NCBI GenBank assembly: GCA_037441385.1
Contig: JBBISH010000042.1
Coordinates: 1 to 45,009 of the forward strand
Direction of reading: 5' to 3'
Length of the DNA stretch: 45,009 nucleotides
Source of the DNA: Myxococcales bacterium
GTDB taxonomy: Bacteria; Myxococcota_A; UBA9042
Part shown: positions 1 to 45,009 of the stretch, in pieces
Position numbering within the stretch: position 1 is the stretch's first letter
Layout: the number at the start of each line of letters is the position of its first letter
Made by a program: the position numbers and the translations under genes
Notes under the pieces: generated by a model
The model's input: only the letters and a program-made list of their open reading frames with translations
The model's database searches: none
What the model was told of the DNA's origin: nothing

Positions 1-1
1 G

Positions 2-115
2 GTGCGGGCGGCCCGGGGCGAGGCGGTCGAATTCGTCAGCTTCCCGCTGTACAGCTTCGCCTGCGCGTCGGTGGCGGTTCCGGTCGGCCCTGTCCTCAAT
101 GAAAATGCGGAGTAG
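2..115 (+). CDS. Possible 3' end of an upstream gene (partial, unknown product)
   Basis: Open frame from the window edge (VRAARGEAVEFVSFPLYSFACASVAVPVGPVLNENAE) ending at TAG 113-115. Too short to assign. Confidence 0.3.
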   Translation: MRAARGEAVEFVSFPLYSFACASVAVPVGPVLNENAE

Positions 116-127
116 AAAATGCCCCCC
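111..127 (+). repeat. Dispersed 17-bp motif AGTAGAAAATGCCCCCC, copy 1
   Basis: Exact match to 27205-27221 (minus strand) and 39137-39153 (plus strand). Confidence 0.9.
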
Positions 128-147
128 AAGATGGCAGACGAGCGAAG

Positions 148-176
148 TTGAGGTTTGCCGGCCAACCGGCTATACC
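148..176 (+). promoter_or_regulatory. Candidate sigma70-type promoter for the lipoprotein operon
   Basis: TTGAGG (148-153), 17-nt spacer, TATACC (171-176). Only a partial consensus match. Confidence 0.3.
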
Positions 177-264
177 GAAAAGAGCAGGCGGGGCACCCCC
201 CGGAGCCCGCCGCGGAGTGGCCTTGCTGCACCTTTGCCCGCGCTGGTCCTGGCGCCCAAACTTC

Positions 265-3200
265 GTGCGTTTTTGTGCACTTGTAGCCCTAGTCTTGATG
301 ACAGCTGGTTGTGGTGGCAACCCCCCGCCCGCGAGCACGGCCAAGGTCGACGGCAGCGGCCAGGTCCAGGGCGACAGCAACGGCGACGACGGCGGGCCAG
401 ACGGCGCGTCCAGCGACCTGGGCAGCAGCGACTCGGGCATCGCCACCCAGGACGCCGGCGGCACCTGCCCCGGAGCAGCGGGCTGCAGCTGCACCGAGAA
501 CGCCGAGTGCGATGGCGGACTCTGCATCGACACGCCCGACGGCAAGAAGTGCGCCAAGAACTGCACCAGCGACTGCCCCGGCGGCTTCAAGTGCGTGCAA
601 ACCCCCGTCAGCGCGGGCGATATAGCCAGCATCTGCGTGCCCAGCTGGGGCAAGCTCTGCAACCCGTGCCTGACCAGCAAGGCGTGCTCCGCGCTCGGGC
701 AGGCCACCGCGTCGTGCGTGATCCACGGCGACGCCGGGGCGTTCTGTGGCGCCGACTGCAGCCAAGATAGTGACTGTCCTGCAGATTTCAAATGCGGCGA
801 ACTCGCCACCGTGGAAGGCACCAAGGCCAAGCAATGCGTCCCCAAGGGCGCCAGCGCCGGCGAGATCGGCGCCTGCACCTGCAGCAAGGCGGCGACGGCA
901 GCCAAGCTTTCGACCCAATGCACCGCCAAGGCCAAAGACGGCAGCGGCGGCTGCCCGGGCCAGCGCGCGTGCGGCCAAGACGGCCTAAGCGCCTGCACCA
1001 CCTCTGAGTTTGGCGACGAGGTCTGCGACGGCGCCGACAACGACTGCGACGGCAAGACTGACGAGGGCACCTGCGACGACAGCTCGACCTGCACCGTCGA
1101 CCTCTGCGTGCCGGCCAGCGCCACCAGCGAGCCGGGCAAGTGCACCCACACCATCAAAAACGGCCAGCCCTGCGATGCTGACGGCAACGCCTGCACCGAA
1201 AACGACCAGTGCGAAGGCGCCGTCTGCACCCCCGGCAAGGTCAAGAACTGCGACGACAACAACCCCTGCACCGCCGACAGCTGCGACCTCCAAAAGGGCT
1301 GCCTGCACCAAAGCGACGAAGGCGCCGCCTGCGACGACGAAAACCCCTGCACCGTCGGCGACGTCTGCGCCGCCAGCAGTTGCACCCCCGGCAAACCCAA
1401 GAACTGCCCCACCAACCAGCAGTGCATGGTCGGCCTCTGCGACCTGCAGTCCGGCAAGTGCAACTACGCCTACGCCGACGACGGCACCCTCTGCGACGAC
1501 GGCACGCTCTGCTCGGGCAACGACACCTGCCAAAAGGGCGCCTGCAAAGGCAAAGTCGAGAACTGCGACGACGGCAACAGCTGCACCAACGACGGCTGCG
1601 AAGCCGCCACCGGCTGCAGCCACACACCGGCCGGCGCCGTCTGCAACGACGGCAACGCCTGCACCGACGGCGACCACTGCGACGCCGGCAGCTGCGTCAC
1701 CCTCCCCAAGTCCGCGACCGCCTGCGACGACAATAACGCTTGCACCACCGACAGTTGCGACCCCAGCCAAGGCTGCGTCCACGCCATCAAGACCGGCCCC
1801 TGCGAGGACGGCGACGCCTGCACCGTGGGCGACTCCTGCAAGGCCGGCGTCTGCACCCCCGGCAACCAGTCATGCCCATGCCAGGTCGACTCGGACTGCG
1901 CCCCCCAAGAAGACGGCAACCTCTGCAACGGCACGCTCTACTGCAAGGCCATCACCACCGGCAAAGTCTGCGTCATCGACCCCGCCTCCATCGTCAACTG
2001 CACGGGCGAGGCCGACACCACCTGCCAAAAGAACACCTGCGACCCCAAGAACGGCATCTGCACGATGAAGGCCATGGCCGAAGGCACGCCCTGCGACGCC
2101 GACGGCAGCGTCTGCACCGCCGGGGACGGCTGCGCCGCGGGCGTCTGCAGCGCCGGCCCCAAGGTCGACTGCGACGACAAGAACCCATGCACGACAGACA
2201 GTTGCAACCCCATCATGGGCTGCCTCCACGCCGCCAACAGCGACCCGTGCGACGCCGACGGCAACGCCTGCACCAAGAACGACACCTGCGAGGGCAAGGT
2301 CTGCCTGCCCGGCCCCATGACCATCTGCGACGACAAGAACAGCTGCACCGCCGACCAGTGCAACATCCTGACCGGACTGTGCAGCTTCGCCTCGCTCCCC
2401 AAAGACGGCTCGCCCTGCGACGCCGACAACACGCTCTGCACGGCCCCCGACCTCTGCAGCAGCGGCGTGTGCGGCGCCGGCCCCGTGGTCGACTGCGACG
2501 ACAAAAACCCTTGCACGGACGACTCTTGCACGCCACTGACCGGCTGCCAGCACGTCGCCAACACCCTGCCCTGCAACGCCGACGACAGCGAGTGCACCAA
2601 GAACGACTTCTGCAGCGGCGGCAAATGCACCGCCGGCCCCAAGGTGGTCTGCGACGACAACAAGCCGTGCAGCAAGGACTCCTGCAACCCATTGGACGGC
2701 AAGTGCATCTTTGACGTACCCGGCGCCAACGGCCTGGCCTGCGACGCCGACGCCAGCGTCTGCACCCAGGGCGACGCGTGCAAGGACGGCCTGTGTTTGC
2801 CCGGACCGGCCACCACCTGCGACGATCTGAACCCGTGCACCAGCGACAAGTGCGACACCAAGACCGGCTGCAGCCACACCGTGCTGGCCGACGAGACGCC
2901 GTGCAACACCGGCCAGGTCTGCAAAATGGGCCTGTGCAAAGACCCGTACCCCTGCAACTATGCCTACGAATACGACTACGGCAACAGCGGCAACGACCGG
3001 CCGACCGCGGTGGTGGTCGACGGCAGCGGCAGCACGATCGCCATCAACACCGAGGCCTCGGTCGGCGGCCCCACCGACGTGTGGATCCTGCACCTGCCGC
3101 CCTCAGGAGTGCTCAAAGATACCGGCGGCTGGAGCACCCCCCTCGTTGGCGGCACCGGCACGGGCGTCGACGAGGTGCGCGACGTGGTGCCGTCGCTTGG

Positions 3201-4167
3201 CGGCTATGTCCTGGTCGGCCGCTCGAACAGCCCAGGCGGTGCGGGGGGGTACGACGTGCTTCTGGCGCGGTTGGACGGCTACGGTACCAAGCAGTGGCTG
3301 ACCGTCCAGGGCAGCACTGGCGACGAGGGCGGCACCGCGGTCGCGGCTACGGCCATGGGCAATTTCGTGGTGGGCACCCAGGGCGACGCGGCCCTGTTCA
3401 TGTGGACCGACATGGCTGGCAAGGCGGTCTGGAGCAAAAGCATCCCCGGTTCGCGCTTCCTGGACACGGCGGTCAGCGGCAGCAACTTCGTGGCGGTGGG
3501 CGACACCGTGGCCAAGTCCGCGGGCCTGAACGACTGCCTGCTGGCGCAAATCGACGGCAAGGGCAGCGTGCTGTGGAGCCAGACCTACGGCGGCGCCAAG
3601 CCCGACCAATGCAACTCATTGATCGTACTGAGCGATGGCTACCTGCTGGCCGGCCAGACCCAGTCCAGCGGCGCCGGCGACTACGACGGCTGGCTGATCC
3701 GCACCGACCTGAGCGGCAAGAAGCTGTGGGAGCGCACCTACGGCGGCAGCAGCACCGACACCTTCAGTCAAGTCATTGCTGCACCTCAGGGTTTTGCCCT
3801 GGTGGGTACCAGCCAGCAGGGCTTTGGCGGCGACGCGGCGGAGCTGTGGCTGGTCCGCACCGACGCGGCCGGCAGCAAGCTGGCGTCCGTGCCGTTTGGC
3901 GGCCCCGGCGACCAGTACGGCACGGCCATCGGTGCGCTCAAAGACGCCTTCGTGGTGGCGGGCAACACCAACAACCACTTGGGACTCAAGGGCTTTGACG
4001 ATGTGTGGGTGCTGCGGGTCGACCCTTGGCTGGCGCCCAACTGCAAGGTCTCTGGCAGCTGCGGCCCCCTCCTGCCGGCCGACTGTGACGACAACAACGC
4101 CTGCACCGCCGATTGGTGCACCGCCAGCAGCGGCTGCAGCCACACGGCCATCACACCATGCAACTAG
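265..4167 (+). CDS. Large cysteine-rich repeat lipoprotein with C-terminal beta-propeller-like repeats
   Basis: GTG at 265 gives the signal peptide/lipobox MRFCALVALVLMTAGC (ORF track starts at 148). About 20 CDDxNxCTxDxC-type repeats, one EVCDGADNDCDGKTDEG metal-binding-type motif, then WxxTYGG...D.WL.RTD..G repeats. Confidence 0.85.
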   Translation: MRFCALVALVLMTAGCGGNPPPASTAKVDGSGQVQGDSNGDDGGPDGASSDLGSSDSGIATQDAGGTCPGAAGCSCTENAECDGGLCIDTPDGKKCAKNCTSDCPGGFKCVQTPVSAGDIASICVPSWGKLCNPCLTSKACSALGQATASCVIHGDAGAFCGADCSQDSDCPADFKCGELATVEGTKAKQCVPKGASAGEIGACTCSKAATAAKLSTQCTAKAKDGSGGCPGQRACGQDGLSACTTSEFGDEVCDGADNDCDGKTDEGTCDDSSTCTVDLCVPASATSEPGKCTHTIKNGQPCDADGNACTENDQCEGAVCTPGKVKNCDDNNPCTADSCDLQKGCLHQSDEGAACDDENPCTVGDVCAASSCTPGKPKNCPTNQQCMVGLCDLQSGKCNYAYADDGTLCDDGTLCSGNDTCQKGACKGKVENCDDGNSCTNDGCEAATGCSHTPAGAVCNDGNACTDGDHCDAGSCVTLPKSATACDDNNACTTDSCDPSQGCVHAIKTGPCEDGDACTVGDSCKAGVCTPGNQSCPCQVDSDCAPQEDGNLCNGTLYCKAITTGKVCVIDPASIVNCTGEADTTCQKNTCDPKNGICTMKAMAEGTPCDADGSVCTAGDGCAAGVCSAGPKVDCDDKNPCTTDSCNPIMGCLHAANSDPCDADGNACTKNDTCEGKVCLPGPMTICDDKNSCTADQCNILTGLCSFASLPKDGSPCDADNTLCTAPDLCSSGVCGAGPVVDCDDKNPCTDDSCTPLTGCQHVANTLPCNADDSECTKNDFCSGGKCTAGPKVVCDDNKPCSKDSCNPLDGKCIFDVPGANGLACDADASVCTQGDACKDGLCLPGPATTCDDLNPCTSDKCDTKTGCSHTVLADETPCNTGQVCKMGLCKDPYPCNYAYEYDYGNSGNDRPTAVVVDGSGSTIAINTEASVGGPTDVWILHLPPSGVLKDTGGWSTPLVGGTGTGVDEVRDVVPSLGGYVLVGRSNSPGGAGGYDVLLARLDGYGTKQWLTVQGSTGDEGGTAVAATAMGNFVVGTQGDAALFMWTDMAGKAVWSKSIPGSRFLDTAVSGSNFVAVGDTVAKSAGLNDCLLAQIDGKGSVLWSQTYGGAKPDQCNSLIVLSDGYLLAGQTQSSGAGDYDGWLIRTDLSGKKLWERTYGGSSTDTFSQVIAAPQGFALVGTSQQGFGGDAAELWLVRTDAAGSKLASVPFGGPGDQYGTAIGALKDAFVVAGNTNNHLGLKGFDDVWVLRVDPWLAPNCKVSGSCGPLLPADCDDNNACTADWCTASSGCSHTAITPCN

Positions 4168-5309
4168 CTTTCCGGCTTGGGCTTGTCGCCCTCGCGCTGG
4201 GTCTGGTGGCCTGTTCGAGCGAGGACGACAGCGCCCCGAGCTTGGGCCCGATCGAAGCGGTGGTCGACGCCAAAGCCCGCGGCGTGTGGCCGGGCCTCGA
4301 ACAAGCCGACGGCAGCCGCCGCGTGCCGGCGATCGGCGTGTACTACGACCAAAACCCGGCGGAATGCTGGTTCTTTGGCCCGTCAACCCGTCAAACGGCC
4401 GACGTGTTCTTGTTCTGCGCCGAGGGCGACAGTCTCTGCCCCTTCGACGCCCAAGGGCGCGCACAGTGGTCGCGGATGCACGGCGACCCCGTATTCGCCC
4501 GCCAGCCCGGCGAGATCGGCTACTCGCCCTATTGGCTGGTGTGGGTGGTCCGGGTCGGCAGCCAGTACTCGGCCAACTGCCTCAAGTCGGTCGATGCCAT
4601 CCACGCCGCCAGCGACGCCAAGCAAGTTCGGTTAGAACAACATGTTTTTCGCCACGCCGATCCCTTTGGCCCCGGCCCAACCGTGATGCACTGCGCTCTG
4701 GTGCTCGCCAAGACCACCCTAGAGGGGCAGCTACCGGGGCAGACCGCAGCCTGGCAGCCCATCACGGAGCTGCAAGGCTGGATCAAGCAATACCGCGTGC
4801 ATTTCTACGACTTCTCGGCTACCGAGGGCGTGGGTCCCGCCGCGCCGATCAGCCAGTCGCGGCCCATGATGATCGTCAGCGACGCGTGGCTGCCGATGCG
4901 CGACTGCACCGGGGGCTCGACCTCGCCCGCCTGCCTGGCCAAAAGCACCTTGAAGGGCGCCGTGAGCGAACTCCACGCCCAGGCCGACTGGAATGGCGAC
5001 GGCGATCAGCGGGACACCAATTTGATCCTGAGCACTTGGCCCTATCAGACCGCAGTGCCCTATTCGCCCCTGTGGCGAGTCAACCTGGCGCGCGTGCGCG
5101 CGGGCCACGACGCCGACCTGCCCATGGTCGACACGTCGACGGCCACCTCGCCCCTGCGCTCGCTACAAGACTTGGAAACCGCACAGAAAAAAGGCTGGAT
5201 GGACGCCCCTGAACCACTCAGCGAGGCGCGGACCGGCCTGACCGTGCCAGGCAACGACGGCGCGGTCTATTTCAGTTGCCCGGTGCGAGTCAAAGCGACC
5301 CCGCAGTGA
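4158..5309 (+). CDS. Uncharacterised lipoprotein with YSPxW motifs (paralogue A)
   Basis: ATG 4158 overlaps the upstream stop. Lipobox LGLVAC, motifs GYSPYW and YSPLWRV, DWNGDGD loop. Aligns end to end with the next gene. Confidence 0.8.
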   Translation: MQLAFRLGLVALALGLVACSSEDDSAPSLGPIEAVVDAKARGVWPGLEQADGSRRVPAIGVYYDQNPAECWFFGPSTRQTADVFLFCAEGDSLCPFDAQGRAQWSRMHGDPVFARQPGEIGYSPYWLVWVVRVGSQYSANCLKSVDAIHAASDAKQVRLEQHVFRHADPFGPGPTVMHCALVLAKTTLEGQLPGQTAAWQPITELQGWIKQYRVHFYDFSATEGVGPAAPISQSRPMMIVSDAWLPMRDCTGGSTSPACLAKSTLKGAVSELHAQADWNGDGDQRDTNLILSTWPYQTAVPYSPLWRVNLARVRAGHDADLPMVDTSTATSPLRSLQDLETAQKKGWMDAPEPLSEARTGLTVPGNDGAVYFSCPVRVKATPQ

Positions 5310-5417
5310 GCCGATGACAGCCGGCGTTTAGCCCTTGGCGAACCCAATGGGCCGGGAGTATCCTCTGTAGGCGAGGCACTCGTCGTCGCCAGCGCGGTGC
5401 CATCACGCAGGATCAAG

Positions 5418-6635
5418 ATGAGCGCGCTCCCTCCCCGCCGCTTCGCTGCGGCGACCCTGTTCGTCCTCGCGGTCTTGGCGCTGAGCGGCTGCCCCAGCGA
5501 GACCCCGCCGTCGCTCGTCCAGCCCGGCCTGGGCCCCGTGGAAGCCTCGCTGACCAGCCAAGACCGCACGGTCTACCCTGGCTTGGACCTGCCGGACGGC
5601 ACCAGGTATGTCCGCCAGATCAACGGGTATTTCAACGGCGAACAAACCGGCTACTGGTTCTTTGGCTTTGCTGCACGCCGCACCGCCGACGCGTTCTTTG
5701 TGTGCCGCAACGGCGACGACCAGTGCCCGCTCGACCCCAAAGGCCACATCACCTGGGACCGCTTGGTCGGCGACCCGGTCTTCTCGCACATCCCGACCGA
5801 GAGCGGCTACTCGCCGTTCTGGGTCATGTGGACCGTCCGCGTGCCGGCCGACTACAAACCCAATGACATCAAGTCGATGGACGGCATGTTGGCGGCCAAG
5901 GCGGCTGGGTGGATCACCTTTGACATGCAGACGTTCGACCACGGCGGCACCATCGGCAAGGACCTGACCATCACGCACTGCGCGCAAGTCTTGGCCGGAA
6001 CCACCCTGGACCGCGCCGGCGAGACGCTGGTCAACAAACCGACCGTGAAAATGCGCGTGATTGCACCGCGCAAGGGCTGGCACAAGCAGCACCAGGTCAC
6101 CTTCTTCGACTTCAACGCCAGCGAAGGCGTCAGCTCGCCCGACCCGATCAGCCAGAGCCGGCCGCTCATGCGCACCAGCGACATCTTTGTGGCGTTCCGG
6201 GACTGTGCAGGCGGCAGCCAGTCGCTCATCTGCAAGAAGGTCAACAGCTTGCAGGGTTCGGTCAGCGAGCGCGGCACCGAAACCGACTTTACCAACGACG
6301 GCGACAAGCGCGATACCAACAACGTCCTGGTGGCGTTCCCGTACACCGCGCCGGTCGACCCCAAGGACGCCGACCGCGCCTATTCGCCGCTTTGGCGCGT
6401 AACAGCATGGAAAATAAAACCTTCTTACGACGACCAGGTCAAGCTCGTCGACTACACCCTGGACCAAGACAAGTCCGCCGTAAAGTCGGTGGCGCAGGTC
6501 CGGGAACACCTGGCGGCCGGACACCTGTATCCCCTTGAGTTCGTGAATGAAGGCATGACGGGCACGGCGATCCCGGGCAACGACGGCCTGACCTTCTTTT
6601 CGTGCCCGTCGCAGGTGGCGTTCGATGCTCCGTAA
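5418..6635 (+). CDS. Uncharacterised lipoprotein with YSPxW motifs (paralogue B)
   Basis: ATG 5418, lipobox LALSGC, motifs GYSPFW and YSPLWRV, DFTNDGD loop. C-terminal PGNDG..F.SCP is shared with paralogue A. Confidence 0.8.
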   Translation: MSALPPRRFAAATLFVLAVLALSGCPSETPPSLVQPGLGPVEASLTSQDRTVYPGLDLPDGTRYVRQINGYFNGEQTGYWFFGFAARRTADAFFVCRNGDDQCPLDPKGHITWDRLVGDPVFSHIPTESGYSPFWVMWTVRVPADYKPNDIKSMDGMLAAKAAGWITFDMQTFDHGGTIGKDLTITHCAQVLAGTTLDRAGETLVNKPTVKMRVIAPRKGWHKQHQVTFFDFNASEGVSSPDPISQSRPLMRTSDIFVAFRDCAGGSQSLICKKVNSLQGSVSERGTETDFTNDGDKRDTNNVLVAFPYTAPVDPKDADRAYSPLWRVTAWKIKPSYDDQVKLVDYTLDQDKSAVKSVAQVREHLAAGHLYPLEFVNEGMTGTAIPGNDGLTFFSCPSQVAFDAP

Positions 6636-7116
6636 GGCCCTGACGCTACTGCTGTTCGCCGCCGCTTGGGGCTGCGTGCCCGACGCCGACGTGGAACCGA
6701 CTTCGTGCCACAACCCGCTCCCCGGCACCATGGAGGTCGGCGGCGGCGACATGGCCACGGGCTACCAGCCCATGATGGATGGCGACAACGCGCTGGTCAC
6801 GCTGGGGCCGCAGGGCCTGCACATGATCCTGGTCAGCGTCAAGCTGAAGAACTACGAGGCCGCGCAAGTTGGCGCCGGGCGCACCCAGCTGTGGCTGAGC
6901 CTCTACAGCGGCAGCAAGCTGCTGGGCGCGACACCGGTGACCCAAGAGCCGACGATGCAAGCCGATGGCACCATGGTGTTCTTGGGCCTGCGGCCGACCA
7001 TCACCGCCGACGACGCCAAGATCTACTTCGACAAGCTCGCCACCGTTGAAGTCAGCATCCGCGACGGCTGCGACCGCATGGTAACCGGCAAGCGCGTCGT
7101 CAAACTGATTCAGTAA
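6625..7116 (+). CDS. Hypothetical lipoprotein
   Basis: Signal/lipobox MLRKALTLLLFAAAWGC. Start overlaps the upstream stop. Confidence 0.75.
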   Translation: MLRKALTLLLFAAAWGCVPDADVEPTSCHNPLPGTMEVGGGDMATGYQPMMDGDNALVTLGPQGLHMILVSVKLKNYEAAQVGAGRTQLWLSLYSGSKLLGATPVTQEPTMQADGTMVFLGLRPTITADDAKIYFDKLATVEVSIRDGCDRMVTGKRVVKLIQ

Positions 7117-7118
7117 GG

Positions 7119-8006
7119 ATGCGCTGCGGCAGGCGCCAGTTGGGCGCGTTGGCTTTGGCCCCACTCGCGGCCATGTGCGGCAAGACCGCCCCCGACCCGC
7201 GCGGCGAAATGGCCCGGGATCAGTTCCTTTTTGCGGCCTGGCGCCCGGAGCCGTTGGTGGCGCTGCTGGTGCTGCAACGGCAGCGGGCGGCGCCCAACCA
7301 GCCAGTGTACCTAGAGGCCAAGGCCTTCGTCGCTGCCCGCGGCGAGCTGAAGCTCTTGTTTTTTGACCGCGTGGCGCTGGATACCTGGCCGGCCAGTCTA
7401 ACGGCAGCGGTGACGGCGTGGCAGGCCGTGGGCCGGGTTCGCCCTACGCTGGTGTGTCGCGGGATGGAGCTGCAGCTCGGCGTGCAATTGCCCAGTGGCG
7501 GGCTCCAGTTGCAGTGCCAGGACCTGCAGCCAGCGGGCGAATCGGACGACCCACATGGTCGCAGCGCCCTGCGGGCAGGTTCGGCGACCTTCACCGTCAA
7601 CGGCCAGACCTGGCCGGGCGAGCTCTTGTGCGAAGAGCTGCTGCCGGGCGCGCGCGCCTGGGTGCGCTACCACCAGTTCGCCATGTGGGCAGTCGCCGCC
7701 CGCTCGGGAGCGCTGATCCTGGCGCGGGTACGGCCGGGGCAGCCCGATCCGGTCGCCGTGCAAGTCTTGGGTGGTAAGGTGGCCCGCGTGCGCTGGCAGG
7801 CCAACGAGACTCAGCAAGTCCTTGACCAGTCAACCCATTTTCCGATCACCCACGAGTGGCAGGTGGGCGATCCGCCCCAACTGGTCGCGCGGACCGGTGG
7901 CTCTACGGCGCACGGACAAAGTCCCGCGGGCACTCCCGCGCTCTACGACATGGCCGTGGCCCGCAGCGACACCCTGTTGGCGCTGGTGTCCACGCTGGCG
8001 GACTGA
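7119..8006 (+). CDS. Hypothetical exported protein, possibly a lipoprotein
   Basis: Starts 2 nt after the previous stop. N-terminus MRCGRRQLGALALAPLAAMC has RR, a hydrophobic stretch and a Cys. Confidence 0.6.
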   Translation: MRCGRRQLGALALAPLAAMCGKTAPDPRGEMARDQFLFAAWRPEPLVALLVLQRQRAAPNQPVYLEAKAFVAARGELKLLFFDRVALDTWPASLTAAVTAWQAVGRVRPTLVCRGMELQLGVQLPSGGLQLQCQDLQPAGESDDPHGRSALRAGSATFTVNGQTWPGELLCEELLPGARAWVRYHQFAMWAVAARSGALILARVRPGQPDPVAVQVLGGKVARVRWQANETQQVLDQSTHFPITHEWQVGDPPQLVARTGGSTAHGQSPAGTPALYDMAVARSDTLLALVSTLAD

Positions 8007-8039
8007 ACGCAGCGGGGCCCGCAGCGCGCCCTGCGAGCG

Positions 8040-8849
8040 CTACTTGGCGGCGGGCGGCGCGTCCGTCAGCTGCGCTTCCAGCTGCGCGGCGGTGAGCTCG
8101 CCCGAGGCGCGCCAGACTTCTTTGCCGCCGCGGTAAGCGACGAACACGGGCACGCCGTCGATGTGCTCGCGCTGGGCCAGTGGATCGCTCGACTCGATGT
8201 CGATGCGCACCACCTTGGCCTTGCCGGCGTATTTCTTGGCCAGTTCGTCCACAATCGGCGCCATGCGCTTGCAGGGCGCACACCAAGCCGTGTGGTAGTC
8301 GGCAAGCACCAGCTTCTCTTGGGCGAGCAGCGCGTCGAATTGCGCCGGACTCATTGCCTCGGCCGGGTTCACCGCGGTCGGCGCCTCGCGCACCACGGGC
8401 AGGCCCGCGCGTTGCCAACCGATGATGCCGCCGCCCAGGTGCACCACGTGCTTGAACCCCGCATCGATGAGCATCGGCGCGGCGGTCGCACTGCGGCTGC
8501 CAACGGCGCAGTAGACCAAAATCGTCTTGTCTTTCTGCATCTTGCGGATGCGCGACTCGAAGGCCGGGTCATTGATGTCGATGTTGGTGGCGCCGGCGAT
8601 GGCGCCGCGGGCCACTTCGCCCGGGGTGCGGACGTCGAGCAGCAGCACGTCGCCCTTGGCCAGCAAGGCCGCGAATTGCTGAGGATCGGCGGTCTCGCGG
8701 AGCGGCGCGCGCGCCGCGGCAGCCTGTCCAGCTGCTGGCGTCTCGGCACCGGCCAAGGGCGCGGGGGCCTCGCGCTGGCAGGCGGCCGCCACGGCCGCAG
8801 TCACCAGAAAAGTCGCGACACTAACTTGCGTTCTGTTCCAATTCCACAT
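8040..8849 (-). CDS. Rhodanese-thioredoxin fusion lipoprotein
   Basis: Lipobox VAAAC. Rhodanese motifs LLDVRTPGE and YCAVGSRS, followed by thioredoxin WCAPC and a GVP cis-Pro motif. Confidence 0.88.
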   Translation of the reverse strand: MWNWNRTQVSVATFLVTAAVAAACQREAPAPLAGAETPAAGQAAAARAPLRETADPQQFAALLAKGDVLLLDVRTPGEVARGAIAGATNIDINDPAFESRIRKMQKDKTILVYCAVGSRSATAAPMLIDAGFKHVVHLGGGIIGWQRAGLPVVREAPTAVNPAEAMSPAQFDALLAQEKLVLADYHTAWCAPCKRMAPIVDELAKKYAGKAKVVRIDIESSDPLAQREHIDGVPVFVAYRGGKEVWRASGELTAAQLEAQLTDAPPAAK

Positions 8850-8926
8850 GCTTGTACCTCGCCATCATGGCCCAAAGTGGGAGCCGCATTCGAACAAAAC
8901 GATTCGCCGCGCAGCGCGTGCGACGG

Positions 8927-10072
8927 TCAGGGGCGGTGCGCGTAGAAGATCTTTGCGCCTACGCCTTCGCTCAACGTGTAGTAGCCGTTGCCGTCGACCG
9001 ACCAGGCCAAGCTCTCGCCCTGGTCCTCGGTGTGAATCGGCAAGGGACACGGCGCCGCCAGCAACGCGAGTGGTAGCGCTTCGCCGCCCGGCCGACGCCA
9101 GGCAAAGGCCGCGTTGCGCGTCCGCACGGCCACCAATTGACCATCGCTCGAGATATCCCCCGCCGTCACCTGCGGATCGCCCGGCAGGCTGCCCTGACCA
9201 AATTGCAGCTTGGCCACCTTGGTCAGCGTCACGGGCTGGGTGCCAGCCAGCAGCGGGGCCTGTGCCCGATACACCTTGGATTTTCCATCGTTGGCCTTGG
9301 TCACGATGTACAGATCGCCGGCAAGGGGGTCCAGCAGCAACGCCTCGGCGTCGTGCGCGCCATCGGGGTACACCAACTTGAACTCTTGCCAGTCCGCGAT
9401 CTCGCCCGTGGCATTGCTCAGGCCGGCATCGACAATCGGCTCGACCACGCGATACACCGAAATGCCGCTGCGCACACTGTCGTTGTCGCCGATGTCGCCG
9501 ATGTAGAGCTCGGGCTGGCCGGACGTGCCCGTTGCGGCGGCCGCCAAGTCCTCCCAATCCACGTTGACGGCGCCCGTCAGGGTCCACGTCGCCAGACGCT
9601 TGCCTGCCAAGTTGATGGCGTACAGCTTGGGGCCGCCGCCCGAGTCGTTGTGCGTCCACAGCACGTTGGGGTTGCGCCGGCTCTCGACCATCCCGCTCAG
9701 CTCGCCAAGCTGCTTGTCGGCCACCTTTCCCAACGCGGTCGGAGGCAGGAACGCGGGACAAGGCGTGACCTCCACAGCCGAATCGACTGCGGCATCGGTC
9801 GAATCAGCGTCCACCTCCAAGGTGGCCGAATCCGCCACGTCGGCGCCCGGCACCACAGGGACGTCGACGTCCAAGGCGGCCGAGTCCAACGCGACCGGGG
9901 CGTCGGCCGTCGGCAGCACGGTAGACGAACAACCAACCGGGATCAGCGCAGCGAAGGCCAACACCGCACGGGCCACCCAGCCAGGCCCACGCGGCTTCGG
10001 CGGCCCTGGCGAGTCGGGTTCCCGCGCGGCGCGCTGGGCCCACACCGTTGCTGGGCAGGGAGGTTGGGACAC
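8927..10072 (-). CDS. Secreted/lipoprotein of probable beta-propeller fold, function unknown
   Basis: Lipobox-like LIPVGC and an acidic linker, then ELSG, WTHNDSGG, VDWED, YIGDIGDND, DAEAL and QGES motifs. Start uncertain. Confidence 0.7.
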   Translation of the reverse strand: MSQPPCPATVWAQRAAREPDSPGPPKPRGPGWVARAVLAFAALIPVGCSSTVLPTADAPVALDSAALDVDVPVVPGADVADSATLEVDADSTDAAVDSAVEVTPCPAFLPPTALGKVADKQLGELSGMVESRRNPNVLWTHNDSGGGPKLYAINLAGKRLATWTLTGAVNVDWEDLAAAATGTSGQPELYIGDIGDNDSVRSGISVYRVVEPIVDAGLSNATGEIADWQEFKLVYPDGAHDAEALLLDPLAGDLYIVTKANDGKSKVYRAQAPLLAGTQPVTLTKVAKLQFGQGSLPGDPQVTAGDISSDGQLVAVRTRNAAFAWRRPGGEALPLALLAAPCPLPIHTEDQGESLAWSVDGNGYYTLSEGVGAKIFYAHRP

Positions 10073-10355
10073 GCCATGGTCACCACCCGATCATCGGGTC
10101 CAGCGAGTGTACGCACGGCCGCCGCGAAAGGCCATGGCGCGAATACGGAATCAGTCAGAGACGGCTGGAAAACTACGACAATTCTTCGGGCCCGAGCCGG
10201 GTCCCCGCCTGATTCTCATCGGTTGCAAACGGAGTCCGGGAAACCGGACACGCGGCAATGAGGTAGGGCCCGAATAGGACGGCGAAAGAATTGGGCAGGC
10301 GCCGCCGCTGGCACTACAGTGCGGTTGGCGGCCGCTTGGGCTGCCTGGAGTCGAC

Positions 10356-11687
10356 ATGCTCGCCGCCCTGGCTCATCGCATCGTGGTCGCCGCCGCCGCG
10401 ACCGCCGTGCTGCTGGTCGGTCCGACGGCCAACGCCGACGAAGCGCTCACTCTTGCCAAAGCTTGGCAGCTGGCCGCCCGCCAGCATCCAGCACTTGCGG
10501 CCGCCCAGGCCCAGGTGGGCGCGAGTCAAGCCGGTGTGGCGGTGGCGCGTCTACCCTACTTGCCGGTCGCGATCGTGGATTTTTCCGGTGCCCAGACCAC
10601 GGCCAACTACGTGGCCAAACCTGGGGCGCTGCCCAAGGATCTGGCGCGCGCCTCGGCACCGACCTCGATGGAACTGTGGACGTTTTGGCAAGGCGGCGCA
10701 GCAGCGCAATGGACGGTGACCGACTTTGGCAAGACGGCCGCAGAAGTCGCGGTGGCCCAGGCTCTTGCGGATGCTGCGCGTGCGGATGCCGCAGAAGTCC
10801 GACGCGAGCTGTGGCGGCAGGTGGCCTTGAGCTATGCCGCGACGTGGGTGGCGCAGCAACGTCTGGCGCGGGCGGAGCAGGCCCTGCAACTGGCTGACCG
10901 TAGGCGCGAAATGGTGGCTCATCTGGTCGAACACAGCGTGCGGCCAGCCAGCGACGCAGCCCGCGCCCTCAGCGAACGCGAGTTGGCCGCATTGACGCTG
11001 GACGAGCGACGGTCCGAACTGCAGGCTGCCCGCGCGGGCCTGGCCGTGGCCGTGGGCGAGCCCAGCGTGGGGACGCTGGCCGGGCTGGCCTTGCCGGTTG
11101 CCGCGACCGGGGATTCGGCGCCGGATCTAGACGCGGTCGTGGCACAATTGGCAAGCCGCGATCCACAGTTGCTTGGCCTGGAGGCGCTGCGCCGGGCCGC
11201 GCTGGCCGAGGTGAGCGCCGCGGAGCGCAGGCAAATGCCGGCCCTGTATCTGGCCGGGGGCATGGCGCTGGCCGGGCAGCAGCTTGCGTCGCCTACGTTC
11301 AACGCCCAGGTGGCGGCGGGTGTGAACTGGCAGGGCTCGTCGCTGTGGGCGGCCGGCGCGACCGCCAGCCAAGCGCGAGCCAAGCTGCCGTGGATCGCCG
11401 CGCAGCAGCAGATGATTTTGCGAAGCAAGCGGCAAGAGCTGGCTCAAGCTCGCGCCGGGGTGACGGCGGCCCTGGCGCGCATGCCGTTGTTGCAGCAGGC
11501 TGCCCAAGCCGCCCAAGTGTCGGAAGTGGCGGCCGAGCAGCGCTACCAAAGTGGCGTGGGCCTGCTGAGCGAGGTGTTGGACGCGGCGGCAGTCCGCCTG
11601 CATGTGGGCGAACGGCAGCTGATCGCCGAACAAGCCTGGTTGCTCGCCGAAGTTCGCTGGCGCGCCGCCTTGGGGCAGTTGGACTAG
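10356..11687 (+). CDS. TolC-family outer membrane efflux protein
   Basis: Signal peptide, LTLAKAWQLAARQHPAL, Ala-rich helical repeats, W..TDFGK and RYQSG...EVLDA motifs. GGAG RBS. Confidence 0.85.
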   Translation: MLAALAHRIVVAAAATAVLLVGPTANADEALTLAKAWQLAARQHPALAAAQAQVGASQAGVAVARLPYLPVAIVDFSGAQTTANYVAKPGALPKDLARASAPTSMELWTFWQGGAAAQWTVTDFGKTAAEVAVAQALADAARADAAEVRRELWRQVALSYAATWVAQQRLARAEQALQLADRRREMVAHLVEHSVRPASDAARALSERELAALTLDERRSELQAARAGLAVAVGEPSVGTLAGLALPVAATGDSAPDLDAVVAQLASRDPQLLGLEALRRAALAEVSAAERRQMPALYLAGGMALAGQQLASPTFNAQVAAGVNWQGSSLWAAGATASQARAKLPWIAAQQQMILRSKRQELAQARAGVTAALARMPLLQQAAQAAQVSEVAAEQRYQSGVGLLSEVLDAAAVRLHVGERQLIAEQAWLLAEVRWRAALGQLD

Positions 11688-11695
11688 CGACGCGA

Positions 11696-13459
11696 CTACG
11701 CGGACCGGGTCAGCAGCTGCGCTTCCATTTCTGCAGCCAGCGCCCGCACTTCTAGCGGCTTGGCCAAGAACCCTGTCATCCCGGCCTGCTGGCAGCGCTC
11801 GCGGTCCTCGGCCAAAGCGCTGGCGGTCAACGCGACCACCGGCACCCGGCCGCGCGGACCGTCCAGGGCGCGGATCATCTGCGTCGCCGTCAGGCCGTCC
11901 ATGCCCGGCATGTGGCAGTCCATCAGGATCAGGTCAAAATCCTGGGTCTTGGCCAGCTCGACACCCGCATCGCCGGCCTCTGCCGTCACCACCTGATGGC
12001 CAAGCCGCTGCAGCATGCGCTGCGCGACCACGCTGTTGACCGCATTGTCCTCGACCAGCAAGACCCGGCACGGCTGCATCACGGGCAGAACCTGCGACAC
12101 GGTACGCCGCGGCATGATCTGACTCGGCGGCACCCGCGGGGCGTTGACCTCGAAGCGGAACGTGGAGCCGCGCCCCACTTCGCTGACCACGTCGAGGTGA
12201 CCGCCCATGACGTCGACGATTTGCTTGCTGATGACCAGCCCCAGCCCCGTGCCGCCGAACTGGCGATTTTGCTTGGAGTCCACTTGCCGAAACGGTCGAA
12301 ACAGCTGCTGGATGTCTTCCGCGGCGATGCCGATGCCGGTGTCGGTCACCGCCACGTTCAGGCGATCTTGGTGCCACGAGACCGTGACATGGACACCGCC
12401 CGTCCGGGTGAACTTGATAGCGTTGCTGACCAAGTTGAGCATGACCTGCCGCAGCCGACCCGCGTCTAGCAAGAGCAGGTCCGGCACCATCGGTCCAACA
12501 TCGACTTCCATCGACAGAGCCGCCGAACGGGCCCGCTCGGCCAGCAACGTGGTGGTGGCGCCCAACACTTCGCGCACGTCCGCGGGCCGCTCGACCAGCG
12601 TCAGGTGACCGGCGTCCGCTTTCGAGAAGTCCAGAATGTCGTCGATGATTTCGACCAGCGCGCGGCTGGAATCCAAAATGAGCTGCAGCTGCCGGCGCGT
12701 GCCGGGGGCGAGGTCCTCGGCCAGCATCACGTCAGCCATGCCGATCACCCCGTTCATCGGGGTGCGGATCTCGTGGCTCATGTGCGCCAAGAACGCGGTA
12801 CGCGCATCGGTGGCTGCCTCGGCGCGGGCGCGGGCGCGATCCAGCTCGGCGGCAGAGGCCTGCAACTGCCCCATCGACTGATCTTTGGAGCGCTCGTAGA
12901 TGAGCGAGAGCGACAGCAGCATCACAGACAGCACCACCGCGCCCAGCACATCGTTCAGCTGCGACGGAGGATGGGTCAGGTGGCCCAGTTTCCCCGTACC
13001 AGCAAGCACGCCCACGGTCGTGATGGCGGCAGCCGTGAGCACCAACCAGACCAAACCCGAGCGGCGGCCGGCCAGAAACGCGGCGAGGATGGGCGAAATG
13101 CCCAGCCAGTACATGGAACCGATGTCGGCCCCGGCCATCTGGACGAGCGTGGTCAGGTTGGCCACCGCAAAAGTGGCCACGGCATAGTTGCCCGCAATGG
13201 TCATCGACCGCGTTTTCCGCAGCACCACCATGCTGAGCGAACCCAAGACGGCCGTGGCGGCCAGCGTGGCGGCAACGTGCGGCAGGCCATCGCTCCAATA
13301 CACCGCGGCAAACAGCATCGGCACGGCGAGGACGACCACCGAGTATAGAAGCAGCAACTCGGCGCGCAGACGCACGGCCGGATCGCCCAAGCGCACCGAC
13401 GGCGGCAACAGGCGGTCTGGCAAAAGCCGTAGACTCAGAAGTTGCTGCAAGTTCGCCAT
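11696..13459 (-). CDS. Membrane-bound hybrid sensor histidine kinase / response regulator
   Basis: About 6 TM helices, H-box FLAHMSHEIRTPMNG, N/G boxes (NLVSNAIKFT, DTGIG, GGTGLGL), receiver DLILMDCHMPGMDG. Start set at ATG 13459 (ORF track 13789). Confidence 0.92.
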   Translation of the reverse strand: MANLQQLLSLRLLPDRLLPPSVRLGDPAVRLRAELLLLYSVVVLAVPMLFAAVYWSDGLPHVAATLAATAVLGSLSMVVLRKTRSMTIAGNYAVATFAVANLTTLVQMAGADIGSMYWLGISPILAAFLAGRRSGLVWLVLTAAAITTVGVLAGTGKLGHLTHPPSQLNDVLGAVVLSVMLLSLSLIYERSKDQSMGQLQASAAELDRARARAEAATDARTAFLAHMSHEIRTPMNGVIGMADVMLAEDLAPGTRRQLQLILDSSRALVEIIDDILDFSKADAGHLTLVERPADVREVLGATTTLLAERARSAALSMEVDVGPMVPDLLLLDAGRLRQVMLNLVSNAIKFTRTGGVHVTVSWHQDRLNVAVTDTGIGIAAEDIQQLFRPFRQVDSKQNRQFGGTGLGLVISKQIVDVMGGHLDVVSEVGRGSTFRFEVNAPRVPPSQIMPRRTVSQVLPVMQPCRVLLVEDNAVNSVVAQRMLQRLGHQVVTAEAGDAGVELAKTQDFDLILMDCHMPGMDGLTATQMIRALDGPRGRVPVVALTASALAEDRERCQQAGMTGFLAKPLEVRALAAEMEAQLLTRSA

Positions 13460-13766
13460 CGGCACTTCCGATTGCCACACATGCGGGGCCACGCCGACTG
13501 GCCAATCACGGCGGCCTGGGTCAAGACCGCTGACCGGGCAATCGCGACGCCAGAACACTACCCAGGACTGTTGCCCAACAGCCTGGCCTGCTGCAGGGCC
13601 CCGCTGCAAAGTAGGGTATTCGCAGCGCTCTGGGTCGTCAAACTCTTGCCGTGCAATCCCTGCCCGATCCGCCTTGGCGCGCTCCCCCGCGGCGTGCAGC
13701 AGCGTACGGTTTCTGGGTGGGCGCTCAAGGTCTTGGGCAAGAAGGTTGCCGGGCCGATCTGGCCGC

Positions 13767-13795
13767 TTTACGCTGGCGCGCTGCGCCATTACACT
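13767..13795 (+). promoter_or_regulatory. Candidate sigma70-type promoter of the ape-like operon
   Basis: TTTACG (13767-13772), 17-nt spacer, TACACT (13790-13795), about 35 nt upstream of ATG 13830. Confidence 0.4.
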
Positions 13796-13829
13796 AGGCC
13801 GGGATCGGGCGGGGGCTCCGAGCTATGCG

Positions 13830-14645
13830 ATGATGCTGCGCTGGTTGGATCAAGGACTACGTTTCTTGCTGATCGTGCTGGCGTTTTCCAGCTTCGCTGC
13901 GGGCGGGCTGCTGCTGTCGCTGGTCGTCATCCCCATGCTGCGCCTGCTACCGGGAGACCGCGCCGCCTATGGCCACCGCTGTCGCCGGGCTACGCAGCAG
14001 GCCTATCGTCTTTTCCACGCCTACATGCGCGCCGCACGGCTGATCGACTACCAGCCGGGCCAACTGCAGCTGGATTTGCCGCCGGGCGGCTGCGTCCTGA
14101 TCGCCAACCACCCCACTCTGGTCGACGTGACCGCCATCTTGGCGGCGGTCGGGGAAGCCGCGTGCGTGGTCAAGCATACATACTACAATGGCCCCCTCCA
14201 CTTCTTGATGCGCGGCAATTGGCACATCGACGGCGGCCGGGGCGACGCGACCGCCGGCGCGGCCGTGGTGCTGCAGGCCATCGAACGCGTGAGCGCCGGG
14301 CTGCCGGTGCTGATTTTTCCAGAGGGCACGCGCTCGCCCGAGGGCGGATTGAATCGCTTCCAGCGCGGCGCGTTCGAGATCGCACGCCGTGCGGGCGTCC
14401 CCATCGTGCCACTGCGCGTGACCTGCGACCCGCCGGTGCTGGCCAAAGAGGCGCCTTGGTACCGGGTGCCGGTGCCGGCAGCGCGGTTGCGGATTGAACA
14501 GTTGCCGACGCTGTGGCCCGAGCGGGCGCCGGACACGACCAAAGCCTGGGCGGCCGAGTGCGAGGCCATGTACCGGCAACGCCTGCCCGCCACCGCACCC
14601 CACCCTGCGAACGACCTTGCACTGGCCGCCAACGCCGCCGCGTAG
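13830..14645 (+). CDS. PlsC-family lysophospholipid acyltransferase (ApeD-like)
   Basis: NHPTLVD (HxxxxD) and IFPEGTRS motifs with an N-terminal TM. Start reset to ATG 13830. Confidence 0.9.
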   Translation: MMLRWLDQGLRFLLIVLAFSSFAAGGLLLSLVVIPMLRLLPGDRAAYGHRCRRATQQAYRLFHAYMRAARLIDYQPGQLQLDLPPGGCVLIANHPTLVDVTAILAAVGEAACVVKHTYYNGPLHFLMRGNWHIDGGRGDATAGAAVVLQAIERVSAGLPVLIFPEGTRSPEGGLNRFQRGAFEIARRAGVPIVPLRVTCDPPVLAKEAPWYRVPVPAARLRIEQLPTLWPERAPDTTKAWAAECEAMYRQRLPATAPHPANDLALAANAAA

Positions 14646-14654
14646 ACAAGAGGA

Positions 14655-14930
14655 ATGCAAATGGCAGAACTTGAACGTGAATTGAAGGAGCTCATCATCG
14701 AAGCGCTGGCGCTCGAGGACTTGTCGCCCGACGACATCGTCACCGACGACCCGCTGTTTCGCGAAGGCCTGGGGCTCGACTCGATCGACGCCCTAGAGCT
14801 GTCGATGGCCATCCACAAGCGCTTTGGCGTGCGCATCGAGGCCGATGACAGCCGCAACAAGTCGATTTTTCGGTCAGTGAGCAGCCTGGCCGCCCACATT
14901 GCCGCCAACCGCGCGGCTGCCCCGCACTAG
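14655..14930 (+). CDS. Acyl carrier protein 1 (ApeE-like)
   Basis: GLGLDSIDALEL phosphopantetheine site, small acidic protein, GAGG RBS. Confidence 0.93.
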   Translation: MQMAELERELKELIIEALALEDLSPDDIVTDDPLFREGLGLDSIDALELSMAIHKRFGVRIEADDSRNKSIFRSVSSLAAHIAANRAAAPH

Positions 14931-14959
14931 CCGGTAGCCGTCGGCGTTGGGAGACTGAC

Positions 14960-15208
14960 ATGAATCGTGATGAAATTTTTGAGAAAGTCCGCGACATTCT
15001 GGCCGAGATGTTCGAAATCGACCCGGCGACGGTCAAGCTGGAGTCGCAGCTCGTGCAGGATTTGGACTTGGACAGCATCGACGCCATCGACATGGTGGTC
15101 AAGCTGCAAGAGCTGACGGGCAAACGCGTGGAAGAAGCCAAGCTCCGCAAAGTCCGCACGGTAGGCGACGTGGTCGACCTGGTGGAGTCGCACCTTGGGG
15201 CGAGCTGA
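14960..15208 (+). CDS. Acyl carrier protein 2 (ApeF-like)
   Basis: DLDLDSIDAIDM site and VRTVGDVV. GGAG RBS. Confidence 0.93.
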   Translation: MNRDEIFEKVRDILAEMFEIDPATVKLESQLVQDLDLDSIDAIDMVVKLQELTGKRVEEAKLRKVRTVGDVVDLVESHLGAS

Positions 15209-15827
15209 TCCGGCGGGCGGTGCGGCCTGGGTCGACAACGTGGCAAAGGCGCTGGGTGTTGCCTTGGGCATCGCCTATCCGTTGCTGCTGTGGTACGGGC
15301 TGACGCATTGGCCATCGCAACAGGTTGAGGCGCTGGTCCTTGCCACGCTGGTGATTCTGGCATGGCTGCGGTTGCGCAAAGTGGGCAAAGCGTTGCGGCG
15401 ATCGGTGGCGGCGGCGCCCCTGGCGGCAATTGCGCTGGCGGCGCTGGGGCTCGCGCTGGACGACCCGCGGCTGGTACTGGCGCTGCCGGCGCTAGTCAAT
15501 ACCATGTTCTTCCTGTCGTTTCTTGCCTCGTTGCGCGGCGTACCGATGATCGAGCGCTACGCTCGCCTGGTCAAACCAGAGCTGCCACCGGCCGAGGTGC
15601 GCTACTGCCGCAGCGTCACGCTGATCTGGTGCGCGTTCTTTGTCGCCAACGGCGCGACCGCCGCCGCTCTGGCCGCCTGGGCGAGCTACGACACGTGGGC
15701 CCTGTTTACCGGCATCCTGAGCTACGCCGCGATGGGCCTGCTCTTTGCCATCGAGTACGCGGTGCGCACGTTTCGGTTTGGCCGGCCCGCGGCCAACCCG
15801 CTGGCCTCGGAAGTCGTCCGGCCATGA
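15195..15827 (+). CDS. COG4648-type membrane protein (ApeG-like)
   Basis: Multi-TM protein with AYP, FLASL..PMIERYAR, Y.R.VT..WC.FF..NG and W...G..SY motifs. Position after the ACP pair matches ape clusters. Start may be GTG 15240. Confidence 0.82.
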   Translation: MGRADPAGGAAWVDNVAKALGVALGIAYPLLLWYGLTHWPSQQVEALVLATLVILAWLRLRKVGKALRRSVAAAPLAAIALAALGLALDDPRLVLALPALVNTMFFLSFLASLRGVPMIERYARLVKPELPPAEVRYCRSVTLIWCAFFVANGATAAALAAWASYDTWALFTGILSYAAMGLLFAIEYAVRTFRFGRPAANPLASEVVRP

Positions 15828-17548
15828 GTCTCGGTGCCTTTCGCATTCCTGCCCACCGGTTGGCTACGGATCGTGTATGCCACGACACCGCGCAACCTCG
15901 CACGCGACAAGAGTTTCTGACGGACGTTGCGCGGGTGGCGCGCCACTTGCCTGGGCCAACGACCGGTAGCCACATCGGCGTGGTGTGTCGCGACCGCTAC
16001 CTCTTTGCCGTGGCACTGCTGGCCGTATGGGCGCGCGGACACGCGGCTGCACTTCCGGGCAACGGACGGCCGCAAACCGTGGCGACACTGCTGGAACAGC
16101 CCAGCGTACTGGCTCTTTTGCACGACGGGGGCAGCGAAGACGAGCCCGCGCAACTGGGGAGCGACCTGCGCACTTGGCTGGACGAGCCGGCCGATGCCGC
16201 GGAGCCGGTCGAGCTGGTTGCCGACCAAAACGTTGCCACGGTCTACACTTCGGGCACCAACGGCGCGCCGCTGCCCTGCGCCAAGACGGCCGGCCAGTTG
16301 CTGGGCGAGGCAGCCAGCCACGTCGCCGAGTTGAATTGGCAACCGGGGCAGGCCTTTGCCGCAACTGTGCCGCCCAACCACGTCTACGGGCTGCTGTTTT
16401 CTGTGCTGGCGCCCCTGCTGTGCGGCGGCAGTTTGGCGCGCACAACGCCGCTCTACGCGCAGACGCTCGCGGCTGAACTGGCCGCGACGCCCGGAGCGAT
16501 TCTGGTCAGCGTGCCGGCGCATCTGGCGACGCTGGAAGTGCTGGATCCTGGCGCACTTGCGACCCTAAGCGGCGTGCTGTCGTCCACGGCGCCGCTGCCC
16601 GAACGGGTCTGGTCGATGCTCGCCCACCGCCATGGTCTGGTGCCGATCGAGGTATTCGGCTCGTCCGAGACGGGCGGCATCGCGCGGCGGCAGCGCGCCC
16701 GCGTGGACCACGTCGATTGGACCGCGCTGAAGGTGGTCCAGGTGCAGGCCGACCAGGACGGGCAACTGCTCGTCACTTCGCCGTTTGTCGGCGGCGGGAT
16801 GCCGCAGCCGGTGCGCACGGGCGACGCGGTCGAACTGGTGGGGCCGGGTCGTTTCGTCCATGCCGGCCGCAGCGATGGTATCGTCAAGACGGCGGGGCAG
16901 CGGGTCGCGCTGCAGGCGGTCGAAGACAAACTGATGGGCATCGCGGGTGTGCAGGATGCGGCCGTGCTGGCTCACCCCTCGGTCCAGCGGCTGCGCGACG
17001 TGGAATTGGTGGCGGTGGTGGTGGCGCCGGGACTCACGGCCAAGGCGTTGCGTCAGGCGCTGTCGGCGTGGTTCGAGCCGAGCACGCTGCCGCGGCGGTA
17101 CCATTTTGTCGACGCGCTGCCGCGGACCGCGACGGGCAAGCTGCCGCGGGCCCAATTGGCGCAGTGGCTAGAGGACCGCTTGCACCCCAGGGAGTTGCTG
17201 GTCCTGGAGCGGCAGATTCTGGCCGCAGACCCGGCGGGTGTGCCGCTGGCCGTGCGGCTGCAATTGCGGGTTCCCACAGAATTCGCCTACTTCCGTGGCC
17301 ACTTCCCAAATCTGCCGATCGTGCCAGGGGTGGCCGAGCTGCAGTGCGTGGTGGTGCCGGCCGTGGCCGAATTGCGGCCGAGCTGGCGCGGGCTGCGGCA
17401 AGTGAGCAAGCTCAAGTTTCGGCGGGTGATTCGACCGCTGGACGAGCTGACCCTGGATCTAAAACTGGGCAACTTGACGGCTGATTTTGAGTTGGTTCGG
17501 CGGGATGAGCCGTGCGCCTCGGGCCGGCTGCACTGGGAGGCTGGATGA
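15824..17548 (+). CDS. AMP-binding acyl-ACP/CoA ligase fused to a FabA/Z-like dehydratase (ApeH-ApeI fusion)
   Basis: ATGA overlap. Adenylation motifs YTSGTNG, PPNHVYGL, FGSSETGG, GRSDGIVK and PRTATGK, then a hotdog motif FRGHFPNLPIVPGV. Confidence 0.88.
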   Translation: MSLGAFRIPAHRLATDRVCHDTAQPRTRQEFLTDVARVARHLPGPTTGSHIGVVCRDRYLFAVALLAVWARGHAAALPGNGRPQTVATLLEQPSVLALLHDGGSEDEPAQLGSDLRTWLDEPADAAEPVELVADQNVATVYTSGTNGAPLPCAKTAGQLLGEAASHVAELNWQPGQAFAATVPPNHVYGLLFSVLAPLLCGGSLARTTPLYAQTLAAELAATPGAILVSVPAHLATLEVLDPGALATLSGVLSSTAPLPERVWSMLAHRHGLVPIEVFGSSETGGIARRQRARVDHVDWTALKVVQVQADQDGQLLVTSPFVGGGMPQPVRTGDAVELVGPGRFVHAGRSDGIVKTAGQRVALQAVEDKLMGIAGVQDAAVLAHPSVQRLRDVELVAVVVAPGLTAKALRQALSAWFEPSTLPRRYHFVDALPRTATGKLPRAQLAQWLEDRLHPRELLVLERQILAADPAGVPLAVRLQLRVPTEFAYFRGHFPNLPIVPGVAELQCVVVPAVAELRPSWRGLRQVSKLKFRRVIRPLDELTLDLKLGNLTADFELVRRDEPCASGRLHWEAG

Positions 17549-18321
17549 CGGCGGCGGATCGCAGCGGCGCGGCGGCCTTTCAGCCGTGCGTGCTGGTGCC
17601 CACGTACAACAACCCGGCGACCGTGCGCAAAGTGGTCGAGCGCGTCCGCGCGTCCTGCCACGACGTGCTGGTCATCGACGACGGCAGCGGGCCCGAAGGC
17701 CGGGCAGTGGTGGAGCAATTGGCCCGCGACGGCTTGGCGGTCGTGCGTCATCGCAACCAGAACGGGGGCAAGGGCGCGGCCGTCAAGACGGGGTTGAATC
17801 TGGCGCAGGAACTGGGCTTCAGCCACGCGCTGCAGGTCGACGCCGACGGCCAGCATGATCTGGACGCCATCCCCAGGTTCTTGCAGGCCGCAGAGCAGCA
17901 GCCCGCGGCGTTGGTCCTGGCGCGGCCCGAATTTGCGGCGGGCACCCCGCGCGGCCGGCGGATGGCGCGCGAGATCACCAATTTCTGGGTGCATATCGAG
18001 ACGTTCAACCTGGCCATCGCCGACGCGATGATCGGTTTCCGCGTCTACCCGGTGGCGGCGACGCTGGCGGCGCGCCCGCGCACGGACCGGATGGACTTTG
18101 ACATCGAGGTGGCGGTGCGGTTGGTGTGGGACGGAGTGCCGGTGTTGAATCTGCCGATTTCAGTGCGCTACTTGACGGCGGACGAAGGCGGGGTGTCGCA
18201 TTTCCGGCTGTTCTCAGACAATGCTCGCATTTCGTGGTTGCACACGCGGCTGGTGACCGAGGGCATCTTGCGCAAGTTGTTTGGCGTCAAGCGGTTTGGC
18301 CTGCGGCTGGAGGCGCCGTGA
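17545..18321 (+). CDS. GT2 glycosyltransferase (ApeJ N-terminal half-like)
   Basis: LVPTYNN, IDDGS, NGGKGAAV and QVDADGQH motifs. GGAGG RBS, ATGA overlap. Confidence 0.92.
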   Translation: MTAADRSGAAAFQPCVLVPTYNNPATVRKVVERVRASCHDVLVIDDGSGPEGRAVVEQLARDGLAVVRHRNQNGGKGAAVKTGLNLAQELGFSHALQVDADGQHDLDAIPRFLQAAEQQPAALVLARPEFAAGTPRGRRMAREITNFWVHIETFNLAIADAMIGFRVYPVAATLAARPRTDRMDFDIEVAVRLVWDGVPVLNLPISVRYLTADEGGVSHFRLFSDNARISWLHTRLVTEGILRKLFGVKRFGLRLEAP

Positions 18322-19229
18322 CCGCACCGCGCAACGAGGGCGACTGGCTTGGCGTGGCCGAAAAAGGCAGCGCTTGGGGCATCGCCACCACCATCTGGCT
18401 CGCCACCGTGGCGGGTCGGCCGGCGGCGCGCCTGCTCGTGCGCGGCATCGCGCTTTGGTACACGCTGCTTCACCCCGGCGTGCGCCGCGCCAGCCGGACT
18501 TGGTGGCTGCATGCCAACGGCCAGCGGCCTGGCTTGGGGCAGATCTATCGGCATGTGTTGCGTTTTGCCCAAACCGTGCTGGATCGCTGCTTCTTTTTGC
18601 AGGGCAAGTTCGACTTGTTCGCGATCGAGCGCGACGGCCACCAGCACTTGGTCGATCTGCACGAAAGTGGCCGCGGCGCCTTGCTTTTGTCGGCACACGT
18701 GGGCTCCACAGAGGCGATGGCGGCCGGCGGCTATCACGACAAGTTGAAGATTCGCGTGGTGGGCTATTTCAAGAACGCGGCCATGATCAACGCTGCGTTG
18801 GGGCGCTTGGATCCCATGTCGGCGACGCGTGTCATCCACATCGAACCGGGGAGCGCCGACTCGGTGCTGGCAATCCGCGACCGCATCGAGGCAGGCGAAC
18901 TGCTGGCGGTGGCCGGCGATCGGATCGGCCTCTCGGATCGCACGGTGACGGCTGAGTTTTTTGGCGAGCCGGCGCGTTTCGCTACCGGGCCTTTTTTGCT
19001 GGCGGCCATGCTCAAGTGCCCCGTCTATTTTGTGGGCGGTCTGTATGAAGAGCCGAACAAGTACAAGCTGTTCTGCGAGCCATTTGCCGACCGCATCGAC
19101 CTGCCGCGCAAGGACCGCGAGGCCGCCCTGCAGCGCTATGCGGCGCAGTATGCCCAACGCCTGGAGCACTTCGCCCAGCGAGCGCCGGATAACTGGTTCA
19201 ATTTCTATGATTTCTGGAGCAAGTCGTGA
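18318..19229 (+). CDS. LpxL-family lipid acyltransferase (ApeJ C-terminal half-like)
   Basis: GTGA overlap. SAHVGSTE (HxxxxE), GDR, F..GPF and C-terminal PDNWFNFYDFW. Confidence 0.88.
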   Translation: MTAPRNEGDWLGVAEKGSAWGIATTIWLATVAGRPAARLLVRGIALWYTLLHPGVRRASRTWWLHANGQRPGLGQIYRHVLRFAQTVLDRCFFLQGKFDLFAIERDGHQHLVDLHESGRGALLLSAHVGSTEAMAAGGYHDKLKIRVVGYFKNAAMINAALGRLDPMSATRVIHIEPGSADSVLAIRDRIEAGELLAVAGDRIGLSDRTVTAEFFGEPARFATGPFLLAAMLKCPVYFVGGLYEEPNKYKLFCEPFADRIDLPRKDREAALQRYAAQYAQRLEHFAQRAPDNWFNFYDFWSKS

Positions 19230-20788
19230 CGTTTGACGCACCGGTGCCGGTGGTGCTGATGGGCCGGCAACCGCTGAACATCGAAGATATCTTGGACCTG
19301 GCCCACGGTCGGGCGCACGTGGCGCTGGACGACCATCCCGAGGTCGCGGCGCGCATCGACGCGGCGGCCCAGTTGCTGGCCAGCCTGGTCCGCGACAACC
19401 GGGTGGTCTACGGTGTGACGACCGGGGTGGGCGATTCGGTCACCACGGCGGTCGGCGGCGCGCACGTCGACGATCTGCCCTTGAACCTCCTGCGGTTCCA
19501 TGGCTGCGGCACCGGTCCAGCCCTGGACCCCGTGGCCGCGGCAGCGGTGGTCGCGACGCGCCTGGCCTCGCTGAGCCGGGGGCACTCGGGGGTGCGGCGG
19601 ACGGTGCTCGATCGGCTGTGCCACCTGCTGAACCACCGGATTCTGCCCGTGATTCCGGCGATCGGTTCGGTGGGTGCCAGCGGCGATTTGACCCCGCTGT
19701 CCTACGTGGCGGCGCTGCTGGTGGGCGAGCGCGAGGCCTGGGTGGCCGGCGAGCAGGTGCCGGCGGAAGTAGCCTTGCGCGACGCAGGGTTGCCGCCCCT
19801 GCAGCTGCTGGCCAAAGAGAGCCTGTCGCTGATGAACGGGACCAGCGCCATGACCGCGCTGGCGTGCCTGGCGTTGGCGCGGGCCCAGCGGTTGGCGCGG
19901 TGGATGGCAGCCCTGACGGCCGTGCAAAGCGACGTACTCCAAGGGAATCCGGCGCACTTTGACAAGCGCCTGTTCGAGTTGAAGCCACACCCCGGTCAAG
20001 CCCTGGTGGCGCGCTGGATCGCCGCCGACCTGGAGTATCCGCGCGCGCGACCGGCCAGTCCGGCGCGCCTGCAAGACCGCTACTCGATTCGTTGCGTGCC
20101 GCACATCGTGGGCGTGCTGGTCGACGCACTGGCCTGGATGCGCCCGTGGTTAGAGGTCGAGCTCAACAGCGTCAACGACAACCCCATCCTGGACCCAGAC
20201 AGCGGCGACGTGCTGCACGGCGGCAATTTCTACGGCGGCCACGTGGGCTTTGCCATGGACAGCCTGAAGGCGGCAGTGGCGAGCATGGTCGACCTGCTCG
20301 ACCGCCAGATGGTGCAACTCTGCGATCCCAAGATGAACCATGGGCTGCCGGCCAATTTGGTCGGCGCGGTGGGTCCCGAGCAAGCGGTGCACCACGGCTT
20401 CAAAGCGATGGCCATCGCTACCTCTGCCCTGGCGGCAGAAGCAGGCAAAATGGCGATGCCCGTCGCGGTGTTCTCGCGCTCGACCGAATGCCACAATCAA
20501 GACAAGGTGCCCATGGCGACCATTGCGGCCCGCGATGCCCTGGCCGTGCTGGACCTGGCAGAGACGGCGGCGGCCATGCTGACGCTGGCGGTGGTGCAGG
20601 CCGTCGATCTGCGGCACCAGCACGGTTGTCACCAGCGCTCGCGCGCCCTTCATACCTCGCTGCGGGCGGCGGTGCCGATGGTGACGGCGGATCGGCGCAT
20701 GGACAGGGACATTGCGCAGGTGCTCGCGCTGGTGCAGGCCGGTCAGTTGGATCTGGGCAGCGACGCCGACGGCGCGGAGGCCACGTGA
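19226..20788 (+). CDS. MIO-dependent aromatic amino acid ammonia-lyase (HAL/PAL/TAL family)
   Basis: VYGVTTG, GSVGASGDLTPL (ASG at 19676-19684), NGT, QDRYSIRC, DNP, HGGNF and HNQD motifs. Confidence 0.95.
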   Translation: MTFDAPVPVVLMGRQPLNIEDILDLAHGRAHVALDDHPEVAARIDAAAQLLASLVRDNRVVYGVTTGVGDSVTTAVGGAHVDDLPLNLLRFHGCGTGPALDPVAAAAVVATRLASLSRGHSGVRRTVLDRLCHLLNHRILPVIPAIGSVGASGDLTPLSYVAALLVGEREAWVAGEQVPAEVALRDAGLPPLQLLAKESLSLMNGTSAMTALACLALARAQRLARWMAALTAVQSDVLQGNPAHFDKRLFELKPHPGQALVARWIAADLEYPRARPASPARLQDRYSIRCVPHIVGVLVDALAWMRPWLEVELNSVNDNPILDPDSGDVLHGGNFYGGHVGFAMDSLKAAVASMVDLLDRQMVQLCDPKMNHGLPANLVGAVGPEQAVHHGFKAMAIATSALAAEAGKMAMPVAVFSRSTECHNQDKVPMATIAARDALAVLDLAETAAAMLTLAVVQAVDLRHQHGCHQRSRALHTSLRAAVPMVTADRRMDRDIAQVLALVQAGQLDLGSDADGAEAT

Positions 20789-21213
20789 AAGCCGAGGACA
20801 ACGCGATCGAAATCCGCCTGGAGGTGCCGTTTCACGACGTGGACGCGCTGCGCATCGTCTGGCACGGCCACTACCTGAAGTACCTGGAGCTGGCCCGCAC
20901 CGCCCTGCTGCGTGCCGGCGGGCTGGACATGGACGGCGTAGTGGCGCTGGGCTACGGCTTTTTGGTCGTCGAGACGCGGCTGCGCCACAGTGCGCCGCTG
21001 CGCTATGGCGATCAGTTCAGCGTGCGCTGTTGGTGCGTCGATCTGGATCACCGCCTGCATGTGGCGTACGAAATTCACAACTTGACCACCGGTCGCCGCG
21101 CCGCCCGCGCCAGCACCAAGTTGGTCACCATCGACCTGCAGGGCAACCTGCAGTACGAGACGCCCGATGCGATTCGCCAGTGTTTGCAGCGCGCTCTGCA
21201 TCGCCACGGCTAG
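20785..21213 (+). CDS. 4HBT-family acyl-CoA/ACP thioesterase (ApeK-like)
   Basis: GTGA overlap with GGAGG RBS. Hotdog motif VPFHDVDALRIVWHGHYLKYLELAR. Confidence 0.9.
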   Translation: MKAEDNAIEIRLEVPFHDVDALRIVWHGHYLKYLELARTALLRAGGLDMDGVVALGYGFLVVETRLRHSAPLRYGDQFSVRCWCVDLDHRLHVAYEIHNLTTGRRAARASTKLVTIDLQGNLQYETPDAIRQCLQRALHRHG

Positions 21214-21820
21214 CCTGACCGGCACGCTGGTCTGGGCCGCGCCAGCGCCCGCGGCGGCGACCGACCTGGCGGGACTGCTGAAGGCTCTGGCGCAAATGCC
21301 GGGGCTGCAGGCGCAGTTCGTCGAAAAGAAGACGATGGCGCTGCTCGCCGCCCCGCTGGTGACGACCGGAGCGCTGTACTACACGCAACCCGGCACGTTG
21401 GCTCGCCATACTGCGACTCCGGCGATGAGCGTGGTGGTGGTCGATGCCAAGCAGGTGCGGATGTGGGACGGCAAGCACTGGGAAGTGTTGGACTTTGCCA
21501 AGCAGCCGGTGGTGCGCGGCTTTGTCGACAGCTTCGTGCGGATCCTGCAGGGCGACGCGCCCGCGCTCGAACGCCTGTACGCGATGCAATTCACGGCCTT
21601 GCCCGAGGGACGCTGGACGCTGACACTGCGGCCCAAGCTGGCGCCCTTGAGCCAAGTGGTCGAAACCATGACCCTCTCTGGCCAAGGACTGGTCGTGCAG
21701 ACCATGCGCATGGTCGAAAAGGGCGGTGACGAGACGGTCACTACCTTTGCCGCGGTCGACACGGCGCGCCGGTTCAGCGACGCCGACAAGGCCAAGTTCT
21801 TCCCGCAGCCGGGCCGGTAA
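21167..21820 (+). CDS. LolA-like periplasmic lipid carrier (ApeL-like)
   Basis: Signal peptide, F.EKK...L..PL...G.L and W.LTLRP motifs. Gene order matches ape clusters. Confidence 0.82.
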   Translation: MRFASVCSALCIATASLTGTLVWAAPAPAAATDLAGLLKALAQMPGLQAQFVEKKTMALLAAPLVTTGALYYTQPGTLARHTATPAMSVVVVDAKQVRMWDGKHWEVLDFAKQPVVRGFVDSFVRILQGDAPALERLYAMQFTALPEGRWTLTLRPKLAPLSQVVETMTLSGQGLVVQTMRMVEKGGDETVTTFAAVDTARRFSDADKAKFFPQPGR

Positions 21821-21823
21821 CCG

Positions 21824-24223
21824 ATGCGGGCTTGGTGGCAGGCGCTGCTGCGCGACAAGCACCGGGGCGACGCGCTGGTGCTGGCCGTGGGTCTGCTGGC
21901 CACCATGGCGATGGCGGCGTACTTGGCGACCAGCCTGCGCGTGGCGAGCGACGCGGCGCAACTGCTGCCCGAGACCGGCGAGCGCGACCTGGCGCAAGTC
22001 GCGACGATGCTTGCCGAAAGCTCGCTAGCCCGCACCATGGTCCTGACGGTGGGTGCCAAGGACCTAAGCGAAGCCAAGCAGGCGGCTGACGAGCTGCGCG
22101 AAAAGCTGAGTCGCCACCCCGAAGTGGCGCTGGCCAGCGCCGGCCCGGATCCCAAGCTGGCCGACGCGTTCTGGCAGTTGTACGAGCCGCGGCGACTGCT
22201 GTTCGCCTCGGAGCGGCCAGAGACGGAGCTGCCGCAACGCCTGAGCGACGCGGGCCTGCAGAAGGCCGCTCAAGAGCTGAAGAATCAGCTGGCTCTGCCC
22301 ACCGCGCCGCTGGTCAAGAAGGTGGCCCCCGGCGATCCGCTGTTGCTGCTACCCAACCTATTGCGTAGGCTCTCCGAGGCCGGTGCCGACGGCGTGCACG
22401 TCGACGAAGGGCAATTCGTCACGCGCGACAGCCAGCGCGCTGTGCTCCTGTTGAGCCTGCGCCACAGCGCCCTGGACGCCGAGCACCAAGCGCCGCTGCT
22501 GATCGAGATCGAGCAGCAGTTTCATGCGATTGCGCGGTCGCACCAGGGCCGGGTCGATCTACAGCAGAGCGGCATCAACCGGTTTGCGGTGGCCTCGCGG
22601 CAGAGCATCGAGGCCGATGTTGCTCGCATCTCAACCGTCTCTACGGTGGCGATGGTGGCTCTGTTCGCGGTGCTGCTGCGCTCGCTGTGGCTGCTGTTGG
22701 TCGCGCAGATCCCCATTGTCTTTGCGCTGCTGTGTGGTGCCACCGCCACGCAGCTGCTGCAGGGCGAAGTCCACGGCCTGACGCTGGCCTTCGGCTCGAC
22801 CCTCATCGGCGTGTGCATCGACTACCCGGTGCACTTCCTGAACCATTTCACACTGGATCCGCACCCAGACGGTCCCAAGGCGGGTCTGCGGTCGCTGTGG
22901 CCCGGCCTGTGGCTGGGCGCGCTGACCACGGTGGCGGGGTTCGCCGGGCTGGGCTGGTCGTCGTACCCGGGCATGCGCGGCGTGGCGGTGTTCGCCTCGG
23001 TGGGCGTGCTGGCGGCGGTACTGGCGACGCGCTGGTTCCTGCCGCGGCTGGTGGCCGCGCAACCCCCTGCCAATCCTCTACAAAGGCGCATGGCGCAGCT
23101 GCTCGAGGCCGGGCTGGATGGTCTGCGGCAACGGCGGGCGCTCATCGCGGCGCTGCTGTTGGCGGCGGTGGCGCTGACCTTGGCGGGCCTGCCGCGGCTG
23201 CAATGGAACGACGACTTGGCGGCGCTCAACAGCCTGGATCCCAAGATCAAGCTGGAAGACGACGCGGTGCGCGCCCAGATCTCGGCGCTGGAGCCGGGCA
23301 CGGTGGTGGTGGCGACCGCGGCCAACTTCGAGACCGCGCTGCAGCGGAGCGATCAGGTGGCGCTGGCCCTGCAAGGGGCCGTGGAGAAAGGGCATCTCCA
23401 GCACTTTCGCTCGCTGCACAGCTTCTTGTGGTCCGCCGATCTCCAACAGCGCAACCAGCGCGCGCTGCGTACGTCGCCGCAACTGGCCGAGCGGCTGGAC
23501 CGTGCCTTTGCCCAAGAAGGCCTGCGCGCAGGCGTGTTTGCGCCCTTTGCCGCGCTGCTCCAGGGGCCCGAGGCGGCGCCACTGCGCTGGGAAGACCTGC
23601 AGACCACCCCGGCCGGGCCGCTGCTGCAGACCTTTCGCAGTACGCTGCAGGGCCAGCCGGCGATCCTGACGTTTGTGAGCGGGGTTCGCGACAGCGCGGC
23701 GGTCGCGCTGGCGGTAGCGGGGATCCCCGGCGTGCGGTTCTTTGACCAGCGCGCGTTTGTGAACCGCGCCTACGCCGCCTACAGAAGCAGCACGGCGAGC
23801 ATGATCCTGGTGGGCATCGTATTGATCCTGCTGCTGATTCTTGGCCGCTATCGCTCGCTGCGGCTGCTGGCGGTCGCGTCTGTGCCGGCGATCCTGGCCT
23901 GTGCCGCCACGCTGGGTTTGCTGAGTCTGCTGGGTCAGGCCCTGAACCTGCTGCACCTGGTGGGCCTGGTGATCGTGCTCTCGATCGGGGTGGACTACGG
24001 CGTCTACCTGGCCGAGACTGCCGCGCGCCGCGAAGGCGAGCCGGCCACGGCGTTGTCGATCGTGGCAGCCGGGCTGTCGGCGTTCTTGGCCTTTGGTCTT
24101 CTGGGGTTGTCGAGCAATCCGGCGATGCAGGCGCTGGGTTGGACCACGGGCCTGGGCATCCTGTTCAGCTTGGCGCTGGCGCCGACCTTGCTGCTGTTGC
24201 CAACCGGAGAGCGGAAAACATGA
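21824..24223 (+). CDS. MMPL/RND-like lipid exporter (ApeM-like)
   Basis: Two halves of TM bundles with large periplasmic loops. GVCIDYPVH and SIGVDYGVY motifs. Confidence 0.9.
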   Translation: MRAWWQALLRDKHRGDALVLAVGLLATMAMAAYLATSLRVASDAAQLLPETGERDLAQVATMLAESSLARTMVLTVGAKDLSEAKQAADELREKLSRHPEVALASAGPDPKLADAFWQLYEPRRLLFASERPETELPQRLSDAGLQKAAQELKNQLALPTAPLVKKVAPGDPLLLLPNLLRRLSEAGADGVHVDEGQFVTRDSQRAVLLLSLRHSALDAEHQAPLLIEIEQQFHAIARSHQGRVDLQQSGINRFAVASRQSIEADVARISTVSTVAMVALFAVLLRSLWLLLVAQIPIVFALLCGATATQLLQGEVHGLTLAFGSTLIGVCIDYPVHFLNHFTLDPHPDGPKAGLRSLWPGLWLGALTTVAGFAGLGWSSYPGMRGVAVFASVGVLAAVLATRWFLPRLVAAQPPANPLQRRMAQLLEAGLDGLRQRRALIAALLLAAVALTLAGLPRLQWNDDLAALNSLDPKIKLEDDAVRAQISALEPGTVVVATAANFETALQRSDQVALALQGAVEKGHLQHFRSLHSFLWSADLQQRNQRALRTSPQLAERLDRAFAQEGLRAGVFAPFAALLQGPEAAPLRWEDLQTTPAGPLLQTFRSTLQGQPAILTFVSGVRDSAAVALAVAGIPGVRFFDQRAFVNRAYAAYRSSTASMILVGIVLILLLILGRYRSLRLLAVASVPAILACAATLGLLSLLGQALNLLHLVGLVIVLSIGVDYGVYLAETAARREGEPATALSIVAAGLSAFLAFGLLGLSSNPAMQALGWTTGLGILFSLALAPTLLLLPTGERKT

Positions 24224-24873
24224 GACTTCTTGCTCTCTTGCTTGCCCTGGTGACCCTGCTGGGCTGTTCGGGCCAGCCGCTGCGTCCGCCGGTCTTGACG
24301 GACGCGATGTACCCGTGGCCGCTGCGCCCGCCGCAGGCGCTGGGCAAGAACTTCTTGTGGCAACAAAGGCTTACGGCTCGGGTCGGGCCGCGGAGCGACT
24401 CGCTGCAGGTGGCGGTGCAAAAGCAGGGCGACACGCTGACGATGATCGGCCTCACGCCGTTCAACACCAAGGCCTTTGCTCTGACCCAGACCGGCGACAC
24501 GATTGACTTCAAGAAGTTCGTCGACCGCGACCTGCCGTTTCCGCCGCGCTACGTACTGGTCGACTTCCAGCGCACCTGGCTGGCGCTGGGGCCGGTGGGG
24601 CTGGGACCGCTGCCGGATGCGGCGACGCTCCCGGCAGATATCAAAGAAACCATGACCTTGGATGGCGAAGTGCTGACGCAGCGCGCCCAGGGCGGCAAGC
24701 TGGTCGAGCGCAGCTTTGTCCGCGCGCCGGCGGGGGCCGGTCCGCAGCCGCCGCTGACGATCCGCTACAGCGGCTATCGGGCCGATGGGCTACCGGGCAA
24801 GGTGGTCCTGACCAACAAGTGGTTTGGCTACGAGCTGGAGGTCGAGACCCTGGCGGCCCAGCCGCTGCCTTGA
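24220..24873 (+). CDS. DUF3261-like lipoprotein (ApeN-like)
   Basis: ATGA overlap, lipobox LLGC, and QQ.L, GLTPF, LPFPPRYVLVDFQ and N.WFGY.L motifs. Follows the MMPL gene. Confidence 0.75.
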   Translation: MRLLALLLALVTLLGCSGQPLRPPVLTDAMYPWPLRPPQALGKNFLWQQRLTARVGPRSDSLQVAVQKQGDTLTMIGLTPFNTKAFALTQTGDTIDFKKFVDRDLPFPPRYVLVDFQRTWLALGPVGLGPLPDAATLPADIKETMTLDGEVLTQRAQGGKLVERSFVRAPAGAGPQPPLTIRYSGYRADGLPGKVVLTNKWFGYELEVETLAAQPLP

Positions 24874-24891
24874 CGACGTGTGGAGCGAACG

Positions 24892-26277
24892 ATGCGTATC
24901 GCCTTCGTTTCTGGCAACCGCGAGCTGCTGCCCGATGCGGTGATCCCGCTGGGGCTGCTGTACGTGATGGCGGCGACGCCCGAGCATCACGAAAAAGTCT
25001 TGTGGGATCTGTGCTTCGAGGACGATCCCCAGGCGACGCTGGCGCGCAACCTGGCGCAGTTCCAGCCGGATCTGGTGGCGCTGGGCATGCGCAACATCCA
25101 GAACAACGACTACAGCGACACGTCGACGAACATTCAGTATTACCAGGACTTGATCGCCACGGTGCGCAGAACCTGCGGCGCCAAGGTGGTGCTGGGCGGC
25201 GGCGGGTTTTCGGTGATGCCCGAGAAGCTTTTACTGCGTCTGGGCGCGGACTTTGGCATCTCGGGCGAGGGTGAGTCGGCCTTTGTGGCCTTGACCGAGG
25301 CGCTGCAGACCGGCGGCGACCTGAGCGCGGTGGGCAACCTGCACCTGCGTCGCGCCGGGGCCCTGCAAGCTACCGTCCACAGCAACCCGCCGGCCGTGGG
25401 CTGGCAGAACCTGGACCAGTTGGCGGTACCGGACCGAAGCGTTGTTGATCCGCGGCATTACGGCACGTATCACATCGACTCGGTGCAGACCAAGCGCGGC
25501 TGCGCCCTGCACTGCGACTACTGCACCTATCCGCTGATCGAAGGCCGCGCGGTGCGCCAGCGCAGTCCCGAGGCGGTGGCCGACGAGATGTGCCTGTCGC
25601 TAGAGAAGCGCCCCGAGATCAAGCACTTCTTTGTCGTCGACTCGGTGTTCAACCTGCCGCCGCGCCACGCCAAAGCGGTCTGTCGCGCGCTCATCGACCG
25701 CAAGTGGCAGGTGCCGTGGACCGCCTATGCCAACCCGCTCGCGTTTGATCGCGAACTGGCGGATTTGATGGTGGCGGCGGGCTGTGCCGGTGTGGAGATC
25801 GGTTCGGACAGCGGCGTAGACAGCGTGCTGACGCGCATGAAAAAGGGCTTCCTGCGCAAGGACATCGAGCGGATGCACCAGACTTGCGCCGCTGCGGGCC
25901 TGCGCGACTGCCACACGTTCATCTTGGGCACGCCCGGCGAGACGTTGGACGATGTCGCCGAGTCCTTGGATTTCTGCAGGGATCTCAGCCCATTCGCGGC
26001 TATCTTGATGATTTGGCTGGACGACGCTGAATCGCTGGACCCGCAGCTGGCGGCCGAGCGCACCCAGTTCCGCGAGCAGGTCAAGCAGCGCGTGCTGCAG
26101 AAAGCCGATGAATTTCCGCGGTGGATCATCCCGCCGCTGGGCGTGAACTTCGATCCCCGGCTCTTCGACTTCTTGCGCACGCTGGGGATGGCCGGGCCGC
26201 TCTGGCAGCACCTGGACCGCCTAGACGGTCGCCCGCGCACCCGCAAGCGCCGCCTTTTGCCCGCAACTACCGCCTAG
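24892..26277 (+). CDS. Cobalamin-binding radical SAM enzyme, lipid-biosynthesis type
   Basis: N-terminal B12-binding domain (PLGLLYV, GMRNIQN, VVLGGGGFS) and QTKRGCALHCDYC (CxxxCxxC). Last gene of the operon. Confidence 0.9.
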   Translation: MRIAFVSGNRELLPDAVIPLGLLYVMAATPEHHEKVLWDLCFEDDPQATLARNLAQFQPDLVALGMRNIQNNDYSDTSTNIQYYQDLIATVRRTCGAKVVLGGGGFSVMPEKLLLRLGADFGISGEGESAFVALTEALQTGGDLSAVGNLHLRRAGALQATVHSNPPAVGWQNLDQLAVPDRSVVDPRHYGTYHIDSVQTKRGCALHCDYCTYPLIEGRAVRQRSPEAVADEMCLSLEKRPEIKHFFVVDSVFNLPPRHAKAVCRALIDRKWQVPWTAYANPLAFDRELADLMVAAGCAGVEIGSDSGVDSVLTRMKKGFLRKDIERMHQTCAAAGLRDCHTFILGTPGETLDDVAESLDFCRDLSPFAAILMIWLDDAESLDPQLAAERTQFREQVKQRVLQKADEFPRWIIPPLGVNFDPRLFDFLRTLGMAGPLWQHLDRLDGRPRTRKRRLLPATTA

Positions 26278-26540
26278 TTGACGTGAACGGCAGTGGTATC
26301 CACCACTTGCTCGGCGGCCTTGGGCTCTTCGGCCTTGGCTTCGGTGGCCTTGGCGGCGTCTGCCATCGCCTGGGCGGCGCGGTCCAGGGTGTCCGACACG
26401 GTGCGCAGCAGCTGCGCCTGACCCTTGACGGCCGAGACACCCATCGAGAGGCCCTGGCGCGCCCACATCCCGCCGACGTCGACGAGCGTGTGCACGATTT
26501 CGGCTTGCTTGGGGCTCATTTTGCTGTAGATCGACTGCAT
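26274..26540 (-). CDS. Small Ala-rich helical hypothetical protein
   Basis: ATG 26540 with a purine-rich RBS (AAGGAAGAGG), 88 aa, 29 nt downstream of the RHH gene. Confidence 0.65.
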   Translation of the reverse strand: MQSIYSKMSPKQAEIVHTLVDVGGMWARQGLSMGVSAVKGQAQLLRTVSDTLDRAAQAMADAAKATEAKAEEPKAAEQVVDTTAVHVN

Positions 26541-26569
26541 CTTGTCCTCTTCCTTGCCGTGGTCCGGCA

Positions 26570-27106
26570 TCAAGCGGCCTGGTCGGGGTTGCGGCCCGGC
26601 AGGCATGGGTCACACACAAAACGGCGGGGCCCGGGCGTCTCGCTCAGGGCCACGTGAGCGGCAGTGCCAGGGACCAGTTGGGCCCCGCAGCGCGCGCAGT
26701 TGGCCGGCAGGTTCAACACCAGCGGCTGAAAACCATAAACATCGTCTAGACTTGCAAACTTGGCGACCGCGCTGCGCAGCTTGGCCCGCTCGTCGCCAAC
26801 GCGGTTCGCCACCGTGCGCAGCTCGCGCTCGATGCCCTGCCCAGCCCGGTCGGCGACCATCACCGCATCTTCCAGGATGGTGCGCACCAGGTTCGACACG
26901 GGGACGCGCAGGTTGTCGGCAAAGCGCTTCAGCTCGGCCTCTAGGACTGCGGGAACGCGCGTGTGCAGCACTCGCTCTTTGCGCTCGCGCTCGCTGCCGG
27001 TTTGCTCGGTGGCGTCGGCCGCGGCGGTCGGCTCGGCTTGGTCAGGCGCGGGTGCGGATTCGGATTCGGGCGTCTCGGCGGCGGGGTCAGTGGGCGCGGT
27101 GGTCAT
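26570..27106 (-). CDS. Putative ribbon-helix-helix DNA-binding protein with C-terminal Zn-finger
   Basis: VLHTRVPAVLEAELKRFADNLRVPVSNLVRTILEDA fits the RHH strand-helix-helix pattern. CARC...CDPC Cys pairs and GGAG RBS. Confidence 0.72.
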   Translation of the reverse strand: MTTAPTDPAAETPESESAPAPDQAEPTAAADATEQTGSERERKERVLHTRVPAVLEAELKRFADNLRVPVSNLVRTILEDAVMVADRAGQGIERELRTVANRVGDERAKLRSAVAKFASLDDVYGFQPLVLNLPANCARCGAQLVPGTAAHVALSETPGPRRFVCDPCLPGRNPDQAA

Positions 27107-27115
27107 GGCAACTCC

Positions 27116-27160
27116 GTATCACAACGAGTCACAATGTATCACAACGTCACACGCCGTCAA
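27116..27160 (-). promoter_or_regulatory. Sigma70-type promoter overlapped by three phased TTGTGA direct repeats (putative operator)
   Basis: -35 TTGACG (27160-27155), 16-nt spacer, TGn-TACATT (27138-27133). TCACAA at 27119, 27129 and 27139 on the plus strand, plus TCACAC at 27147. Confidence 0.7.
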
Positions 27161-27204
27161 GGCTGGTCGCGCAGAAAATTGCGCCGCGCGCCCCAAGTCA
27201 GAAT

Positions 27205-27221
27205 GGGGGGCATTTTCTACT
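27205..27221 (-). repeat. Dispersed 17-bp motif AGTAGAAAATGCCCCCC, copy 2
   Basis: Plus strand reads GGGGGGCATTTTCTACT, the exact reverse complement of copies 1 and 3. Confidence 0.9.
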
Positions 27222-27240
27222 TGTTGTTTTTGTTATGTTT

Positions 27241-28887
27241 CTACTTGGCTGTTTCGATGACGGCCACCGGCGTCGGGCCCACCGCAAACGTGATACGCCC
27301 GGTCGCGTCGGGCGTCAGCACGGGCAGCGCAGCGTCGGCGACCGGGTCGGCAGTCAGGGTCGCCAGACGATAGACCCGGCCTGGGCGGCGGTAGAAATAG
27401 GCCGGTTGCTGGGCGTCGTCCTTGGGCTCTGTGCCGGGCTGGGCCTGGGGGTCCCAGGCCACATGCACCTGCCGGCTGCCATCGGCGCGGCCAAAGGCGA
27501 ATTGGTACGGCGCGGTCGAGCGGCTCCGCTCGTCAGCGACAAACCCCATGCCAGCCAACAGCTTGGCCAACCGACCCAGCACCAGCGCCGCGGGCTTGGC
27601 CACCGGTGGCACGGCGTCCAGCGGATCAGCGTCAAAGTGGTACAAGCCAAAGTACTTTTCCCACAACACGCCGCTGCCCGCGGGGTCCGAGTCCGTCAGC
27701 GTGTACCAGCACAGCAGCTGCGTGCCCTGGCTGGCGGCCAGCACCCACGATCGCACCAAGAAGCGCGCCACTTGCCACTCGGACGGGGCGGCGTTCGGCT
27801 GGCTCGCCGGCGCGCTGGGCCAGCCAAGCTCGGTAATCCACAGCGCTTTGGCCTTGGCGCCCCCTTGCTCGTAGATCTTGCGCATGTTCACGGCCGTCTG
27901 GTCCACGGGGATCTGCGGCACCGGCGCACCCGGCGCATTGGCAAATTCCGGTGGATTCATCGGCGGATACAGCGCGTAGGGGTGCCACGACACGCCGTCC
28001 AGGGCCGCGGCCAAGGTCGGATCGGCGGCCAGGCTCGCCGCCAGGAACTTCTCGGCGCCGGGAATGACTTGGCTGATGTAGAACAAACCACCAAAGGTAA
28101 CCAGGGCTTGTGGGTTGGCCGCGTGGACCGCGTCCGCCGCCAAATGGGCCAACTTGGCGTAGGCCACCGGGTCGCCGGCAATGCCGTCGGGCGTCCCCTT
28201 CCAGAAGCGGTAGCCGGCGTTCTGCTCGTTCCACACCTCGTAGTGCTGCACCTTGGCGCCCACATGCTGGGCCACCGCGCCGGCAAAGTTGGCAAAATCC
28301 TGGGGATCGTCGGGCGGATACATGGCATCGCCCTTGACCTGCCCTTGCTTGCTGGCCCACGGCACACCGTAGCCGAGCAGCGCCAACATACGAATCCCGT
28401 GGGCGTTCATCTCGCCGACCGCGGCGTCGATGGCTTGCCAGTTGAAGGCGCCCTTTTGCGGCTCGGCGATCTCCCAGCGGAAATCCCAACGGATCTCGTG
28501 CACTCCCAGGTCCTTGGACGCCTGCCACAAGAACGCGCGCTTGGCTGCCGCGGTGTCGTCTTGGCCCCAGATGAACGCCGACAAACACAGCCGCTGTTCG
28601 AAGTCGGGCCCCTGCGGGCTGGGATCGACGCTCAGATCCACACAAGCACAAGAGTTTTTGGGGTCGCGCTGCGCGCCGAGATCGCAGGCGGTGGCCGCGC
28701 AAGGGTCGGGGACCGCATCGGCCGGGTCGGCAGCTGCATCCGGGGCGTTGGTCGCGTCGCCCGTCGCGTCCGCCACGTCGGCCACGCCCGGCGCACTGGG
28801 CGGCGCGGCCGCAGGCGAACTGCAGGACCACAGCGCCGCGAGGAACAGCACCGCCACCCCCGTTGGCTTGTTCGGTTGGCCTCGCAT
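27241..28887 (-). CDS. Clan GH-A glycoside hydrolase lipoprotein (GH5/GH39-like)
   Basis: Lipobox LWSC and Pro/Ala/Asp linker. IRWDFRW, acid/base YEVWNEQN, WHPY and nucleophile WITELGW. Confidence 0.85.
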   Translation of the reverse strand: MRGQPNKPTGVAVLFLAALWSCSSPAAAPPSAPGVADVADATGDATNAPDAAADPADAVPDPCAATACDLGAQRDPKNSCACVDLSVDPSPQGPDFEQRLCLSAFIWGQDDTAAAKRAFLWQASKDLGVHEIRWDFRWEIAEPQKGAFNWQAIDAAVGEMNAHGIRMLALLGYGVPWASKQGQVKGDAMYPPDDPQDFANFAGAVAQHVGAKVQHYEVWNEQNAGYRFWKGTPDGIAGDPVAYAKLAHLAADAVHAANPQALVTFGGLFYISQVIPGAEKFLAASLAADPTLAAALDGVSWHPYALYPPMNPPEFANAPGAPVPQIPVDQTAVNMRKIYEQGGAKAKALWITELGWPSAPASQPNAAPSEWQVARFLVRSWVLAASQGTQLLCWYTLTDSDPAGSGVLWEKYFGLYHFDADPLDAVPPVAKPAALVLGRLAKLLAGMGFVADERSRSTAPYQFAFGRADGSRQVHVAWDPQAQPGTEPKDDAQQPAYFYRRPGRVYRLATLTADPVADAALPVLTPDATGRITFAVGPTPVAVIETAK

Positions 28888-28917
28888 CCCCGCTCCGGGC
28901 CGCGGATCCGGCCTGCG

Positions 28918-31900
28918 CTACCCGGCGGGGTCGCGCTCCATCCGCCGCAACTCACTCACGGCGCCTAGCGACTCGAAAATACGCCGCGCCTCGGCCGCAT
29001 AATGCTGGCGTCGCTCGGGCAGCGCGCGGCTCCCATCGTAATAGGCCACCCCCGTCTCCCAACGGTTCGGCGAGCGCTCGAGCAGGTCGATGGCCTGGCG
29101 GAAGAGGCGGTCGGCTTTTTGCGTGCGCTTTTCCAGCGCCGCCAGTCGCGCCGTCACGCGCAGCGCCGGGCCGCGCAAGTACGGAAAAATCTTGCCCACG
29201 AGCCGCGCGCGCCCGCAGGATTGCCGGGCGATGCGCAACAAGGTCGACCGGCGGACCGAGCGGGCATCATTCTCGAGCGCGAACAGCGCCGCCTCAGCCG
29301 CGGTCACCCACGCCGCCTGCAAGAACGGCACGCCCACCAAGTAGCGCGACACCGCCTCGTGGGTGCGCACCGCCATGCCCGCCGACCGCTCGACGTGGCC
29401 TTCGCGCACCGCGACCGTGCTCATGTGCATCAAGGTCGCCACGGTATTGGCCAAATCGCGGGCCCGTGCCGACAGCTCCAAGGCGCGCTCGTGCGAGGCC
29501 AGCGTGGTCGCCTCGTCCGCCTGGCCAAGCATCCACTGGCAAAGTGGGATCCAGGTCTTGGCCCATCCCTGGTGCATCTGCGCGTTGATCTCATCGCCGG
29601 TCTTGCCCAAGTCCTCGTAGTGACGCAGCGCCGGCACCAACTCGCCGCGCATGAAGTGGCTGGTTGCCAAAAGCATCACGGCTGTCTGCAGTTCCCACAT
29701 CTCGCCGACCACGCGATAGATGCGCACGGCGTCGCTCAGCAGGCGCTCGGCGCGGGCCAAATCGTTCTGGAACATGATGGCCGTGCCCAAGCGCATTCCC
29801 GCCACGCCTTCGGCCACCGGATCGCGGGCGCGCCGCGCCAGGTCCACCGCCTCTTCGCACCAGCGCGCCGAGCGATTCAGCATGCCCAGCCCAAACAGCA
29901 ACACGCCGTAGAAGCTCCACGCCAGCGCGCGATCTCCGTCGCGCGGCAGGCGCCGGGCCAAGTTCACGGCGTGCATACCGGCCCAGGCAACACGGGCCAC
30001 GTCGATGAAGTAGTACATGCGGATCAGAGCGAACATCACGTCGGCGCGCTTCTGCAGCGCCGGGTCCGCAACCAGCGGCCGTTGGCTGCCAAACGTGGAC
30101 CAGTACAGGTGCACCAGATACTCGCGGAAGACCTGGACGCCCAACGTCGCCAAATTGGCCGGCGGGTCCTGGCCGTACAGGCGCAGCGCGGTCTCTAGCT
30201 CGTCGATGGCGCCGTCGGTGTTGCCCTGCTCTTGCAGCACGCGCCCCACACTCACGTGCACGTCGGCTTTGGCGGTCGCCGTCGTGGCGCGCATCAGGCC
30301 GCGCTGCAGCAGCTGGCGAGCGCGCTCGTACAGCCCCACCTGCCGCGCCGCCTCGCCGGCCTGTTCCTCGATCGCCGCGAGCAATTCTTTGTCGCGGGCC
30401 TGATCCTCGGCGGGCCGGTCGGCAACGGCCATGCGTTTGCCCAGGATCCGCAGCACCGTCTCGAAGTGGCGCAGCGCGTCGTGGTTGGCGTGCAGGTCCA
30501 TGGCCTTGCGACCGGCCAGCACGGCGTAGTGCAGCGCTTTGCCGTCGTCGCCGGCTTGCAGCCAGTGGTAGGCCAAAGCGTCGATGTCCGCCCCGGCCGG
30601 GACGGGATGGCCCGCCCGCACCGCGGCCTCGGCTCCGGCCAAAGCTTCGGCAGTCAGGTCCTCCATCGCCACGGCCAAGCTGCGGTGCAGCTCGACTTGC
30701 TGTTGCGGCAGGAGCACTTGCAGCACGACTTCGCGGACGCGGTTGTGGTAGGGCTCGATGCGATCGCGATCGCTGTCCCCCGATCCGCGCAGCATCTTGG
30801 CCGAGCGCAGCCGCAGCAGAGCCTGGCGCGCGTTGGCTCCCAAGCCGGCCGCTGCCACCGCGACCCCCTGGGCCACCGGCCGACCGGCCACGGCCACTGT
30901 GTGCAGCAAGTGCTGCGATTCCTCAGGCAACTTGCTGACACGATTACGGATCAGCTGTTCAAGCGACACTTGCACCGACGTAGTCGAGGCCGCGCCCTGA
31001 GCGATCCGGTCGTCGCGATTGCGCACCAACTCGACCACGTACAGCGGGCTGCCGTTGGCGTCCGAGGCCACCATCTGCGCGCGCTGCTCGCCGTTGGCGA
31101 TGTCGCCCAACATTTGCGCGGCCAGGACCTTGCATTCTTCGTGGCTCAGCGGCTCCAGGTCAATGGCATCGCTGCCCGGCTGGCCGTTGCGGTCCGGGCT
31201 CAGCTTGCGCAGGGCTACCAGGGCCGAGCTGGGCGCCTGATCGTCGTTGCGATAGGCCAGCACCAACAGCACCGGCGGCGCATCCGGCGGCTCCAGCAAA
31301 GCCTCGAGCATGTCGACCGAGTCCAGGTCGACCCATTGCAGGTCGTCCAAGAACAGCACCCAGGGCCGCTGCTTGGCCAGGGCCGTCAGCAGGTAGCGCA
31401 GCGCGGCAAAAGCCCGGCGACGCACGGTGCGGTTGTCGGTCAGGGCCGACGAACGGCCCTCCATGGCCGTGGCGACCGCCGGCACGCGCAGCAACACCGG
31501 GAAGATCTGCGACAACACCGCCCACTCGGCCGGCTGCAGCGCCGCCAGGTGCGCGGGGTCCAGGGCCAACAACCGCCGACTCAGGTTGTCGATCAGCGCG
31601 TCAAAGGCCTTGTAGGGCAAGGCCTCGCGCTCGTGGCAGCGCCCCTCGAGCAGGCCAAGGTCCACGCCAGTCTCGCGCGCACGGCGGACGAACTCTTCAA
31701 AAAGGGCGGTCTTGCCCATGCCGGCCGCACCGCGGAGGTGCAGAGCCACCACTTGCCCAGCTCGGGCCCGCTCCAGCGCCCGGTCCAAAGCGGCCAAGCT
31801 CTCTGGACGGCCAACGAATTTCTCGCCAGCGCTCTCCAACGCGGCCAGCTCGCTCGACTCGGGCCGAATGCCAAGGGCCCGCAGCAGCGCCACGCCCTCG

Positions 31901-32823
31901 GGCCGCTGGGTTGGATCGGCGTGCAGCAAGCGCACCGCCAAATCGGCAAGATCCTGCGGCGCCGTAGGGTTCCAGCGCAGCGGGTGCACCACCGCCCCTT
32001 CCTGCTTGGCCTGCACCATCTGCAGCCAGCGGTCCTGCTCGAACGGCAGATGCCCGGTCAGAGCCTCGTACAGCATCACCCCGACCGAATACCAGTCCGA
32101 CGCAGGTCCGATCGGCTTGCCAATGCTCTGCTCGGGCGACATGTAGGCGGGCGTGCCACTGATGGCGCCGTGAAGTGCGGCGTCGACTTCGGCGTGGCTC
32201 ACGTCGCTCGCTAGGCCAAAATCCAGCATCACCAGCCGGCCCGTCGCACCCACCATCACGTTCGACGGCTTGATGTCGCGGTGGAGCTTGCCGGCCGCGT
32301 GAATCGCCTGCACACCCAGCACCAGTTGGCGCATCGCGGCGCGCAGCCGCAGCGGGTCAAACCGCGGGGCACGCAAGCCTTTGCCTACTCTGCGCAATTC
32401 CGGCATCTTGCCGGTCAAGTCCGGCGCAGCCGCGTCCAGCGTTTCGTCGCCCGAGGGCCCGCCCAGCTCCATGCTGAATTGCGTCGGCGTGGACGGAGTG
32501 TCGCCTTTGACGCTCTCGCCCTGCACCCACGTCATGAAATCGACGCCCTCGACCAGCTCCATCGTAAAGAACCAGGCCGGCTCGGCTGCGACCAAGTCGT
32601 ACAGGCCCACCAAGTTGGGATGGCTGGTGTCGGCCAGGCTGCGGAACTCGGCCTTGAGCTTGTAGATGCTCTCTGGGTTCAGGCTGCTCAGGACTTTGAG
32701 GGCCACGTCCATGCGGCGCTCGGCGTCCCACACGTGGTAGACCACGCCCATGCCGCCGTGGCCCAAGCGGCTGCGCACGTGGTAGCGCGAGTTGCCTTCA
32801 AATTCCGCTGGCGCGTGGCTCAT
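28918..32823 (-). CDS. Ser/Thr protein kinase with AAA (STAND-like) ATPase and TPR-like repeats
   Basis: Kinase motifs LGHGGMGVVY, VALK, HRDIKPSN, DFG and GTPAYMSPE. Walker A GAAGMGKT, Walker B LFLDDLQW, helical repeat C-terminus. Start set at ATG 32823. Confidence 0.93.
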   Translation of the reverse strand: MSHAPAEFEGNSRYHVRSRLGHGGMGVVYHVWDAERRMDVALKVLSSLNPESIYKLKAEFRSLADTSHPNLVGLYDLVAAEPAWFFTMELVEGVDFMTWVQGESVKGDTPSTPTQFSMELGGPSGDETLDAAAPDLTGKMPELRRVGKGLRAPRFDPLRLRAAMRQLVLGVQAIHAAGKLHRDIKPSNVMVGATGRLVMLDFGLASDVSHAEVDAALHGAISGTPAYMSPEQSIGKPIGPASDWYSVGVMLYEALTGHLPFEQDRWLQMVQAKQEGAVVHPLRWNPTAPQDLADLAVRLLHADPTQRPEGVALLRALGIRPESSELAALESAGEKFVGRPESLAALDRALERARAGQVVALHLRGAAGMGKTALFEEFVRRARETGVDLGLLEGRCHEREALPYKAFDALIDNLSRRLLALDPAHLAALQPAEWAVLSQIFPVLLRVPAVATAMEGRSSALTDNRTVRRRAFAALRYLLTALAKQRPWVLFLDDLQWVDLDSVDMLEALLEPPDAPPVLLVLAYRNDDQAPSSALVALRKLSPDRNGQPGSDAIDLEPLSHEECKVLAAQMLGDIANGEQRAQMVASDANGSPLYVVELVRNRDDRIAQGAASTTSVQVSLEQLIRNRVSKLPEESQHLLHTVAVAGRPVAQGVAVAAAGLGANARQALLRLRSAKMLRGSGDSDRDRIEPYHNRVREVVLQVLLPQQQVELHRSLAVAMEDLTAEALAGAEAAVRAGHPVPAGADIDALAYHWLQAGDDGKALHYAVLAGRKAMDLHANHDALRHFETVLRILGKRMAVADRPAEDQARDKELLAAIEEQAGEAARQVGLYERARQLLQRGLMRATTATAKADVHVSVGRVLQEQGNTDGAIDELETALRLYGQDPPANLATLGVQVFREYLVHLYWSTFGSQRPLVADPALQKRADVMFALIRMYYFIDVARVAWAGMHAVNLARRLPRDGDRALAWSFYGVLLFGLGMLNRSARWCEEAVDLARRARDPVAEGVAGMRLGTAIMFQNDLARAERLLSDAVRIYRVVGEMWELQTAVMLLATSHFMRGELVPALRHYEDLGKTGDEINAQMHQGWAKTWIPLCQWMLGQADEATTLASHERALELSARARDLANTVATLMHMSTVAVREGHVERSAGMAVRTHEAVSRYLVGVPFLQAAWVTAAEAALFALENDARSVRRSTLLRIARQSCGRARLVGKIFPYLRGPALRVTARLAALEKRTQKADRLFRQAIDLLERSPNRWETGVAYYDGSRALPERRQHYAAEARRIFESLGAVSELRRMERDPAG

Positions 32824-33091
32824 CGACCCCAAGCTCTTGCCGCCTTGGCGAACCCATTGCTGGTGTGGCCCGCGAGCGGTCGGGCCGGCGAACTCGGCTG
32901 CGCGGCGATGCAGCACAGCTTTCGCGCCTACCTAGTACCACACTCCAAGAAAATGCAGTACTGCGCGGGCGTCGATTTCGCGAACTCGGCGCGACAGGCA
33001 AGCCGTTGGCCCGCCGGGACCGGATCATCGCCGTGCTTGCGCGATCCGCCGCCCGCAGACGCGTGCAAATCGATCTGTGGGCAAGCTGCGG

Positions 33092-34357
33092 TCAGTTCAG
33101 TCCGACCGCGACCGACGCACAGCCCAACAGCAAGTGCAGTGCCGTTACCCCAACCAGCGTTCCATGGCGGCGATACAACCAACCAAAGAGCAGGCTTGCC
33201 ACCACCGTGACCATCGCGAATTCCAACGACACGTACAGGTGGTAGATGCCAAACAGCGCCGAGGTCAGGACCACCGGGGTCGCCGGTCGCGCATCGGGCA
33301 TCAGCCGCGCCAGCGAGCCCTGGATCACGCCCCGCCCGATCAGCTCCTGCAAAAAGCAATGCGCCGGGTAGAGGCCAAAGAAAAGCATGGTCTCCACGTG
33401 CGAATAGCTGGCGAGCGACCCCCAAGCGAACAGGGGCTGGCCGGGCGCGCGGGTCGAGGCGGCGTAGCCCGCGATGATCGCCACACAGACGACAGCGGCC
33501 CACAGCGACTCCCTTAGACTGCGCGCGGAGTTGCGCCGCGTCAGACCAAAGGTCGACAGCGGCAGGCGCTGCTGCCAGGCGAACCAGGCAATCGGCGCAA
33601 AGGTCAGCAACAAGAATGTCCACGACAGCAGCATTTGCGTCGATGGCGGCAGGCCGGCGTGAATGAGCCGGGTCACCGCGCTCGAGATGCCGAACAACAC
33701 CATAGTCACGGTAAAAAACCGCGCCAGATTGACGCGCATGCGCCCTTGGTCCAGTTCGGCCTGCAGCGACGCGGCGTGCTCTTCGTTCAGGTCGCGCATC
33801 CGCTGGATGACGGCGGTCGCCACCGCGGCGGTCAGCACGTGACCCAGGCGAATTCCGTCGGAGTCGGCATCCAAAGTGCTGTGATCAATCACAAGAATTG
33901 CGCTGGGGCGATCGGCGACCACGGTAGCCGAAGCCGGATTGCCGTCGATGAACGACATTTCGCCAAACACGGCCCCTTTGTGGAGTTCCTTGATGCGAAA
34001 AAAGGTCGTTTCTACGGCGGCTTCGGGATTGCCGTCGCCGCCCGCCACTCCCGCACCGGCCGCCGCGCCGATCGACTTGATCACCGAGACCTCGCCCATG
34101 AGGACCCAGTAGAGCGAATTCGAGCGTTGTCCTTCGACCAGGATGTCCTCGCCGGGGTGGCAGCGTCGCACTCGGCCCAAATCGGCCAGCCGCGTCAGGT
34201 CCGCCGGCGAGAGATGCCGGGCCAAGTCCAAACTCTGGATCGCCCGCAGCAGAGACGCGCGGTCATCCAGCCACGCCGGCCAATCGACGGGTGTCGCATC
34301 CACGCCGTGGCCCGGAAGCACCACTGCTTGGCTTGGATGTCGGGCGCCAGCGACCAT
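33092..34357 (-). CDS. Cyclic-nucleotide-binding domain fused to a CPBP (CAAX/Abi) intramembrane protease domain
   Basis: cNMP motifs G.V.V, FGEMSF and ASATVVA. C-terminal TM domain with QELIGRG, FGIYH and a distal H. Start uncertain (34357 or 34393). Confidence 0.85.
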   Translation of the reverse strand: MVAGARHPSQAVVLPGHGVDATPVDWPAWLDDRASLLRAIQSLDLARHLSPADLTRLADLGRVRRCHPGEDILVEGQRSNSLYWVLMGEVSVIKSIGAAAGAGVAGGDGNPEAAVETTFFRIKELHKGAVFGEMSFIDGNPASATVVADRPSAILVIDHSTLDADSDGIRLGHVLTAAVATAVIQRMRDLNEEHAASLQAELDQGRMRVNLARFFTVTMVLFGISSAVTRLIHAGLPPSTQMLLSWTFLLLTFAPIAWFAWQQRLPLSTFGLTRRNSARSLRESLWAAVVCVAIIAGYAASTRAPGQPLFAWGSLASYSHVETMLFFGLYPAHCFLQELIGRGVIQGSLARLMPDARPATPVVLTSALFGIYHLYVSLEFAMVTVVASLLFGWLYRRHGTLVGVTALHLLLGCASVAVGLN

Positions 34358-34422
34358 GCCCGCAAGGCTATCCCACTCGCCCAGCGCTGCCAACTTGCGG
34401 CCGCGCGTTCCGTTCGCGCCGC

Positions 34423-34450
34423 GGCCTTGGGCCTTGGGCCTTGGGCCTTG
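34423..34450. repeat. Tandem heptamer (GGCCTTG)x4
   Basis: Four exact units in the divergent intergenic region. Confidence 0.9.
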
Positions 34451-34505
34451 CAGGTTTGACCACGCTGGGTTAGATAACCAGCGTTCATCCCCCTCTAGGA
34501 GCCGG

Positions 34506-35921
34506 ATGCGTATCGCAGTAATTTCGACCTACACGCACCCCACCCGCCTCCGCATCAAAGAGCCATCGGTCATGCAGTCGGCCGTGCCGGAATTGATCGC
34601 CGGCCTGTGTCCGCCCGACGCCGTCATCGAGCTGTACAACGAGAAAGAGACGGACATCCCGCTGGATCGCGATTGGGATCTGGTGTTCTTCTCGTACCTT
34701 CACTCGTACTACGAACACACCAAGGTGCTGTCTACGCTGCTCCGCAAGCGCGGCGTGAAAACCGTGGCCGGCGGCCGCCATGCTGGGCATTTTGCCGACG
34801 ACGCCGAACTTTGGTTCGACGCGGTCATCACGGGCGCACCCGAACCCAATGTGCCGCAAGTGGTGGCGGATTTTGCCAAGGGTCAACTGAAGAAGCGCTA
34901 CGACGCCGCGGGCGATGGGGCCGCCGGCATCCAACCGTATCGCTATGACCTGATCGACTACAGCCACAACCGCATTCGACTGCCGGGAATCGAGGCGTCG
35001 CGAGGCTGCCCATTCACCTGCAATTTTTGTGTGTTGACTGGCTACGAGAAGTACCGTTTCCGGCCGGTCCAAGAAGTGGTCGACGAAATCGAAACGCGCA
35101 TGACCTGGAACAAGAATTGGTTCGGCCTGTTCGACAACACGTTCATCTTCTTGGACAACAACTTGGGCGGCAGTCCCAAGTACCTGCGCGCGCTGTGCGA
35201 GGCGCTCGTCCCCAAGAAGCGAATCTGGGGTTGCGCCCTGACCTTCAACATTCTGCGCGACGAGGAACTGGTCAAGCTGATGGCCAAGGCCGGTTGCCGC
35301 TACATCTATACAGGTCTTGAATCGCTGAATCCGGACTCGATCGAGCACTTCCACAAGGGCCAGAACAAGATCAGCGAGGTCGACGAAGTCATCCGCCGCG
35401 CCTTCAACAATGGCATCCTGTTGTCGTTTGGGCTCTTGGTGGGTTCCGACGGCGACACCAACGACTACCTGCGCCGCTTGCCCGGCTACCTGGCCGACCT
35501 GAAGTACTTCTCGATCACGTTCTTGGGCATCGTCTGCCCTTATCCCGAAACACCGATCTTCGCCCAGATGAAGGCAGAAAAGCGCCTGCTTCCTGGGACG
35601 TGCTCGCGCGACTACGACGGCTACACCTTGTGCCACCAGCCCAAGCAACTGACACCCAGCGAGACCGTGGACCATTTCCAGCGCCTTTGCCGCGAGTTGG
35701 GGACGTGGAGCAACATTGCGCGCCACTATGCGACCACGCTAGGCTCGTCGTCGATTCCGCAGTACAAGAAGGTGATCTTGGCGTCGGGCCCTGAGATCGT
35801 GTCGATCCGCAACCCAATCCGCAACCGCGACCGCACCTATATCGCCGGCCACGACGAGGTCGAGGAATGGGACCGGCAAAAGCTGCTGGAACTCGATATT
35901 CCCCGGCAGATGCTATCGTAG
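34506..35921 (+). CDS. Cobalamin-binding radical SAM enzyme
   Basis: AGGAG RBS and ATG 34506. VAGGRH B12-domain motif, SRGCPFTCNFC, FLDNN and GLES. Confidence 0.9.
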   Translation: MRIAVISTYTHPTRLRIKEPSVMQSAVPELIAGLCPPDAVIELYNEKETDIPLDRDWDLVFFSYLHSYYEHTKVLSTLLRKRGVKTVAGGRHAGHFADDAELWFDAVITGAPEPNVPQVVADFAKGQLKKRYDAAGDGAAGIQPYRYDLIDYSHNRIRLPGIEASRGCPFTCNFCVLTGYEKYRFRPVQEVVDEIETRMTWNKNWFGLFDNTFIFLDNNLGGSPKYLRALCEALVPKKRIWGCALTFNILRDEELVKLMAKAGCRYIYTGLESLNPDSIEHFHKGQNKISEVDEVIRRAFNNGILLSFGLLVGSDGDTNDYLRRLPGYLADLKYFSITFLGIVCPYPETPIFAQMKAEKRLLPGTCSRDYDGYTLCHQPKQLTPSETVDHFQRLCRELGTWSNIARHYATTLGSSSIPQYKKVILASGPEIVSIRNPIRNRDRTYIAGHDEVEEWDRQKLLELDIPRQMLS

Positions 35922-36476
35922 CCGCCCAAGACCCAGACGTTCTGCGTGCAGAATCGCGATGATGGTCATGCTGTCGGTGATCGCACCGTCTAGCACCATT
36001 TGCAGCACCTCGGTAAGCGGCATGGGCGTGTAGGCCACGTCCTCGTCGTCGTCTTGCTCGGCGCTGGCGGGGCTGAGCCCGCGGCCGATGTACAGATGCG
36101 CCGTCTCGTCGATAGAACTTTTGCTGGTGTGATAGGTGCTTACGTGGATCAGCTCGGCCGCGCGATGGCCGGCCTCCTCGGCAAGCTCGCGCTGGGCGGC
36201 CGCCTCGAACGACTCGCCGGGGCGCACGCCACCGGTCGGCATTTCCCACGTGTAGCGTCCGACAATGTAGCGAAACTGCCGCACCATCAGCACTTGCCCG
36301 TCGTCCGTAAGGGGCAGCACACCCACGCAATGCCCGCACTCGATGACGGTGTAGGGTCGCTCGCGGCCGTCGGCGTACCGCACTGTGTCCTCGCGCACGC
36401 CCAGCCATGGCGTCTGGTGCAGCTGACGGCTGTGTTGGCGGCGCATCGGCACGTCGGCGGGCAGTTCATGGCTCAT
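35913..36476 (-). CDS. NUDIX hydrolase (ADP-ribose pyrophosphatase-like)
   Basis: Nudix box GGVRPGESFEAAAQRELAEEAG and VRQFRY. Start ATG 36476 overlaps the upstream gene end. Confidence 0.9.
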   Translation of the reverse strand: MSHELPADVPMRRQHSRQLHQTPWLGVREDTVRYADGRERPYTVIECGHCVGVLPLTDDGQVLMVRQFRYIVGRYTWEMPTGGVRPGESFEAAAQRELAEEAGHRAAELIHVSTYHTSKSSIDETAHLYIGRGLSPASAEQDDDEDVAYTPMPLTEVLQMVLDGAITDSMTIIAILHAERLGLGRLR

Positions 36477-37923
36477 GGTCGCCTCGCGGTACCCCAGGCT
36501 GCAGGGCAAAGGCGCGGGTGGGGCAGACTGCGGCCGCGCGCAGGGCCGCCGCGTCGGACAAGGCTTCGGCCAACGGCAGACCAAAGGCTGCGGCCGGACG
36601 GGTGGCAAAGCCGCGGCCGGTCATCGCCAGCTCGCCGTCGGCGACTGCGACACAAGCCTGACAAAGCACGCACTTATGCGCCTCAAGCACCACGAGCCGG
36701 TGGCTCGCGTCGCGCTGTAGCGGCCGGCGTTGCCCGGCGATGCGGGCCGGTGGCACGCGCAATTGCGCAGCGACCACGTTCAGGTGGCAATCGCGGTGTT
36801 GTAGGCAGCCGCAGCCCAAGCACAACGCCGCCTCTTGCTCCACGGGCAGGTCGCGGTCGGGCAGGTCGCGGTCAGGCAGCGGCGCCGTCGCCTCGGGTCG
36901 CAAAAGCTGGGCGCGCTCGCCCGCGGCAAGGTCTTGGTAGCGCAGCCGAATCGGCGACACGCCCGGCTGAACTTGGCGCAGCGCGCGATCAACCTGCTCG
37001 GCGGCCGCCCGGCCCAAGGCCACCCGCCGAATCGGCGTGCCGTGCAGGCCGGCGTTGCTGACTAGGACAACACGCGGATCCGCCGGCCAATTCGCGGGGT
37101 TCTGCGGTCCCGCCGCCACCACCGCCGCGGCAAAACGCGAGCCCAGCCAGGCCTCCAAATCGGCGCGCTCGACCGGCGCCAAGGTGTGCCACTGCACGCC
37201 AAGCTTGCGCAGGATCTGCAGATCCGCCTGCAGCGGGGTGTCGTCGCTCAGCAGCGGCAGCAGCGAGCCACCCAGCCGCGGCCCCCGCTCTAGAATCGTT
37301 GGCAAATAGCCCAGTTGCACCAGACGGTGGGCGGCCGCCAGGCCCGTCGGCCCGCCGCCGACCACGATCACCGCGGGCCCTTGGGGCGGCGCAGGCAGTT
37401 CCAGGTCGCCAAGGGGCAAGTGCGCATGGGTCCTGCGGATATCCAGATAGCGGTCCAGCTCGCCGCGCCGGCAGGCCCGGTGGCAGGGCGCATCGCAGAC
37501 TTGCCCCAACGTGGTGGGCAGGCCCAGCCCGTCCAGGGCCATGCGCGCCGCCTCCTTGGGCTGGGTGGGCAAGGTCTGCTCGAACTCGGCGATGTCCCAG
37601 CCCGCCGGGCACGCCAGCTCGCACGGGGCACGGCATTCGCCCTGATGCTCGGACAACAGCAACTGCATCGCCACCTGGCGCGCGTGCTGGACCCGCGGCC
37701 CGTGGGTCACAACCACAAGATTGGGCTGCACTTTCAGAGAGCACGACGGCAGCAGCTGGCCCCGAACCTCGACCACACACAGCAGGCACGAATCCGGCGT
37801 GTCCAGGCCGTCGACGTGGCACAAGCTGGGGATGGTGCGCCCGGCTCGCCGCGCCACTTGCAGCACGGTCTCGCCCACCGCCGCGGCCACCCATTCGCCA
37901 TCAAGCTGAATCGACAAGGACAA
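36466..37923 (-). CDS. 2Fe-2S/4Fe-4S FAD-dependent oxidoreductase (NuoG-like N-terminus plus GltD-like domain), shortened
   Basis: IPSLC...SCLLCVVE, CRAPCELACP, VCDAPCHRACRR, Rossmann VVGGGPTGLAAA, CLGCGC and CVLCQAC...CPT. TTG start with GGAGG RBS. Confidence 0.82.
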   Translation of the reverse strand: MSLSIQLDGEWVAAAVGETVLQVARRAGRTIPSLCHVDGLDTPDSCLLCVVEVRGQLLPSCSLKVQPNLVVVTHGPRVQHARQVAMQLLLSEHQGECRAPCELACPAGWDIAEFEQTLPTQPKEAARMALDGLGLPTTLGQVCDAPCHRACRRGELDRYLDIRRTHAHLPLGDLELPAPPQGPAVIVVGGGPTGLAAAHRLVQLGYLPTILERGPRLGGSLLPLLSDDTPLQADLQILRKLGVQWHTLAPVERADLEAWLGSRFAAAVVAAGPQNPANWPADPRVVLVSNAGLHGTPIRRVALGRAAAEQVDRALRQVQPGVSPIRLRYQDLAAGERAQLLRPEATAPLPDRDLPDRDLPVEQEAALCLGCGCLQHRDCHLNVVAAQLRVPPARIAGQRRPLQRDASHRLVVLEAHKCVLCQACVAVADGELAMTGRGFATRPAAAFGLPLAEALSDAAALRAAAVCPTRAFALQPGVPRGDHEP

Positions 37924-38118
37924 CTTGGCCTCCGCCTGGGCCTCGCGCAGCGTTGCTGCGCCCGTTGCAGAATGCGGCCGGCCGTGGCCCCGGTCAACGT
38001 CGCTGCGTCACAGCGATGCAGTCAAGCACCACCTTGCGAATTGGCGGCCTTTTTTGCCCGCGCTGGACCGGCGTCGCGCCTCACCCTATGCTCGGCCTCG
38101 CACCCCTAGAGGCTCGTC

Positions 38119-39117
38119 ATGCGCATCACGATTCGTTATCCCGCGGGCAGCGACCACTTGACGCTGCGCTGCGAGGCCGACTGGGACATGGACCTGCAGC
38201 CGGTCGAGCAGTCGCCCGAGCACGCCGTATTTGACGTGCCCTTTGCCGAAGCCACGCTGGCCATGAAGCCGGTGCTGCACCAAGGGCCCGCGGTCCACTG
38301 GGCCAAGGGCAGCAACTACGTGCTGAGCGCATGGGAGGCCGACCCGGAGATCTGGCCCTACTTCTTCGACAAGGAGATGGGGCATGTCACGGAGATTATG
38401 CGGTTTTCTCACGACAGCCGCAGCCACGCCGTGCGGGTCTACCTGCCGCCGGGCTACGCCGAGAACCACCTGCGCCGCTACCCCGTCTTGTACATGCAAG
38501 ACGGCAAGAACCTGTTCTTCCCCGAGGAGGCGTTTGGCGGCACCGAATGGCAGGTCGACGAGACCATGGACCGCCTGGACAAGATGAACGCGGTCCGCAA
38601 GGTCATCGTGGTCGGCATCGCGCCGCAGGACCGGATGGTCGACTACACCCTGCCTGGCTACGCGGACTACGGGCGCTTTGTGGTCGAAGTGGTCAAACCC
38701 GCGATCGACCAAGAGTTTCGCACCAAGACCGGCCGCAGCGACACGGTCGTCATGGGGTCCTCGCTGGGCGGGCTGGTCTCGCTCTATCTGGCTTGGCAGC
38801 ACCCCGACGTGTTTGGCGGTGCCGCCTGCCTCTCCAGCACCTTCAGCTATCAAAACGACCTGTTCCAGCGCATCGCCCGCGAGCCCAAGCCGCCGATTCG
38901 CCTCTACTTAGACAGCGGCTGGCCGCGCGACAACTTTGACCACACCAACGCCATGCGCGATCTGCTGGTCTCACGCGGGTTTACCCTGGGGGTCGACCTG
39001 CTGCAGTTCAGCTTCCCAGAGGCCACCCACAACGAAGGCTCGTGGGCCGGCCGCAGCCACGTCCCATTCCAGTTCTTCTTTGGTCGGGCTTGGGCAGCGC
39101 AACGGAGCCGCACGTAG
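38119..39117 (+). CDS. Alpha/beta-hydrolase esterase (IroE/Fes-like superfamily)
   Basis: VYLPPGY, YPVLYMQDG, nucleophile GSSLGG, YLDSG and catalytic HNE..W. Confidence 0.88.
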   Translation: MRITIRYPAGSDHLTLRCEADWDMDLQPVEQSPEHAVFDVPFAEATLAMKPVLHQGPAVHWAKGSNYVLSAWEADPEIWPYFFDKEMGHVTEIMRFSHDSRSHAVRVYLPPGYAENHLRRYPVLYMQDGKNLFFPEEAFGGTEWQVDETMDRLDKMNAVRKVIVVGIAPQDRMVDYTLPGYADYGRFVVEVVKPAIDQEFRTKTGRSDTVVMGSSLGGLVSLYLAWQHPDVFGGAACLSSTFSYQNDLFQRIAREPKPPIRLYLDSGWPRDNFDHTNAMRDLLVSRGFTLGVDLLQFSFPEATHNEGSWAGRSHVPFQFFFGRAWAAQRSRT

Positions 39118-39136
39118 AAAGGCAGTAGTTCCGCAC

Positions 39137-39153
39137 AGTAGAAAATGCCCCCC
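39137..39153 (+). repeat. Dispersed 17-bp motif AGTAGAAAATGCCCCCC, copy 3
   Basis: Exact match to copies 1 and 2. Confidence 0.9.
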
Positions 39154-39207
39154 TCCTTCAGCTACACTGCTGCGCCTTCGGCCAGGGTGCCGAAACTATG
39201 CAGCACC

Positions 39208-41712
39208 ATGAGTGAATCCAGCCTGCTAACCAGCACTCCGCCGACCCTCCTCAGCAACCGCGTCACCACCGTTCCCAGCCACGCCCGCGTGGTCATCGTG
39301 GGCGGCGGCATCATCGGCTGTTCGATCGCCTATCATCTTGCGCACATGGGCTGCCGCGATGTGGTGCTGCTCGAGCGCGACCGCCTGACCTCGGGCACGA
39401 CGTGGCACGCCGCCGGGCTGATGGTCACGTTTGGCTCGACGTCCAGCACGTCTACAGAACTGCGGAAATATACACGCGATCTCTACAACCGCTTGGAGGC
39501 TGAGACGGGCCAGGCCACCGGGTTCAAGCCGGTCGGGTTCATCGAGGTCGCCGCCGATCGCGATCGGCTCGAAGAATACCGGCGCGTGTCGGCCTTCAAT
39601 CGCCTGTGCGGCGTCGACGTGCACGAACTGTCGGCCAAGGAAGTCGGCGATCTGTTCCCCATCGCCAAAACAGATGACATTCTGGCGGGTTTCTATGTCA
39701 AGGAGGATGGCCGGGTCAACCCGGTCGACGTGACCATGGCCCTGGCCAAAGGCGCGCGGCAGCAGGGCGCGACGCTGCTCGAAGAAGTGCCCTGCACCGG
39801 CATTTTGAAGTCGAATGGCCACGTTACCGGTGTACGCACCCCGCTGGGCGACATTCACTGCGAGATCGTGGTCAACGCGGCCGGCATGTGGGCGCGCCAA
39901 CTGGGCGAGCTGGCCGGCGTGACAATACCGTTGCAAGCCGCCGAGCACTACTACCTGATCACCGACAAAGTGCCTGGCATTTCGGCCAATTGGCCGGTGC
40001 TGGAGGACCCGGGCCGCTACGGCTACTACCGCGAAGAGGTAGGCGGCCTGATGGTCGGCCTGTTCGAGCCCAAGTCGGCGCCGTGGAAGGTCGAGGGAAT
40101 TCCGCAGAACTTCTCGTTCGGCGAGATCACCCCCGACTGGGACCGTATGGGCCCCTTTGTCGAGCGCGCCCTGGGCCGCATCCCGATGCTGGAGAACCTG
40201 GGCATCCGCAAATTCTTCTGTGGTCCAGAGAGCTTTACCCCCGATCTGCGGCCGGTGGTGGGCGAGGCGCCCGAGCTGCGCGGCTACTACGTCTGCGCCG
40301 GCCTCAACTCAATCGGCATCCTGACCGGCGGCGGCATGGGTCGGCTGATGGCCCAGTGGATCCTGAGCGGCCACCCGGACATGGACATCACGGGCATGAA
40401 CATCGACCGCCTGCAGCCCTACCAAGTAACGCCGCAGTACCGCCGCGAGCGCATCGTCGAGTCGCTGGGCCTGGTCTACAAGTGCCACTACCCCTTCAAG
40501 ACCATGGAGACGGCCCGCGACGCCAAGCGCTCGCCGCTGCACGCCGAATTGCACAAAGCTGGTGCGTTCTTGCGCGACGTCAGCGGCTGGGAATGCGCCG
40601 ATTGGTACGCGCCCACGCCCGCGCAGGCGGTGGCCGGGCCACTGAGCTTTGGCCGCCCCGATTGGTTCCCGTACTGGCGCGCCGAGCACGAAGCCTGCCG
40701 CAACGCCTCGATCGTCATGGACATGTCCTTCATGGCCAAGTTCTTGGTGCAGGGCCGCGACGCGGGACGCTACCTGCAGTGGCTCTGCGCCGGCGACGTG
40801 GACGGGCCGGTCGGCCGAATCACCTACACGCAGTGCCTGGATGCCAAAGGCTTTTTGCAGGCGGATCTCACGGTCAACAAGCTGGCCGACGACAAGTTCC
40901 TGGTGGTCGCCTCGGACACGGCCCACCGCCACGTCCACCACTGGATCGAGCGGCACATCCCCAGCGATTTCCATTGCTTCGTCACGGACGTCACCTCGGC
41001 CTACGCCCAACTCAACGTGCAGGGTCCCACCAGCCGCGCGCTGCTGCAGAGCCTGACCGCCACCGATTTGGGCAATGAAGCCCTGCCCTTCCGCGGCGTC
41101 AAAGAGATCGCCATCGGGTTTGCCAAGTTGCACGTGGCCCGCATCACCTACCTGGGCGAACTGGGCTACGAACTGCTGATCCCCACCGAGCAGGCCGCGC
41201 ACGTGTACAGCAAGATCATGGCGGTCGGTGGCCAATTCGGCTTGCGTCTCGCGGGCCTCAAGGCTCTAGCCAGTCTGCGCATGGAAAAGGGCTACCGCGA
41301 CTACGGCCACGACATCGACAACACCGACACGGTGCTCGAGGCCGGCCTGGGCTTTGCGGTGGACTGGAACAAGCCGTCGTTCTTGGGGCGCGAGGCAGCG
41401 CTGGCGCAGAAGGCCGCGGGGCCGCTGAAGAAGCGTCTGGTGCAAATACAGGTGCTGGACCCCGAGCCGCTGATGTTCCACGCCGAGGTGCTGTGGCGGG
41501 GCGGCCAGCGCGCCGGCTATGTGCGGGCCGCCAGCTACGGGCATACCCTTGGCGGCGCCGTAGGTTTGGCCATGATCGAGGCCGACGTGCCGATCGATCA
41601 GGCCTGGCTGGATGCGGCGCCGTGGCAGGTCGAGATCAGCGACAGGAAGTACCCGGCCAAGCTGAGCCTGCGGCCTCTGTACGACCCCGCAGGGGCGCGC
41701 ATCAAGGCTTGA
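39208..41712 (+). CDS. GcvT-family FAD-dependent dehydrogenase (dimethylglycine/sarcosine dehydrogenase-like)
   Basis: VVIVGGGIIG, SGTTWHAAGL, GPESFTPD, then a folate-binding GcvT domain (ITYLGELGYEL, SLRMEKGY, PLYDP). Start ATG 39208 (ORF track 39145). Confidence 0.92.
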   Translation: MSESSLLTSTPPTLLSNRVTTVPSHARVVIVGGGIIGCSIAYHLAHMGCRDVVLLERDRLTSGTTWHAAGLMVTFGSTSSTSTELRKYTRDLYNRLEAETGQATGFKPVGFIEVAADRDRLEEYRRVSAFNRLCGVDVHELSAKEVGDLFPIAKTDDILAGFYVKEDGRVNPVDVTMALAKGARQQGATLLEEVPCTGILKSNGHVTGVRTPLGDIHCEIVVNAAGMWARQLGELAGVTIPLQAAEHYYLITDKVPGISANWPVLEDPGRYGYYREEVGGLMVGLFEPKSAPWKVEGIPQNFSFGEITPDWDRMGPFVERALGRIPMLENLGIRKFFCGPESFTPDLRPVVGEAPELRGYYVCAGLNSIGILTGGGMGRLMAQWILSGHPDMDITGMNIDRLQPYQVTPQYRRERIVESLGLVYKCHYPFKTMETARDAKRSPLHAELHKAGAFLRDVSGWECADWYAPTPAQAVAGPLSFGRPDWFPYWRAEHEACRNASIVMDMSFMAKFLVQGRDAGRYLQWLCAGDVDGPVGRITYTQCLDAKGFLQADLTVNKLADDKFLVVASDTAHRHVHHWIERHIPSDFHCFVTDVTSAYAQLNVQGPTSRALLQSLTATDLGNEALPFRGVKEIAIGFAKLHVARITYLGELGYELLIPTEQAAHVYSKIMAVGGQFGLRLAGLKALASLRMEKGYRDYGHDIDNTDTVLEAGLGFAVDWNKPSFLGREAALAQKAAGPLKKRLVQIQVLDPEPLMFHAEVLWRGGQRAGYVRAASYGHTLGGAVGLAMIEADVPIDQAWLDAAPWQVEISDRKYPAKLSLRPLYDPAGARIKA

Positions 41713-43468
41713 TACGGGATCCGGGCGAATCAAGCGGGGGGCGCTGGACCGGGGGCAGCCGCCACAACCGCAGCGGCACCTGCGGCCGAGCTGGCACGGC
41801 GTCGGGCGGCAGGCCCGCCACCGCCACGGTCGGGCCAGTCGCCACCAACTCGGCACCCAGCAGCCAACGGGCGCACTCGCGGCGAGGCTCTGACGGCACG
41901 CGCACGTCGGCCAGGCCAAACTCTGCAGAAACATCGAACAGAAGCTGGTGCAGGCGCTGAGGGTGACCAGCCAGGTAGTCCATCGCCGCGGGCTCGTCCG
42001 TGCTCGCTGGAATCGCAAGCTCGGCCACCGTGTAGGTCCAGCAGCCGAGCGACTCGGCAAAATACGCACCCGCGCCAGGTGGCTGCGTCGGCCTGCCCAA
42101 CGAGCGCGCTGCCTCGGCCACGCTGTGGTAGCGGGGCTGGGGAAAGCGCCAGTCGACGACCGCGATGGGGGCGTCCGAATGCCGACTGAGCTGGGCGCGC
42201 AGCCACAGGTAGTCGATCAACACCGGATCCTCGCGCTGGTTTTGCCACGTCTGCGGCGCCAGGCCAGCCGTCAAGGCCACGGCGACCGCCACCGCCGCCA
42301 AGGCAATCGGCGGCCTCAAGCGGACTTGCAGATACTGCACCACGGCCAGCGCACCCACCGCGGCCGCGAGCAGGCCCAGCACAACGGCCGGCAACCGAAA
42401 GCCCCAGCGCGCCCCAGCGACCGGCCACGCCGCCGGCAGTGAGGTCAGTGCAGTGGCCACCAGCCCAGTCGCCCACGCCAAGCCGGCTCCGGGGCGCCGC
42501 ACCAGCGCCCAGGCACCGACGATCGCGAGAAACGGCATCAACGCAGGCAGTTGCCCAACATCCACCAGCGGGTGTCCGCGCAAGCACTGCCACAAAGCGG
42601 CCATGTCGAACACGCCCAGGGCGAGCCAAAGCACGTCAAAGCCCTGCCGGGGGCGCACGACCGCCTGCATGGCCAGACCGGCCACCAGCACGGCGGCCAA
42701 GATCCCTGGAAATCGCCAACGCTGCCAGCAACTTTGCTGCCGGTCGCGCGCCACGGCTACCAGAACCACGGCAGGCAGCAGCGCCGCCGCCGTCTGCCGG
42801 CTGAACACGGCCAGCAGCGCGGCCACCATGGCCAGTCCTTGCAGCCGCGGAGCCGGCTCAGTGGCCGCGCGGTCGGCCGCCCACAGCGCCAATAGCCCAA
42901 AGAACACAGCGGAAATAGCCGCCTCTTCCGAGTAGGCCAGGCGCGCCACGAGCGGCGAGGTGAACCACAACAGCGCGGCGAGCCAGCCTGCCCGGCTATC
43001 GCCCGTCCAGCGCGCGGCCAGTGCCGCCAATGGCCAGGCCGACAGCGCGGCCAGCAAGGCGTTGGCCCGCATCACCGCGACGACCGGGTCTGTGGCCGGT
43101 AACAGCCGTTGCAGGCCCGCCAGCCAATTCAGGAGCACATACGACGTGGCACCGTGCGGATGCTGGGGTGGCGACGCGCCCAGCAAGATGTCGTTGACCA
43201 GCTCGGGACCATAGAACTCGGCGTGAACAAAGGCAGGTTGCAGCAGCCAGAGCCAACCGGCCAACCCAAGTAGCCCAAAGAGCGCGGGCACGACGGCGCG
43301 GGGCCACGTCGGACGCGCCAGCCAGAGCGTGCGCGCCACTAGCACCGCAGCCGCGACCAGCAGGCCGATCACCACTGCGCGCTCCGCGTCGTACCAGCCA
43401 AACGGCCGCTGCGACAGCCAGTCGGCTGCTGGGTGCTGCAGGGTTGCGAAGCTACTTGGCTGCCCCAT
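41702..43468 (-). CDS. Polytopic membrane protein, possibly a GT-C (ArnT/PMT-like) glycosyltransferase
   Basis: About 12 hydrophobic helices. AGWLAALLWFTSP..., SEE and SRQ patterns plus a C-terminal soluble domain. Confidence 0.6.
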   Translation of the reverse strand: MGQPSSFATLQHPAADWLSQRPFGWYDAERAVVIGLLVAAAVLVARTLWLARPTWPRAVVPALFGLLGLAGWLWLLQPAFVHAEFYGPELVNDILLGASPPQHPHGATSYVLLNWLAGLQRLLPATDPVVAVMRANALLAALSAWPLAALAARWTGDSRAGWLAALLWFTSPLVARLAYSEEAAISAVFFGLLALWAADRAATEPAPRLQGLAMVAALLAVFSRQTAAALLPAVVLVAVARDRQQSCWQRWRFPGILAAVLVAGLAMQAVVRPRQGFDVLWLALGVFDMAALWQCLRGHPLVDVGQLPALMPFLAIVGAWALVRRPGAGLAWATGLVATALTSLPAAWPVAGARWGFRLPAVVLGLLAAAVGALAVVQYLQVRLRPPIALAAVAVAVALTAGLAPQTWQNQREDPVLIDYLWLRAQLSRHSDAPIAVVDWRFPQPRYHSVAEAARSLGRPTQPPGAGAYFAESLGCWTYTVAELAIPASTDEPAAMDYLAGHPQRLHQLLFDVSAEFGLADVRVPSEPRRECARWLLGAELVATGPTVAVAGLPPDAVPARPQVPLRLWRLPPVQRPPLDSPGSRIKP

Positions 43469-43572
43469 TCGCCCGTTATACACAAGCAGGCCGAATTCGA
43501 CCATCACGCGTTTGACCATCGCCCCATGGCGCGGCTAGGCTCGGGGCGCCCCCACGGCGCCGGATCCACCCG

Positions 43573-44898
43573 ATGGCTCACTCTTCTCTGCACGTTGTCG
43601 CCACCCGGCGCCCCGCCGCCATCCGTTTGTTCTGGGTCAACCTGGCGCTTGCCTGCGCCGCCTGCCGGCCCGGTCCGCCAGCGTCGGGTCCAGTGCGCGC
43701 GGCCGCGCCCTCGGGCGCCATGCCGGGCCAGCCCAAGGTGCTCGCCAGCGACGTCACCGACCTGGCCGCGGCCGCCAGTCCCGCCGTGGCGCCCGCTCTG
43801 GCCGCCACCGAAGTGGCGTGGCAGCCCGGTGCCGAGGGAAGCCTGTTGGGCTTGAGGGACGCGGACTTCTTTGTCGACCGCGCGGCCCAGTCGTTGCAGC
43901 GACAGGCTCCGGCTCTGGCGGCCGAGGGCCCACTGCTGCTGATCCGCCAGGTGGCCGGCGCGACCGCCCAAGACACGTTGACCGTGGACGTGGACCACGC
44001 CGCCCTGCAGACGGCCGGAGTGGACTGGCTGGTGCAAAGGTCCGCCGCTGGTTGTGTGGCGAGCATCGGCGCCGCGACGGCGGGCGCGCCAACGGTCCCC
44101 TGCCCTGAGATGGGCGACGATGCTTTGTCGTTGACGGCGGCCCTCGCTGCAGTCGCCAGACCCGAGCTCAGACGGGCGCTGCGGGTCGAGAGCCTACAGG
44201 CCAGCGGCGACCTGCAACTGCGAATGGCCGTCCCGGCCTGGCGCCTGCGCTGGCAATTGACTATCGCGCCCGACGGCGACCTGCGATCGATCGAGATCCC
44301 TAGCCAGGGCCTGACTTTGCGCCCCTATCGCGACGAGGCAGGCTGGTGGGCCGCCGCGTCCAGCAGCGGCAGCAACACCCAGTGGCAGTGGCGGCTGGGC
44401 CGCAGCGAGGCCCGTGCCCACACCTGGCAGGTCCGCATCCCGGCGCCGGGGCTGGCCTTGGACGACGATCGCGGGCGACGGCAGTTTTCCCAACCTCTGC
44501 AAGACGCCGTCAAACAGGGGCGCGCCAGCCTACTTGGCCCCCTGACCGGCGAATTGCGGCATGTGGACGGCAAGTGGCGGCTTGTGGCGGCCAGCGCCCA
44601 AGTGCTGACCAACGCTCGCGAGCTCTTGGAGCATGGCCAAGCTGACGGCGTGGCGCCGGGCACGCTGCTGTGGGTCAAGCCGTTCGGTCCTGGAGCGGGC
44701 GGGGCCACACCAGCGCAACTGCTCGCGGCGCAGAGCGAAACGTGTCTGTTCGCCGGCAGTGTGGCCGGTCGCCAGGCCGCTAGCGAGCAGCTGTTCGTGC
44801 GCGCCTGCGGGGATCGCTCGGCGCCGAGTCCAGCAACACCGAACCGAACTGTGCCAAGTGCAGAGCGTCCAGGGGTGGCGCCGACCAAGACGCGTTGA
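43573..44898 (+). CDS. Hypothetical exported protein, possibly a lipoprotein
   Basis: Long ORF filling the region, with a lipobox-like LALACAAC. No recognisable domain. Confidence 0.55.
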   Translation: MAHSSLHVVATRRPAAIRLFWVNLALACAACRPGPPASGPVRAAAPSGAMPGQPKVLASDVTDLAAAASPAVAPALAATEVAWQPGAEGSLLGLRDADFFVDRAAQSLQRQAPALAAEGPLLLIRQVAGATAQDTLTVDVDHAALQTAGVDWLVQRSAAGCVASIGAATAGAPTVPCPEMGDDALSLTAALAAVARPELRRALRVESLQASGDLQLRMAVPAWRLRWQLTIAPDGDLRSIEIPSQGLTLRPYRDEAGWWAAASSSGSNTQWQWRLGRSEARAHTWQVRIPAPGLALDDDRGRRQFSQPLQDAVKQGRASLLGPLTGELRHVDGKWRLVAASAQVLTNARELLEHGQADGVAPGTLLWVKPFGPGAGGATPAQLLAAQSETCLFAGSVAGRQAASEQLFVRACGDRSAPSPATPNRTVPSAERPGVAPTKTR

Positions 44899-44904
44899 CG
44901 CTCA

Positions 44905-45009
44905 GAGGGTGTGTACATATTATTCAGCCCCGAGCCGTGCCGTGATGAGGCGAATCATGGCGAGCGTCATCCAGGCCTTGCTGCTTGCGATCGTCTCTTC
45001 GTAGTCCTT
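44905..45009 (-). mobile_element. End of an IS5-family (IS1031-group-like) insertion sequence, truncated by the window
   Basis: Transposase-like C-terminus whose stop abuts a candidate terminal IR (GAGGGTGTGTACATA, 44905-44919), flanked by TCA (44902-44904), a TNA-type target. Confidence 0.75.
44920..45009 (-). CDS. IS5-family transposase, C-terminal fragment
   Basis: Reads KDYEETIASSKAWMTLAMIRLITARLGAE*, matching the KDYE...S....LAMIRL..RL tail of IS5-family DDE transposases. Not in the ORF track. Confidence 0.8.
   Translation of the reverse strand, partial: KDYEETIASSKAWMTLAMIRLITARLGAE

Follow-up and report, generated by a model that had tools for sequence, protein, structure and literature searches.

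An ape-type operon in the window

The locus is a run of thirteen genes at 13830..26277 of the 45,009-nt stretch of DNA that was analysed, called here the window. All thirteen same-strand open reading frames were confirmed, and Pfam and NCBIfam profiles give predicted identities that agree with those named in the initial annotation:

13830..14645, plus strand: ApeD-like lysophospholipid acyltransferase with NHxxxxD and FPEGT motifs (PF01553, E 3.7e-19)
14655..14930, plus strand: ApeE-like acyl carrier protein (ACP) with a DSI motif (NF006617, 107.8 bits, cut-off 70; 49% to E. coli ApeE)
14960..15208, plus strand: ApeF-like ACP (NF003757, 106 bits, cut-off 65; 48% to E. coli ApeF)
15195..15827, plus strand: ApeG-like (COG4648) membrane protein, start codon uncertain (40% over 101 aa to E. 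coli ApeG)
15824..17548, plus strand: ApeH-ApeI fusion, predicted aryl-acid adenylating ACP ligase and hotdog dehydratase (PF00501, PF13193, PF22818)
17545..18321, plus strand: GT2 glycosyltransferase, the ApeJ N-terminal half (PF00535; 46% to E. coli ApeJ residues 5-230)
18318..19229, plus strand: LpxL-type acyltransferase, the ApeJ C-terminal half (PF03279; 30% to E. coli ApeJ residues 246-550)
19226..20788, plus strand: MIO aromatic amino-acid ammonia-lyase with an FH selectivity pair (PF00221, E 1e-151; ASG, YGxTTG and NLLRFHGCG motifs)
20785..21213, plus strand: ApeK-like thioesterase (PF13279; 34% to ApeK)
21167..21820, plus strand: ApeL-like LolA-fold carrier (PF19574/PF03548; NF053544 LolA2_flexi under cut-off)
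21824..24223, plus strand: ApeM-like MMPL/RND exporter (PF03176; 24% over 544 aa to ApeM)
24220..24873, plus strand: ApeN-like DUF3261 lipoprotein (PF11659, E 2.4e-16)
24892..26277, plus strand: B12-binding radical SAM protein (rSAM), TsrM-like, with an alternative GTG start at 24880 (PF02310 and PF04055; CxxxCxxC at C204/C208/C211)

The initial annotation described these genes as tightly coupled, framed by opposite-strand genes and ordered as apeD-apeN, and each of these points holds. Six of the twelve junctions are 4-bp stop/start overlaps and the largest gap is 29 bp; a divergent histidine kinase gene borders the operon on one side and a convergent gene for a 110-aa hypothetical protein on the other. 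The order is that of E. coli CFT073, as compared with its published Table 1 (PMC8253772) and annotation, with three departures: ApeH and ApeI are fused, ApeJ is two genes (the GT2 and the LpxL-type acyltransferase), and the ammonia-lyase is inserted before apeK. The product of 13830..14645 is the best genome match of E. coli ApeD (30% over 145 aa). The fusion protein is 28% identical to E. coli ApeH over 439 aa and 34% to ApeI over 73 aa, and its best NCBIfam match, the 4-coumarate-CoA ligase TIGR02372, is under cut-off. Queries with E. coli ApeL and ApeN gave no tblastn match in the genome. The rSAM gene directly follows apeN, at the site that apeO occupies in E. coli, and no ketosynthase (KS), chain-length factor (CLF), ApeP or FabG gene lies within the 45,009-nt window; the absence of ApeC/O/P/Q/R noted initially is thus true for the window only, as the genome has them. 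An assembly artefact was rejected, since the operon sits mid-contig and its layout and both flanks recur in the relatives G005 and G007.

Elongation genes on a second contig

The apeO-apeC-apeP-apeQ-apeR genes, and fabD with them, are found on contig C11 of this genome, at 35-52% identity to the E. coli CFT073 proteins. The genes run on the minus strand in the order deacetylase-KS-CLF-ApeP-FabG-KS-FabD, with overlapping junctions, and the best genome matches of E. coli ApeO, ApeC, ApeP, ApeQ and ApeR all fall here (40, 36, 35, 52 and 46%). The whole-genome profile search for KS/CLF, FabG and ApeP suggested by the initial annotation located every one of them on C11, with PF00109, PF13723 and PF22817 each matching there. 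The chain-length factor ApeC is recognised by PF13723 (E 4e-32 at C11:14227-14997) and is 36% identical to E. coli ApeC over 97 aa. Both ketosynthases, ApeO and ApeR, have intact Cys-His-His triads; they exceed the NF006618 and NF006587 cut-offs and fail the fabF model TIGR03150, and housekeeping FabF was rejected as their identity on these scores. The dehydratase/ketoreductase set is complete, with PF22818 (ApeI) in the window and PF22817 (ApeP) and FabG (ApeQ) on C11.

Matches to PF00550 in the genome are confined to the window's two ACPs, and those to PF02801, at E<=1e-12, to the two C11 KSs. With a single ACP pair in the window and a single elongating KS pair on C11, the assembly offers no other partner to either block. 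A PPTase gene lies on contig C56. Each is bordered by unrelated genes inside its own contig, and a single-locus layout was not found in this genome. C11 is unlikely to be a bin contaminant: the corresponding elongation block of G005, on contig C193, is 64-90% identical, much as the window genes are (65-93%), and GC3 is similar (0.75-0.86 for the C11 block against 0.78-0.88 for the window genes).

Genes of both blocks occur together in the relatives G012, G017 and G121, and other relatives split them differently. In G121 (contig C216) both blocks fit into 20 kb that also encodes FabD, PPTase, lyase and ApeB; in G017 (C115) they are contiguous; and in G012 (C318) the rSAM gene lies 2.2 kb from fabD, which is joined to the KS block in eight genomes of the family. 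Constant co-inheritance of lyase and rSAM was rejected on the evidence of G121, which has the lyase and ApeB without the rSAM.

A probable split aryl-polyene pathway

The presence of both blocks is shown, with intact catalytic motifs, and they occur together in relatives. The operon very probably represents the half of a split aryl-polyene (APE) lipid pathway that serves loading, attachment and export, with elongation encoded on C11, and the product is likely an APE-type outer-membrane pigment lipid. A split cluster was one of the readings offered initially, and the C11 block, contiguous with window-block genes in G012, G017 and G121, supports it. At 90.9% completeness, the source assembly could simply have missed apeB or some other partner.

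By analogy with characterised APE systems, the ammonia-lyase likely makes a 4-coumarate (or cinnamate) starter, ApeH would load it on an ACP, and FabD would supply malonyl-ACP. The polyene would be built by ApeO/ApeC with ApeQ and ApeI/ApeP, while ApeR could make a second conjugated chain or help in initiation; the chains would be attached to an amino-sugar phospholipid by ApeD, the GT2 and the LpxL-type enzyme, and the pigment lipid exported by ApeM, ApeL and ApeN. The lyase has its best NCBIfam match in the BagA/FevW tyrosine ammonia-lyase family, under cut-off, and a separate SH-type HAL lies on contig C30. The FH motif has been termed TAL-like or intermediary (PMC5651878), which makes the identity of the starter uncertain. 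Tailoring is the least certain step of the model.

A TsrM-like B12-binding radical SAM protein

The rSAM scores 265 bits against TIGR04072 (cut-off 360), aligning to model positions 1-350 of 443, and with five close relatives, which match that part of the model alone as well, it spans 251-265 bits; against the TsrM family TIGR04428 it reaches 143 bits (cut-off 500). Membership of either family was rejected on these cut-offs. Five of the seven sulfate-reducer homologues tested, at 35-38% identity, exceed the TIGR04072 cut-off. In a quick tree, from which 9 of 89 fetched sequences were dropped as short or interrupted, the subfamily occupies its own side of a branch that is not firmly supported (SH-aLRT 81). 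Judged by scores and tree, the subfamily is an uncharacterised sister group of TIGR04072. The next-best families are BzaD, which acts on an aromatic ring, and TsrM.

Among solved structures, TsrM gives the best profile match (E 2.6e-47) and is also the top fold match, filling the first four places (TM about 0.7). Its Arg69, which sits in the lower axial space of cobalamin (PMC8992657), aligns with Arg67 of the rSAM, and Arg is found in 61 of 62 subfamily rows. Its Glu273, a ligand to the unique iron that blocks radical chemistry (PMC8992657), is replaced by Val252, with Val in 58 of the 62 rows. As this glutamate is not kept, the TsrM mechanism cannot be assumed for the rSAM.

Role of the radical SAM protein

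The genomic associations suggest that the rSAM probably acts on the APE pathway. In a phylum sample it is present in 11 of 58 CLF-positive genomes against 1 of 163 others, and among rSAM loci of at least 45% identity 34 of 65 have at least three types of ape gene within 10 kb, with KS or CLF in 27 of those 34. An orthologue was found in eight genomes (41 relatives searched), seven of which have CLF. The initial proposal that the rSAM acts in the pathway gains support from its co-occurrence with ape genes, though in a tailoring role and not as a substitute for elongation. Among the papers that a literature search listed, none characterises a B12 rSAM in an APE cluster; earlier APE surveys may describe rSAM-bearing or split subtypes.

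The role that we tentatively favour is C-methylation of the aryl head, as a stand-in for ApeB. Searches of the source genome (90.9% complete) with E. coli ApeB (E<=1e-3) and with the G017 orthologue gave no ApeB match, and on this ground the rSAM may methylate the ring. None of the 58 CLF-positive genomes shares rSAM and ApeB, which is not a significant departure from the 1.7 expected (P=0.13), and 38 have neither. Strict exclusivity was rejected on this P value and on a counter-example, locus L109, where ApeB directly adjoins the rSAM.

It is rather unlikely that, within a split APE pathway, the rSAM instead acts on the polyene or conjugated acyl chain, by methylation, cyclisation or cross-linking, as has been proposed for the 'ladderane-candidate' B12 radical SAM enzymes. 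Radical cyclisation has been put forward, as a proposal only, for anammox clusters (PMC2649909, PMC13459092). Chain chemistry would fit the name of the best family, 'lipid biosynthesis B12-binding/radical SAM protein', the loss of the glutamate that blocks radical chemistry in TsrM, the coexistence with ApeB at L109, and the occurrence of the rSAM with differing starters (FkbO/Hyg5-type chorismatase at 18 of 80 loci, lyase in view at 4 of 65). It fits less well with the retained Arg under the cobalamin, with the aromatic-ring substrates of BzaD and TsrM, or with one Polyangia sub-clade whose neighbours are benzoyl-CoA-reductase-type genes and not ape genes, which is likewise an aryl-acyl context.

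We regard as improbable a passenger role, in which the rSAM serves another pathway and is merely the last gene of the operon. The genome has 15 B12-binding-domain matches, 14 of 50 long rSAM loci lack any ape gene within 10 kb, and in three of the eight related genomes (G003, G006 and G023) the rSAM lies apart from ape genes. Every ape gene is scattered in G003 and G006, however, and within the family the rSAM remains next to ape genes at two distinct sites, after apeN in the source genome, G005, G007 and G012 and upstream of a deacetylase-PPTase-apeD run in G010. CLF is also present in 11 of 12 phylum carriers and, outside the family, lies within 19 kb on one contig in six of eight CLF-positive carriers.

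Fatty-acid synthesis in the host

No match to acpP, fabF/B, fabZ or lpxC was found in the source genome (90.9% complete), and the lineage seems to lack housekeeping FAS II, a possible reason for the recruitment of fabD. These absences, and the joining of FabD to the KS block across the family, would suit ape enzymes that have been turned to making ordinary membrane acyl chains, either as well as a pigment lipid or in its place. We consider this very unlikely: an enoyl reductase is absent from both blocks, the starter lyase and export genes are retained, and the near-complete kin G001, G009, G016 and G018 (90-95% complete), with no KS or ACP match, are without both systems. As these kin do without KS and ACP, the cluster looks dispensable.

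Least credible of all, and refuted by the initial annotation's own criterion, is the reading that this annotation ranked as its best candidate for an undescribed system, a distinct pathway in which an aryl-acrylate is loaded, radical-modified, attached to a glycolipid and exported without elongation, for although the operon lacks a KS, has the rSAM after apeN and recurs with its flanks in G005 and in G007, which has no KS match at all, the dedicated apeO/C/P/Q/R block on C11 has only the window's ACPs to work with and is contiguous with window-block genes in relatives, that block is also present in G005 (C193), the 580-contig assembly of G007 is 81% complete, and the operon-encoded dehydratase ApeI would idle.

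With this, the claim of a new KS-less system falls away, and the locus is very probably a split copy of a cluster that ranks among the commonest in bacterial biosynthesis. It would still be a useful test case for the chemistry of B12 radical SAM proteins in lipid clusters of the polyene and ladderane types: with a single rSAM on the well-understood APE backbone, a comparison with and without it should show clearly which reaction takes place. With FAS II apparently lost from the host, this would also be an unusual self-sufficient APE system. More speculatively, an unnamed, widespread, TsrM-like rSAM subfamily, with Arg-activated cobalamin and an iron free for SAM, could be the missing tailoring enzyme of an APE branch, methylating or remodelling the pigment on its carrier or lipid, in a host without ordinary fatty-acid or lipid A synthesis where the cluster, having recruited its own FabD, would be the sole ACP-based chain-building machinery.

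Comparison with known systems

The predatory Bradymonabacteria, described as fatty-acid auxotrophs, are reported to lack FabB/F and FabI/L (PMC7460792), in passages that do not mention aryl polyenes; the source lineage resembles them in this apparent loss, a likeness that is one of genes and does not imply membership. Of the flexirubin and xanthomonadin pigment clusters, flexirubin shares the ammonia-lyase/4-coumarate-ligase start (NCBIfam FlxA, FlxB and LolA2_flexi matches are under cut-off), and a further likeness to this pair is that the rSAM family also adjoins chorismatase-started clusters. Unlike those systems, neither block here has dialkylresorcinol genes, and the anchor genes match the E. 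coli/Xenorhabdus type; three halogenase queries gave no match in the source genome.

The TIGR04072 proteins (rSAM_ladder_B12) of 'ladderane-candidate' FAS II clusters (PMC2649909) share the B12 and radical SAM domains and a lipid-cluster context, whereas the window's rSAM group falls under their cut-off and sits in canonical ape clusters. The cobalamin-dependent tryptophan C2-methyltransferase TsrM (PDB 6WTE/6WTF) shares the Arg69 equivalent; the rSAM is ~28% identical to it, about 110 residues shorter and without Glu273.

The closest likeness is to the ape clusters of E. coli CFT073 and Xenorhabdus doucetiae (PMC8253772; bioRxiv 10.1101/2020.12.19.423268). The source genome differs from these in its two contigs, in the CLF gene between apeO and apeP, in the fused ApeH-I and split ApeJ, and in the added ammonia-lyase, fabD and B12 rSAM, and ApeA and ApeB were not found. 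Counterparts of ApeC-ApeR are all present, 14 of the 16 by tblastn and ApeL and ApeN by Pfam family; the apeD-apeN order is kept, and the core of KS, ACP, CLF, dehydratase, ketoreductase and transporter is complete.

The operon is most likely part of a split aryl polyene cluster

The genome carrying the operon (G000; 6.63 Mb in 221 contigs, 90.9% complete) has closest kin labeled Myxococcota, and its contig C42 is the window in full. Thirteen genes lie on one strand at 13830-26277, with 4-bp overlaps at six of the 12 junctions and a largest gap of 29 bp; the open reading frames, together with Pfam and NCBIfam profiles for each gene, bear out the identities assigned in the initial annotation. 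The order (apeD, E, F, G, H-I, J, ammonia-lyase, K, L, M, N, radical SAM) likewise agrees with its claim of an apeD-apeN arrangement. Compared with the aryl polyene (APE) cluster of E. coli CFT073, apeH-I is fused, apeJ is divided between two genes, an extra ammonia-lyase precedes apeK and the B12 radical SAM gene (rSAM) comes after apeN. The roles of the Ape genes and the GalNAc-phosphate-glycerol structure of the APE lipid are described in excerpts of PMC8253772 and bioRxiv 10.1101/2020.12.19.423268. Downstream of the rSAM, two hypothetical genes and a weakly matching GH35-like lipoprotein gene (26274-28887, minus strand) are conserved next to it only in G005 and G007 and appear to be flanking synteny, outside the pathway.

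Elongation genes are absent from the window, as had been noted, and this holds for the window only. The distinct pathway lacking ketosynthases (KSs) that had been proposed is contradicted by profile searches of G000, in which PF00109, PF13723 and PF22817 each match contig C11, where apeO-apeC-apeP-apeQ-apeR and fabD form a run.

Genes of the C11 run, with the E. coli protein for which each is the best G000 match
16239-17150, minus: deacetylase, first in the run
14994-16184, minus: KS (ApeO, 40%)
14227-14997, minus: chain-length factor, CLF (ApeC, 36%)
13796-14230, minus: ApeP (ApeP, 35%)
13059-13799, minus: FabG (ApeQ, 52%)
11827-13062, minus: KS (ApeR, 46%)
10798-11751, minus: FabD, GHSLG present

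Cys-His-His is intact in both KSs, as are YxxxK in FabG and GHSLG in FabD. Both KSs exceed the NF006618 and NF006587 cut-offs; their assignment as fabF was rejected, the fabF model not being passed. By tblastn, 14 of 18 E. coli Ape proteins have a match in G000; ApeL and ApeN have counterparts by Pfam family alone, and ApeA and ApeB have no match in this 90.9% complete assembly. A GT4 glycosyltransferase gene after the block (L011) is a candidate pathway gene.

The operon and the C11 block depend on each other, since the only acyl carrier protein (ACP) matches in G000 are the window's two, the only FabA/Z-type match is its ApeI, and KS C-terminal matches at E<=1e-12 fall on C11 alone. G000 also has one PPTase (C56), one FabH-like gene in a different setting (C122), and three carboxyltransferase genes that could be a putative malonyl-CoA supply.

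Relatives show one cluster broken at differing points. A 20 kb stretch of G121 (C216) holds ApeB, apeD-I, a deacetylase, a PPTase, the KS block including FabD, and the apeK-N genes plus the lyase; in G017 (C115) the KS block faces apeD-N, and ApeB is present but lyase and rSAM are missing. In G012 (C318) 2.2 kb separate the end of the rSAM from fabD, and in G010 the rSAM lies upstream of the deacetylase, PPTase and apeD; G005 shares the split of G000, and the ape genes of G003 and G006 are in four pieces. Orthologues of the rSAM occur in 8 of 41 genomes, seven of them with CLF; G007, in which CLF was not found, is 81% complete. With elongation genes on C11 and both blocks together in relatives, the operon is most likely part of a split APE cluster, which the initial annotation had offered as one of its two readings; the ape block elsewhere in the genome and the contiguous clusters of relatives are what it had said would tell against a distinct pathway, and the APE product itself is predicted.

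Flavin halogenase-like genes occur in the related ape clusters of G023 (C20, L061) and G026 (C37, L064), so halogenated variants may exist in the class.

Starter unit and host background

Both the ASG and the YGxTTG motif are intact in the operon lyase, whose selectivity pair is Phe-His; this pair has been described as TAL-like or intermediary (excerpt of PMC5651878), His at the second position being tied to HAL (excerpt of PMC9226071). A separate Ser-His lyase on C30 of G000 is probably a catabolic HAL. The pairing of this lyase with ApeB in G121 is consistent with a hydroxylated ring. On the basis of the Phe-His motif, the C30 enzyme and the G121 pairing, we consider 4-coumarate the likely starter and cinnamate a possible one.

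Housekeeping ACP (TIGR00517) and FabZ (TIGR01750) each exceed the cut-off in one of 41 genomes of the class, the controls passing in 8 of 14 and 9 of 14. Like acpP and fabZ, fabF/B was not found across most of these 41 incomplete assemblies; KS has no match in 12, including 9 of the 33 near-complete ones, and neither KS nor ACP has a match in several that are 90-96% complete. LpxC was not found in the incomplete G000 assembly. The gene content suggests fatty-acid auxotrophy in the class and possibly the absence of lipid A; FAS II loss has been reported in Bradymonabacteria (excerpt of PMC7460792). FabD is joined to the KS block in G000, G003, G005, G006, G010, G012, G023 and G121, and may have been appended to it because FAS II was apparently lost.

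Distribution and possible role of the radical SAM enzyme

The rSAM has numerous relatives at about 60% identity. Among the best 80 of at least 595 loci, 65 reach at least 45% identity, and 34 of these 65 have at least three ape gene types within 10 kb, with KS or CLF among them in 27 of the 34; of the 50 loci of at least 12 kb, 32 qualify and 14 have no ape gene within 10 kb. In 221 genomes of the phylum, with at most seven candidates scored per genome and kin non-independent, the rSAM occurs in 11 of 58 CLF-positive genomes versus 1 of 163 others. The rSAM thus probably belongs with APE pathways and, as it normally adjoins KSs, is no replacement for them. Starters vary among rSAM-bearing loci: an FkbO/Hyg5-type chorismatase is found at 18 of the same best 80 and the lyase is visible at 4 of the 65.

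In a Polyangia sub-clade (L137:2541-12653 and L142), a subfamily member follows benzoyl-CoA-reductase-type genes (two HGD-D, two BadFG), with zinc dehydrogenase, enoyl-CoA hydratase and amidohydrolase genes and an adjoining second B12 rSAM; this member may act on an aryl-CoA.

The rSAM scores 265 on TIGR04072 (rSAM_ladder_B12; cut-off 360), 177 on BzaD and 143 on TsrM, the cobalamin-dependent tryptophan C2-methyltransferase. Five close relatives score 251-261 on TIGR04072, below that cut-off, and five of seven distant homologues exceed it. All 62 subfamily rows fall on one side of a branch in a quick tree (SH-aLRT 81, weak). A different ape-like cluster in the same class (G030:C27, L032/L033) has a genuine member of TIGR04072 (369.6 bits) flanked by KSs, and the window itself has a distant second radical-SAM-like gene (34506-35921, plus strand), which matches the operon rSAM at 22% over 182 aa.

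Aryl C-methylation is the likeliest role of the rSAM, although we infer it tentatively. No genome of G000's family was seen to carry the rSAM along with ApeB, the class I methyltransferase of APE clusters; however, a test of their exclusivity falls short of significance (P=0.13), neither enzyme was found in 38 of 58 CLF-positive genomes, and L109 has both side by side (2779-5211), an orthologue of E. coli ApeB (46%) directly following the rSAM in the sole such case. Alternatively, the enzyme may act in chain chemistry, as has been proposed for related enzymes in excerpts of PMC2649909 and PMC13459092. The rSAM and its apparently FAS-less host deserve modest follow-up.

As regards aryl C-methylation, the nearest solved structure by profile is TsrM (E 2.6e-47), followed by AprD4 (4e-30), and TsrM is also the nearest fold to the AlphaFold model (TM about 0.7; pLDDT 86.6). 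An excerpt of PMC8992657 credits Arg69 of TsrM with promoting methyl transfer onto the indole ring and Glu273 with preventing radical formation. The Arg69 position is Arg in 61 of 62 subfamily rows, whereas Glu273 is absent from the subfamily, its position being Val in 58 of the 62.
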